The notes under the pieces were generated by a model, which saw only the letters and a list, made by a program, of their open reading frames with translations, had not been told where the DNA came from and ran no database searches. A DNA stretch of 61,895 nt. It comes from Carpediemonas membranifera BICM (lineage: Eukaryota > Protista > Fornicata). The stretch lies in the NCBI GenBank assembly GCA_019828565.1, contig JAHDYR010000012.1, forward strand, positions 1,810,946 to 1,872,840, given 5' to 3'. The position numbers were made by a program, and so were the translations under genes. Below are positions 1 through 61,895 of this stretch, piece by piece; positions within the stretch are counted from its first letter, which is position 1, and every line of letters begins with the position of its first letter.

Positions 1-123
1 ATGATTGGGCTGAAAGTGGGCATGCATAACGACATCTTAGGGGTGCATGCATGCGTCACATCGCGAGTCATTCAAAGGGCTCGGGGGCGCGGACTGCCCA
101 GTGTAAGGTAGGGAAAATCACAT

Positions 124-714
124 TTATTCAAAGTCATCAACGAATTCAGACTCGGAATGATCAGGATTCGTCGGCTGGGCATCTTTCGTGCACAACTCGT
201 CGAGAAGTGGCAGACGGTCTGAGTCGATGTGCCACTTGCGTGTGTGGTACGACGTATTGTTCATCCGTTTCCAAGCACGAGTTTGGTCGGCCCAAAGACG
301 TGAACAAGTCTTCGGTTTCTTGCCGGGCAAGTAGACTCGGCGGGTGGTGCAGCATGTCGCGTCTCTCTTTGTTGAGAGGACCTTCTTCCCACACAGAAGG
401 CAGATGCGATCACCATCGATTCTCTCTGGGGTGTTGATCCTGATTTTTTCCGCAATGCTGGCCACCTGCTTGGTACATACTGAGACAGTCTGAATCTCAG
501 TTGTCAGATCATTCTCGCTGGGTTGAGGGAGGGGGTTTGGGGGGACAGGAGAGGTGGCGCTGACAACAATCGAATCTTCGAATGCTTTTAGCATGTTGTC
601 GTCGTCCTGCGCTGCGATATAAGGCAGTATCTGCTCGAGGGTGTAAGTTTGGGTTGCATTTCCGCACAACTCAAAGTCATCGGCCTTATTATCACTTCCT
701 AATACAAGGTACAA
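124..714 (-). CDS. Hypothetical protein with Cys/His-rich segment; possible transposon cargo
   Basis: 196-aa ORF with CLLC..CC..C..H segment and acidic C-terminus; tandem with 755-1381, upstream of the IS630 transposase. No family recognised. Confidence 0.4.
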   Translation of the reverse strand: MYLVLGSDNKADDFELCGNATQTYTLEQILPYIAAQDDDNMLKAFEDSIVVSATSPVPPNPLPQPSENDLTTEIQTVSVCTKQVASIAEKIRINTPERIDGDRICLLCGKKVLSTKRDATCCTTRRVYLPGKKPKTCSRLWADQTRAWKRMNNTSYHTRKWHIDSDRLPLLDELCTKDAQPTNPDHSESEFVDDFE

Positions 715-754
715 AATTGGCTAATTTATGCTCGCCGCGTAATTTATGGTGAGA

Positions 755-1381
755 TTAGCGATACATACGTTTAATAAACCGAACATAAGCCCTAGGTGTG
801 ATCTGGACTTGGCGAGTCTTGCGCGCAAGAGATCGAGTGCTGTTGTGCAGCTCTTCAGCGGAGTTCCCGGAGATATGACTAAATTTGCCCAAGTTTTTCT
901 GCGTTTTGTGGCTATCCTTGCATGGATACCATCTCATGGTAAGCTCTACACGTCCATATGCTTCTACACGTACCATTTTGAACTGTGTCTTCCGAGTTTT
1001 CATTAAGTCATCATCATCCACAGTGATGGACAAGTCTTTCTTGTTCATAGGATTCATTGCTGGATTGGAATCGAATATATTCGCTGCTGCTTCGTAGATT
1101 AAGTCGTATATGTCTGCATTTGGCACTTCAATGTCGAACTTCATCGGTCTCACTTTAAAATGCTCACACCTAGTTAGTTTGGGTGGCCCCGTCAGCGCTT
1201 TGTTCTTTGTTTCTTTCTTCTCGGCGCGCTTCTCGACGGCAAGGGTAGTGGCGTCCTTGGACTGCTCAGAGCACAGGGCCTCAAGGAAAGATGCGGGGGT
1301 GGGATCGTCGGCGTGTACGAGCGCGCGCATCACGACTGCGACATCACGTGATGCGATTTTGTCACAGATAAGTAACATCAT
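755..1381 (-). CDS. Hypothetical protein, divergent from the IS630/Tc1 transposase
   Basis: 208-aa ORF with protein-like composition; no recognisable motif. Confidence 0.4.
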   Translation of the reverse strand: MMLLICDKIASRDVAVVMRALVHADDPTPASFLEALCSEQSKDATTLAVEKRAEKKETKNKALTGPPKLTRCEHFKVRPMKFDIEVPNADIYDLIYEAAANIFDSNPAMNPMNKKDLSITVDDDDLMKTRKTQFKMVRVEAYGRVELTMRWYPCKDSHKTQKNLGKFSHISGNSAEELHNSTRSLARKTRQVQITPRAYVRFIKRMYR

Positions 1382-1469
1382 CTCTCTCCTCTGGCGCTGA
1401 TCGAACTCGTCGGGGATCAGCTCTGCGAGGAAACTTCACTCGGTGCGGGACAGAGTTTATCCACCAGAG

Positions 1470-1944
1470 ATGATTGCTTACATCAACGATGTGCGAAAGA
1501 GAGGAACATCAATCATGCATATGGTTCATAAGTGCCAAGAGATCTGGCATCAAGGCTATTGGAACAACATCGCCAAACATTTGCGAGAACACGGAGAGAA
1601 TAGCAAGGATACAAAGCGGAAGAGTGCTCCACAATACCGAGCTGATGAGGTACGAGAGTACCTGAAGAAGCTTCTGCCGCAGACCGACTTCTTTATCGAT
1701 AAACTAGTTGAGATGATCGCCACACAGTTTGGCAGGCGCTATACACGAGCTAGGGTCTGTCAACTCATCCGTGAAACAAACATCACGCAGAAGAAGGCCG
1801 ATACCCTTTGGGCCCTCGCCAGTCACGAGCAAATGCACCAGTTCATGGTGGTCTGCCATAGGATAACCTCTCTCGCTCCTCCGGAAGACGTGTATTGGAT
1901 GGACGAAACACATGTAGACCCTCGCAATACGTGGAGACGCCGAG
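1470..1944 (+). pseudogene. IS630/Tc1-mariner-type transposase, N-terminal part (HTH and first catalytic D), interrupted by a LINE
   Basis: Winged-HTH-like segment (FFIDKLVEMIATQFGRRYTRARVCQLIRETNITQKKA) then VYWMDETH. Frame breaks at the LINE tail at 1945 and resumes at 17619 (RNTWRRRGWSVRGER). Confidence 0.8.
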
Positions 1945-2928
1945 AAATAAATAAAATAAATTTAACGTATCCTGTACACCTGTGTAAATCAGGGAATTAC
2001 CAGTTTGCACCACCCCATGTCCCCGGGAACGCCTTAGCGTGTTGACTTCCCTTCGTGAGCGAGCCTGATACTACGTTGGGGGCGTTAGCACCATCACCGT
2101 CAGGGTCCAGCTGGTAAGGCTGGGTAGTCCCTTGCATGTTGACCTATCAACTGGCTGGCCCGATACCCCCAAAGTCGGGATAACCCAGGTCTTACTCTTG
2201 GGGGTCCTTCGGGCCCCCGTTCTGCCTGGCACCCGCAAGGCCTTGCCCTGCACACCCGCCACCGGGGCCTTCTGCTCGGTTTCCCCTACAGGGCTCCTCT
2301 CAGGGATATGTTCTCCATACCATTCGACCCAGTTTGCAATTTTTCAGGCACCCGCCGAAGCGGTTTCGGGCTTGGCGTTTGCCGTACCACGCAATTGGGC
2401 CAGTTATGAAACCCACCGATCATCGCTGGGTAGCTATATGATTCACGGCTGCGTTCGGGCTCTTCCACACTTTCCGTTCCGGCATGGATCCCCTCCTCAA
2501 GGATTTGTTCCCTATAGGGCTTCTTCCTAGCTTCCGGCTGGTTCCAAGTTTTGGGTGCCGGGCCGTTCGGCGCAGCTCTGATTTGGTCCAGGTGCCGCCC
2601 AGGTGGTATTATTGCCTTATGGTTACCCTCCTGTTTGGCTGCTGCGCCCCGATACCTCGCACGTACGTGTATACATGTGCATACGTGCCCCGCCCTATGG
2701 CTCTGGGTTATTTCTTATACGTGTGAAGAGTGTGCCGGTTCTGCCGGCTGAATGTTGTCTACGTTCCCAGTATGGGTGAGCGTTTGTGTGTTAGCGAGAT
2801 TAGTGTTCGGGGTTGAGTCCCCCTTCCGCGGCTGGGTGCTACCGGGATACGTGGGGCTTGCGTCCCCCGCTGATCCCAGGAGCGCTCCGCTTCGGTTGAG
2901 GCGGGGGGTTGGGTCCCAGTTTGACCCT

Positions 2929-3053
2929 TGTGGCAGTGTGCCAATCAAATATTTTATTTGATTGGCGATTCGATCCGCCATTCCGGTCGACACTGTTGTG
3001 TCGACTTCTCTTTGACTAAAGCACCAAGTTGTTTTTCCGTCCTCTCGAGCACA
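2929..3053 (+). repeat. 5' LTR of Gypsy-1
   Basis: Identical to 7261-7385; contains hairpins GCCAATCAAAT..ATTTGATTGGC and GTCGACAC..GTGTCGAC. Confidence 0.95.
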
Positions 3054-3071
3054 GTATTAATACTCTCCATC

Positions 3072-4500
3072 ATGGTGTTGCCTACTCCCATAGAGCAGCC
3101 CAGTATCCCCTTGGCCGGTCTTTCCGCCGACTCCTGGCGGGCCGCCAAACGCTCATTCAGAAAGTTCCAGGTATACTACCCCGAGGCCAAGATCTCCCTG
3201 TTTTTAGACGACGACCTCTACAACGCCCTCGAGCTCCAGTTCGATGCCGATCTGGACACGCTCACTGACGAAGAGGTGGGTCACCTCATCGAGCGTCTGA
3301 TCGCTCCAAGAGACCTACTCTCACTCAAGGAACGTCTCGATAAGATTGTCTGTGCCGTGGACGCAACGCACAAGAAGTCTAGAATCGTTCTAGTCCGAGA
3401 CTATATCCACCGCTTCAACGAGGTTTTTAACCTGCACACCGTACTACAACGTGATGACGACAACGACTCCGACTCCGAATCCGACAGCAGCTCCGACAGC
3501 GACTACGAAGAAGCAGCCATCGTCCCTGTAAGGCACGTCGACGGTGATGCCCCTGATGACGACGATCCCGATCCTCAATCCCCCTCAGGCTTTCTGAAAG
3601 ACTGTATGAGGATCTTCACCGACAACCTACGTCCGAAGCCCTTCAAGGAGGTCATGAAGTTCAAGAAGGCTGAACGCAAGCCCACCGCCATGGATGATCT
3701 CCAGCGCCTTGCCCTCCGCGTTGCCAAACGCGACGACAACGCCCGCGAGGAGGCTCTCCGCTACGGCTACTACGCCCAGAGCTCCACTCCAGCCAACAAT
3801 AACGGCAACACCGGGCCCTCGGGTGACAACACCCGGCAGCCGGCACGCCCCTGTCGCCACTGTCAGGGCAACCACTTCGACCGAGATTGCCCCTCTCGTC
3901 AGTCACGTGGTCCCCAGACACAGGTCAACTTCGCGAAAAGCCGCGGAGCCGACGCCCTTAAGGTGCCCGCCTCATGCGGCACGTCCCACTTCCAAGCCAT
4001 CATTGACACGGGCGCAGCAATCTCATGCACGAGTGATCGTTACGCAAAGATATGGCAGCTCCCCCGCACCAGCATCGACCCCGTGTCGGTCACTCTCGCC
4101 GACGGCAGCTCAATCACCGTCAATCAGGCCGTAGATGCGCCCATCCTCTTCACAGGCCTCGCCGGATTCCCTGTCGCTGTCTCCGTCCGTTTCATCATCC
4201 TCCCTGGCCGCCAGTGTCCTCTAATCGGGTGCGACACTCTCAGAGACCTCGGCGTTCTCACTTCAGACGGCCTATCGCTTGGGCTCACACACTCTACGCC
4301 AGCGGCTGACGACGTCGTCCTCCCAGTGTTCTCGGTGTCCGGATCAAGGCTACAGTCAGCCCTTGCAGACTACCGCTCGGGCTGGCAGTCAGTCCAAATA
4401 CCCTCGGACGAGCTCCGCTCTCGCGTCGTGCCACTTCTGCGAGAGTTCTCAGACATCTTCGAGCCGCTCGGTCCTGAACCGGCCAACGTTCCCCCATGGT
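3072..4500 (+). CDS. gag: Gypsy-1 Gag and aspartic protease
   Basis: CCHC knuckle CRHCQGNHFDRDC; protease motif AIIDTGA; LIGCDTL flap-end motif. Confidence 0.9.
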
Positions 4501-7032
4501 CTTGCACGTCAAGGACGATACCCTCGTGCAGATTAAGCCGCGCCGCCTCTCGCCTGATAACAGGAAGAAGACGAAGGAGATCGTAGCGGAGCTCGCCCAG
4601 AATGGCATCGTCACTCCCTCCAAAGGCCCTTTCGCCTCACCTATCGTCCTCGTCAAGCAGAAAGACAAGACACGCATGTGCGTCGACTACTCGGAGCTGA
4701 ACAAGCACCTCGTGGAGGATCACTTCCCGCTACCTAACATCAGAGAGTTTCTGATGTCCATGCGCGGCGCGAAGTGGTTCGCTGCTCTTGACCTCGTCAA
4801 GGGATATCACCAGCTTCCCCTCCACGAAGATTCACAAGCCCTCTCCGCCTTTGTCACGCCAGACGACTACCTAAAGTACACCCGCGTCCCGTTCGGCCTT
4901 GCCTCGGCGCCCTCGTACTTCCAGCGTACCATCCAGGCTGTCATAGCACCCGCCATTGCCACCGGCCGCTGCAAGGCGTACCTCGACGACATCCTCGAGG
5001 CCGCCCACTCAGATGACACGTTCATCGACGACCTGCGCACCATATTCATGGCCTTGCGGGAGCATAACCTCAAGCTCTCGCCCGCAAAATGCGTCATCGG
5101 CGCCTCCGAGGTCAGATCGGTCGGCTTTATCGTCGACCGAAATGGCATACATGTCGACCCCGACCGCATCCAGGCCATCGTCAGCCTCAGGCCCCCCGGG
5201 ACCAGTCTGAGTTGAAGTCAATCCTCGGAAAGATCAACTACATCGCACAGTTCCTGCCTGACGCCACCAAGTCACTCGCCACACTCAACCGGTCACTCAG
5301 AGCCGGCGAGTTCGTCTTCGGCGAGGAACAACTGACTGCTTTTGACGACATCAAGTCCCAGTTGGCGCTTCACATCAGCCTAACATACCCAGACCTCGAT
5401 AGACCCTGGCACATTTACACCGACGCTTCATCACTTGGCGAAGGAGGCGTGCTAATACAAGATGAGGAGGACGGTACTCGCTCAATTCTGGCCTGTTTCC
5501 AGAAGACCTACGACAAGACCATGTCGAATTGGTCAACATACGAACAAGAGTTGCATGCCGTGATCTCTGTCCTCACCAACAAGGTCTTCGAACCCCTCTT
5601 CCAGATCAAGTCTGACCTACATGTCCACACCGACCATAGCAACCTCGTCCAACTCAGACGGAAGGCCCCGACTGTCAAAAAGCTTCTCCGCTGGGCCCTA
5701 CGACTATCCGAGTTTCGCTTCACCATTCAGCACGTCCGTGGCGTCGACAACGTCATTGCAGACGTCCTCTCCCGGATCCTCCCCGACGCGCCTGTAGTCA
5801 ACGCTGTCGTCCAAGAGCCTCACTTCGACAAGTTCTCCGCCGTCCACAATGACGCGGTCGGACACTTCGGCGTCGACGAGTGCATTCGCCGTGTCAAAGC
5901 CGCCAAGACCACGTGGCCTGGCATGTACAAAGACATCAGACGCTGGATCAAGGCCTGCCCCCACTGCCAGCTGCATGCCCCTGCCAGAGAGTGCCCCATC
6001 GCGTATCACCCATCCTCCTCGGACGCTCCTTTCCACAGAGTTCAGGTCGACACTCTTGGGCCCCTACCCACCACGCCGTCGGGAAACTCCTACATCATCT
6101 CGATCGTGGACACCTTCTCCAGGTACATCAGACTGTTCCCAGCCACGTCCACTGACGCCCTCGCGGCCGCTCGCGCACTTTATGCTTACTGCGGTGCCTA
6201 CGGCGTACCTCGCGAGATCCAGTCCGACAACGGCTCGCAGTTCACAGCGAAGCTAATAGATGAGCTTACATGCGCACTCTCGTTGAATCACCGCTTTTCC
6301 GCCCCTTACAGCCCACAGTCCAACGGCATTGTGGAAAGGTACAACTTCGAGATCGAAAAGATCATCAAGCCCGCTACGATGCAACCCTGGGACGAACATC
6401 TGCCCTCTGTCGAGCTTATCCTCAATTCCAAGCAGGTTTCGTCCACCAAGGCCTCTCCTCTGGACATCCTCTTCCCATTCACCGAAGGGAAGGCCGATCC
6501 TTCGCGCCTAAAGGCCGCCCGCGAAGCCCTCGCTCGCTACGCCGCCAAGAAGGCTGCAATTCCCACCAATGTGCCCCCCACGCACGAGCCCGGCTCTCTC
6601 GTACTCCTCCTTCGCCCGAAGTCCGCCAAGATCGAGGCAAACTGGCGCGGTCCGTTCAGATATCTGCGCCGCGGTGACCACACGTCGTCGTCGATCATCC
6701 AACACATCACGACCGATAAGACCATGGAAGTTTCCGACCGCCGCATCAAGGCCTGGACTGGCTCCACGGACCTCGACGAGCTCAAGACCCTAGTCGCCGA
6801 GCAAGAGGGGGAGTACGCCGTAGACCACATCGTCTCGGCCCGTCGTCCAGCGAGATCGAAGACCATATACCTCCTAGTCCACTGGGCCGGGTGCGAGTCA
6901 GTAGAGGATTCGGAGGTCACGCTCAACGCTGAGACAGCCCAGATGGCCGCTCTCGACGACTTTCTCAACGTCAGCCCTTCATGGAGACAGCCAGTCGAGG
7001 CCGCCTGCCGCCGCAATGGCTGGCAACTCTAA
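4496..7032 (+). CDS. pol: Gypsy-1 Pol (RT, RNase H, integrase, chromodomain); frameshift near 5200
   Basis: RT motifs RMCVDY, LDLVKGYHQ, PFGL, YLDD; RNase H YTDAS and EQELHA; integrase HHCC, SDNG, NGIVER; WRGPF; chromo-like tail YAVDHIV..LLVHWAG. Confidence 0.92.
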
Positions 7033-7260
7033 GCTACTGTCAAGGCAGGACATTGGTTCAGCGTCCTGCCCAAACAAATAAACGATCCGTGCTAGTACAA
7101 GTTGTCTCTACTCTCCCACCCGTCAGAGCCTTGAGGGAAGGTGTGCCCGGCCAAGATGTCCGCCCGTGTCCTGCTGCAGGACCCGCTGTGCGCCTGTCGC
7201 CAGGCGGAAATGAGCTTTGACCGCTCTTGAAGGTCTCGGGCTCCGCCTCTGGGGAGGTAG

Positions 7261-7385
7261 TGTGGCAGTGTGCCAATCAAATATTTTATTTGATTGGCGA
7301 TTCGATCCGCCATTCCGGTCGACACTGTTGTGTCGACTTCTCTTTGACTAAAGCACCAAGTTGTTTTTCCGTCCTCTCGAGCACA
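7261..7385 (+). repeat. 3' LTR of Gypsy-1
   Basis: Identical to 2929-3053; preceded by PPT and followed by TSD CCCT. Confidence 0.95.
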
Positions 7386-7424
7386 CCCTGGTCCCAGAGG
7401 TCATAGGATTCTGGGATGGTGTAC

Positions 7425-10400
7425 TTACCCGTCTTTCCGGAGGTTCAGAAGGGCACGTCTGCCGTTCTGCAGTCCCTCTCTGACGGTATGGTCCTCGCTG
7501 CGGAGGAGCCAGAGCATTTCCAGGATTGCCCTTGAGTTGTACCACTCCGCCTCCTGCCCTTGCCTTAGGGCGTGGTACTGTGTGCGTAGATGCGCCTCCG
7601 CCAGGATGTCATTCCATCCTTCTGGGCGTTCTACCGCCTTGCATTGGCAGATGATGTGGCTTTGTGTTCCCAGGGGCTGGTTGTATGCCCATTCTGAGAG
7701 GATTTTGGTGGTTTCCGCCGCGGTTCTGGTGACAGTGTACAGGCGAGTAATGGTGTCACCTTCTGAGTCCAGGGTACATAGGGGGCAACACCGCTTGATC
7801 CTGCTCAGGAGGGCCTGGGGCTGGCCGATCGCGCTCCCAAGTATGGCTCTGCTTCTGCCACTGTTGCTGGGGGAGGGGAGTGTGTTGGATGCAGTCATGA
7901 TTACTCTCTTGACTTCCCGTCTGGTTATCATCTCACCCTTGATCATTCCTGGTTTCTTGGGTCTCTTCCCTTGCTGCATGCTGAGGATGACTTCCGGGGC
8001 TAGTACTGTTGCCACCCCTTTGGCCGTTCGGCTCCCCGGTGTGCAGTAGTTCTTCTGCTGTGAGGGTCCAGCCTCCCCTCTTTGCTCTTTTCCCTGGCGG
8101 GCATCTCCTCCTGTGTGCCCTGGAGGACGCTCCGTCGCCATTGGTAGAGGCGATGTAAGACCGATCCTCTCTCCGCTGTCGCCCAGTCCAGATTCCCTAG
8201 GGGGTCGGACGGTCCGGGTCGTGCGCAGACTCATAGAGCCTCACCGCTCTCTGCCCCATATCTGCCTCCCAGCACATCCATCCCATTAGTACACGGGCGG
8301 CTCCTCCTCCCCCTGGTCCTGTGCCTGCCATTAGGCCGCGCCAGTTGTTCCAGATGGCTCTTCCCCTGGCACTTGGCCCCCAGATCTCGATCCCGAACTC
8401 GATCTTGGGCCAGAGGAAGGTTCTGAGGATGGATTCCGAGGTGGCGGCCGGGGTGGATCCTTTGGTCCACCCTGCTCTCCTTGCCAGGGCTAGGTATTTC
8501 CGGGATTGTGACGTCTTCATTTTGATGCATGCTGCCAACGGATTCTTCCCGCTGGCTAGCCAGAGTCCCAGATACCTTGCTGAGTCTGACGCCAGTGTGG
8601 GAGTTCCTTGGATGCTGACCGCTGCAGTTACGTCGGTACTTATCACCACACTTTTGCCTGGGCTGGTCTGGAGTCCATGGGCTTCAATTACCCCTGACCA
8701 CTGCGTCTGTGCCTTCTTCGGCGAGCTGCGGGGTCTCGGATGAGATGCTTGTATCATCTACAAACATTGCAATGAGGCAGTTTTTGGGCCTATCGTCCGT
8801 TGGAGGGAGGCAGGGGTCCGGGATCTCTCTATGCCGGAGGTACAGTGCCGCCTGGCTTAGCCAGTTAGCTGTGAAGAGAATGAACAGAGTGGGGGCCACC
8901 ACACATCCTTGCTTGACCCCCATGTTTGTTCTGGACCATGTGCTTGCCCCTCGTACCGAGATGTACGTTTCTGTAAGTGTATTTCGGATGGCCCTCGTCA
9001 GTCTTGGGTGTACCCCCATGAGCGTCAACTTGTTCACCAGCAGGTCCCTTGGGACCGTATCATATGCTTTTGCTATGTCAAGTAGGACGCTGGTACGGTT
9101 TCCGGACTGGTGGAGTTGGGCTAGGAGGGCTATGTGATCCACTACAGTTTTCCCTTTCATGAACCCAACTTGCTCTCTGGGGATGAACTTCTCCACCGTC
9201 GGCCTGAGGCGCCATTTCAGTATCCTCCCGTAGGCTCTGTATAGGAGGGGGGTGAGGGAGATCGGTCTGTACGAGCTGGGCGTGAGCTTGTCCTTCCCAA
9301 CCTTGTGGATAGGCGACACCGCTGCATACTTCCATGTGGTTGGCATGGTCCCGCTGTCGTATACTTTCGCGAGCAGGACTGTGATTGCCTCGTACGCTGA
9401 TTCGGGGAGGTCCCTCAGACAATCTCCAATAATCCCGTCCGGGCCTCCGGCCGAGGACTTCCTTATGGACTTGACCGCCGCTGTCACTTCTTCAAGCGAT
9501 GGCGGATGGTCCTCCATGTCCGTTTCCGGCTCGGTTTCCCAGGTGGGTTCCCAGGTGGGTTCCTTCCCGGAGCTTACCTTCGCGTACTGCTCCTGGAGGG
9601 AGTCTGCAATCTCCCTCTGCCTTGCTAGAATCTTGTTTCCAGCCTTCAGCATCACCGGGAGACCGGCGTGCTGCTTCTCGTTCCAGAAGCGGAACACTTG
9701 GTTTGCGAGGATCCTTTTTGTCGTTTTGTACCCATCACGGGATCCAACCTCAACCTGCTCATTCCAGTCATGTTGGAAGGTCCTCCATGATCTGCTCAGT
9801 GCTCCGTTGAGGGACTTTTTGATATCTTTGGCGGCGGTTTTGCTCCAGGTGGAGGCTTTGGCCAGCCGTTCCCATACCTCACTAGGGATACGTTCCTGGT
9901 TTTCTACAGCGAATGGGTGCCTTCTGGAGGTAGCAAACCCGGTGGACAACCATTTCCTTATGAGAGTCTCCATCTCGTCCACTGGTATTTTGCTGTCTAG
10001 TGGTGGCCACTCTTCTAGCTTGGGCCCTGTTCTCCTGGGTTTGACCAGCCACGTATCGATCCGTGGGATTTCCAGTCTCTTTGATATCTCTGGTTTCCCT
10101 GTCGGGTTGCTATCCCAGGTGAGCTCTATGGCTTTTGTGTGCCGACCCCCAGTGCCCGATTGTGGTCTTGTCTATTACCCTAACAACCGGGTTTTGGATA
10201 CCCCCTGTTACCGCTGCATAGTCTATTGTGGACGTTCGGGAGTTAGTCCCGTACGTCGGTGCAGTTGGTGCTATTGGGGTGAGGTTCCATCGCTGGAGGG
10301 TCATCGCAGTTGCTTGCCTGAGTTTCCCTGGCCTCCTGTTCCAGTCCCCGATGATGATGATGTCACACCCCTCATAGTTCGCGACGGTTTGCTCTAGCAT

Positions 10401-10799
10401 CCGGTCGAACTCCTCAATCTCGGGTCGTGCACATCCACTATCGGGAGCGTAGATATTGATGACTGCCGTGGCCCTCGATGCTTTGAGGATGCTTACTTGG
10501 ATTCGTGGGTTCGTCCCGTCGGACACGCCTACGTCCCATTCCGCTTTGGAGTGCGGGCTAATCAGTGTGGCCAGTCCCTTTGTGGGTCGCTTGCGCGTTG
10601 CCTCTAATGGCTTGACCTCTCCTGCACAGGCGTACTGGAGATCTACCCAGCAAGGGATGGTGGTATTACCGTACCGCTTGGTTTCCTGGAGGAGGATCGC
10701 ATCAGTCCTTATCCTCTTGCGGATGGATAAAGCTATGGATCCGCTGTAATCGTTTGCGCCCGCTAGGTGCCCTTCGCTGTTTAGCGATATTATTCTCAT
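7425..10799 (-). CDS. LINE-A ORF2: AP endonuclease, reverse transcriptase and C-terminal CCHC (several frameshifts)
   Basis: APE motifs ISLN, LLQET, INIYAP, GDWN, PTY..STIDY; RT motifs YRPISL, LDIAKAYDTV, GVKQG, MFVDD, RYLG; CPLC..HIICQC. Confidence 0.92.
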
Positions 10800-11371
10800 T
10801 CAGGTTGTTCTGACATAAACTGCGGGAGTTACCCTGCGCGCACTAATCTGCTCTTTGTAGACATTCCCTTTTTGGGCGTACCTTTTGGTGGGTTGCTGAG
10901 GCCTCTAACCGAGCAGTCGTTTCCTTTTTGGGCAGGCTTGTGCCTGTATTCCCTTAGTTCCCGGCCTAGGGCATACCATTCCCTTTCACAGTCGGGGCCT
11001 CACGATGCTTGTCGGCATTGCTGCCGGTCTCCGCTTAGCTTCCTTCCTCGCCGCATGGCAGAACCATTACCTAACGAGCTTAGGTGGGAGCGACAGTGGT
11101 TGTTGCCCCTCCCAAGGCTGGAGTTACAGCCTGCCGGACAGGCAGGGCTCTTTTTACCTTTTGGTAACCCTGCCCCCGGCCCTGTGGGGCACAGGGGTTT
11201 GTTGAAAAAGAATGTGTTGCATTTTTGCTCCCGCCGGAATGGTTCGCCGGTGTCCATTTGGACTTTAAGGCCCTACTAGTCACAGCCTGGCCATACATGC
11301 TGGTTCATATATACACTTTTAGCTCAGACTTATATCACACTACCCTCTGCACCTCTTACTTATGATTGTTT

Positions 11372-14300
11372 CTACTCTCCTTCCTTCTCCTCGCCTCTCT
11401 TCCTTCTCAGGTCAGACCTGAAGTTATCCATCTTGGCTGCTAGGGTGAAGCTGAGGGCTTCGTTGGTTGCCGAGAGTCGGGCCGCGCGGCTGAGTAAGTC
11501 CTCGTTCTCTTCGGTTAGAGACGAGCACTTCTCCGTTGTCTTCCTGAGGTCCTTCCGCATCTCGTCCAACGCAGCTTGGGCTGCTCTCCGGGCTTCCCGT
11601 TCTTCCTCCAGCTCCTGGCTTTTGGCCTTGAGCTCGTTGATGGTTCTGGCTGCAGCTTCTTCCAGCTGTTGTCTGACCTCTGCTTCTCGCCGGGCCATGG
11701 CTTGGTCCAGCAGGGCCGCTATGCCTCTGCCCAGGTCGGTGTCCTCCTGTCGTGCTCTTTTGGGCTGCAGGTCCTCTTGGTCCACCTGTCTGACCTGGCG
11801 GGTCTTGGCTGATGGGTTGGGGGTATGGGGGGGGGCACAGCTCTTAGTTGGAGGGGGCCCGGGCTCTGTTCGCTCTGTCCTGCTACTTTGCGGTTGTTCA
11901 GTGACAATTTGCCCGCATGGAGGGCCATATAGGCCCCCTATGCCGCCATTCGGCAGGTAGACCTCCGTCCTCCTGTGGAGCATCTTGGCGAGTTCAGTAG
12001 CCCTTCGTCTCACCTTTGTTCGAAGCGCCTGCTTCCTCTCGGTCCTCAGTCTGTTCTTGGCGTTAGTGCTGGCGCCTTCCGGGAAAACACAGTTCAGCGT
12101 GTCCCATGGCTTCCCCCTTTTGGGTGTTCCACGCCTGAGCCCGCCAGGGCGAGTTTGCCTATCCAGGAGGCGCTCCTCAAGGTGCCCACTCGCCTCTTCC
12201 CTCTTTCTGCTGGTTCATCCGTGATACCCCCAGTCCCGGGGGAGGAACGAGGGGAGGAAGTTGATGGAGCCTGTCTCCGGGTCGACACACATGTTGGCCA
12301 GGAGTTCTCGATCGTCGGCTGGGACCTCCGTGAAGTAGTTGAAGATCTTCTTCCTGGCTTCTCTGCCCATGTGGCCTCCAGCTATGTCGAATTTGTGGAC
12401 GGGCATCAAAGACGCCGCTTGGGATAGGGTCATCGTTTTGGTGTCGCTGACGTCTAGAGTAAGCATCTTTTCCGCGTCTATTTCCGTGGGCTCCCCCTCA
12501 GGTTCGCCCAAGGGAAACCGTCTTGGACAGCGCGGCGGCGCCCGTTCCACTCCGAGTGGATTTCCAGGAGGATGGGTCGCGCTGGTTCACCTACTCTCGC
12601 GAGCGATTCTGGGTTTCCGATGATCACGGCTGTTCCTTCCAGGGCTCTGGTGATACCCTTTCCGGAGCTGAAATCGTTTTCCTCCCAGTTGGTCATGATA
12701 ATCTGGCCCCGTTTGGGGTTCTTGGTGCCAAAGAGGTTGACTTGTTGGGACAATGGGGTTAGGCGACCGGCCGCCACGGTGCCGAGGCCGTGTCTGGCGT
12801 TGACTTTGGTCGCCAGGTCCTTGTATTCATCATGGTACGGCGACTCCCTGCCCATGAGCATGCTTCCTAGGGCTGTGAGGTGGGCTTCTACCTGCCCCCA
12901 GTCCCAGCCTGGGTTGTCTCTCATCCAGAACGCTGTTGCTAGTCTGGCGTAGAATATGGAGACATCTGCTAGGGCGCAGTGGCAGTGGTGGGGTGCGTGC
13001 TTGTGATAGGGGCACACCAATTTTGCCTCCGGGCGCTGTTGGTACCTTCTGGTCCAGGTCCGGCCCAGTTCGGACTGGGGTCGGGAGGGGAGGCCGGTGA
13101 GGCTCTTCTCCCCACTATTGGGGTAGAACCAGGTCAGCGTGTCGAGGATGTTGGGGAAGATCGTGTTGAGGTCAGTTTCATCCATGAGGCGTAAGCTTAG
13201 CCAGGTGCGGAGGTTCCCGTCTGGGACGAACTTCTCACTGGTCAGGATGCTTCTCTCAGCCTCGACTCCCTTAGCCACGATGTGGACGTGGGTCTTCTGT
13301 GGCCCCGAGTCGTCTTCCAGTCTCTTCAGCTCTGTAGCCATCTCGGTGCACCATCGCTTGGCGTGGGGAAGTCTGCTTCGTATCCCTTGGGGGCTTTGCC
13401 CGTGGTGACGTCGACAAACGTAGCTGGTGGGCAGCCATGGATGTAGTGCGTGGCCCACAGACATTGGTCCAGGGCATCCACTGTGATGTCTTCCCCAAGC
13501 ATCCCGTGCATGTAGTAGAGGATTTGCTCGTTAGCTGGGTCGAAAATCAGTGCCGCCCCTTCGCAAATGATGGCCTCGTCTCCTTGGTTGGATCTGGCTC
13601 TTCCTTCCTCAAAAGTCCACCATAGCGATCAACTGCCTGGTGGTGTTGGCTCGTTGGGTGATATTGGAACGAGGCGGGCTAGCTCCCATGCTGGGCCCGC
13701 ATGTGCCCTTGTTTGGCGTGGTGGGTGTGTCATCAGGGCCGGAAGTCCTGCTGCCGCTCGGGCCCAGGGGGGTTTCTTCTTCGTTAGTACCCAGGGCTCC
13801 ATGAGATGCCCCGTCCCGTACGGGCTCTATAACTTGGGTCTGCCCCGTTGTGAGCCAGTAGTTAGTGATGTTGCGCGTCAGAAAGGAGGCAGACACCAGT
13901 TCGCGGGCAATCCTCGCGGGTGGGGGCCAGAGACGCCTGGTCTTATCCCATGCCGACCAGAGTTCGGGGAAGCCGGGGACTGACCACCGTTGGATGAGGT
14001 CTCTGACCTCCTCCCTCAGGTCTGCCTCTGCTGCCGAAGGCTCTTCTTCCAGGGGTGGGGGTGGGAAGACTGGCCTCATCACACCCTCGGTTCTGCTGTA
14101 GATGAGGATCTCCTCGACGGGGCCCTGGGTCCAGATCTGGATGGGCGTGCCGTCTGGTCTGCGGAAACCTCCCTCCGGGGGGTGAGGGGCGTGGTAGCCT
14201 TGCCCTTTGGCTAGTTCCCGGCCTAGGTCGGCCCAGAGCTTCTTGTTTTCGCGTCCTAGTGAGGGGGAGCCCTCTGGCTGCAGCTCCCGCGGAGATGGCG

Positions 14301-15221
14301 TGTCCGGCGGCATGGAGGAGCCACATTGCAGCCTCCATCCCGTACTTGGTCTGGATGCCGTTGCCTGAGATCGAAGAATGTCCTGCAGCTTGCAGCGATG
14401 TTGCCACGAGCTCTAGGAGGAGCGTCCTTGCGACCTTTCCCGTTCGGGCAGTGAAGTCCGTTGCGTCATCTCTGGTGAAGACCATGGCAACGTCCCTTGT
14501 GGGAATAGCCGCATCTGCTGAGGCTCTGATGCAGTCCCATTCGTCCGGTGTGGCCAGTTGCTTGCCCAGTGGCGTTAACGACTCCTTGATCCCATTTGGG
14601 GTGGTGTTTGCGCAATCCAAGGCGTCTGGGACGCTTTGGGAGCTGTTCGAGGTCATTGTGTGGCGTGGTCTCGAAAAGTCCCGGTTATGGATTCGGCCGA
14701 GATCAAGGCCCTCCTCCACGGGGAGAAGTGATGGGGTGTGTTGCTCACTAGCTGGTGCCGTCTGGCTCGTCCGGTGGGGATGTGCTACGTACTTGGAGTA
14801 GTCCGCCTGGACTCTGGGGTAGAACACAAATTTGGGGGACCCTGGGCGAAGCCGGCTTAGTGTCTCCGCCTGCTCTAGGTCCAGCCGGTTCCCTTCAATG
14901 AATAGCCAGTATGGCTGTTGGGCGGCTTTTGTGTACCGTCTCAGGAGGGGAAGTGATGCAAACAGCTTCTTGGCCCGGCTTTTCCGGAGCTCCCCTGGGC
15001 CTTCCTTTGCTGTAAAAGCTTCCCTGTTCTGGGTCTACAATCTTGTCGTATCCTATCGCGTTGCCGAGCTGGATAATGGACGTATTTGCTTTTTCCCTTC
15101 TGGTTTTCCTGAGATCCCTTCTGGGTGCAGCCTTAAGGGCGAATAAGCCATAAATCATGCTTTCTTCCCTATCTGGCATGTCCCTGTTGGGATATTCCCC
15201 TGTTTCCATTTGGAGTGGCAA
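11372..15221 (-). CDS. LINE-A ORF1 region: probably one long frameshifted ORF with a MAEL/NP-like nuclease domain and a C-terminal coiled coil
   Basis: Chain of abutting or overlapping minus-strand ORFs (15221-14895, 14827-13943, 14313-13609, 13511-13326, 13464-12478, 12550-12215, 12013-11372); the last is heptad-rich. Confidence 0.6.
12930..13635 (-). CDS. Maelstrom/arenavirus-nucleoprotein-like DEDDh Zn-binding nuclease domain within LINE-A ORF1
   Basis: Reconstructed across two frameshifts: IAMVDFE..ICEGAALI..ATHYIHGCP..IVAKGVEAERSIL..ILDTL..CPYH..HCALADVSIF. Motif order matches DxE, Zn-Glu, H, acidic, CxxH, HCALxD. Confidence 0.7.
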
Positions 15222-15400
15222 AAGGCGGGAAGTGCACTTTTGCCAGCTTCTTGGAGGGGCTTGAGGAGGTCTGGTGGAGGTTCCAAGGGGCGCCAGCCAG
15301 CGATGTCCTGGTCTTGTATGGCTCCTTTCCCTTCCTCAGGGCGGATGGTTCAGGGGCGAGGTATGCGAGGTTTGTTGCGGACCTTGTTTCCACACAAAAC

Positions 15401-16132
15401 ATGTCTGGCGAAAACCCAAAAGGGAACCTTATTGCAGGGACAGGGAGCATCGCCCCACACGGGGCTGCTGTCCCTTATTCCCCATGCGTCCGTTCCATCT
15501 CTCCTTCCACCTTCACGCCTCCTCCTGGCCATTCGGCCGGCGCCTCCGCTGCCCAGCGGTCCCCAGAGGGGGAGGTGCATTACCAGGGGTTATGCACTCC
15601 GATCCCTATCGAGTCCTTGGCCCGAGTACGGCCTGGACTCCGATTTCGGGGGCGCCGCCTCTTTCCCGGGAAGCAGGGCCCTCTTCGCACTCCGACGGGG
15701 GATCCCATATTCCCCTCCGGGCCCCAGGGTAGTCCCTTGCCTTGTGGCGGCAGGGGCTTCACCGCTCCTTCTCGGGAGTCCCCGACTCCTGGCCCGGCGA
15801 CTCCTCGGGGTTGGGAGGCGCATTTCCTGCGGACCATAGCTGACGATTTTGCCCAGGTGGACGTCCTGGCCAGCCGGTGGCGGGAGCGTGCCGCTGCCTT
15901 TTCCTACCTGGCTCAGAATTACCGTGACGAGGACCTGAGTCCCCACGAGTCTAAGTCGGCTCGGGGTTTCGACGCTGAGCTGAGGGGCCAAGTGCGGGTC
16001 TATAAGCGCCTTCGTGCTCGCATAGACGCCCGGCTGCACCAGCTGGTTGCCATTCACGCCCCTCGTCCTGTATCTTGTGGTCGCAGCCCGGTTGTTTCCT
16101 TCCTGGGTCGCGTCACTCCCAAGAGGTTGTGA
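15401..16132 (+). CDS. Antisense ORF in the 5' region of LINE-A (hypothetical)
   Basis: Open from 15215 (305 aa), first ATG at 15401; Pro-rich N-terminus and helical charged C-terminus. Confidence 0.35.
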   Translation: MSGENPKGNLIAGTGSIAPHGAAVPYSPCVRSISPSTFTPPPGHSAGASAAQRSPEGEVHYQGLCTPIPIESLARVRPGLRFRGRRLFPGKQGPLRTPTGDPIFPSGPQGSPLPCGGRGFTAPSRESPTPGPATPRGWEAHFLRTIADDFAQVDVLASRWRERAAAFSYLAQNYRDEDLSPHESKSARGFDAELRGQVRVYKRLRARIDARLHQLVAIHAPRPVSCGRSPVVSFLGRVTPKRL

Positions 16133-17127
16133 GTCCTGGTAAACACCGTGATGGTTTATGCCTTTTGGCTTCGGCTGGGCGTTTCTTGTGGGGCTGTGGA
16201 CGGGGCCCTCAGCGCTCCCGGTCTGTTGTCCGGTATGGCTGGTGTACTGGGGGCCTGTTGTGGTGGCCCTGTTGCCTATGCCGGCGGCGGGCGGCGATCC
16301 CGGCCCTCGTGGCGATGACGTCCACAAGCCCGGTCTTGGGCGGCATGAGAGCACGGGCGCCGGAGTAGTGTGGCCCAGTGGCCTCCCAGTGAGAGCCTAT
16401 TGGCCGCCGGTCCCGGTGCTCTCGGGTTAATTTGCCATATGGCCCCAGTTAAGTTGTCTGAGGCAATCGTGTCGCAGTGCCTCTGGGGCCTACTGCGGGT
16501 ACCGGTTACGGGTGGGGTTTCAATCATAAAGGTGGCGCAGTACGCTTGTTCGCGTTGATTTCCCTTGTGGGTTTGTGCGAGGAGCGTTTAGTTGCGTCTG
16601 GTCCCCTTGTGGGTCCCAGGAGCATGGGCGGTAGGTTTTGTTTGTTGTTAGAGTACTGTGTATTCTGTCAACGCTTTCCTACCGAGGCTAACTTATTCCC
16701 TTTTGGGTGGTTTTTGCCTCTGTGCATTTTTGGGCACACGAGGACGATCATCTGTTGCTCGACATAGCTTGGCGCACGGCGAGGTATACAGGGCAGGGGA
16801 GTGGGCTCCAGGTGAGGTGGTGCGCACCTCACCTGGAGCAGCCAGTTGTCCTCTGCCGGCCCGCTCTGGCGCTAACCTGCTTCGCAACGGGCGATCTCCT
16901 CCGGGGAGCAATTTGCTTCCCCAATGTGCCCTATGGCTAGTGGGTTAGGAGAATACTTCCCATTTCTGCTCTCGTACCCCAGAGCAGACGAACTCTTGGT
17001 CCTGAAATTACCATTTGGTGGATGCTGGCGCCGCGGGGCACCGTCGCTCGCTTCGAGCTCGAATAGCTTTCAATGAGATCCGATAAATCCCGATTGCCAG
17101 CTTTTGGCCTTTTTCCGGTTGGTTTCG

Positions 17128-17897
17128 TCAACTTCCCATACCGGACATTTCAACTGCCTTCTTCGCGACGTAGATCGCGTATCTATCGAAAATCGATAGA
17201 CGCACCTTAGACGGAGCATTCATAGCATCTTTCAAAGAGTTGATACTCATACGAAGTGTCTGAAGTGCAGTGGAATGCCTTATGAGCATTGGCGCATGCT
17301 CGAGGATCTGCGTCGCCGCCTTGATCTGGTGCTCTGTTAGAGCTCCTTTGCCAGTTAGTGAATAGCACGCACTCTGAAGGTTGAAGGGGATCGAGTTTGT
17401 GGCACATTTCACCTTTTCGTCAGACTGAAGCTCGAAATACTGTTTCCCAGCAGGGGACTGGGCCCATTCCTTCTCAACTGCCACAAAGGTGCGGGACTTC
17501 AGTGACTGAAGCGAGGACGAATAAATCCTTTCAGTCTGAAGTGAGTTAAGCGTGTAATACGCCATAAAAGCTTCCGCCGGTGAGGTATCGAGCTCTGTGG
17601 TCAGCATAGAGAAGTGTTGCAATACGTGGAGACGCCGAGGATGGTCTGTACGAGGGGAGAGATACTACAGCTGGAAACATACTGGATCGCACCCTTGGAG
17701 GTCTTGAAGGCTTCTCTGATCTCGAGATTGGGGAGCTTCGCCAGCTTCTCCACCACGGCTTGATCGATTGCATCCTCTGTTAGCTCCGGTGTCGCCAGGA
17801 GCAAGGCGTCGAGCTTTCTGGCTATCACAGCTGCGGATTCGTACCCAAATTTGCTCTTGAGGAATAGGATCTTGTGTCGGACGTGCAGTCTGTTCAT
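17128..17897 (-). pseudogene. Unknown gene X, split by a 64-bp piece of the transposase target DNA
   Basis: ORFs 17897-17601 and 17622-17128 join in frame as ..SKGAIQHFSMLTTELD.. when the transposase piece at ~17619-17682 is removed. Confidence 0.5.
17619..17682 (+). pseudogene. IS630/Tc1 transposase, middle fragment
   Basis: Encodes NTWRRRGWSVRGERYYSWKHT, the RxxGWSxRG motif that follows the first D; begins with the LINE TSD. Confidence 0.75.
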
Positions 17898-18061
17898 GAT
17901 GGCTTCAGCTGAAGCTACGCCCTCCTGGGCATCTTCGTAAATCTCCTGGAGGAAGTCCGCTTCCTTAGATCAAGAGAAAGATCAAGAACTGTGGCTTTTG
18001 CTGAACTGGTGGAACTGAATTTACTCCAAAAACCCGCAGTGGTAGAAATGGTCTAAACCCT

Positions 18062-18550
18062 ATACCTTAAACTGCGGTCACATCCACAGAACAATAATCG
18101 CCTTCATGAACAGAACAGGCGTCAAACAAGTTTACATCGGGGATGCAGGCGAGACCGTCGACGCAGGCATTTTTAACGCCTACCTCGATCGCTTTGACGA
18201 CTGGCACTGGTCTCTGACAGGCCTTCTTGATCATGCGGGAAGGCAAAGTCGGGTCCGGGGTCAGATACCAAGCAATCTTAAATTTCTTTCTTCTTTCTTT
18301 CTTTCTTTCCTTCTTGATCATGCACAATGCTCCAGTACACCGCTCGGGAAGCTCTGCAAAGTGTCGGGTGATCTGGCTCCCTCCATACGCCCCAATCCTG
18401 AACCCTTGTGAGAATTTCTTCTCATGGGTTAAGCGGGACATCGCTCACCAGCGCCGCCTTCCCGATCTGGGCATCCTCATCCGAACCTTTGCTCGCTGCC
18501 CCATCGCGCTTCCTACTGTCCTTTCCTGTGGCTACTGGTGGCTTCACTAA
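18062..18550 (+). pseudogene. IS630/Tc1 transposase, C-terminal DDE region, interrupted by a micro-retroposon
   Basis: TIIAFMNRTG..DAGIFNAYL..LIMHNAPVH (DNAxxH with D>H)..WLPPYAPILNPCENFFSWVKR. Confidence 0.8.
18237..18308 (+). mobile_element. Micro-retroposon (mini-SINE) copy A
   Basis: 72 bp; core CCGGGGTCAGATACCAAGCA; TAAATT plus (CTTT)n tail; 15-bp TSD CCTTCTTGATCATGC. Confidence 0.85.
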
Positions 18551-18648
18551 ACGTTTATTGGATCGATTCGTTATTGAAAGCAGTTACCAGACAGAAGAAC
18601 TCATCTTGTCTGGACCGCTTGATGAGAACACTGATCACAACTGTCTCA

Positions 18649-18709
18649 AAGAAAAGAATTAAATTTAGTTTGCTTGGTATCTGACCCCGGGCCCGACTAT
18701 TCCTCCCCA
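18649..18709 (-). mobile_element. Micro-retroposon copy B
   Basis: 61 bp; same core; 16-bp TSD GATCACAACTGTCTCA at 18633-18648 and 18710-18725. Confidence 0.85.
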
Positions 18710-21199
18710 GATCACAACTGTCTCAGTTGTGTCCTCCCTGGGCTGTCGTCTCATTGAGCGTCAGCTCCTGAGCTTTGAGAGGAGATCATGTCATTCTCAG
18801 CAGCAATCACCTCGTTCAGCTTCATCTCGCTGTACTTGTGGTGAGCTGCTTGTCTGCAAGCATCGCTGGCAGCCATTGCAAACGCGGCTACTTCTTCATG
18901 AAGCTGGATGTGAAAATCTAAATTCATGCTATTCCAAACAGCCTAATTTTATGCTATCGTCAGGCCAATTGCACTATTCGAAATTTAATGGGTAACAGGA
19001 AAGCTGACGTGTGGGCAGTCAGAGCAAGGGGGGATCATCCAAGTGGCGACTGGCAACTGCATAGTAGGTGTGCCAGGCTGAGAGAAGGTGGCAACTGCAA
19101 CAGACTTGACTGCATGGGTTCTAGGCAAAGTGGAAAGGTCGTTATTTGCAAAGCGGGGTGTGCGCAGAAGTAATGTTTGAGTCTCATCATCCGTTGAAAG
19201 CTTCCTAATGTCATTGAGGCCCTGGATTGTGAGTGCACTGATGACATCTGCAGACTGATCATATGGTTCACTGGTGCATGGGGGCATACACGACGTTAAC
19301 AACCATGCTGCACGCACGCAGCACACTGTCAGTAAACGCACCATATGCATCTACTATTCAGATCCAGAGCTCGGCCGGAGTCGCCTGCTCTGTCGCATCC
19401 AGACGAGGGTCGAGTTGGGTCGACCGAGCATCGAGGCGGGCGGAGGGCGCCGGACCGCGCGCTACCGGAATACGTGGAGTGAGTATCGCTCTGCTGATTC
19501 CAGGAGCGCGCTGTCCGCTCACATCCGATTTGTCATTTTGGGGGTCGCGCCACATCTCGACTCTGAAAGAACTGCGAGGGCAGGCCGGGAGGCCTTACAG
19601 CATAATCGGCCTGGGTCGGTCAGACTCTATGTCAACCCGGACTCCATCAGTCAACATGGCGCGTGAATGCATGCTTTGGAGCCCATTCCGAAGCTATATC
19701 GGCGATCAATTTGGTTGGTGACATGTTCATCTGCCCTTCGAAATCCTCTCGAGATTGCTAGTCCGAAGCTGAGCGATGCCGTTACCTCGACTACAACCAT
19801 CGAATCGCTGTCGCTCTGCCATAAAGCTTGTATAGCCCTCTAACATCTGGATCCGGGCCATTACCAGCGGGCGCACACTGGCAGTATGCGTTTGGAGTCG
19901 GCCCAAACTTCGATCTCGACCGACATCGAACATGGCGAATAGAGGTCGGAGAGGGCTGAAACTCACACCATTACACTGTACGAGAAGCTCATACAGGATG
20001 GCTGACCCATCTTAGTCTTTAAACTCCCAACCGTAATTTCTGGTGTCGCCGAAAATGACGACTCAGTTTGACTCGATCCACCCTCAGTCCGCACCCAGTG
20101 GCATCACCACAGCAAGAAGGCCTGGATAGAGTGCAATTGCCCCACCCGCAGCCTTGAACACAACGTCCACCAGACCACCGCCCTCGAGATGGCCGCGCAG
20201 AATACGCCATCATTTTTCTTAAGATCCTGGTTGACGCAAGCAAGGGCCTGGACACGAACTGGACCCCTGCATCGTTCACGTTTGATCATTATCTCACCTT
20301 GATTCAGGGCAACTTCAGAGTGAGGAGGAGCTTCAGGGCTGGTGGATCCGCTGGACCCCGTCCCAGACAGTCCCAGTAACCACCCAGTCGCCTGACCAGT
20401 GGGAGCCTTCTGGCTGACTCTGCCCAGTTCTTGGTCTGTAATATTTTTTCGCACATTCCTTCGCGAGCTCGAATAATCGTTCTCCAAGCACCTCTGCTGC
20501 TATATTTGTGTAGGATGCACATTTAAGACATATAGATCACGGTTCCTCGCTTTCGCTCTCTCAGTTTCGGTCACTTCTTCGTGCCGAACTAAACAACATC
20601 AATCAGGTGCTCCGACGGGACCCTGGAGCGGCAACAAGGTAAGTCCGCCACCATCAAATGATGTCAAAATCCTAGCTGTGCGCCACGGCGTCTTCGGACC
20701 CGTGGTATTGCATTGGCCTCTGGCCCTTGCTGCACACCGGGACATCCGCGCCACCTTACACGGCGCGGAACCCGGCTTCTAGCTAGGAGCGCGCGGGCGG
20801 TGTGTGACTGCGACAAGCTTGCCACAGGCCGCTGATTTGAGCTCGCAGGCGCTTCTGAACTCAGTCCAGAATCAGCGTTCAGCATGATTGTTTGTAGAGA
20901 GCTTTGCGGGTGAGTTCGTTCTGTAGCAGCTCGCCCTGTCTAGCGACTCCACAGCTCGCCGTGTTCGCGCTCCCTCTGCTGCGGGTGCTGCGCCCAGTGC
21001 GCGGGGGCGCGACCGCTTCCCAGTGTCCGTCGCTCGTTGACCTCGTGAAGCGCAGATATAATGTGCAGTCGCTGAAAGGGCGCCGTCGCTGTTCCTTCCG
21101 AGCCAGCCGAGGGCAGAGCTCCATGCCATGTGCCCTCGTACTCGACTGACGCTGTTGTTGTTATCGGCCAGCCCAACGAGCTGGAGCTGTAGTGTTCAG

Positions 21200-22790
21200 T
21201 AAAATACACCACAGCTGCTACAAACTTCTTCATAAAGCAAAGTACCTCCGGGAGCATGGCCTGGAGCATGCCCCTCCCCTGGGCCGTGAGCCCGTTGGCG
21301 TGCGGTGCACGCCGACCAGTCGCCGCCTCAGCAAGTGGTATGGTCTGGGCCGGGGGTTCTACAAGCGGTCGCGTGCAGATGACCCTGTCCGGGGCGCCCT
21401 CTCTGTGCTTCTTCCAGGCATCCTGGCCGCGGCGTCTAAACCACGCGTGGCAGAGGTGGCACACGCGCGGCAGGTTGCGCTCACGGATATACCGCGCCAC
21501 GGTCTCGTCGATCGTCCGGCCAGACATCACCAGCTTCTCTTTCACAAGGTCGTGTGTCCGCTGGTCATCGGCTTGGTCAGCCGGGATGTCCACCTCCTGG
21601 GTGAAACGTAGGAAGTCGGCTCGTGTGCGCGGGGCGATCTGACTCTGTGTAGGGGCCGGTGGTTCCGAGTCTATGACTGTGGCGTCGGAGTCCTCTGCGT
21701 CGGCCTCGGCGAGGATGCCAATCTCTGACCACCCGTCCTGCCAGTCAGTGGGCGGCGTTCCGAGGTCCTCCCACTCCTCAGCCTCGCCCCCGGCGAACTC
21801 CTGACTGTCCATCAGGCCTGACATGCCACTGGGGTCGACCGAAGGTGGTGCTGTAAGCTGTCCTCGGAGCTCTTCACGTTCCGATTTTTCTCGCTGCTCG
21901 CGCATGAGGTGACCTCCTGTGCGAAGTCGTCCTCACCCTCGTCCCCATAGCCCGGGGGTGACGCGGGTGTCAGCAGGGGGACTGCGTCGGGCCCCGACTC
22001 TTCACCCTCTCCCCCACCGGATGCGGCTGTCTCGCCACGTGACCGCGCCTGAGTCGTCGTCGGAGCCTGGACCGGAGGCTGCGCGGGGGCTTGCGCCTGG
22101 ATCTGTCCCTTCTCCGGGGGCGTCCATGGCGGTATGTAGTGATCACCGCATCTGCGGGGGCAGCGGGGGTGTCTCGAGTGCCGCCTGCGATGTGAGCCTC
22201 CGCTCTGGCTGCGGGGCGGTCCTGTGTGCCGCCTGCGGAGATGTCCCACGCACCGCTTGCTGTGCGGGTGGCCCGCGCACTAGCTGCGGGGTGAGTGCTG
22301 GTGTCAGGGCGGGTGACTGTGCCAGAGTTGGAGTTCCAGGCGCTGGGGCACTCGTTGCGCGAGGCTGTGGCGGGCTTGGTCATGGCCACGGTGGAGGGCA
22401 CACCCAGACCGGGTGACCGGGCAGTGTGATGCCGGGTGGGCGAGCCGGGGCGTGTGGGCATTCGGTCTGGACCGAGGCAGATGATGATAACCGAGACATA
22501 GAACAATCCTTGGGTTTTACAGTTGAGTTCTGCCCCTTGTTCCTGTTCTTGCCCTTGTTCTTCCTGCCTCTGCATTGTGCAACCTGCTTGTTGAGGGCGG
22601 TGTTCTTGGCCTTAAACGCGGCGATTTGGGCATAGTAGCGCTTCTCGGGGGCCTGGAGGGCGGCGTTCTCAGCAGGGTCCTCGGGCTGCGCCATGGCAGG
22701 TCTCAGCTGATCTACCCGGTCGCGAGTCGTGGAGTCGTGGTGGGATGGGTGTCGTCCGTGAATTTTTTTTTCGGTGTTCAATATTAGCAG
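21200..22790 (-). pseudogene. Probable 5' part of an RLE-type (CRE/R2-like) non-LTR ORF
   Basis: Frameshifted chain of ORFs: coiled coil, Pro/Ala-rich linker, acidic tract, CHLC..H zinc-finger-like motif; same strand as the CRE-type RT at 24.1-24.8 kb. Confidence 0.35.
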
Positions 22791-22981
22791 AATCTCAATT
22801 CAGAGCGCCACAAACTCACGGCGGGGCGATAGCTGGGCACATGACGCACGATGTACTCCTCAACTGGGTCCGGTGATCGCTGAGTGCCAAGTCTTGTGAT
22901 GACTCGACAAACTCGAAGACGACCAGACGAAGTTTGAACGTCCGTCAATACAGGAAGAACAGAGCTTGAAACATTGTACCC

Positions 22982-23989
22982 ATGTCAGAATACGTCAAAC
23001 TACCACAACTGAAGAACAATATGATCGCGCCGATCCCTCAGTCTGCTGAACTTATGGACATGAGCCTTCCAACTCATCCCTTGGGCCCCAAGTTGCCTTA
23101 CGACCAGTTATATAGCACCGTGCCATCTATGTCTGCTATACGGGCTCGTCGGCTGCGAGAAATCGCCGGAGTATCGACCGACATTGTTAACGCCGACACC
23201 GAGGCTCTCGCTCTCGAGGACGAGGACACCCGTGCCCTTCTACTCGCGTCTGCTGCAGCAGGCCTCCTCGATGCAGCCGATGCGGAAGCGGTAGCCCGGC
23301 TGGACGACCCAGTTGCACGCCACAGCCATGATAACGTCCCCAGACTCCCCAGCCTCCTCGTCCCGCACGGCGACCTCAGCTCTGCGAACGCCAGGCGTCT
23401 TTCAATCGACCCTCGTACCGCACGGAAGATCGATGACGCCATTTTCAGCCGCCGTCGCCGCCACCTCAAGCCCTCGTCGCAGGGCGCCTCCACCGCGCCA
23501 GCTGTTGGATCCCGCCTCGGAACGATGTCGGGCAGCGACTCTGCCACTATGAGTGAGGACGAGGACGACGTCGGCCCGATCCCACAGCGCATTGACCGCG
23601 TGCCGGTGCTCGCCCCGAGGCGGGAGAGCCGCATGTCCATAAGCGACATGGCCCACACCAGCGCCCTCATGAGCAGCAGGTTCAGAGCCAGGCGTGTTGA
23701 GGGGCCCTCGTTCGCTGCGCCACGTCGTCCACCCTCTTCAGTATCGATTGCCCGCCACCTGAGGGTGTTGGGAGGCGGCACCGCACAGCCGCAGGATGTT
23801 TCATCCCTCAAGGAGAATACTGTGCCGTTTGTCACCCGGGAGATGAAGGATGGACAGCATAACCCGGTGCCCAAGGGCCTCGGGGCGTGGTATCTGCCTG
23901 TGTCCTTCTGGGGCGAGGGGCGGCGGCGGATGAAGAGCGCAGCCAAGGAAATGGAGGACGCCGTCATGCAGCTTTCGTTGGCCGAGTGA
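22982..23989 (+). CDS. Host hypothetical protein with a GAWYLPxxxW motif (weakly FAM47-like); possibly continues after an intron
   Basis: 335-aa ATG-started ORF; the stop overlaps a GTGAG donor-like sequence. Confidence 0.55.
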   Translation: MSEYVKLPQLKNNMIAPIPQSAELMDMSLPTHPLGPKLPYDQLYSTVPSMSAIRARRLREIAGVSTDIVNADTEALALEDEDTRALLLASAAAGLLDAADAEAVARLDDPVARHSHDNVPRLPSLLVPHGDLSSANARRLSIDPRTARKIDDAIFSRRRRHLKPSSQGASTAPAVGSRLGTMSGSDSATMSEDEDDVGPIPQRIDRVPVLAPRRESRMSISDMAHTSALMSSRFRARRVEGPSFAAPRRPPSSVSIARHLRVLGGGTAQPQDVSSLKENTVPFVTREMKDGQHNPVPKGLGAWYLPVSFWGEGRRRMKSAAKEMEDAVMQLSLAE

Positions 23990-24126
23990 GCGATGGATGC
24001 GATCGCTCTTTGAGGGCGATGATTATTTTACTGCGTCTCATGCTTGCCTGGACGGCCGTGAGCGATGTATAAACAGTGTACAAGGGTTGCTAAATGAAGG
24101 GTTGACACGCTTTTAGGTGATGAGGC

Positions 24127-24770
24127 TCATCCTCGAGGGCGCAGACTTGCACCTCCTGCCATGACTTCACGAACTCGTCCGGGCCGATGGGGACCCCAAC
24201 GACTGCCCTGTCTGTGATCTCGACAGGTCCGTGGTCGGTGGTCACTGCTGCGGGGTCGGCGCAGAGTGCATTCGTCTTCCTCGAGTTGAGGCTGAGTCCG
24301 AGCCTCGCCGTCTTCAGCCGCTCGATCTAGTCTGCAATGTGGTTCGGGTCGACCACCATGCAGCACAGGTCGTCCAGGTATGCCTGCCGCTCGATGTCCG
24401 ACATGTCTACAGCCGTCTCCTCGGTGATGATGTCGATATCGAGGATGACCCGCATGGTGGGGCTGAAGAAGAAGGGGTCCTAGAGGGTTCCCCTGCTGCA
24501 CACCAGTCTTCGATGCCGCCGCCATGACCCTGCCTGACGGGTGTTCGTACAGGAGGGGGGCCGACCGTTAATAGTACAGGTCGAAGTACGGCAGAAGGAG
24601 GGGGTACACCTGCCTGACCATGTCCCGGATCGGCTCCCTCGAGACGGAGTTGAATGCGTTTGTGAAGTCCGCCGGGAGGATGAACTTCTCTTCAGCGTAC
24701 ACTTTCTGGACCAGGTCGACGATCCTCTTGATGCCGCAGTTAGTCCTCCGAGATCCACGTTCTTATAGCG
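24127..24770 (-). pseudogene. CRE/SLACS-type reverse transcriptase fragment
   Basis: Across frames: ADFTNAFNSVSR, GVQQGNPLGPLL and AYLDD; contains stop and frameshift. Confidence 0.8.
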
Positions 24771-24922
24771 CGGAAAGAGGCCGTAATTCCGGCCAGCTGC
24801 TGAGGGACGGGGGGGTTTGGTCCCCAAACGGCGAGTGATGGCCGCGATGGCCTCCATCTGCAGCTGGATAGTCGATACTTTCGTTGAATTCATCATTTGG
24901 GCTGACACAATTATCAAGGCGA

Positions 24923-26199
24923 ATGGCCGAAGAAAAGATTGAGGCGCTTTCTGGCTGGGATTCAAGCCGTCCAAGGCGAAATATTGCAATGAAAGTCTCA
25001 TATGTCGGCGCTAAATACGGAGGCTTCAGCCTGCAACCGCACGACGACAATACTGTTGAATATCATCTATTTAAGGCTCTTCGGAGAACAAGACTCATGA
25101 ACATGGTAGAACTCAGTGGATACTGTCGTGCAGGCCGCACAGACCGCGGTGTCTCTGCCGTGGGCAACGTCATCTCGCTGTTTCTCCGCACAAACCAAGA
25201 CCCAGCCCGCGAGTTCGGCGGCAAGGCGCCCTCAGAAGACGACATGCCGAGCGTATCACCCAACGCCGTTCTTGACCAAGAGGAGGCCCGTGCTGCCGAC
25301 CACACTGTGGATGAGACTGAAGATGTCAAGGAGCTCGACAACGCCAACATGCTCAACAACGTCCTCCCCGCGGACATCAGGGTCAAGCAGTGGGCCCCGG
25401 TCCCCGTGACATTCAATGCCCGGTTCTGTGCGACGTGGCGGGAGTACCGGTACTACTTCCTGCCGGGTAACCTGGATCACGGGGAAATGGCTCAGGCCGC
25501 CAAGTACTTCGAGGGCTACCACGACTTCACTGCTTTCTGCAAGATGGACGTCACTCACGTCCACAACTTTTACCAAGGTGCTCGAGACTGAAATCATCAC
25601 CGCGCCGCAGCTCGGTTGACGGCCTAGCGTCGCAGCCAAAGGACGGCGCCGGCCTGACCCCCCAGTCGTCCCAGTCGTACTTCCGGGTGCGGGGCCACGC
25701 CTTCCTGTGGCACCAGGTGCGAGCCATGGCGGCGGTGCTCTTCACAGTCGGGCAGGGGCTCGAAGAGCCGGAGGTTGTTCAGCGCATGCTGGCAAGAGAC
25801 CCTGGGTTTGACAGAAAGCCGAACTATGCACTTGCTGACGACTTGCCACTCTGCCTGATGGACGTGGGGTTCGATAGCCCCGTGATGTGGCGTGCCTCTC
25901 CCGAATGCCAGTCCAAACTCAGAGCTCAGGTCCTAAAACTGCATAGCGACTTTGCCACCCAAGCTTCTGTGACAGCAGCGATCGTCGAGGATGTCACAGG
26001 TGAGCCAGTCCAGACCAAGCCATGGTTCCACCCAGCGCTGTTCCCGATGAAGAACGGCAAGCTGGTCTACGTGTCCGACGGCGATAAGAAGTACGTCCCC
26101 CTGTCCAAGCGGAAGGGGGAGCCGACGTACGGGGAGAGGATCAAGGCGCTCGAGGCGAGGAAGCGGAAGGCTGGGGAGATGGAGCAGGCGGAGGACTAG
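24923..26199 (+). CDS. PUS3: tRNA pseudouridine(38/39) synthase, TruA family (apparent frameshifts at ~25570-25620)
   Basis: KVSYVGAKYGGF, AGRTDRGVSA, LNNVLPADIRV, FNARF, HDFTAFCKMD, GHAFLWHQVRAM, KPNYALA. Confidence 0.9.
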
Positions 26200-26299
26200 G
26201 GTAAACTTATGCGGTCGGGGCGGGGGCAGTGGCCATGCGAGTATGGTTCGGAGTTGCCCATTCCAGTGATGGCCGACTCGAGGTCAAAGCTGGAGTCAA

Positions 26300-26680
26300 T
26301 CATCGCTTTCTCGTCCAGGGTCTGCCTGGTCGACTGCTCCAGGCTGGCTGCGGTCTTGATGAAGGCCTTGAAGGCGGGGCTCTCCAGGGCAGCGAAGGAG
26401 ACATCGTCCTTAGCGACCCATGTGACAGCCGCGTCGATCACGGCCTTGTTGGCCTTCTTCGTGTACAATGTCTGCGCGATGGACTTGCGCTTGCCGATCT
26501 CAGCTACGTGGCTGGTTGTCAGCGTTGAGATGCCCTTGGACTGCACGACACGGTGCTGGCGCTTGATGGTCACGCCCGACTTGGTCGACTGGGCCTGCTC
26601 GATACAGTCGTTAAAAGTAAATCGCTTGACTTTATCGTGGGCCATGATGCCCCTGGCTCTCTCAATGGCATGTGTTTAAT
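26300..26680 (-). pseudogene. hAT-type transposase fragment (Hermes DNA-binding-like region)
   Basis: AAVTWVAKDDVSFAALESPAFKAFIK resembles the hAT D.xPFxxVExxxF motif; no catalytic domain seen. Confidence 0.55.
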
Positions 26681-26895
26681 ACCCACACGCCGAGTGGTAA
26701 GGTAATGATGATTTGTTTCTGAGTTGTCACCAATATCGTCGACTCTTTTCCCATCCAAGCCCAAATAGACTATACACGCGGTCTTGATCAGGGCGGAGCG
26801 CCAGGCATGTATCTGATAGATTCTCAAAATATGATCGTGATTGGAAGGTCAAGCTTGGTCAACGGCTTAGATCTTCATGCAACCAATACCATCCG

Positions 26896-28224
26896 ATGAA
26901 GCTTCTTGCGCTCCTGTGCCTGTTTGCCGTGATCATCGCGATCCCGGTGAACGTGATGCTTCCTCTGGATCTTGTCAACTCCGATGGAAGCCTCAAGAAT
27001 CCTTCCAACCTTAAGTCTCAGCTTCAGAAGCTGAAGTCTGTCAACACCGACGGTGTTATGACCGATGTTTGGTGGGGTATCGTCGAGTATCAGCCCGGTA
27101 AGTACAACTGGGAAGGCTACCTCGATCTCGCCGAGATGTGCGAGGAGATTGGCCTCAAGCTTCAGTTTGTCATGAGCTTCCACCAGTGCGGCGGCAACGT
27201 TGGCGACACTGTCAACATCCCCATCCCCTCCTTCGTTCGCTCCGTCGCTCACGCCGAGGGACTGCTCTACAAGGACCACGACGGGCACGAGGACGAGGAG
27301 TATCTGTCCCTCTCCGCTGACCACCAGGCCGTCTTCCCCGGCGCCAATGGCCAGAAACGGACTGCTGTCCAGATGTACAGCGATTACATGTCGTCCCTTG
27401 CTGCTGCCTTCAATCAGTACCTCGCTTCGGGCACCCTCAACGAGATCGAGGTCGGCATGGGTCCCGCCGGCGAGCTGCGCTACCCCGGCTACCAGCAGAA
27501 GTACTGGTCCTACCCTGGCATCGGCGAGTTCCAGTGCTTCGACAAGTACCTCCTTGCCGACTTCGTAACTGCAGCCAAGGCTGCGGGACACCCCGAGTGG
27601 AACTCACCCCCGAACGACGCCGGCAACTACAACAGCTGGCCCTCTAGCACCAGCTTCTTCCAGGGCGGCTACACATCGACGTACGGCCGCTTCTTCCAGA
27701 CGTGGTACTCTGACCGTCTCGTCGGTCACGGCCGCGACGTCCTCAAGGTTGCCAAGGCCGCCTTTTCCAATGCCCCCAACTCTCTCGTGGTCTCCGGCAA
27801 GGTCTCCGGCATCCACTGGTGGTACGGCGACGCCTCCCACGCTGCCGAGATGACCACGGGCTACTACAACACTGACGGCCACGACACTTATCTCGACATC
27901 TCGAAGATGATGGCCGACCTCGGCTGCGACCTCATCTTCACCTGCCTCGAGATGAGGGACGGCGACAACAACCCGCCCTACTCCCGGCCCTACTCCCTGG
28001 TCGAGCAGGTCGAGTATGACGCGAAGAAGGCCGGGATCGCATTTAGTGGGGAGAACGCGCTGCCCATCAACTCGTGGTACCAGTACCAGACGGTGCTGTC
28101 GCAGGTCAACAACAAGACCAAGAGCCGGTCGTTCACGATGCTCCGCCTGGGCGATGACCTCCTCAACGATGGCCAGAAGTGGGGCTGGTTCCAGCAGTTC
28201 CTCAACCAGATGCACTCCATTTGA
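26896..28224 (+). CDS. Secreted beta-amylase (GH14)
   Basis: Signal peptide; VMLPLD, DVWWGIVE, MSFHQCGGNVGD, GPAGELRYP, KVSGIHWWY, FTCLEM, GENAL. Confidence 0.97.
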   Translation: MKLLALLCLFAVIIAIPVNVMLPLDLVNSDGSLKNPSNLKSQLQKLKSVNTDGVMTDVWWGIVEYQPGKYNWEGYLDLAEMCEEIGLKLQFVMSFHQCGGNVGDTVNIPIPSFVRSVAHAEGLLYKDHDGHEDEEYLSLSADHQAVFPGANGQKRTAVQMYSDYMSSLAAAFNQYLASGTLNEIEVGMGPAGELRYPGYQQKYWSYPGIGEFQCFDKYLLADFVTAAKAAGHPEWNSPPNDAGNYNSWPSSTSFFQGGYTSTYGRFFQTWYSDRLVGHGRDVLKVAKAAFSNAPNSLVVSGKVSGIHWWYGDASHAAEMTTGYYNTDGHDTYLDISKMMADLGCDLIFTCLEMRDGDNNPPYSRPYSLVEQVEYDAKKAGIAFSGENALPINSWYQYQTVLSQVNNKTKSRSFTMLRLGDDLLNDGQKWGWFQQFLNQMHSI

Positions 28225-28979
28225 GGACTGGTTTAAACTACTTTCTGTCTGGTGGTTTATATATTTACGGATTATGATCGGGATGACTGGCAGGGCAGGC
28301 TAACCACGCTGCCAGGCTTCGGCATATTCTCGAAAGACAGGGTCTCGCACACCTGGTCCCTCCCGAGCCAGCCGCCTCGACTCTGACTGAGTTTACCTCG
28401 GTTCGTGCTGCTAGCCGCTGTAGGGATGCCGAGCACGAGATGGAGACCGGCTACCGTGCCCGCGAACACGAGGCGTCTCGCCCTAGTGGGTTGACCCGCT
28501 CGGCCGTGAGCCACAGCCGCATGACGAGCAGGGACCTATCACCCGCCCTCGGCAGCCCGCACGCCGGGCTATTTGTAAGAATATAATAAATTGCTTTGGA
28601 TGTTGTTTAATGGATGGGTATGTACTGGTGACACTGGGCCATGTCTGTCTGAGTGCTCAGCCGGTCATGAGCGCTGGAGGTGACCTTGACGGAACTTGAT
28701 GGGGCGCGAATGATGACATGCTGCTGGCGTGGGGCTGTAATTCCACCTGAAGACCGTCAGATGCCTCCCATGCTGCCATGGCCGTCGACACCCGACTTCT
28801 CGAGGGTGATGGCGGGCTCGACTCGGCCTGAAGTCGGGGTCCGGAACGGACGAATGTCGGGCGACGAAGAGTCGTTAGAGCGCCGTTTCAATGGCGAAAA
28901 GCTGGCGGAATACCTTATCAATCTCTTACTAAGCTTGTTGCCACTATGAAATGCTTACACAGCGTCGCCACATCCGCAC

Positions 28980-29664
28980 ATGGTCAAATCGAAAGCCCTG
29001 AGCAAGGGTTTGTATGATTCAGCTCTTTTATGCAGTCCTAGCCACTGATCCGGCGATACAAACACTCAAGGCATCACAAAAGACGGCGTTGACACAACAA
29101 ATATTTGAAACGGCCAAGACGAAGGCCAGCGAGCTTGAAATGGAGCTTAAGACTGGCACCGTGAAGGGCCAAGAGACACTGATCCTTGTCGATGACCCTC
29201 AAGGCCAGTACCAGACGTTCAAGAAGCGGATGGACTTGCGGAACAAGGCAGTCGTCGCCGAGGACAACACTGATCGTCTCAAGCCCAACAAGATCGCCCT
29301 GTTCCCCACGATCAGACACATGGAAGGCGCTCTAGTGATGCTGTACATAGCCATGGAGCGCGTAGGCCCGACTGTCGCCTGCGACTCCCTTGTAACCCAG
29401 CTCAGCATCGTACGTCCCAGTGGTATGCCCCCTGATCGTACGGTCGAGGGATACTGGCTCGAGGCGATTCAGTTCTTCATCAGGGCAGGGTATTTGACGA
29501 AATCAAACGTCCATCGTGCTGGTGTGCATGAAGCCTTTGACGTTGAAATTAGCCCAGCTCTCACTGCAATGGCCGACAGAAAGGAGGCATGGCGGGTGTT
29601 CACGGCCGAGGAGGAGGGCTGGGAGCAAGTGATGGAGACTGAATGGGAACGGATGGCGAATTGA
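28980..29664 (+). CDS. MAGE/Nse3-like winged-helix protein (putative; predicted 28-nt intron at 29008-29035; true start may be further upstream)
   Basis: QIFETAKTKASELEMELK..LILV, GALVMLYIAM..G..DSLVTQL and FFIRAGYL resemble the MAGE homology domain; removing GT..GCAG at 29008-29035 joins the upstream ATG in frame. Confidence 0.5.
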
Positions 29665-29765
29665 GCGATTTACTGCTGTTATCGTTCGAAAAAGTAAACA
29701 CGGATTGAGTGTTCGTAAACGGAGTTTGAGAACAAAACTTGATCGTTTAGCGGCCTATAGAAGCA

Positions 29766-31658
29766 ATGAAGCCAGTTGGTCGAGCGAATCTAGAGCTTGG
29801 AGCTAAGTTGAACCCACAGGCGACGCATGGTTTGCGGAAGTCCCGGAGTAATGATCTATTGCGGCTCGAAGAGATGCGAGGCTCTAGAAGAACGGATATG
29901 CGCCCCCGGAGCGGACGTCCACAGTCCAGCCTGCTTCTATCACGCGTCCCAAAGTCCATGAGCATACAGGGCTCTGCAGTAACGCAGATACAGCACCCGC
30001 ATGAGCTTGAGCGCACAGAGGTTGTGAAGAAGTCGCGCCTGACGTCAATGGCGGAGAAGTACATCTCCCACGTCGGTACTGTGGATGATAACACGCTCGT
30101 TCTCAAACGTACCTCTGTCCAGCGGAACCTTTCGCCCGATAAGGTCAACCTCGACAAGCAGGGCCTCACGAACGTGCCCATCTTCCAGGGCGAACGCCCG
30201 CTGCGCCTACTCAACCTCCAGAACAACCAGATCCGCGTTATATCCAATCTCCACCTCCTGACCTCCCTTATTTTCCTCGATCTTTATGGCAACAAGATCG
30301 AGCAAATATCCGGCCTCGAATCTGTTCCTGGTCTACGGATCCTCATGCTTGGACGTAATCAGCTGACTAAAATCAGCGGGCTCGAGGCACTGAACGATCT
30401 AGACGTCCTCGACCTTCACTCGAACGCTATCGAGGAGATCGACGGCATATCACATCTCAGACACTTGCGGGTGCTCAATCTAGCAGATAACAAGATCTCC
30501 TCGGTGAAAATCTCGAGCGGATTGGCCTCCCTGACCGAGCTAAACCTCCGCAGGAACAGTATCCGGGTTGTCCATGGTTTCGGCCAGCTCCGTGCCCTCC
30601 AGCGTCTATATCTTTCCAATAACTCGCTAGACACCCTAGACACCCTGCCTGCCGTGTGTGAGGCGCCCCAGCTGCTCGAGCTGACCGTTGATGGCAACAC
30701 TGTCACGGAGCTTCCTGACTATGTGGGTACAGTACTGTCGAGAGCACCAAAGCTGAAACAGTTGGATCAAATCAAGATCACCGCGAAGGTCAGGACGGAC
30801 GTGCGGGCCCAGAAACTAGTCCAGAAGCCGAGTCGGTCAGTGGTTGCCGAGTACGAGGACAGACGGCCCAAGACAAGGTCGGCCGCGCACGGGGAGGACG
30901 CCCCGCCCACCCCAGGACGGGAGGCGAAGGCCACAGCCTCACCCACGATCAAGCAGACTGAGAAAGCCAACGGGTATACTCTTCAGGACGATGGTAAGAC
31001 GCTAGTCTGTCGTGGAGCAGGTGTTTCAGCTCTCATGGGCAAGATGCCGGTCGGGTTCGAGGGTGTAAGCACGGTGGTGCTGAGAAACTGCCCGATTCCC
31101 GGCGACGTCACCGACAGCAAGCTCATGCATCGCGTGTTGGCTTTGAAACTCAGCGACTGCCCGATACACGACTTGGCTGATTTGAATCCGTTCACGACTC
31201 TAACCCGGCTAACTTCGTTGGAGGTGCGGAACTGCCCGATCACCACATCAGCGCTCCTCTTCCCCTACGTTTCATTCGTCTTTCCCCGACTGAACATGTT
31301 CAACGAGAAGCCTGTGCTGACTGCAGACAGACACCACGCGGCCTCGCTGTTCGCTGGAATCACGAACGGGCTGAGCAACTACACCATTGCACACATGCCG
31401 CCCACGCCACAGGCAGCGGCCTTGGCTCCGTTCATCGCTGCTGCTTCTGGGTCAAAAGCCAGCAGCGGGAAGCACTCTGCGAGGGGCAGGAGAACTGAAC
31501 CACAAGGCAAGATCACTAGACCGGGTTTGAATGGCGAGAAGATCCTTGACGCCGCAGTCCAGCGGGCAACAAAGCAGGATGTTTACCTGGGCGAATGGCC
31601 TCATCTTGTCATGCAGATTGTCGCCCAGACCATGGGTGAAGTCTCCACGGAAAGTTGA
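29766..31658 (+). CDS. LRRC49: Leucine-rich repeat protein 49-like (tubulin polyglutamylase complex subunit)
   Basis: SDS22-type LRR array LRLLNLQNNQI..LIFLDLYGNKI..LRILMLGRN..LDVLDLHSN..LRVLNLADN..LTELNLRRN closely follows LRRC49. Confidence 0.8.
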   Translation: MKPVGRANLELGAKLNPQATHGLRKSRSNDLLRLEEMRGSRRTDMRPRSGRPQSSLLLSRVPKSMSIQGSAVTQIQHPHELERTEVVKKSRLTSMAEKYISHVGTVDDNTLVLKRTSVQRNLSPDKVNLDKQGLTNVPIFQGERPLRLLNLQNNQIRVISNLHLLTSLIFLDLYGNKIEQISGLESVPGLRILMLGRNQLTKISGLEALNDLDVLDLHSNAIEEIDGISHLRHLRVLNLADNKISSVKISSGLASLTELNLRRNSIRVVHGFGQLRALQRLYLSNNSLDTLDTLPAVCEAPQLLELTVDGNTVTELPDYVGTVLSRAPKLKQLDQIKITAKVRTDVRAQKLVQKPSRSVVAEYEDRRPKTRSAAHGEDAPPTPGREAKATASPTIKQTEKANGYTLQDDGKTLVCRGAGVSALMGKMPVGFEGVSTVVLRNCPIPGDVTDSKLMHRVLALKLSDCPIHDLADLNPFTTLTRLTSLEVRNCPITTSALLFPYVSFVFPRLNMFNEKPVLTADRHHAASLFAGITNGLSNYTIAHMPPTPQAAALAPFIAAASGSKASSGKHSARGRRTEPQGKITRPGLNGEKILDAAVQRATKQDVYLGEWPHLVMQIVAQTMGEVSTES

Positions 31659-31940
31659 GTGACTCATTTCTGACTGTATCAATACTAATCTGAAGAATTG
31701 TAAATCTCATGGGTCACGCAAGATACCTCCCTTAATTTCTGAGCACTGGGCTCCTGCGTATTTCATATAAACGGTTGTATGTAAATTTTCGTAAATTTAC
31801 GTGGTCGTAGTGCGGAAGGGCCAGCTGCCCTTGGCAGGTAAGGTAAGTCGAGAGATGCATCGGATGGCTCTCATAGCTGTCATTTACGTGATTTACGTGC
31901 GTTTTGAGATACTGGAAGATCAATCCTTGGGAAGCTCGTC

Positions 31941-32522
31941 ATGGCTGAAGAACCAGCGACGCTTGAAGGCGTTCAGAATACGCTGTCCCGGGATCATTTG
32001 CTCCGTTTGCTGTCATTTAGCGGCCGTGTTACTGATTGCGAGTTCCCATTACATCACCCCACGTCATCCGAGATCGTCCTCGCCTTCCTCTGTCTAAGGA
32101 AGGCATTCCTCAGGGAAAACAACCAAAGCAGCATTCGTAGAGCATCGCAAGCCAGTTCTCGCGAGTGTAATACGTCTGAGAGCTACCCGCGTTCCTTCCC
32201 CGACTCCACGGGCGATGAGTACTCCGCGGACCAGGCGCTAATCCAGGATACTAGCAACGCATCCACCACTCCGCCGACCAACCCGCTCGCCAGCAACTCG
32301 TTTGAAGGCTTTGCCGCACTCTCTCGACCCAGCCGCTTTGATGACATCTCGCTGTCGTTCCCGATCCCGGAAGAAGGGTCTGAGGTGCCCTCACTGTTGT
32401 TCGAGTCCGGCGATGACTTGGACACACCCATCATGAGTGCCAGACTCGGGCCAAGCTCGAACAGGTCCTCGCGGTCATTGCTCAGCGAGGCGCTCAACGC
32501 TGCTTTTGAAAGATCGCACTGA
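31941..32522 (+). CDS. Hypothetical Ser-rich protein
   Basis: 193-aa ATG-started ORF. Confidence 0.45.
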   Translation: MAEEPATLEGVQNTLSRDHLLRLLSFSGRVTDCEFPLHHPTSSEIVLAFLCLRKAFLRENNQSSIRRASQASSRECNTSESYPRSFPDSTGDEYSADQALIQDTSNASTTPPTNPLASNSFEGFAALSRPSRFDDISLSFPIPEEGSEVPSLLFESGDDLDTPIMSARLGPSSNRSSRSLLSEALNAAFERSH

Positions 32523-32746
32523 CATTCTCACATCTCTCTGCTGGCTGAGACGCCATTGTACATTTGCGCATATGCAATTCTATTCACATTTCTCATAAAT
32601 TCTGGAAAATGCAGTTTATGGCGACTGGACTCACGGTCCTTGACGATCGCGCGCTTAACCGTCGTCAGGTCCTTGGCCTCGGCACCTCTCTTCTTGACCG
32701 ACTTGGGAGAGAATGTGCGGGCAATGGTGCTCCGTTGGGAGGGCTT

Positions 32747-32894
32747 GAAAGAAAGAAAGAAATTGAGAAATACGATAACTCGCCCCAGAGTCGATTGTGT
32801 AAAAAAAGATGAAGCGGGGCGAGGTCTGGGGCGGTTCGGGGGTGAGAGGCGAACCTGTGGGCGGGCGAGGGGCGTCGCCAGCAAAAAAATCGGA
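32747..32894 (-). mobile_element. Short (CTTT)n-tailed SINE-like element in tandem with the RLE element 3' end
   Basis: (GAAA)n run at 32747-32763; shares TCGATTGT.T with the adjacent RLE 3' UTR; no TSD identified. Confidence 0.4.
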
Positions 32895-33860
32895 GAAAGA
32901 AAGAAAATTTATGAATTTACTCGATTGTATGTAAAACATCGCACATGTCCGCGCTTCAGCCAGTGGGTGGCACCGTAGTGCTTGCCCGTTGACCCTGCCA
33001 CGCGGCGGCAGGTGGGTGGGGAGGGGTGACAACGGACTTTGTCAGTTGGACGAGGCGGTTGGCTCGCTGGAGCTCGTTGCTCTTTCTCAGGAGCCATCCC
33101 ATCAGTCCGATGGCTAGTGCTGAGCGTGCTTGTCTCTCGGTGAAGCAGGTTGCTCCCGTGATGGAGCAGATGTCCTGTCCGACCTCGACCAGCTCTTTGG
33201 CGGCGGCGTCAATGTGTCTGCCCCCTGGGGTGAGGGCTACCACTACTACGTCAACATCGTAGTCCGCGTACTGATCTCGCTTGGTCTGGATGAAAGCCGC
33301 TGAGTCGCGTTTTCCCACAGTCACTTCAATCACGAGCGGGCGTCCATTCCAGAGGAGAGGCTCGTTGATGAGAACATCAGCTTTCGCCTGCTTCACAGGG
33401 TGGGCCAGCTGTCCTTGGGCGGCGCGTCTCGCCAGTCTGTCCTGGACATTCGGTCCTCCCTCCCTCCCTCCGTAAAAATGAGTGCGGGGACCTCGGTGGG
33501 GTCAGTGATGGCGGGCGTCTCTCTGCACCGGTCGCCTCGGGCCGATGCAGGGCAGTTCGAGGCGACTTTTGGCGGTCTTTAAGTGTGGGAGGATGACCCA
33601 ATCGCCGGGGACGACGGTGGCGGTGCCGACTGTCTCGGCTGGGCGTGCTTCGAGGGATTCAAGGTAGCGGGTGCGGGCAGGGGCATCGCGCGGGAGGTCA
33701 CGGAAGGCGGCCGAGGTGAGTCCGGTTACTCTAGAGCGGGTCTTGTTGACGGTGTCTTCCACCTCGGGCAGAAGGCTGCCATGCTTCGGTGTTGCGGACA
33801 TAGGCGATCTCGTTCAGCACTCTCAGTTAAGAGAGAGCGTTTGATCACTCAGCTGACCCA
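32895..33860 (-). mobile_element. 3' fragment of an RLE (restriction-like endonuclease) non-LTR retrotransposon
   Basis: ORF 33396-32956 KADVLI..VIEVTV..KRDQY..VVVALTPGG (PD-(D/E)xK-type); ends in TAAATTTT(CTTT)n. Confidence 0.65.
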
Positions 33861-34095
33861 GAGCCACCGTGAGGCACTTAAAATTGGCCACTAAATCAAA
33901 TATTTTCATCTTTATCACTTTATCACTTCATATTCACAACAGTATCGAAGATTTCAGCACACTCGGCACAGATTTTGGCTGCAACTGTGCTACAATCGAA
34001 AGAAACCTCGCGGATAAACAAATGCGAACTGCAGAACCACGCTTGCATCTGCCGAAGAACTCGTCCGACTGCAGTGCGACAAGCGACTCCAGGAC

Positions 34096-34584
34096 ATGTA
34101 TGCGTCCTTTGGCCTCAAGGAGTCATCGGACCCGTCGCAGGTCGAGCAGCTGGTGGACACGGGGGGCAACCCACTTGCCATTGTCACGATGGAGGGCACG
34201 ATGGGTCCCAACAAGTGGACCAACCTCGGCAAGAGCCTGACAGAGTGCTGTGGGATGATAATGCAAGGCTCTACGTTGATCCGCGTGACCAACCATGGTA
34301 ATAGACTTGATCAGCACGCTCATGGGATGCCTGCTTCCGACAAGAGGAGTGTTGACTCGTTCGTGGAACGCACCCGTGTGTCCGTGCGCCGTGAACGTGC
34401 GGCAAAACGGCCTAACGTCACCCGCATCAGGCAGAAGTTGATGATTATCCGCCATTACAACCTTCGTTCTTTCACGCTGGTCAAAGAGATCAAGGAAACG
34501 AGGACCGAGATGCGTAAGGAGAAGAAAGCCAACTTCTGGGACAGTGAATGGAATATTTCCGTTGAGGATGACGAAGAAGTGTAA
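34096..34584 (+). CDS. Hypothetical protein, convergent with the second H3-mimic-family gene
   Basis: 162-aa ORF whose stop lies in GTAAA; 5' end uncertain. Confidence 0.45.
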   Translation: MYASFGLKESSDPSQVEQLVDTGGNPLAIVTMEGTMGPNKWTNLGKSLTECCGMIMQGSTLIRVTNHGNRLDQHAHGMPASDKRSVDSFVERTRVSVRRERAAKRPNVTRIRQKLMIIRHYNLRSFTLVKEIKETRTEMRKEKKANFWDSEWNISVEDDEEV

Positions 34585-34608
34585 ATGAAATGAAAATAAA
34601 ACAAGAAT

Positions 34609-35370
34609 TTATAGCTCCTGTGCCGAACACTCTAAGTAGTAATTCATGATGGCTTGGTATACCTTGCGACGCAGCACATCACGCGATTCAGCCTCAGCAC
34701 GTTCCGCATTCCGCTTGGCAATGACAGAAGTGAGCTGACTGAGTGTCTTAGCCTCCTTCTTCAGAACTCTGGTGGGTCTGGCGAAGATGAGATCCGCGTC
34801 GCGGTCACGGCAAGGCTTGCTCAGGACGAGCTTGACGTCATCGACCGTCACACCGCACGATGAAGCAGCGAAGGCATGGACCTTAGCCCGGTAGGCGATG
34901 GGAATGCGGTGAAAGGCATCATCCATCTCGCGGACAGTCGCGATGAGTGGGTCGTCCGTGTCCAGCTCATCTGTCTGGGCGTCAAGACTGAGGAGAGCCT
35001 TGAAGCGGTGACGCTTGTCCTCATCACCGCCTCCCTGCCACTTGCGGCTGATCTCTTCGACCGACTGGAGATTGCCGTAGAGCTTGTCCTTCTTCAAGGA
35101 GGCTACTTTCATTTTAGGGACCTCGGCGGCAAACTTCTGGCTGAAGTCGACAACCCATCCGTTTGCGCGGGTAATATCGTCATTATTAAGGAGGAAATTG
35201 CTGATAAAGGTCTGAACGATCTCGATGGGCGTCTTGTGAGCTTTTCGGGCTGTTTTCGTGCACTTGTTGGACTTGCTCTGGCTCTTTTGCTGCGCTTTCT
35301 TGCCAAGAGCCATTCTCCTCTCCTTTTGAGCTTCAGTGGCCTGTATATTGCCTTGTTTACTTCTTGTCAT
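34609..35370 (-). CDS. Divergent member of the H3-tail-mimic family (MTRSKQ.. N-terminus)
   Basis: Basic N-terminus MTRSKQ..KTARK; C-terminal AD-x12-EA-x12-RN pattern spaced exactly as in 59543-60400. Confidence 0.55.
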   Translation of the reverse strand: MTRSKQGNIQATEAQKERRMALGKKAQQKSQSKSNKCTKTARKAHKTPIEIVQTFISNFLLNNDDITRANGWVVDFSQKFAAEVPKMKVASLKKDKLYGNLQSVEEISRKWQGGGDEDKRHRFKALLSLDAQTDELDTDDPLIATVREMDDAFHRIPIAYRAKVHAFAASSCGVTVDDVKLVLSKPCRDRDADLIFARPTRVLKKEAKTLSQLTSVIAKRNAERAEAESRDVLRRKVYQAIMNYYLECSAQEL

Positions 35371-35518
35371 CGTTGTTTCCTTAAAATGCGTGTGAAAATG
35401 TGAAATGAACTGTGACTCTCGACATTGCTGCGCAGCTATGGTATTCCAACGGCACAGAACGGGTTTATAGCATGCATATGATCCATTCTGGTGCCTTTAT
35501 CCTCTATAGGCAGGCTCT

Positions 35519-35960
35519 TCAAGCATAGATCTTACCTGTAGTCTTCTGTCGAAGGTCCTCACATGCATAGCAGGACGTTTTGTTAGACACCAGCTGGCAG
35601 GATGGACACGTGATGGGAGGTTTCTTGTGATGTCTCTCCCCGCAGGATACATGCATGAATCTTTTGCACGCCGAACATTGCAAGTATGTCACGTGGCTAG
35701 GATTCCACCACCAGTCAGGCGCGTGGCAAACACAACAACCAAAGCAGAGGGCCCGCATGTACAGAACTGCTAGTAGTCGGTCACAAACCGGGCTGCATCG
35801 TGAGCAGTCAGACGGTCGACGGGGCGTGCCTGGGCCACCATCCAGCAGCTGTACAGTGATGGATGATACGAGATCATAATGATCCGCATCAGTGAGCGAT
35901 TGGCCAGGGTACGGAGATAAGCGGGCTGGCCCTCGGTAAGTCGGGGGTGAGCCGCGTCAA
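35519..35960 (-). pseudogene. Gypsy accessory-family core fused to a PHD finger (5'-truncated, one frameshift near 35772)
   Basis: RIIMISYHPSLYSCWMVAQ..AARFVTDY aligns with the 50.8-kb accessory protein; followed by C4HC3 CCVC..LQCSACKRFMHVSC..CPSC. Confidence 0.65.
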
Positions 35961-35968
35961 GACGCCGA

Positions 35969-37308
35969 TCACAACATGCCCTGAATGGGGAGCTCGAAGC
36001 GATTGGAAACGCGACCGGATACAGAAGCAATGACGGCTTGGAAGCCTGTAACCTTACAGTAGCTGAGAACCAGGTCGTAGTCGCTGGAAACTCCGTATGC
36101 TGTGACCGTGTCCCTGAGTCCCTTTGGAGTCATGGGGGACTTGGCCATGTGAAGAGGAATCTCATAAGACGTGTGAGCCGTGATGTACACGCCAGGGCTC
36201 TTGATCTTGATCGGTACAGGCAACTTAGTCGGCGTTAGGCCCGCCAACACGGCCTTGTCGGGGTTGACCAAGCAGACATCTGCGCCGCAGTCATATAGCA
36301 CGAGCTTCCAAGTCACGGGCTCTCCACAATGTGCGGTGATATCTGCCGATACTACCGGAAGGTTGGGACCACCAGAAATTACGGTCCACACCTGAGGTCT
36401 TGACGGTTGCGGGAGTTAAATAGGAGGACGGATTTACACTGGACTTACAGAACTGTGCCAGGTGTCCGTCCTTCCCACACTTCTCGCAGCGCGTCTTGGG
36501 CTTACGGCTGTTCTCCTCGCGTCTGACGGTCGTTTGAGCAAAGGGGCGGCTGAGCGAAGACGCCTCACACAAGCGCCGGATGAGGGCGCTGGCCCGGGGG
36601 AAGACCTCCTCCAGAGGGAGGCCGGCGGTGACGCCGTCGACCTGGGCGCGGAGCTCCTCGTGGCGGATGGATCCCACGAAGAGGTCATGGATGCTCTTCT
36701 CCGATAGCTCTGGGTCCAAGAGCGACAGACGACGTTGGAACAGGGCGAAGCGCCCAACATGGGGGAATCCGTCATATGAAAGCTTGAATAGCTGGCGTTG
36801 GAGCTCGACTTCGGTCGGCCTGAGGACGCGCCCGAGGGCGTTGAGCACGGCTCTCTCCCTGTATGCAGTACTGTTGCGTACCTTGAGGCGGATAGTGGGT
36901 CCGAAGGTCGCGTCCTCGTCGTCTGACGGGGGGGTCCGGACCGTGTACTTGGCGTCGGAGTAGACGCTCAGCAGATCGACGCCACATGAAGAGGAGTACG
37001 CGTATACTGCGGGGCCAATGCGTTTGAGCAACTTGGAGGAACCGCCCTGGCGCACGTGGCGCTCCAGCTGTTCATTGAATCTAAACAGCGCGCTGATGTC
37101 GGGCTCGTCGAGAACGGGCCCATTTCTATCATAGGTCTCATTGTGTTTCGTCATTAGATGGAAAATACTAGTATTGTGGTCTCTTATGACAAAAGAACTT
37201 TAGTAGTCAAACGGGATTCGACACAGAGGTGTCGAATCCTGAGATATAAATATCATATCTATCTTCCAGAGGTCCCTAAACTGCTCGGTAAGGGATACCA
37301 AACCGACA
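35969..37308 (-). mobile_element. Truncated gypsy element (Gypsy-2): 5' LTR at ~37175-37308, gag and protease, no pol
   Basis: Gag 37154-36291 with CEKCGKDGHLAQFC; protease-like LYDCGA; LTR with TTCGACAC..GTGTCGAA hairpin; palindromic PBS-position motif at 37164-37175. Outer LTR end uncertain. Confidence 0.75.
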
Positions 37309-37928
37309 CCCCTGCTGTGGCTACCAGCCATCCATATCCTCGAGGAGCTCCAGCCCAACTCGGAAGTGGTCAGGGCCCTTGCGGCCTGTCCCATCTGTCA
37401 GAAGGTCGCAATCAATGCTGCTGTTGTTGCGATTCTATCATCCCCGCAGACTGCCCTCCAGACCATCTGCGCGACGCCATGGACGAGGCTAAACCAGACT
37501 CACCTGTCAGAGTGCCCAACTCTGAGCCTCGATCCATCATGCCTCTTCAAACACCCCGAGACATTCTCGGAGCGCCACGACCATAAGGTAACGAACTGGA
37601 TCCGAGAGCACCTTGAGACGTAAGGGTTCCTTCCCTTTACACAGCATAATAAGCCACCACCTCCCAGCCGTCCGCCCTCCCCTGATCCAAGGCGTTCGGT
37701 GCTGCCCCCGCGGCAACGGCAGGCTGCGCACACCCCCCTGTCTCATGAGTGGATCTCCCAACCGTCGGGCCTGGCTGCCCGCCACTAGGCGGGTCTTTTC
37801 TTTTTCCCCGAGCCTGGGGTTTTTCCAGCCCTCCAACTGGCCGTCATGTTGTCGTGTCGTTGTATTTATTGAGTTCGCACCTGGCTCCGCAGGCCAGGGT
37901 TCGCACGTGCTACACGTTGGCACCCCAC

Positions 37929-38031
37929 TGTAGTCCCTTTTGCAAGAACTGAGTTTACAAGAGAGAGAAGTCGACACAATAGGTGTCGACTGACCAAAGA
38001 GGACCCATATAAATATATATATAGGCTGACA
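37929..38031 (-). repeat. 3' LTR (103 bp) of a partial minus-strand gypsy element (Gypsy-6)
   Basis: TG..CA ends; GTCGACAC..GTGTCGAC hairpin similar to Gypsy-1 and Gypsy-2 LTRs; PPT GGGGGGCAG adjacent from 38032. Confidence 0.75.
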
Positions 38032-39290
38032 CTGCCCCCCCAATGCTCGACTGAGCATGACTGCTGGTTACTCATATGATCCACAGTGGGGGCCTGCCTA
38101 ACGCGGTTCGCCGGCGAGAACGCCGGGGTCGCGGAGAAACCGAAGAAGCCGGAGAACCGGGCAACCGGATAACGCACCCAATTCTGGGTCGTTGTAAACC
38201 GTGGCTAGTGAAGAATCACATAGCCGGATAATCCGTTGCAGCGTCCTGGTCCCTAAAAGACCTTCAGGCCGCTGCCGGGGCGTGGTCAGCGCCAGTATCA
38301 ATAATCAAGAAATCGGTCGTCATATGCGCGGTACCGCTGTGTAAGCATGCTATATCATGAGAAAAAGGTATCTTACTGCCCCTCCGTACCCCCAGGGTAC
38401 AATTGTTAAGGGTATACCTTACCATAAATCCGCAACGTAAATCGTTGGACACAATTGAACGAGCATCGTGTTTGTCTTGGGCAGGAGGCCCCATTACCGT
38501 TACTCTTACCTAGTGCTCGAAAATGGCCATTAGAAGGCTCAACGGGGCTTCGTTGGCGAGATATGGCTTTTTTGTTCATCAGCCGTCGCCACGCCACCGA
38601 AGCACAACCGATACGGCCTTTGAAGCTAAACAACATCATTTCGCGCCCACTGGGCATCATCTACAGAGTAAATCAGCTATCATCTAGCTTCTTCGACGAG
38701 ATTTCCCTTTTTTGGCCGATACAATGCCTCGAAGAGCACAAGTCGCATTGGATCCCGTCTTTTCGGGGCTTCTAGAGCAGTTACTCACTCATCTTGAGGA
38801 CGAAAGCTCGCGAAACCGGTTGAGGAACGCCGCTCGCCGCTGCTTCCTCCAGAGTGCTAGGACGAGGCAAGCTGGCCGCAATCCCGCCGTTATCGTTCGG
38901 GAATCCCTTGCTCGCCGCGCCCGACAGGTCAATACTGACCGTCCAGCGTCGCCCTCGTCCTTACCTGCGCCTACCGAGGCCGATACGGCTACTCGCGTTA
39001 CCGCCGCTCCTTCCCCCGACGAGGAGAGCGACTATGACGTCAGCGAAGATACGCCAACCCTAGCCGAGCTGGTCGGCGTGATGTGGGAGGGGTTCTTCAA
39101 CTTCGTGGACTCCGCTGAGCCCTTGCTCGATGCTCTCAACGGAGGCACGCTCTACAGCGCCGGACATGATGTGAAGCGAACTGTTTATAGGTAAACCGTC
39201 TAAAGGTAAAAATGGTCTAAACTGCCGTGACACTACCCTCTCTTTGGAAGAAAACCCCTCCTGGGGAGCAAAAGAAACCAAAGAGGGACC

Positions 39291-42017
39291 TTAAACGTAA
39301 TTATCAAGGTTCTTACGGGCCTTCCGAGCACGGCGCTTAACCTCTTCGACGTGGGACACAGACCTTAGGTGCTGTTCCGTGCGTTCATCATAGTTTTTCC
39401 ACTTAATGGTCACCATACCGGTTTTCCAGTCGATCTTCTCGATCTTTTCGATCTCAAACTGTTCCTTATCGGATTCGGCTAATTGCTTCATTTGAGTCTC
39501 TTCAAGATCTGTCTCAAATGGCATCAGTTTGTCGACGTGGGTAACTCTAATGTCTCCTTTGACAATAGATTGCAGCTTCACCTTATGGTTCGGCAGTACC
39601 TCGTGAATCTTCCACGGGCCTCTGTTCGGGCAGTCGAGCTTCTTGGGGTTTTCATGTTTCCATAGGACATAGTCACCTACTTCTACCCCCTTCGTCTCGA
39701 TCTGGCTCCTGGCGGATGTGCCTTCCCTTACGGAGTCTTCCAGTGTCCTTAGGACCTCCTGGAGAGATTGCTTGAACTCAACAATCCTCTTGTCGCCCCA
39801 CTCTGCCCCGTCCCACTCAGTGGAAAATAGGTTGTGAGGCTGACCGAATATTAATTCATGAGGGGAGAACTGCGTAGCAGTGTGTGTCGTGCCATTAAGT
39901 ATCATTTGAACGGTTGGCACCAATGTTGCCCACTCGTCTCGGCTCGCAATAGCGAGGACCATCCACCTTAAGTGGCGACCAATCTCTGCATTTCTCCTCT
40001 CCACCAGCCCATTACTCTGGGGGTGATATGGGATCGTGAAGTGCCGAAGCACCTTCAGCTCCGTGAGCATCGCGTCCAGTATGGAGTTTGCGTATTCCGG
40101 ACCCCCATCAGATTGGAGTTCGAGAGGGACACCGTATCTCGTAAAGACTCGGTCCCATAGGGCCTGTGCAACTGTGCGTGCGTCATCGCTGGCTACGGGG
40201 ATAAGCTCCGTATACCTAGTGAACATGTCAACTGCTGTGACGATGTATCGTGCCCCCAGATTATCCAAGGGCAGTGGTCCAATGGTGTCCACAGCCACGG
40301 TCTCCCATGGCTTGCCTCTAAGGCTGGATCCTGCTTCGACCTCAATGTAGTTTCTTATTCTCGACTTGAGGCAGATCGGGCACCGCTTAACGGTTCGTCT
40401 GACATCATTCAGCATGCTAGGCCAAAAACCCATCTTCTTCAGCATCTGATACGTGGCATTTGAGCCAGTGTGGAATTGATGTGCCAACTGCAGGAAGGTG
40501 TCGCGTAGCTTACCGTCCGGGATGATCGGGACTCCTTGTACGAAGTACGTAGAGTCCACCAGGGTGCAGCCGTCTAGGCCTTCCCAACCGATCCTATGTT
40601 CCTCAGGGAGGCTGGCCTGGGCCTCGCTGATATCCCATAGGGACGGTCTCACCTCGCTCTCCTCTGCTTCTAGCAGATTTAAGGAGTGTGAGTCCCGGCA
40701 GGTGCTCTGCACCCGCGACAGCATATCTGCCATGACGTTAGCGTTACCAGATATATGACTAATGGTGAACGTGTAGTCCGATAGGACGGTAACCCAGCGA
40801 AGGAGCTTCTTTGATAGCTCTTTCCTCTGTAGTAAATATACCAAGTTGCGGTGATCCGTATGAATCTGGATATCATCCTTCAACCTAAAGAGTTGGGCCA
40901 TATCGGGCCGCGTCAGGCAGTATATGATCGCATGAAGCTCTTGTTCATACGTGGGCCACCTGGACTGGGTGGCACTGTGGCTCTTAGAGAACAGTGAGAC
41001 GAGTTCCCGGTTACCGGACTCGTCCTCCTGGACTAAAATACCCCCGAGTCCTTCGTTAGACGCGTCCGTCTCAAGGATCCATTTCTTAGAAAGGTCGGGG
41101 AAACTCAGGATCAAGTCGGATGATAGCCGTTCCTTGAAAGCTTCGAAAGCTTCATCCTGCTCTTGGGTCCAGGTGATCAGCTGTTGATCTTTTGACGCTT
41201 TAAGCATGTCATTAAGCGGCTTTAGGAGGCGCGACGCGTCCGATACGAACTGCGCGACATAGTTAAATGATCCTAGAGTGCGCTGAAGCTGCTTCGGAGT
41301 TTCCGGTCTGGGGATGGCTCTTACGGCATCTACCCTCTCGGGGGAAAGTTGCTTCCCTTTTTCTGAGATAATATATCCCACGGCCTCGATGTGATCTGTA
41401 CCAATTACACATTTTGGGCCCTTCAGACGTAGTCTATACTCCTTGCAGATGTCAAAGACTTTCTCGAGGATCTCTAAGAACTCCTCTTCTGTCTTGGCGT
41501 AGACCATAAGGTCATCAATGTAAATGTCAACTCCTTTGTGGAGGACCGGGGCGAACGCCTTTTGCATTGCCTTTTGGAACCTAGAGGGTGCATTGCAGAG
41601 CCCAAATGGGCACCGGCGGAACTCCATGTAATGGTCCGGTGTGACAAAAGCTGTCTTCGGAATGTCCGTCTCCTCCATGCTCATTTGATAATAGCCCTGC
41701 CGTAGGTCAAGAGCCGCAAAAATCTTGCATCCAGCTGCCCTATCGACGAACTGACGGAGGTTTGGTAGTGGGAATTTGTCCTTCACTGTATTGGCATTGA
41801 GGGCCTTGTAGTCGACACATAGTCTGATCTTATCTGATCCCTTGTGTCCCTTACGGACAACTACAATGGGTGAGCTGAACGGTCCCGATGAGGGTTGGAT
41901 TATCCCGTCCGCCACTAGGTTCTCGAGCTCATCATTCACGAGCTCATTTGTTGTCTCAGCGAGGCTTCTAGGCCGCAGCTGGACGAGCTCCTCACGATCT
42001 ATGAGCTCTATAGACAT
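39291..42017 (-). CDS. pol: Gypsy-3 Pol (RT, RNase H, integrase, chromo-like domain)
   Basis: RLCVDY, LDLRQGYYQ, YIDD, ETDAS, HHCC, SDGG, NGLVER, RGPW, FEIEKI..IKWKNY. Confidence 0.95.
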   Translation of the reverse strand: MSIELIDREELVQLRPRSLAETTNELVNDELENLVADGIIQPSSGPFSSPIVVVRKGHKGSDKIRLCVDYKALNANTVKDKFPLPNLRQFVDRAAGCKIFAALDLRQGYYQMSMEETDIPKTAFVTPDHYMEFRRCPFGLCNAPSRFQKAMQKAFAPVLHKGVDIYIDDLMVYAKTEEEFLEILEKVFDICKEYRLRLKGPKCVIGTDHIEAVGYIISEKGKQLSPERVDAVRAIPRPETPKQLQRTLGSFNYVAQFVSDASRLLKPLNDMLKASKDQQLITWTQEQDEAFEAFKERLSSDLILSFPDLSKKWILETDASNEGLGGILVQEDESGNRELVSLFSKSHSATQSRWPTYEQELHAIIYCLTRPDMAQLFRLKDDIQIHTDHRNLVYLLQRKELSKKLLRWVTVLSDYTFTISHISGNANVMADMLSRVQSTCRDSHSLNLLEAEESEVRPSLWDISEAQASLPEEHRIGWEGLDGCTLVDSTYFVQGVPIIPDGKLRDTFLQLAHQFHTGSNATYQMLKKMGFWPSMLNDVRRTVKRCPICLKSRIRNYIEVEAGSSLRGKPWETVAVDTIGPLPLDNLGARYIVTAVDMFTRYTELIPVASDDARTVAQALWDRVFTRYGVPLELQSDGGPEYANSILDAMLTELKVLRHFTIPYHPQSNGLVERRNAEIGRHLRWMVLAIASRDEWATLVPTVQMILNGTTHTATQFSPHELIFGQPHNLFSTEWDGAEWGDKRIVEFKQSLQEVLRTLEDSVREGTSARSQIETKGVEVGDYVLWKHENPKKLDCPNRGPWKIHEVLPNHKVKLQSIVKGDIRVTHVDKLMPFETDLEETQMKQLAESDKEQFEIEKIEKIDWKTGMVTIKWKNYDERTEQHLRSVSHVEEVKRRARKARKNLDNYV

Positions 42018-42121
42018 TTTGTCCAGGCGAGACCCTTCACTAGGCAGGGTTTCGTCAAAGACCTCTTCGGCCTCAAGAATCTTAGATATGATTTGGTCCC
42101 GAATTTTAGATTCGGGGACCG

Positions 42122-43438
42122 TTACACCAAGACTTCCTGGGTGTCACACACGTTGGCTTCTGAATCCAAGTATCGGTGTGCAAAGGGGAGCCACTCATCT
42201 TCGTTCGGGTCCGACATAATCTTCCCCAAGTTGAAGTTTAGGGTCTCGTCCCCAATCAGCCCTAAGGCTCTGAGGACGTCGCATCCAAGGAGTACCTTGA
42301 AAGCTTCCCCAGGCAGCACGTAGTACCGCCACTTGACCCTAATGGGCGCAGCCCCAATATTAGGAAGAATTATCTCCATTTCAGCCACTTGGTCTGTTGT
42401 GACAGTGCTGTTATCGCCCAGGGTTACCCTGATGCGTTCCCCTATTGACACGCTGACTGCCTCTTTTGGCAGTTTACGCAACGCCGCCTTGCTCATAAAG
42501 CTTCTAGAGGCTCCGGTGTCAACAATGAACCGATATTGATTTTCCTTTAATACGGCGGACGTAGTCATAGGGCCTTCAGCGATAGCTGCGAGGTTAGCCT
42601 CGGCCTTCCTCTCCTCCAGCCGATGCTTTGGATGCTGGGGGCAGCGGAAGGACTTGTGCCCGTACTTCTCGCAGATGGGGCAGAAGGGGATCCCGAGCCT
42701 ATTCTTGATGGGATCTGGGCCCTTAGGACCCTGGGGAGGCTGTTGAGCCGGCCCCTTGTGGGGGTGACTGGGCTGACCGCCCTGGCGCTGCCAGTTCTTT
42801 CTCTTGCCCGTATGGGCTTGAGGGCGGTCTGTAGGCTGGACATGGCCCAGGGGGGTGAACCCCCGCTTATCGAGGCGCTTGGCTGCCTTCACGGCACACT
42901 TGACAACGTCTTCGAACGAGGTCGCGCCAGTGATAGCCGCTAGGGCTCGGGTCTGTTTTTGCAAGACCGAGGGCCCTAGGCCCTTTACGAAGCACTTCCC
43001 CGCGTAGCGAGAGAAGTTGTCGCCGGGAGTACTGTCCTCAGGTAGATCTTGGAGTAGGTCGTCATCGTCTGCCAGCTTATCGAAGAGTTGGAGGCGGGTA
43101 CGCACGGTGGCGGCGTGTTGGCGGGTGATGCTGAGGAGCGCGTGAGGGCCCGGGGTTGCTGTAGGGGCCTTTAGGGCGGCTAGGTCCTTCGTCAGTTGTA
43201 GGACGTCATCAGGCATAAGGCGCTGCTCCACCCAGGCGATGAACGCGTCCAACTTGATGGTAGCGGGGTCATGGTCATCCGCTTGTAGCTCTAAACGCGT
43301 TGACGGGGAAAGGAGGATGCTTAAGGGGAGTTTCTTGTGAGTGTCGAGGAATATTGTGGCTTTGGCCTTGAAGTGTTGGAGGGACTCAAAGGTAGCTGTT
43401 TCGGTATCGATTGACGGAGTTTCAAACGTCAGGGACAT
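42122..43438 (-). CDS. gag: Gypsy-3 Gag and protease
   Basis: CPICEKYGHKSFRC; FIVDTGA; LLGCDVL. Confidence 0.93.
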   Translation of the reverse strand: MSLTFETPSIDTETATFESLQHFKAKATIFLDTHKKLPLSILLSPSTRLELQADDHDPATIKLDAFIAWVEQRLMPDDVLQLTKDLAALKAPTATPGPHALLSITRQHAATVRTRLQLFDKLADDDDLLQDLPEDSTPGDNFSRYAGKCFVKGLGPSVLQKQTRALAAITGATSFEDVVKCAVKAAKRLDKRGFTPLGHVQPTDRPQAHTGKRKNWQRQGGQPSHPHKGPAQQPPQGPKGPDPIKNRLGIPFCPICEKYGHKSFRCPQHPKHRLEERKAEANLAAIAEGPMTTSAVLKENQYRFIVDTGASRSFMSKAALRKLPKEAVSVSIGERIRVTLGDNSTVTTDQVAEMEIILPNIGAAPIRVKWRYYVLPGEAFKVLLGCDVLRALGLIGDETLNFNLGKIMSDPNEDEWLPFAHRYLDSEANVCDTQEVLV

Positions 43439-44040
43439 CGCAATGACTAGTATTAATACTGTGAAGCGAACTGTTTATAGGTAAACCGTCTAAAGGTAAA
43501 AATGGTCTAAACTACCGTGACACATGACCTTGCCCGTTCCGGACCGACCGCCATTGGTCACCTTTCCCGCGTGGCCGGTGTGCTGTATGTGTGGGCCTGT
43601 CGGCAGCATGCCGCCCGTAACGCCGACACCGAGATTGTCGGTGCCTTTCTGAAGGCCTATCTCGAGTCCCGACGTGGGCTGCGTTGTCCGGATGGTTGGA
43701 GTGTTGAGCGCCAACTCAGACCGGACCTTTGGTTTGCCGTCCTGGCGGGCGGTAATCCCGATCTGTTCCGATTGGCCTTTGGCACCCTATGCCACGGTTC
43801 GAACCACCTCTCGTTCGCCAGAGCCGGCGGGGCGGGTGACAAGCTGAGACAGGCCAAAGCTCTCAATGTAGCGGCCGACACAGTCTACAGCAGCGGTTTC
43901 ATCCGTGGGCCGGATGATGGCCAAGTAAAGCTCGGTGCCCGCGCGCGGGGCGTAAGACACGAGCAGGCGGAGGACGTCACCATCGACACGGTGGCCCCAG
44001 ACGCGAAGAGGCTCATAAGCCCGACCCAGGACATCGGCTG

Positions 44041-44069
44041 TAAGGTAAGGTAAGGTAAGGTAAGGTAAG
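44041..44069 (+). repeat. (TAAGG)n microsatellite
   Basis: Five full TAAGG units plus TAAG at a junction between element remnants. Confidence 0.9.
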
Positions 44070-44074
44070 TTTAC

Positions 44075-44268
44075 CTTCTGACTACACCCCCAATAAGCTT
44101 GCGCCTGGGTGGCGCGGACCGATGCTACAGGGTGACACGGTGAAGCAAGATGGCGTGCCAGTAGCGTACATGGTTAAGGACGTGAACGGTGACGGCACGG
44201 TAGCAGTGTCGGACTACATCAAGAACAAGCTAGCAGAGAAGATGTACATAGGGCAGGTCAAGCGGTAA
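44075..44268 (+). pseudogene. Integrase C-terminal remnant of Gypsy-5, a relative of Gypsy-4
   Basis: TPNKLAPGWRGPM..VKQDGVPVAYMVKD matches Gypsy-4 PPNKLMPGWRGPM..VKQDGVTVAYEVQD. Confidence 0.75.
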
Positions 44269-44771
44269 ATGGCCAGCCTCATCCAGCTAGATTTTTATCA
44301 GTCGTTTATTAATCAAGACTTACACCAGAACAGAACCGATTCTCTCTCCATTCGGGCCCACGTCACGGATGCAGTAGTCGAGCAACTCGGGATGGTCGTC
44401 GAAGAAGGGCTTGACTCTATCCATCGAGGCCATGTCGACGGTGGGCTGAACGATGGAAGACGTGTCGTTCTCGCGACCGGCAACCGTCTCATACGTCATC
44501 AGAAGACGGAGAGTGCGACCATCCAGACGATGGCCGAGTACGCGTGAAGGCGTATAGGCCGCGCTGGGGCGGTTGGCGTCAACGGCCAGGGGCGGGGCAG
44601 GCATGAGACCGGGGGAGTAGCCCGGGGATGCGCCCGGCTTGTGGTGGTCATAGACCACACTAATCATTTATACAGTTTAAGCCATTTATTGGCACAAGGG
44701 TTTTCTCTTCTTCTTTCCCTATAAAAGCATTCTCCGCATTAGCGAGGCACATTAACGTTAATTCCCCTCAA

Positions 44772-47700
44772 ATGCTGAAGAAATCCGATCCCCCGTTGCT
44801 GAAGTCGCCAGATCTGAACGAACTGTTCATCTTTGTGGACAAGTTCAACGATTACCGCGCCTTAGGGGGCAAGCGAGACATTGAGAAGCTAATCGACAGC
44901 GAGGTTCGGGAGATGGTGACAGCAATCCTACCAGCGGACGATCTTGACGACGCGGAGGAAGAGATCCCTCTCCTCCTTAATCAACATCATCGTGCCGCTC
45001 GCTCCAGAGCCCAGAAGGACCTCAAGATCATCAAGCGCCTAGGACGCGCTCTCAGACCTACTCAAGAAGTCAACAAGCTCCGTCTCTTTAGAATCACCGC
45101 CAAGGACTTCTCCCCTATCGAAGTTGCTCGAGTCAACAAGAAGTTCCGTATTACCATGGCAGTCGTCCAACCCGAGTTCCCCCTCGAGACACTACGCGAC
45201 ATATACGTTCGTTGTTTCAAGTTCGGATCCAACCAGACGATGTACCGCATCAAGGAGGTGATCCAGGACATGTCGCTAGAAGATGCCATGCCGCGCGTTC
45301 TAGCCCTATCCAGAACAGTCCAAGAGAGCACCGCGATCGCCAACGCGTTCCAGGACAAGCCGTCCAACGCCGAGCACCACCACACGAGCCGTAACTCCCA
45401 CCGACGCAACGATCGCAAGCCTCAGTCACGTCCCACCGAAGACCGTTCGCATGCTACCAGACCTGAACACGCGTCGACTAAGCCTATCGACAAGAAGGGC
45501 AGACGTGATCATTCACAGTTCACTTGCTATAACTGTGGTGGTAAGGGTCACGCCGTCTACGAGTGTAAGAAGCCCAAGAACAAGTGTCAGAAGTGCGGGA
45601 AGAGCGGACACCTTGACAGGTTCTGTAAATCCCCACAGTACTTGTCCTTGTTCTCGATGACTTCACACAAACGCAAAGATAGCCTACCTCTGTGCAAAGT
45701 TAAGGTCGAGGGTCGAGACGTCGTTGCCTTGATTGATTCGGGAGCCAACTGCTCCACTATATCCCCCAAGCTGACCAAGGGTATGACGCGTATATCAGAT
45801 GAAGAGCGAAGCGTGCGTACAGCCAAGGGAACTATACAGTCCCAAGGTTCCGTGCAAGGGAACATCAAACTCATGCCGTCAGCCTTTACACCTAAGGCAG
45901 TGTCCTTCAAGCCGGAGTTGATTGTGCTAGATACTGAGTTCGACGTCGTCCTGGGGTACCCCCACCTTGTCGAGCTGGGAATCCTCCCCGACGTGAACGT
46001 AGAGTCAGGGGAATACTCGGACGAAGTCCAGGTCCCCGAAGCTTTCAAGCACAACGCTGCCATCTTTAGTCTATCCGACCAGTCGACCAAGAGTCAAGCC
46101 GAACTGATCAAGAGGTTCTCCGATCTATTCCAAGACCGGGACGAACCTAGCAGGCTAGAGCCGTACGACCTCGTTCTGAAGGACGATCGGGTCGTGAACG
46201 CCAGACCTTACTATGTACCCCCAGCGAAGATACACGTCGTGAGAGAGCACATCGACACGCTGCTAGCCAAGAAATATATCGAGGCCTGCCAGTCACAATA
46301 CGCTTCCCCAGCTATGACTGTGCCTAAGAAGGGAGGCAAGTCGCGTTTCGTAGTCGATTTCCGCCGTATTAACGAGCTTACTGAGCCGTTCGACTACCCC
46401 ATCCCTCGTATCGACGAGGTGCTGTCACAGCTCGCAGGACAGAAGATCTTCGCGACTCTAGACCTGTCGTCCGGGTACCACCAGATCCCTTTGACAGAAC
46501 GATCAAGACCCCTGACTGCATTTACCACCGTACTAGGGCAGTATCAATACCGACGGATGCCTTTCGGGCTGCGCAACGCAGGAGCTCACTTCCAGAAGGC
46601 CATGGAGCGCGCCTTCGCCGGGCTCGTGGGCAGCTCATGTTACATTTACATCGACGATATTATTGTCTTCGGCAGCGACGAGGCCGAATATCTCGCGAAC
46701 CTCGAAAGAGTCCTGGACCGTGCGCGTAAGGTCAAGCTCCAGCTCAATCGCGAGAAATGCCAATTCGGCAGGCAGGAGGTCGAGTTCTTAGGTTGGGTTG
46801 TCAATGATGGGCAGGTGAGAATCGCACCCAGCCGTGTAGACGACATCGCAAATCTCCAGATGCCGACATCCATCAAGGGCATGCAGGGCCTAGTAGGATT
46901 CCTCAACTATTTCCGGGATCACATCCCCCATTTTGCGGAAATCGGACACCCGTTAATCAAAGCTATGTCCGGTCACACAAGTCTCGGCCTGACCGCCCAG
47001 CAGGAGGCCCTCGATAAGCTCAAGCAGAGCCTTACCTCCGCTGACGCCCTAGCAATTTTCGACGCCACGAAGGAGCATTCTATAATGACCGACGCCTCGG
47101 GAGTGGGGTACGGCGCAGTCCTATTGCAAGAGGGCAAGCCTGTCTGTTACATGTCGAAGGCCTTCAACGCCACACAGTCTCGTTGGTCAACGATTGAGAA
47201 GGAGGCGTACGCCATTGTGGCGGCCTTGCAGCGCTGGCGCAAGTTCCTTGCCTGGGGACCTTTCTCCATACTCACTGACCACCGAAACCTTACCTTCATG
47301 TACCGTAGCATCAACCCGAAAGTCAGGAGGTGGGCCGATGCCATTTCCGACTTGGACTTTGAGATTAAGCACGTCGCCGGCCTGGACAATGGAGCCGCAG
47401 ATGGTCTGTCCCGTGTGTTTACTATGTTCACTCGCAAAGCTACGACCGATGAGATTGAAGAAGCACACACCACCGCCGGCGCCCATCTATCTCGACGACT
47501 AACGACCGAGAAGCTTAGAGCCGAAGGGTTGTCGGTGTCGAGAGCCGCAGTCGACCAGGTGATTGCAGCTTGCCCGGTGTGCCAAGTCCTCGAGAGACCC
47601 CACGTCGATACACCGGATGGTCTGCATACCGCCGTTGATGAACCGTTTAAGCGAGTAGCCATCGACACCTTAGGTCCGTTCCCCAAGTCGCAGGGGTTCA

Positions 47701-48706
47701 CGCACATCTCCGTCATCATAGATATGTGTAGTAGGTGGACCGAGTTGGTTCCAGTTACAGGTACGACTGCGCAAGCCGCAGTTACGGCGTTCGTTAATAA
47801 CTGGGTCTTACGCTATGGCTGCCCCGAGGTCTTACAGACTGACGGCGGGCCCGAGTTTAACAATCAGCTCATGAAGTCCCTGGCCGACGAGATGGGTTTC
47901 CACACCCATGTTACGACTCCACATCACCCGCAATCTAATGGCATCGTCGAACGGGCCAACAGTGGAGTTCTCAAAATCTTGAAGGCCAGAAAGTTCCATT
48001 TCCGGGACGCGGACTGGGTCAAGCACTTACCTGTCGCACAATTTATCGTCAATTCGACGCCCAGGATACCCACTCACCTCTCACCATCCGAGATCATACT
48101 AGGTGTCAACATCAGATCCCGAACGAGATCATCATCTGCACCCACTCGACTAGCGCCAGAATACAGGACAGACGCGCGGCGGCTGGCCAAGCCATCCAGC
48201 TAGCGAAGACTAGAATTCAGGCAATGAGAGAGGACGCTCTCGCAAACGCCGCATCGTCACGTCAGGAGTTACTGTGCCGGTTCGTGTTGGTCAAGTACCC
48301 AGCCAGACCTCCCAACAAGCTGATGCCAGGATGGCGAGGGCCCATGCGACGGGTCAGTGCGGTTAAGCAAGATGGCGTGACGGTCGCCTATGAAGTTCAG
48401 GACCTCAACCAGGGAAGCCAAGGCAAGATATTGAAGGTCGACGCCTCGCGCGTACGCAGATTTAACCCTGGCAATCTATCCGAGCGAGAGATCAAGGACT
48501 TGGCCGCCACGGCGAACGATGAGTGGGAAGTGGACCGTATTTCCAAATCGCGAGGGAACGGAACACGAACCAAACGCGAATACCGCGTTCACTGGTCTGG
48601 TTTCGAGGACGAGGAGGCGACATGGCAGGATTGGGACTCCGTCAAGGACCTGGAAGCATTAGATATATATTTGAAGTCTGACCAAGCCAAACTGGACGGT
48701 CTATAA
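44772..48706 (+). CDS. Gypsy-4 Gag-Pol (frame break near 48.1-48.2 kb) ending in a canonical chromodomain
   Basis: Two CCHC knuckles; LIDSGA; YIDD; TDAS; TDGG; NGIVER; WRGPM; EWEVDRI..YRVHWSGF..ATWQ. Confidence 0.95.
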
Positions 48707-48748
48707 ATCTTCACCACATCTAATCGCTCCAGCGTCAAGTCATCAGAT

Positions 48749-49829
48749 TTATTCGTCGTCCGACTCCTCGGTATCGGTCAGCTCGACCAACCAAGACGCG
48801 TCAGCGTGGCGCTCAAGATCGTGCTCAGCAAGATAGTCGCGCACACAACGGACGAGACAGAGATCGGCGTTCAGCCAGACGATGCTGAGGCCAGAGTAAC
48901 CCTCATACTGGAGTATGAGAGCGAAGGTCCCAGGTCCACGAGTCGTTTTGAGGAATTCATGACGGACAACACACGTCACGGTGTAGTAACGGTCCGGGTC
49001 CGAGACCTGAATAGGCTCCCAGTGGACCTCGTCACCGATCGCAGGCAGGTGACCCTCGCGACACAGCTCGTCGACCAGGGTCGCCCAGAAGGCGCTGGGA
49101 GCTGAGATGCAGCGGCTGATCCCGAAGAGTGCCACTCGGAAGTAATCGGGCGAGAGGACGAGGATCAGCAGGCGGTTGAGGTATCCGCGAGCCGTGGTAT
49201 CCGACGTGACACCGGCAGCAGCGCGAACTGCGGCCACGAGCCCGGCAGAGTAGCGCCCACTACCGGTCAGGCTGATGTCGCCACTCCGGAGGGCTGCTGA
49301 GACGATATCGCCATCAGTGAGCGTCGGGCACAGCTTGATCTTGAGGTGGGTCACCACCCCAGCGAGAGCGAACTGGCAGTAAGCCACGAGGTTAAGAATC
49401 TGGCGAGACTTCTTAACATCGGTGACTACCGCGGCGTCGTGGAGGCGACCCTGCTCAATGGCGTCGAAGATACGCTGAAGAGGCATTTCAATCGAGTTGC
49501 TGTAGCCATTCAGGCGCCGGGAGACCTCAGCTCTGATGTCGCGGGGAAGATTCATAGATGCCGTCACGGGTCGAGTAACACGCTCTGCGGCTTGTACACG
49601 GTGCCTGGATGAGTGGTTGATTGATATTTGTTACTTACAGGTTACCGGAGGCCAAGCGCTTGCGCTGAGTACGTGTTTGAGCACGAAGAGAACGACAGAC
49701 GGCGGAATGAGCGGAAACAAGAGGCTTAGTGAGTTCCTCGTCACCAATTTCGGCGATTTTAGCGCGAATAGTATCCAGAATTGCTTCTACGGCGGCGTTG
49801 TCCGACATCAACTGAGTTGACGGCGACAT
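48749..49829 (-). CDS. Spliced antisense accessory gene of Gypsy-4 (348 aa; intron 49605-49638) with C-terminal chromo-like domain
   Basis: Removing the 34-nt GTAAGT..CTCAT.CCAG intron fuses the two ORFs in frame; C-terminus YYTVTCVVRH..LILQYEGY..IVWL..VRDYL. Confidence 0.75.
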
Positions 49830-52501
49830 ATTCTGCACTTTTGGAACAATCGGTTTCAGGACGAAACCTAGAGCAGTAATAGGACGCCAAATCAAGCTAA
49901 TTCATCTATTTACTAAGCGCTGTAGCCTATTAGCTCCATCGGAAGCCGATTGATGTTGTTAATGAAGTACGAGCGCGCCAGGAAAAATGAAAGGCCCAAA
50001 ACTCGCCAACGAAGGCCTTTTTGGAACCTCTTAATGCCTTTTTTCGGCGTCTGCGTAAGTTTCAGCGCAAATGGTACAGTACTTCTTCTTATTCTTCTAG
50101 ACGCCGAGATCAACCCTCGAATTACTTAGAAGCATGCGTAACACGTAATATTTTTCGAGACACGGCCATATGAGGCCGTGGAGGGGCAGGGATAAGCCTC
50201 TATGAATACGGGCGAACCCTAGCCGTCCGTTTGACTGTCATTGACGTCGGTAAGTTCGGACCCTATATGCGGTTCATGAGGGCGGCGAAGCCCTGGTAAG
50301 ACCATCTTAACACGTAACATAGCAATTGCTTACACAGTGGATCCACGTTATCATATACAGCTGTCGGGTTTTATTCCCATGTCACCGTTGGTGATACCAT
50401 AATTCCGTATCGGAAGACCGCGGGTCGGGCGTTGCCCACTCCACTGCCAATGGAGTAGACCGTTGCATAGCTTGGGTGGCACCAAACTATAACACGGATG
50501 ACCCTAGGCCAACCTAACCCCCGTAACTCGTTGAGTGTCATGCCTATTACCCAGGCATGGAGGGGCAGTGTGGTGGTCATAGACCACACTAATCATTTAT
50601 ACAGTTTAAGCCATTTATTGGCACAAGGGTTTTCTCTTCTTCTTTCCCTATAAAAGCATTCTCCGCATTAGCGAGGCACAGGCTCGAGGCAGCGCCAAAA
50701 CTCAAAGCCCGCGAGCAGAGAACGGGAGAAGTGGCCGAAGTGGGCGCCATCGCGGCAAGACCGAATCTCCGCAATGTACTGCCGCACGAAGCAGCGGACC
50801 TCGTAGTCGGAGAGCAGGTCCTGGCACTGGCCAACCAGAAGAAGCTGGTATGTGGCCGGGTCGTGGCCGAGCATGATGGCCCGCTCGAGGTGGGGGCGCA
50901 TGACGGTGCGACCAAGGCCGGAGATACGAGAAATCTGCTCGCCGAGCGCGGCGGGACAGAGGGTCGGCACCGACGCATCCAGGCGGCCGAGGAAAGCAGC
51001 GATAATCTCGCTATCCGACGGGTCGGAACTGTCGGTGGTCATTGAGACCCGGAGACTGCGAAGGTGCCGCGAAATGGCTAGCAACACCAAGCCGTCACGG
51101 GACAGGTCACGAAGAGCGTGATGCGACCGCTCACTAGTGGTCAGATGACCGTATCGCGACAGCCGGCCGCGCACAAGTGCTCGTAGCTCTGCTCTAACGT
51201 CAGCACTAACGTAGGAGATCGCGGTGGCCTGCACACGGGAGACCATCTCGGACAGCTGGGGTTCGGCCTCGACGGGGTCGTTAGGCGCGGTAGCCTCGGC
51301 CTGCACGGGTGCCTCCGTCTCCTCGGGCGTAGGGTGAGGCTCATCATCCTCAGCGGCGGCGTCATCAGCTTCGTCGGCGCTGGATCCGGCGTCCTCGGTG
51401 CTGGGCGCAGGCGGCAAGTCTCCAGCAGGAGCAGACGGTGAGGTAGCATCGTCGGATGTGACAGAGGCGGGTGCGGGAGCGAACACGGCACGGTAGGTAC
51501 GTTGCCGGTTCGGAAGCTGGTCTTCTTGCACATGCTTGTCGAGAAGCCGCTTGAACGCGGTCCGAGCGCGTGACGTAGTGAAAAACGGCAGCAAATGCCT
51601 TACTAGCTCGTCAAAGTTGCTCATTCGTGTAGATCGCTCTGTCACTCGAAGTGACAGCACGCGATCAATGGAAAACAAAGAAGAAGAACAAAACGGAGCG
51701 GATCTACAGGCCAATAGGCACACAATTGACGCGGATGATGTTGATTACTTATGGCGGGTGGCTTAAGGCCAAGCTCGCATGGCGAAGAGGCACGGAAAAT
51801 TACAGAAGCCAGAACTCGCGATTGAGACCTCGTTGAGGCCTCTAGAGGCCTTTTTTGGGCCTTTGATGTTGTTATTATCTATGAATGCAGCTCCTGGAGC
51901 TGATAATGGTGGTTAATTGCAAAGTGGCCAAGGATTTACGTCCCTGATTTACGCTCATGTAAGTTTTCCAATTGAGACTGGAAACGCCCAGGACAGTGTG
52001 TGAGACACACTTGGCTGTTGCGAAGTGGCACAAGTGGCCGTTTAGTCGGAGATAGCGACTAGAGATTTTAGACAGAGTTGGTGTGAGTTACCCACTAACT
52101 TAGCAGCGCTGCAGATCATGATAACTCTTGCTTGATTGCTTGATAGCTCTTGACCCGAAGGCTGCAAGGATGTGCGCCGGTGCTAGCCACACCGGGTTGG
52201 GCGATGCTTGGCCGCTGACCCTAGTAGCACATGCCTCGCGAGCATGGAGGGGTAGAGAGGTGCACTTACACAGGACACGACACATGCAAGGACAGTAGAC
52301 CCGACGGGGTCCAGGAGAAATGACGATAACCCAGCGGGCAGTCCGGTCGACTGCCGATGGGTCCCCATGATGCTCGCCGAGCATGTGGGCCAGAGCCTGC
52401 CTGGCGAGACAGAGGCAGGTAGTCTGGAGCTGACAGGCTGCTTATCAGCGGTAGGGTCGGCCTGGCCGAGCACGCGATGCCCCGCCAGCGACATTGGTCG
52501 C

Positions 52502-55500
52502 GAAAGAAAGAAAGAAAGAAAGAATTTAATGTGTCCTGCTACTCGTCCTGCTGTGTAAGCTGAATGTCACAGTTTGTGTCACCCCTTCGAGGAACGCCTA
52601 AGCGTGTTGGTACCTCTACAGAGCACACCTAACACTTCCTAAGAGGGCGTGAACAACGGCCGTCAAGGCCTAGCTGGTACGCTAGAGGGATCCTATACAT
52701 GGCCACATTAATACCCCCAAAGTTAGGCTAACCCAGGTCTTACTCTTAGGGGCCCTTTGGGTCCCAGGTCTGCCTGGCACCTACAAAGCCTTGCCCTGCA
52801 CGCTGCTGTCAGGGACCTTCCGTACGTTTCCCCTCTCCCCCGGGTCCCCTAGGGAGGTCCTGGAGTTTCCTCGACCCGCTCGCCATGTTTCAGGCACCCG
52901 CCAGGGCGGGGTCGGGTCTAGAGTTCGCCGTACCAGCTGGGCCGGGTTAGGAACCCACCGACGCCGCGTAGGTAGACTTCCACGGACTTGCCGGCTGCGT
53001 TCGGGCTCATCTAGCGCTGTCCGATTTCACTCCAGGTTCCCATTATCGGGGGGAGCTCCCAGGGGCGGTTGCCACGTCTTCCAGTGTTCCTGGCTAGGCG
53101 CCGGGCCACATCAGGATGGCCCTGCCTTCCCGGCAGGTTACCGACGGAGTGGGTAGCTTCTTGCGTCATCCAGTACCTCCGCCAGTCTGCCATGCATCAT
53201 CCTCCTGGTGCGCCCCCACTGTGTGGGGAGGGGGTACCCCTTGCGCGCCGGAGGGATGCGCCGGACTGCTTGTCCGGACGCTTGCGCCCTACTGGCCCAG
53301 CTGTTTTGCCAGGCCTTCCCTATTTCGTGCTTGTTGTATGCGGTTGTCCCTTAGTGGTCCTTTGCAGCCTTCCCTCCGCCTGGCGCTACCGGAACATGTG
53401 GTGTTGTCCTCATTGGTTCCAGGCCCGCTGCGCTTGGGGTCGGTGCTCGGGCCACCTTTCCAGGCCGCCCTGTGGGTTGGGCCTGTCCCCTCTTGGTGGT
53501 GGGGGAGTTGTTTCAAGTGTGATGCAGGCATCAGAGTGCTCCCCTTGCTGCGTGGGTTGGGTTGGGTGTGCGGCCGGGCGCTACCGGAACATGTGGGGGG
53601 AAAACACCTCCCGCCGGTTCCAGGAATGTTCCGCCCTGTGCCTTGTCTTCACCCAGGGCTTTCCTCCTAGGGGTCTGGGCCTGTTCTGAGGTTCATGAGG
53701 GCCTTTTTCCCGCATAATAGACCCTCTTTCACTGTTTCATCCTCCTGTTGCAGTAGCCAGTGGAGCTCCAATATGGCCCTGGAGTTATACCACTCCCCAT
53801 CTGGGCCGTGCCGCAGCCTACTTGCCATGGTGTGTGTTGCCGCAGCTTCCCAGCACTGCTCCCACCCACTTGGGCGGCCGACGCCCTGGCACTCCGCTAT
53901 GATGTGGCTTTGTGTTCCTAGCGGTTGGTCTTCCAGCCACCCGGCTACTGCCACTAGCGCCTGCGCCTGGGGGGGGGTATAGTTGGAGGTAGTTGATCAA
54001 TTCGCGTTCGGCTGCGAGTGTGCATATCGGGCATATTCTTTGGATACGGTCGCAGAGCATTTCCTGCCCGGGGTACCTCCTGCTTATGATGAGCGCGGCT
54101 CCTCGAGTTGTGTGGCTGTTGCTAGCGGAGGGGAGCGTGTTGGAGGCTGTTGCAACTACCCTCTTCAGCTCCCCTCCTGAGCATCATCTCCCCTCTGATA
54201 ATCTTTGGTTTCTTGGGTGCTCTCCCGCCTGCCATTGTTTGCATTGCCTCCGCAGCTAGCACTTCGGCGGCCGCCTTGGCTGTTCGGCTACCTTTGGTGG
54301 CGATGTCTCGTGCTGTCATCTTCCATCCCCCGGCTATTGCTCTGGGTCTGGGTCCGTGAAGGTCGCTAGGGGCCAGATCTAGTACATTGTCTGCCCACTT
54401 GTTCAGCTTTCCGATAACGGACTTGGGGTTCGCTCTTCCCCAGTCGAAGTCCGCTAGGGGCGATGGGCGGTCAGGGTCCCGGGCCGATTCGCGGATTCTA
54501 ACCGCTCTTACACCCATGTCCGCTTCCCAGCACATCCATCCCATCATCAGGCGGGCGACACCCCCTCCACCGGGTCCGGTTCCCGCCATGAGTCCTCGCC
54601 AGTCGTTCCAAAGCCTTCTGCCTCCTGGGACTTGGCCCCAGATTTCGATTCCGAATTCGATCTTTGGCCATAGGAAGGTGCGGAGGATGGACTCGGAAAC
54701 AGCCGCGGGCGTGGAGCCTTTAGTCCATCCCACTCTCCGGGCGAGGGCGATGTACTTGTTCGACTGTTCTCTTTTCTTTGCGATGCATGCGCTGAGCGGA
54801 TGAGGGCCACTTGCTATCCAGAGTCCCAAGTATCGGCCTGACTCCGCTGCTCGGGTGGCCTCCCCTTGAATTCGCACTTCCGCATTTGGATTGGTACTTA
54901 TGACGATGTTCTTTCCTGGGCTGATACACAGCTTGTGTGCCACTATCACTTCCACCATTGCGGCGGTGAGGGACTCCGCATCATTTTCTTTCTTTGCCGA
55001 GATGCTCGTTTCATCTACGAACATTGCTATGATGCCATTCCCGGGTCTGTGGTGGGTGGGGGGAAGCTTCGGGTCTGTTATCTCGCCGTACTGTATTCTG
55101 AGTGACGCCTGGCTAATCCAGTTGGCCGTAAATAGTATGAATAGGGTGGGGGCGACCACGCAACCTTGCTTGACTCCTAGGTTCGTTTCGGACCATAGGT
55201 CGGATCCCCTTACCGCAATGTAGGTCCTCTCCATTGTGCTTTGTACTGCTCTGACTAGGTGGGGGTGTACACCCATATTGATCAGCTTGCTGACTAGGAT
55301 GTCCCTGGGAACCGTGTCGTACGCCTTTGCAATGTCGAGCAGCACGCTGGTCCGGTCTCCTTCTTGGTGCAGTTGGGTTAGGAGGGCGATGTGGTCTATG
55401 ACTGTCTTTCCCTTCATGAAGCCGATCTGCTCTCTGGGGGTGTGCCTCTCAACTGTTGGTTTGAGCCTCCATTTGAGTACCTTCCCATATGCTCGGTAGA

Positions 55501-55580
55501 GGAGGGGGGTGAGTGAGATGGGTCGGTAGGATCCTGGCAGTAGCTTATCTTTCCCTACTTTGTGTATCGGGGAGATCATA
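52502..55580 (-). mobile_element. LINE-B: 3' half of a relative of LINE-A (RT, CCHC, ~1.1-kb 3' UTR, (CTTT)n tail)
   Basis: RT 55579-54122 aligns closely with LINE-A RT (SPIHKVGKDKL, LDIAKAYDTVPRD, GVKQGCVVAPTLF); cut mid-RT at ~55580 with no TSD match. Confidence 0.92.
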
Positions 55581-56097
55581 CTGTCCAGGGTTCAGGAATT
55601 TCCCTTATTGGGTAGGGGAAAGCTAAGAAAAGAACCTCGGGCTTTCCCCCGAGGAAATTCCCTAGCATTTCGACTCGGTAAGAAAAAAAATAAATCAACA
55701 ACGAGCTGTATTCATAATCTATAAATGAGGTTGAATACATGCCTACACATGAGGACTACTCATGCGTAGTTTTGAGCTTTAAATCCTGCTAGAAAAAAGT
55801 AACATAGGGACAATTATTCCTTGGGAGTTCAGACTCAAAAATCGGGCTGGGGGGAGGAAATGGTCCATAAGTACGCCTTATGGGTCGCTTCCTCCTCTCT
55901 GCCCTTTTTTTATTGACTTCTGATTTGCCAGATTTGACACATGTTCGAGGTGAGTCTTAGATTACTCAAAATGGCCTCCTGATTCAGCAGATAGACTCAA
56001 AATTTCACAATTCGTACTCAAAATTTCAACAGACGTCTGTTGCAAAATCTGCCAAAAACGCACTTTAAAGTCATTTTTGCAACAGACGTCTGTGGAA

Positions 56098-57350
56098 ATG
56101 GTCTTTAAGCTCTCCGCTGCCGATTTGACGCAACTACACAAGACTAACTACAGTAATACGTACATTGCCGACATTAGCGGGGTCAAAACTGTCGTCAAGG
56201 TCGATAACTGTATGACACTTCGCCTGACACACGAAAAGACGATACTTCAGGCAATGAAAAGCCCATTTATTGTTACAATCGTCGATGTGGGCTTTGTTGA
56301 CAGCGATCAAGCGTTTGCCACTCGCTTTGTTGACCATATGTCGTGGCGAGACGTTCTGGCACTACCAGTACCGGATCAATGTCGCTACTTGCGGCACTTA
56401 CTGTTAGCTCTCAGCCATGTGCATGAGAATGGATTCATCCACGGCGACATCAAGCCCGACAACTACCTTTTCAACCGAGAAGACGGTGGATTACTCATTG
56501 ACTTCGGCTCTGCCATCAAAATAGAGGCTCCTACTGGGATTAACAGGTATATGGGACAAGACATGAGAGGGACACCTGGTTTTATCCCCCCGAGCTTCGT
56601 GCCGACGAACTCAGTCGGAAATCGAAGCATTGTACAGTAGCTATGCGGGAACCACAGAATTTGAACCCCTTCCAGGCTTCCAGGAACACCACAACCAGAA
56701 ACACCAACATGCACACAGTTGATGCGGCATACGACATCTTTTCCTGCGGCGTTATCGTCCTCATGATGGCATTGCGACTGGATAAGTCTCCATTTCGATC
56801 TGTGAGAGTGGATGGTGGCAAGCCAAGTAACCCAGACGAGCATATTGGCGCTCTATATAACATGGCGTACTTCTACGGCCGCGAAATCACGATACACAGC
56901 AAGAAGAAGAATGCAGCCCGTGGTTTGATGATCAATCCGACTCTCTGCACGAGAGGAAGCCCTCCGACACAGTATAGGAGCCTTTATGACCTTGCAATGG
57001 GGATGCTCAGCTATAATCCGGAGGATAGACCAACAGCTTTGATGTGCGCTGAACATCTCAACGATATCGCCGCCCTAGCAGCAACGTTCGCATCAACACC
57101 ACTGATGATCAACGACCAGGTGACAATCTCTCAGGAAACGCTCGCTGCCGCCAAACTCACCGTTGAAGCACTTCGAGAAACCCGATTTGCTGGCCGATGC
57201 ATTGCATGTGGCATGCCGGTTCACGATAATCGAACAATAACTTGCAAGACACACCACCAAGATTACAGAAGCATCATGAACCCCCACACAAAGAGAAGAG
57301 GACGAGTTTGGAGGGTTCATCGTGATCTATCATTGATTATTGATATGTAA
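56098..57350 (+). CDS. Ser/Thr protein kinase, Cdc7-like, with C-terminal Cys/His motif (1-nt frameshift in the C-run near 56586-56591)
   Basis: VVK, HGDIKPDNYL, LIDFGSA, GTPGFIPP(E), DIFSCG, PEDRPTA; CIAC..C..HH. Confidence 0.85.
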
Positions 57351-57460
57351 CCGCCCAGTATCGAATCACCTCACTACCATGGGATGATCGCATTCACCTT
57401 CAAAGAAAGAGATGAGGCCGCATACTCGACCAGATATAAAGGAGATATGCTGCAGCCTTG

Positions 57461-57528
57461 AAAAGAAAGAAAGAAAGAAAGAAATTTATGGTGCTTGGAT
57501 TCTGACCCCGGACTGAGCTTGTTTCCCG
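57461..57528 (-). mobile_element. Micro-retroposon copy C
   Basis: 68 bp; core CCGGGGTCAGAATCCAAGCA; (CTTT)n tail; 13-bp TSD TGCTGCAGCCTTG. Confidence 0.85.
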
Positions 57529-57822
57529 TGCTGCAGCCTTGCGCTGGCTTTATAGACAATACCCAGTTGTTTACACTAAAACCGAAAAATCAGTCCAGTA
57601 GACGCTCGAATCGAACTGGAGTGGGGTGGCTGTGATACAGTGTTCGTTCCTGTAGTACCCAGGCAGAAGACCCGACCGGACGATATGGCCTGGAACTCTA
57701 CCGGCAAAAAGCAGCTGGCGGCCGCTGAGGAATATGTGGAAGGCGCTTCCAGAATGATCTTTACACTACTTTCTTTGCTTCTATCTTGTACTTACTGTTA
57801 ATCACTCTCATCATCTTTTTGT

Positions 57823-59480
57823 CTACTTGTGGATGACGGAGCGCCTTCCTGTATTTGCGCTTTTTCTTTTGATACCCTCTGGGAGACTGACAAGTTCCGC
57901 ATGGTCGTCCTGGAGCAGAATAAAGTGGGTAATGCCATGTCTGGAACAGAACACCTGGAAATTCTCACAACGATCAGCAGCTGAGTCGCCAGAAGGGTAC
58001 AAACCCCAAAACTGGTGACCATGTGTGAACAATATCACTGTAGAATTATTACCGTTGTTGCACACCATGATGACATTACGCATGTAGATCATGGAAAACT
58101 CTCGCACAGCATCATCGGTAAGCCAGCCCATCTTGGAAAACAGTTCTGCCTTAGCGGAATCCTCCGTCAGAGCCGTCCGCTTCACCCGGCTTTCCACCAG
58201 CTCGGCACGCAAAGCCATGGCTGCCTCAAGATCTGTTCTGTGGGTCAGGGTGGTCATATCCCGGAAATGGCCGTCCCTAATCATGCAACAGCAGTGCGCA
58301 ACACAGCTGCCATCACGGTGTGTCGAGTATTTCCTCCATGACTTCAACCCATTCACAATTTCCTCAACGAAGGACTGTGGCTGACCGCTGGTGCCGATTG
58401 GAATCTCTTTCTTCTCAATCATATTGTTGATGTGAGACTCAATGGCCACAGATGACTCGTGTTCAGACTTGATCAAGAGCAGAGAGCGAAAGTCGACGAT
58501 CTTAGCAGTGGAATCGAAGTTCGGGTACGCAGGCCGGTAAACCTTGTTAAGCAAAGGATAACAACGCGGCGGGAGTCTTGCGTCTTCCTCCGATACGATC
58601 TTCGCTTTTGCACAACCGTCAGGTCTTGCGATAATGACTCTTCGCTTCATGTACGAGAGCTTGGACATCCAGAACCAGAATTGCGCGATCTCATGGAGGT
58701 GATCTGGCTGAGTCATGATTCTGATGAGCCACGTGGCGTCATGGGCGGCAAGTTCGACGGCGGGTAGCTCATCTGGTGTCAAAAAGCACCACACACCGTT
58801 GCATTGTGAACTTGAACTTGCCAGAATACAACTGAAAGATCGGCCGTGGGTCACGGGCGGAAGACTGGCAGGCGGCAATATACACACCCATGATTCGGGC
58901 GAACTTGCAGACATGACTCTCATAATTCTTCAGAATTGCCTCGATGAAGTCGAAGGCAGTTGTCCAGATGGCTGGTATCGTGCGGGCATCGACCACAAAC
59001 CGACCATCAGAGTCCGAGTGACCAGTGATAATGAAAAAAAGTCTCATAGTCACCATACAGCTTGCCGAATTCCTTGATTTTCGCCTCAAAATCGTCCTCG
59101 TTCTCGAACTGGGCCGTCTCGATAACCGTATACTCGCTATGCATTGCCGCAAAGATCTGACGAATGTGTTCTGCGTGCCCTCCAATGGAGACAGATTCAT
59201 CAATCGAAAACTGCCTGCTATCTCCAGCAACGAACCCATAGGTTGGCTCGAACACGATGAGGACACGTGTATTCTTCAGCGCCAGTGCAGTACGGGTGCA
59301 CTTGTGACGTCGGGATGGCGAGGGAAAACCGACGTTGCGTGTTTCGCTACTGATGTCCCCACAGACACATTCAAACAGCTTTGATCCATCCAGATATCGA
59401 TTTCTCCACCCCATTGCATTGAAAAATGTCTGATCGTCGTTCATGACGCCAATGCCAAATTGAGGGTGAGAAAATGGCAT
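57823..59480 (-). CDS. Caspase/CHAT-like plus OTU-like double cysteine-protease protein (~550 aa, two frameshifts)
   Basis: FFIITGHS..VYIAACQS (His/Cys dyad pattern); RDGSCVAHC..LRAEL..GWLTDDAV..ILLQDDHAELV (OTU Cys and His boxes). Confidence 0.6.
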
Positions 59481-59542
59481 CGCACTTTAAAAGCAGCTTT
59501 ATGTGAGAAATGTATTGCATATAATTCTGCATTCAGAAGACG

Positions 59543-60400
59543 ATGGCTAGAACAAAGCAAACGGCTCGCCGGCCTACGCAAGGTGGAAAGGCGCCTCGCA
59601 AGCAGTTAGCAGCGATAGCTGCGCGGAGAGCGAATACTTCGTCGTACCGCACCTACAAGCCGTTGTCTCAGGCCGCGTTGGAGAATTGCACGGCAGTCCT
59701 GCAAAAGGCTGATGCTGATATCCAAGAAACTATTCTGTCGTGCATCAAGAAGACGGAGGCGCACAACTTCAAGCAGATGGTCAAGAATTCAACACGAGCT
59801 GGTTTCCGACTTGCATTCAACACTGAGTCCGAGTCTGTCCACATGAACCCATCGAGGAAGGACGAGGTGGCAGCGCGGGCAGAAGCTGCTTACCAATCAG
59901 CGCTGCATGCCTTCCGCAGCGTTGACCCTGAGACTGCTGCGACAGAAGATATGAAGACACTGCTTGACACCTTAGCGGTTGCTCTTGACGCAACGCCAGA
60001 TGTGCCACATGCTCGCCTGGATCCTGAAGAACAGCGTCGGTTCCTGAAGCTGAAGGATACGAAGAAATTCTCCAAGTACTGCCTTCCTCGCAGTGACGAG
60101 AAGTTTTTCTCGACCAATCTTCGCGCTGCCTTGCGCGAACACCTGGCGAAGGTGTTTCCAAACCTCCCTTGGAACAAGATTGTCTCCTGCTTCTCCCCTG
60201 AAGCGATCAATGCTGATTTCTTTATCCTGTCCACGAGCAATGCCACCTACGACGAAGCTTGCCTGACAATGCCGTCTGATGAGAGAAAGAAGCTTCGCAA
60301 CCATCTTTCCATGACTGAAGAACGGCAGATTGCTCGTCAAGAGATGGAGGTTGAGATTTACCAGTTTTTAAGAGAGCTCGGTATGTTCTCTACAGTGTAA
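59543..60400 (+). CDS. Histone H3 N-terminal-tail mimic fused to a non-histone helical domain
   Basis: [30 protein letters not shown] followed by ~255 aa lacking H3 histone-fold motifs. Confidence 0.85.
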   Translation: [285 protein letters not shown]

Positions 60401-60488
60401 AGATGCAATTGTTGACCATTGACTCGATCAGCGCGCCTCTAAACCCCACTATTCGAAGGCGTCTCTGCGGGCTGAAGAGACATAAAGG

Positions 60489-61397
60489 TTAAAACAGTTT
60501 AAGGAACTCGTCCAACGTCTTCGCATTGTGCGTCATGGCCACCTTGTCCTTCTTCGTCAACCTCGATTTGGTACCCTTTCTCTTCACAGTCGTCTTCTTC
60601 TTCTTAGAAGGCTCCCAGCTCCCATTGGCGCATGCTTTTCTTAGCTTCTTCTGCTCTAATCTGTACTTCTCCTCCTCCGTCATGTCTGCTTCCTTTTTCT
60701 TTGCCTTCGCCTTCTTCTTCGACTTCATTACATCTAACTTCTTCGCCTTCTCTGCATCCTCCTGGACCACGCGAGAAATTGAGTGCTTCACGTCCTTCGG
60801 TACATCACGATTCCTCGCATGCTTAACCACGACAAAGACATTATCGTCAGTGCCGCCACCTTCAAGGATGACCTTGTCCTTTGGGATCTTGCTGGTGGCA
60901 ACCAAGAAGCAGATCGGCTTCTTATCCACCTTGAATAGGGCAAACCTGCAGTTGCCAGCAGCCGAATGATGGCAAAGCTTGTTGACGCATGCTTCATCAG
61001 GAGTCATGAGGTGCAGCTGTGACGATAGCTGAATCCGAGAAGGCTGATCGCTAAGAACACCCTTGGCAATCCCGAGCACTTCTCCCTCATCAACATCGCC
61101 AGCCGTGACCAAACCATACATCATGTCATCGCCCTTTGACACCATGCATGTGCTGCACTTCAGAGAAATGAGCGATTGGCCGTCAAGCTCGACAATTTGG
61201 TCATCATCGAAAGGCAAGGCGTCTATCTTCATCGCGGCTTCGCCCATGTCCGCCCAATTTGCATAGACACGACGCGCAAGCTCTTCCGGAAAGCAATCGC
61301 AGCAAAAGTTGACAGTTCCACTTTCTTGCTGCATTCTACGCAGTTTATACCAGCAGTTTATACGCAGCAATGACACAGCACCAAGAGCGTGGCACAC
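60489..61397 (-). CDS. Divergent SET-domain protein with Cys-rich N-region and Lys-rich tail (5' end probably extends to ~61706)
   Basis: YGLVTAGDVDEGEVLGIAKG, NKLCHHSAAGNCRF and FLVATSKIPKD match SET motifs; terminal ELxxDY motif absent. Confidence 0.65.
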   Translation of the reverse strand: MCHALGAVSLLRINCWYKLRRMQQESGTVNFCCDCFPEELARRVYANWADMGEAAMKIDALPFDDDQIVELDGQSLISLKCSTCMVSKGDDMMYGLVTAGDVDEGEVLGIAKGVLSDQPSRIQLSSQLHLMTPDEACVNKLCHHSAAGNCRFALFKVDKKPICFLVATSKIPKDKVILEGGGTDDNVFVVVKHARNRDVPKDVKHSISRVVQEDAEKAKKLDVMKSKKKAKAKKKEADMTEEEKYRLEQKKLRKACANGSWEPSKKKKTTVKRKGTKSRLTKKDKVAMTHNAKTLDEFLKLF

Positions 61398-61895
61398 AAC
61401 CCTTCAATGACCCATGTAAGGTTGGGTGGGTCTTATGTCAGGCTGTTTCTTTTTCAATCATTTCAATCATATCCTGCACAGACTTCGTTGATGAAGAAGT
61501 TCTGCTATGACGAAGCCGGCTTGTCGCGACGAGAACTGGGCCATAGAACTGAAATCGGCATCCGAATATCGCGGCACGCATGGGTATTTACCCCCAGAAA
61601 TGTTCAAAGTGTGTTCGTGTTCGGTCATTCCGCCGTCAACGAGCGCCATACGAGACCTCCAAGCATACGCGCATGACTGCATCGGCTCTTCCCGCCTGTT
61701 CTTCATGTCGTCACACCTGCCTCCGACATTTTACTCGTGCGGTGTAGTCATTGCTCTTTACGGTCTCCCCAAGTCCCCCTTTGCCGCGAAGGTGACTGAC
61801 ATGGCGCAGATCGACAACAAGAAGAAGAATAAGATGCTGAAGCTTGGTAGCTTGCTGAACTGGTGCCACTTCTATGGTGGGCAGTTGCAGTTGTC

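Follow-up and report, generated by a model that had tools for sequence, protein, structure and literature searches.

A LINE retrotransposon of Carpediemonas membranifera BICM, found in a stretch of 61,895 nucleotides that was analysed as a whole (the window), carries within its ORF1 a nuclease domain of the DEDDh class that is very probably a protist-type Maelstrom (MAEL) domain, as judged by the order and spacing of its motifs. The domain lies inside the element. In a related LINE it is encoded by ORF1, before the coiled coil, and its conservation extends over two distant lineages of LINEs. A MAEL domain placed before a coiled coil is a new ORF1 architecture, and a literature search (full text, mostly of non-subscription papers) found no description of a MAEL or DEDDh domain in any LINE, in agreement with the first-pass annotation, where this domain type was not recognised among LINE ORF1s. 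LINE-encoded counter-defence is barely known, and here a domain from a retroelement-silencing pathway is stably carried by a LINE family.

The element and its surroundings

The element is a young, target-site-duplicated LINE of the APE type, whose features are collected in Table 1. A perfect 21-bp target-site duplication brackets it as a whole and adjoins its 3' tail, and, apart from the nested gypsy element, a strand bias that the domain shares continues unbroken between about 2100 and 16800. The RT proper was located by Pfam search at 8684-10171 (-). Regarding base composition, sense-strand T amounts to 15-16% in the domain, the APE and the RT, compared to 19-20% in three host genes. The domain as a neighbouring host gene was ruled out by the duplication, the base composition and the related locus L003, described below. 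No Rfam match was obtained over 1900-18800.

Table 1. Features of the LINE and of its ORF1 domain in the window.
Feature	Position	Strand	Basis and remarks
Left target-site duplication, 21 bp	1924..1944	+	Exact repeat of 17619-17639; removal of the insert restores a Tc1/IS630-like transposase frame
3' UTR and TAAATT + (TTTA)n-like tail	1945..2928	-	Alignment to ~52500-53440, the 3' end of the second LINE copy; tails compared
Gypsy-type LTR element nested in the LINE 3' region	2929..7385	+	LTRs 125/125 identical; 4-bp target-site duplication
ORF2 reverse transcriptase and C-terminal part (fragmented)	7425..10171	-	PF00078, E 3e-27; colinear with the intact ORF2s P0005/P0006 in four frame segments
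ORF2 APE endonuclease	10110..10799	-	PF03372, E 9e-7
ORF1, inferred single ORF of ~1,280 codons	11372..15209	-	Now in about seven or more pieces; same order in the unbroken L003:3-3224
ORF1 coiled-coil end	11375..11740	-	Weak coiled-coil Pfam matches, all below cut-off; L003 and L001 have coiled-coil-like stretches in the corresponding position
MAEL-type DEDDh nuclease domain in ORF1	12930..13635	-	Motif positions and by-eye comparison with the MAEL alignment, PMC2628886 supplement S1
Catalytic set	D 13617-15, E 13610-08, E (replacing the exo II D) 13257-55, H 12981-79, D 12966-64	-	
MAEL set	E 13562-60, H 13508-06 (hand-counted), H 13439-37, C 13014-12, H 13005-03, C 12978-76	-	
5' region of the element	15210..17000	-	Same strand bias; no Pfam match
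Segment inside the duplications, 162-codon open frame	17128..17618	-	Different composition, T 25% vs 15-16% in the LINE ORFs
Right target-site duplication, 21 bp	17619..17639	+	Exact repeat of 1924-1944

The segment next to the right duplication (17128-17618) matched nothing in the window or in the relative loci; it is likely a 5' transduction or the result of a template switch, and the 5' end of the LINE may be chimeric. As this segment lies inside the duplication and differs in composition, the duplication alone is insufficient against a one-off capture of the domain. A second unexplained open frame lies on the other side of the right duplication (17690-17969, -). In the 5' region, an antisense frame of 331 codons was seen at 15137-16132 (+), its last 100 residues looking helical and protein-like and the frame having no Pfam match; antisense transcription over this frame could yield dsRNA. 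Between ORF1 and ORF2, there is a short Cys/His-rich frame (11000-11272, -), possibly a zinc finger, and L001 is Cys-rich at a similar place.

The insertion site is itself complex. The Tc1/IS630-like transposase (1401-1944 and 17640-18550) is interrupted not only by the LINE but also by an LTR-like fragment (~17690-18080) and, near 18237-18304, a short insert with a tail, so that the locus at 1401-18550 is a nest of at least four insertions. Short related elements at 18237-18304, 18661-18708 and 57462-57513 end in AAATT and T-rich tails like those of the LINE, one of them being clearly flanked by a duplication, and are candidates for a SINE or short element mobilised by the LINE family. A second LINE, 5'-truncated, lies at 52500-55591 (-) and represents a sister family with about 72% amino-acid identity in the RT. 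Two more young gypsy-type elements are present, at 39170-43523 (LTR stretches 63/64 identical) and at 44640-50680 (112/112), the latter bearing extra frames near 48749-49630. An intact glycoside-hydrolase gene is found at 26788-28224 (+), which we presume to resemble a secreted beta-amylase.

Reading frames and their breaks

The motifs, which the first-pass annotation had placed at 12930..13635 after two frame corrections, were all found there on the minus strand, spread over three frames, as seen by frame translations: the frame at 13609-14412 (-) closes with LIAMVDF, EEG..IICEGAALIFDP..WATHYIHGCP is read in the frame at 13326-13628 (-), and IVAKGVEAERSIL..VCPYHKHAPHHCHCALADVSIF in the frame at 12478-13530 (-). 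The first break lies in a run of four T on the sense strand (13611-13614), where an extra T had been proposed, and the second, expected near 13340-13370, lies in a run of four C near 13367-13371.

Scanning all six frames of the window gave one occurrence of a strict form of the C-terminal pattern, which was absent from 100 shuffles, and two occurrences of a loose form (shuffled mean 0.49). With the query P0001, a single match was obtained among 1,835,955,588 representative proteins (E 8e-10), namely P0004 (KAG9392497.1), a Carpediemonas membranifera protein that its source labels hypothetical. This protein aligns in a single frame to both broken pieces of the window (25/71 and 45/135 identical), as do the loci L002 and L003, also in a single frame (44% and 35%). 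Because these unbroken relatives span both pieces, the read-through across the two frameshifts is genuine. A chance occurrence of the motifs was ruled out by the P0004 match, the L002/L003 alignment and the shuffle counts.

ORF2, the gypsy element whose LTRs are identical and a host gene for tRNA pseudouridine synthase contain breaks too; single-base runs hold or adjoin those of the host gene and the gypsy element, plus most of the inspected ones in ORF1 and ORF2. In the synthase gene (24872-26199, +), the Pfam domain is split over two frames at a T run, which marks an assembly indel error. Indels in single-base runs are the typical pattern of long-read error. The breaks of the window are thus probably assembly errors rather than biological, because they lie in single-base runs, as in the host gene.

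Once joined, ORF1 has the order N-terminal region, MAEL domain, linker, Pro-rich stretch and coiled coil, its start ATG and two most 5' joins having been set without a homologue. The TGA met in frame at 12215-12217 has probably arisen as an artefact of a frameshift, although it may alternatively be read through. A short motif just before 12215 is common to the window, L003 and P0004, and suggests that the window ORF1 continues past this point into the coiled coil. The single ORF of L003 and the motif shared across 12215 speak against a short ORF1 preceded by an additional, separate ORF. The location within a LINE ORF1, as originally proposed, is therefore direct in L003, where the domain shares its ORF with the coiled coil before the APE-RT ORF2, and is indicated in the window through the shared downstream motif.

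Fold and family of the domain

No Maelstrom match was obtained in sequence or profile searches of Pfam or the PDB at E values up to 1-10 (the HMMER filters drop weak matches) or of NCBIfam, the PDB sequence and profile searches returned chance matches only, and the regions preceding the domain gave no Pfam match, the N-terminal nucleocapsid core of arenavirus NP included. Regarding structure, the Atlas model of P0004, of low confidence, matched DEDD-type clusters with TM 0.53-0.61 over 165-182 residues, none above the naming bar, and no Maelstrom cluster was among the Atlas matches listed for it. For the L003 domain, AF2 gave a model (pLDDT 45, pTM 0.47, with the C-terminal half below pLDDT 50) that has the RNase H-like order beta1-3/alpha/beta4/alpha/beta5/alpha. 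In a fold search with this model, ERI1/ERI2 occupied the top three places (Z 6.2-6.3, rmsd 4.8-5.4, 159-164 residues aligned), and BmMael came at rank 28 (Z 5.1, rmsd 6.5, 166 aligned, given the low confidence of the model); Z 5 was reached by 32 of 48,161 chains and Z 8 by 0 of 48,161. Foldseek gave no match at E <=0.001 in PDB or BFVD, its weak rows being RNase H-fold proteins, and no arenavirus NP chain was among the structural matches listed for the L003 model. Single-sequence AF2 of the P0004 domain reached pLDDT 32, and its fold search returned noise.

The models thus support a generic DEDDh/RNase H-like fold class. The first-pass annotation had named the lack of any DEDD or RNase H-fold match as evidence against its reading and had proposed a structural comparison with Maelstrom and Lassa NP; such a fold was matched by both the Atlas model of P0004 and the AF2 model of L003, each of low confidence, and the comparison upheld the fold class while singling out neither MAEL nor NP. 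The DEDDh class includes DNA exonucleases, and TREX1, RNase T and polymerase proofreading domains are among the fold matches, as would fit a 3'-5' exonuclease that trims flaps or mismatched 3' ends in target-primed reverse transcription. Such a DNA-side role is nevertheless very improbable, as the domain sits in ORF1 and not in ORF2, and the characterised MAEL-type enzymes of PMC4408791, PMC3429428 and PMC3359990 act on RNA.

Since the computed models support the fold class only, membership in MAEL rests on the motifs. Both the window and L003 keep D-x-E, the exo II glutamate and H-x4-D (D333, E335, E448, H527 and D532 in L003 ORF1 numbering), and the window has the D, E, E, H and D expected from the earlier claim that DxE, H and the terminal D are kept with E at the middle acidic position. 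From the first D to exo II, there are 115-119 residues in these proteins. Besides these motifs, the six EHHCHC residues defined for MAEL in PMC2628886 are in place. A comparison by eye with supplement S1 of that paper shows Entamoeba MAEL to be spaced alike, with 18 from zinc E to first H, 12 from C to C and 4 from C to D, and to end in the same pattern, C-x-Y-H-x7-H-C-[AG]-L-x-D; the trypanosomatid motif K-G-x3-D is K-G-x3-E here. Judged by motif, the closest kin appear to be Entamoeba MAEL and trypanosome RIF4 rather than arenavirus NP. Of the Maelstrom/arenavirus-NP-like nuclease first proposed, the MAEL part is upheld by motif (EHHCHC and D-E-E-H-D), and NP does not appear to be the closest kin, as its spacing differs.

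That the domain is a DEDDh nuclease unrelated to MAEL whose zinc site arose convergently, or a passenger without a role, is the least credible of the readings. It would agree with the missing Pfam Maelstrom match and with RNase T/ERI/Rv2179c-like families topping the Atlas and fold searches, but eleven signature positions in MAEL order and at matching spacing and a conservation near that of the RT speak against it. The MAEL domain is probably catalytically competent and is predicted, from its sequence, to be a 3'-5' RNA exonuclease.

Relatives and conservation

The RT search returned two proteins at 43% identity. The locus search returned 16 loci, with L001-L004 being close and the other 12 being distant RTs; an RT tree of 16 rows, built without reference clades, gave no resolution, its nearest rows being L001, L002 and L004. 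The MAEL motif is present in 2 of the 16 loci, L002 and L003, while L001 is cut inside ORF1 and L004 begins within the RT, so that neither is informative on the link between domain and LINE. L002 and L003, which come from a different assembly than the window, do not differ in their first 7,499 bases, diverge after that and are one sequence at two insertion sites. Their ORF1, open over at least 1,074 aa, encodes the intact domain, followed by a Pro-rich stretch and by a region resembling a coiled coil, and lies directly upstream of a 1,160-aa APE-RT ORF2. The link is thus seen in two LINE lineages only, since L002 equals L003 over it.

Between the window and L003, identity is 76/190 (40%) in the domain, 116/263 (44%) in the RT and 68/214 (32%) in the APE, while the ORF1 flanks have no detectable similarity (a score as high was reached by 118/200 and 50/200 shuffles). 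All five catalytic and six EHHCHC positions are kept in both lineages. The domain travels with the LINE family, because it is about as conserved as the RT. A one-off capture, with the domain absent from other full-length copies, had been considered from the beginning as the outcome that would speak against the proposal; it was ruled out by the intact domain of the related LINE L002/L003 in another assembly.

P0004, whose N-terminal flank is weakly similar to L003 (2/200 shuffles) and to the window (10/200), is presumably a LINE ORF1 as well. It has Y in place of the first catalytic D and S in place of the second signature H, thus keeping 5/6 of EHHCHC, and is possibly an inactive, pseudonuclease version paralleling metazoan Maelstrom; these two losses mean that catalysis is dispensable in at least one relative. 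The loss of the first D also favours the domain being an RNA-binding or chaperone unit of ORF1p, replacing RRM or zinc knuckles, as metazoan MAEL does, with catalysis being incidental. Pfam found no RRM or other known ORF1 RNA-binding domain in the ORF1 of the window or of L003, and BmMael is an inactive ssRNA binder according to PMC4408791, both in line with this role. However, all five catalytic positions were kept in two lineages despite ORF1 flanks diverged beyond detection, which makes the binding role rather improbable.

Beyond these relatives, the word-based search with P0001 against longer proteins gave 0 matches among 4,902 candidates, that with the P0004 domain found only itself among 2,716, and the L003 ORF1 frame, as given, was absent from the protein collection searched. 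P0001 matched none of 19 candidate stretches in metagenome contigs, and the RT alignment none of 74 in viral contigs.

Possible function

It is predicted, by analogy, that the ORF1 MAEL domain may blunt host RNA silencing of the LINE, an anti-silencing role that ranks first among the readings and to which we give slightly less than an even chance. The RNA of a LINE is covered by numerous copies of the ORF1 protein that it encodes. Such coating would bring many tethered nuclease domains onto the LINE transcript, where, ahead of Argonaute loading, they could degrade sense/antisense or siRNA duplexes, starting at the 3' ends; alternatively, the domain could compete with the host's own MAEL/RIF4. 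Because arenavirus NP destroys dsRNA with the same fold, it serves as the functional model. In addition, the dsRNA preference of RIF4, the exoribonuclease activity of EhMael and the precedent of a silencing suppressor domain, the SF1 helicase of LINEs, count for the anti-silencing reading, while the fact that host MAEL/RIF4 promotes silencing rather than blocking it and the loss of the catalytic D in P0004 count against it. Some diplomonads have neither Dicer nor Argonaute (PMC11437800), and in a host of this kind the target of an anti-silencing domain would be gone.

A role independent of silencing, the main rival reading, is unlikely, though not negligible: an active MAEL exonuclease would trim the LINE's own transcript, for instance read-through RNA down to the TAAATT-microsatellite tail, giving the priming end for ORF2p, and the family indeed ends in short T-rich microsatellites and not in poly(A). 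To our knowledge, most LINEs do without such a trimming enzyme; moreover, short elements with the same tails were mobilised in the window without the domain in cis, although it could be supplied in trans. EhMael is an active exoribonuclease that degrades ssRNA (PMC4408791) and 3'-end processing was proposed for the DEDDy ORFs of rotifer retroelements (PMC5408684), both of which, together with the existence of diplomonads lacking Dicer and Argonaute (PMC11437800), favour RNA processing.

Returning to the anti-silencing role, one tentative scenario, plausible but somewhat short of even odds, is that a LINE of anaerobic protists captured a host MAEL/RIF4 into its ORF1p, where it would now be an RNA-borne suppressor destroying siRNA duplexes. 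If true, the domain would be to retrotransposons what the NP exonuclease is to arenaviruses, and MAEL may have reached viruses by way of such LINEs; if the hosts lack Argonaute, an ancestral, silencing-independent job of MAEL would be indicated instead. As L003 is an intact, expressible sequence, retrotransposon-encoded suppression of RNA silencing becomes directly testable.

Comparison with known systems

EhMael of Entamoeba histolytica (EHI_192630) shares the DxE start, the EHHCHC set, the C-terminal pattern and the spacing (PMC4408791, PMC2628886) and has, like the LINE domain, both the catalytic and the zinc sets. It differs in being a cellular gene, not reported on a retrotransposon, and in bearing D at exo II instead of E; no sequence similarity between the two was detectable in the searches run.

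RIF4 of Trypanosoma brucei (D294, E296, D392, H472, D477) has the DEDDh set and the same H to D spacing of 5 (PMC3359990), and the K-G-x3-acidic motif of exo II is alike in trypanosomatid MAEL rows and the LINE domain. Meanwhile, the distance from the first D to exo II is 98 in RIF4 and 115-119 here, and the insert between its zinc cysteines is longer. In its 3'-5' exonuclease activity, RIF4 favours dsRNA, of which either strand can be digested in vitro (PMC3359990). Unlike the LINE-borne domain, it is a host RNAi factor maturing siRNA duplexes against retroposons, and RNAi against retroposon- and repeat-derived transcripts requires it (PMC3359990).

Metazoan Maelstrom has an ECHC zinc site of the same spacing, in BmMael D122/E137 and C290/H293/C302/R306 with spacings of 15, 12 and 4 (PMC4408791). 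It differs in lacking the catalytic set and in having an HMG box, and its structures (BmMael 5af0; 9nhc chain F) matched weakly (Z 5.0-5.1). In Lassa NP, the zinc-site cysteines are about 23 residues apart, compared to 12 in the LINE domain. This nucleoprotein (D389, E391, D466, H528, D533) combines DEDDh and ECHC on a selfish element in a like motif order, and its exonuclease digests dsRNA, but it belongs to a viral nucleocapsid and has 77 residues from the first D to exo II, against 115-119 (PMC3429428).

Other mobile elements carry comparable additions. The DEDDy ORF3 of the bdelloid Juno/Vesta LTR elements and of Terminons is a retroelement-borne 3'-5' exonuclease with a DEED variant (PMC5408684, PMC6431247), differing in its RNase D type, its separate ORF and its place in LTR and Penelope-like elements, not in a LINE ORF1. 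A viral SF1 helicase is fused to insect LINE proteins as an accessory enzyme, in Jockey ORF1 and TRAS ORF2 (PMC5563155), and weak silencing suppression was reported for it (PMC5563155, PMC6338049); it differs in its viral origin and in not being a nuclease of a host silencing pathway. Genes labelled 'MAEL' in adintoviruses/Polintons represent a MAEL-like gene on a mobile element (PMC8502044 Suppl. Fig. S2), here a DNA virus or transposon with a stand-alone gene, known from a map label only (0 mentions in the main text). The LINE is then the third kind of selfish element with a MAEL-type domain, after arenaviruses and adintoviruses, which bears on the origin of the arenavirus exonuclease.
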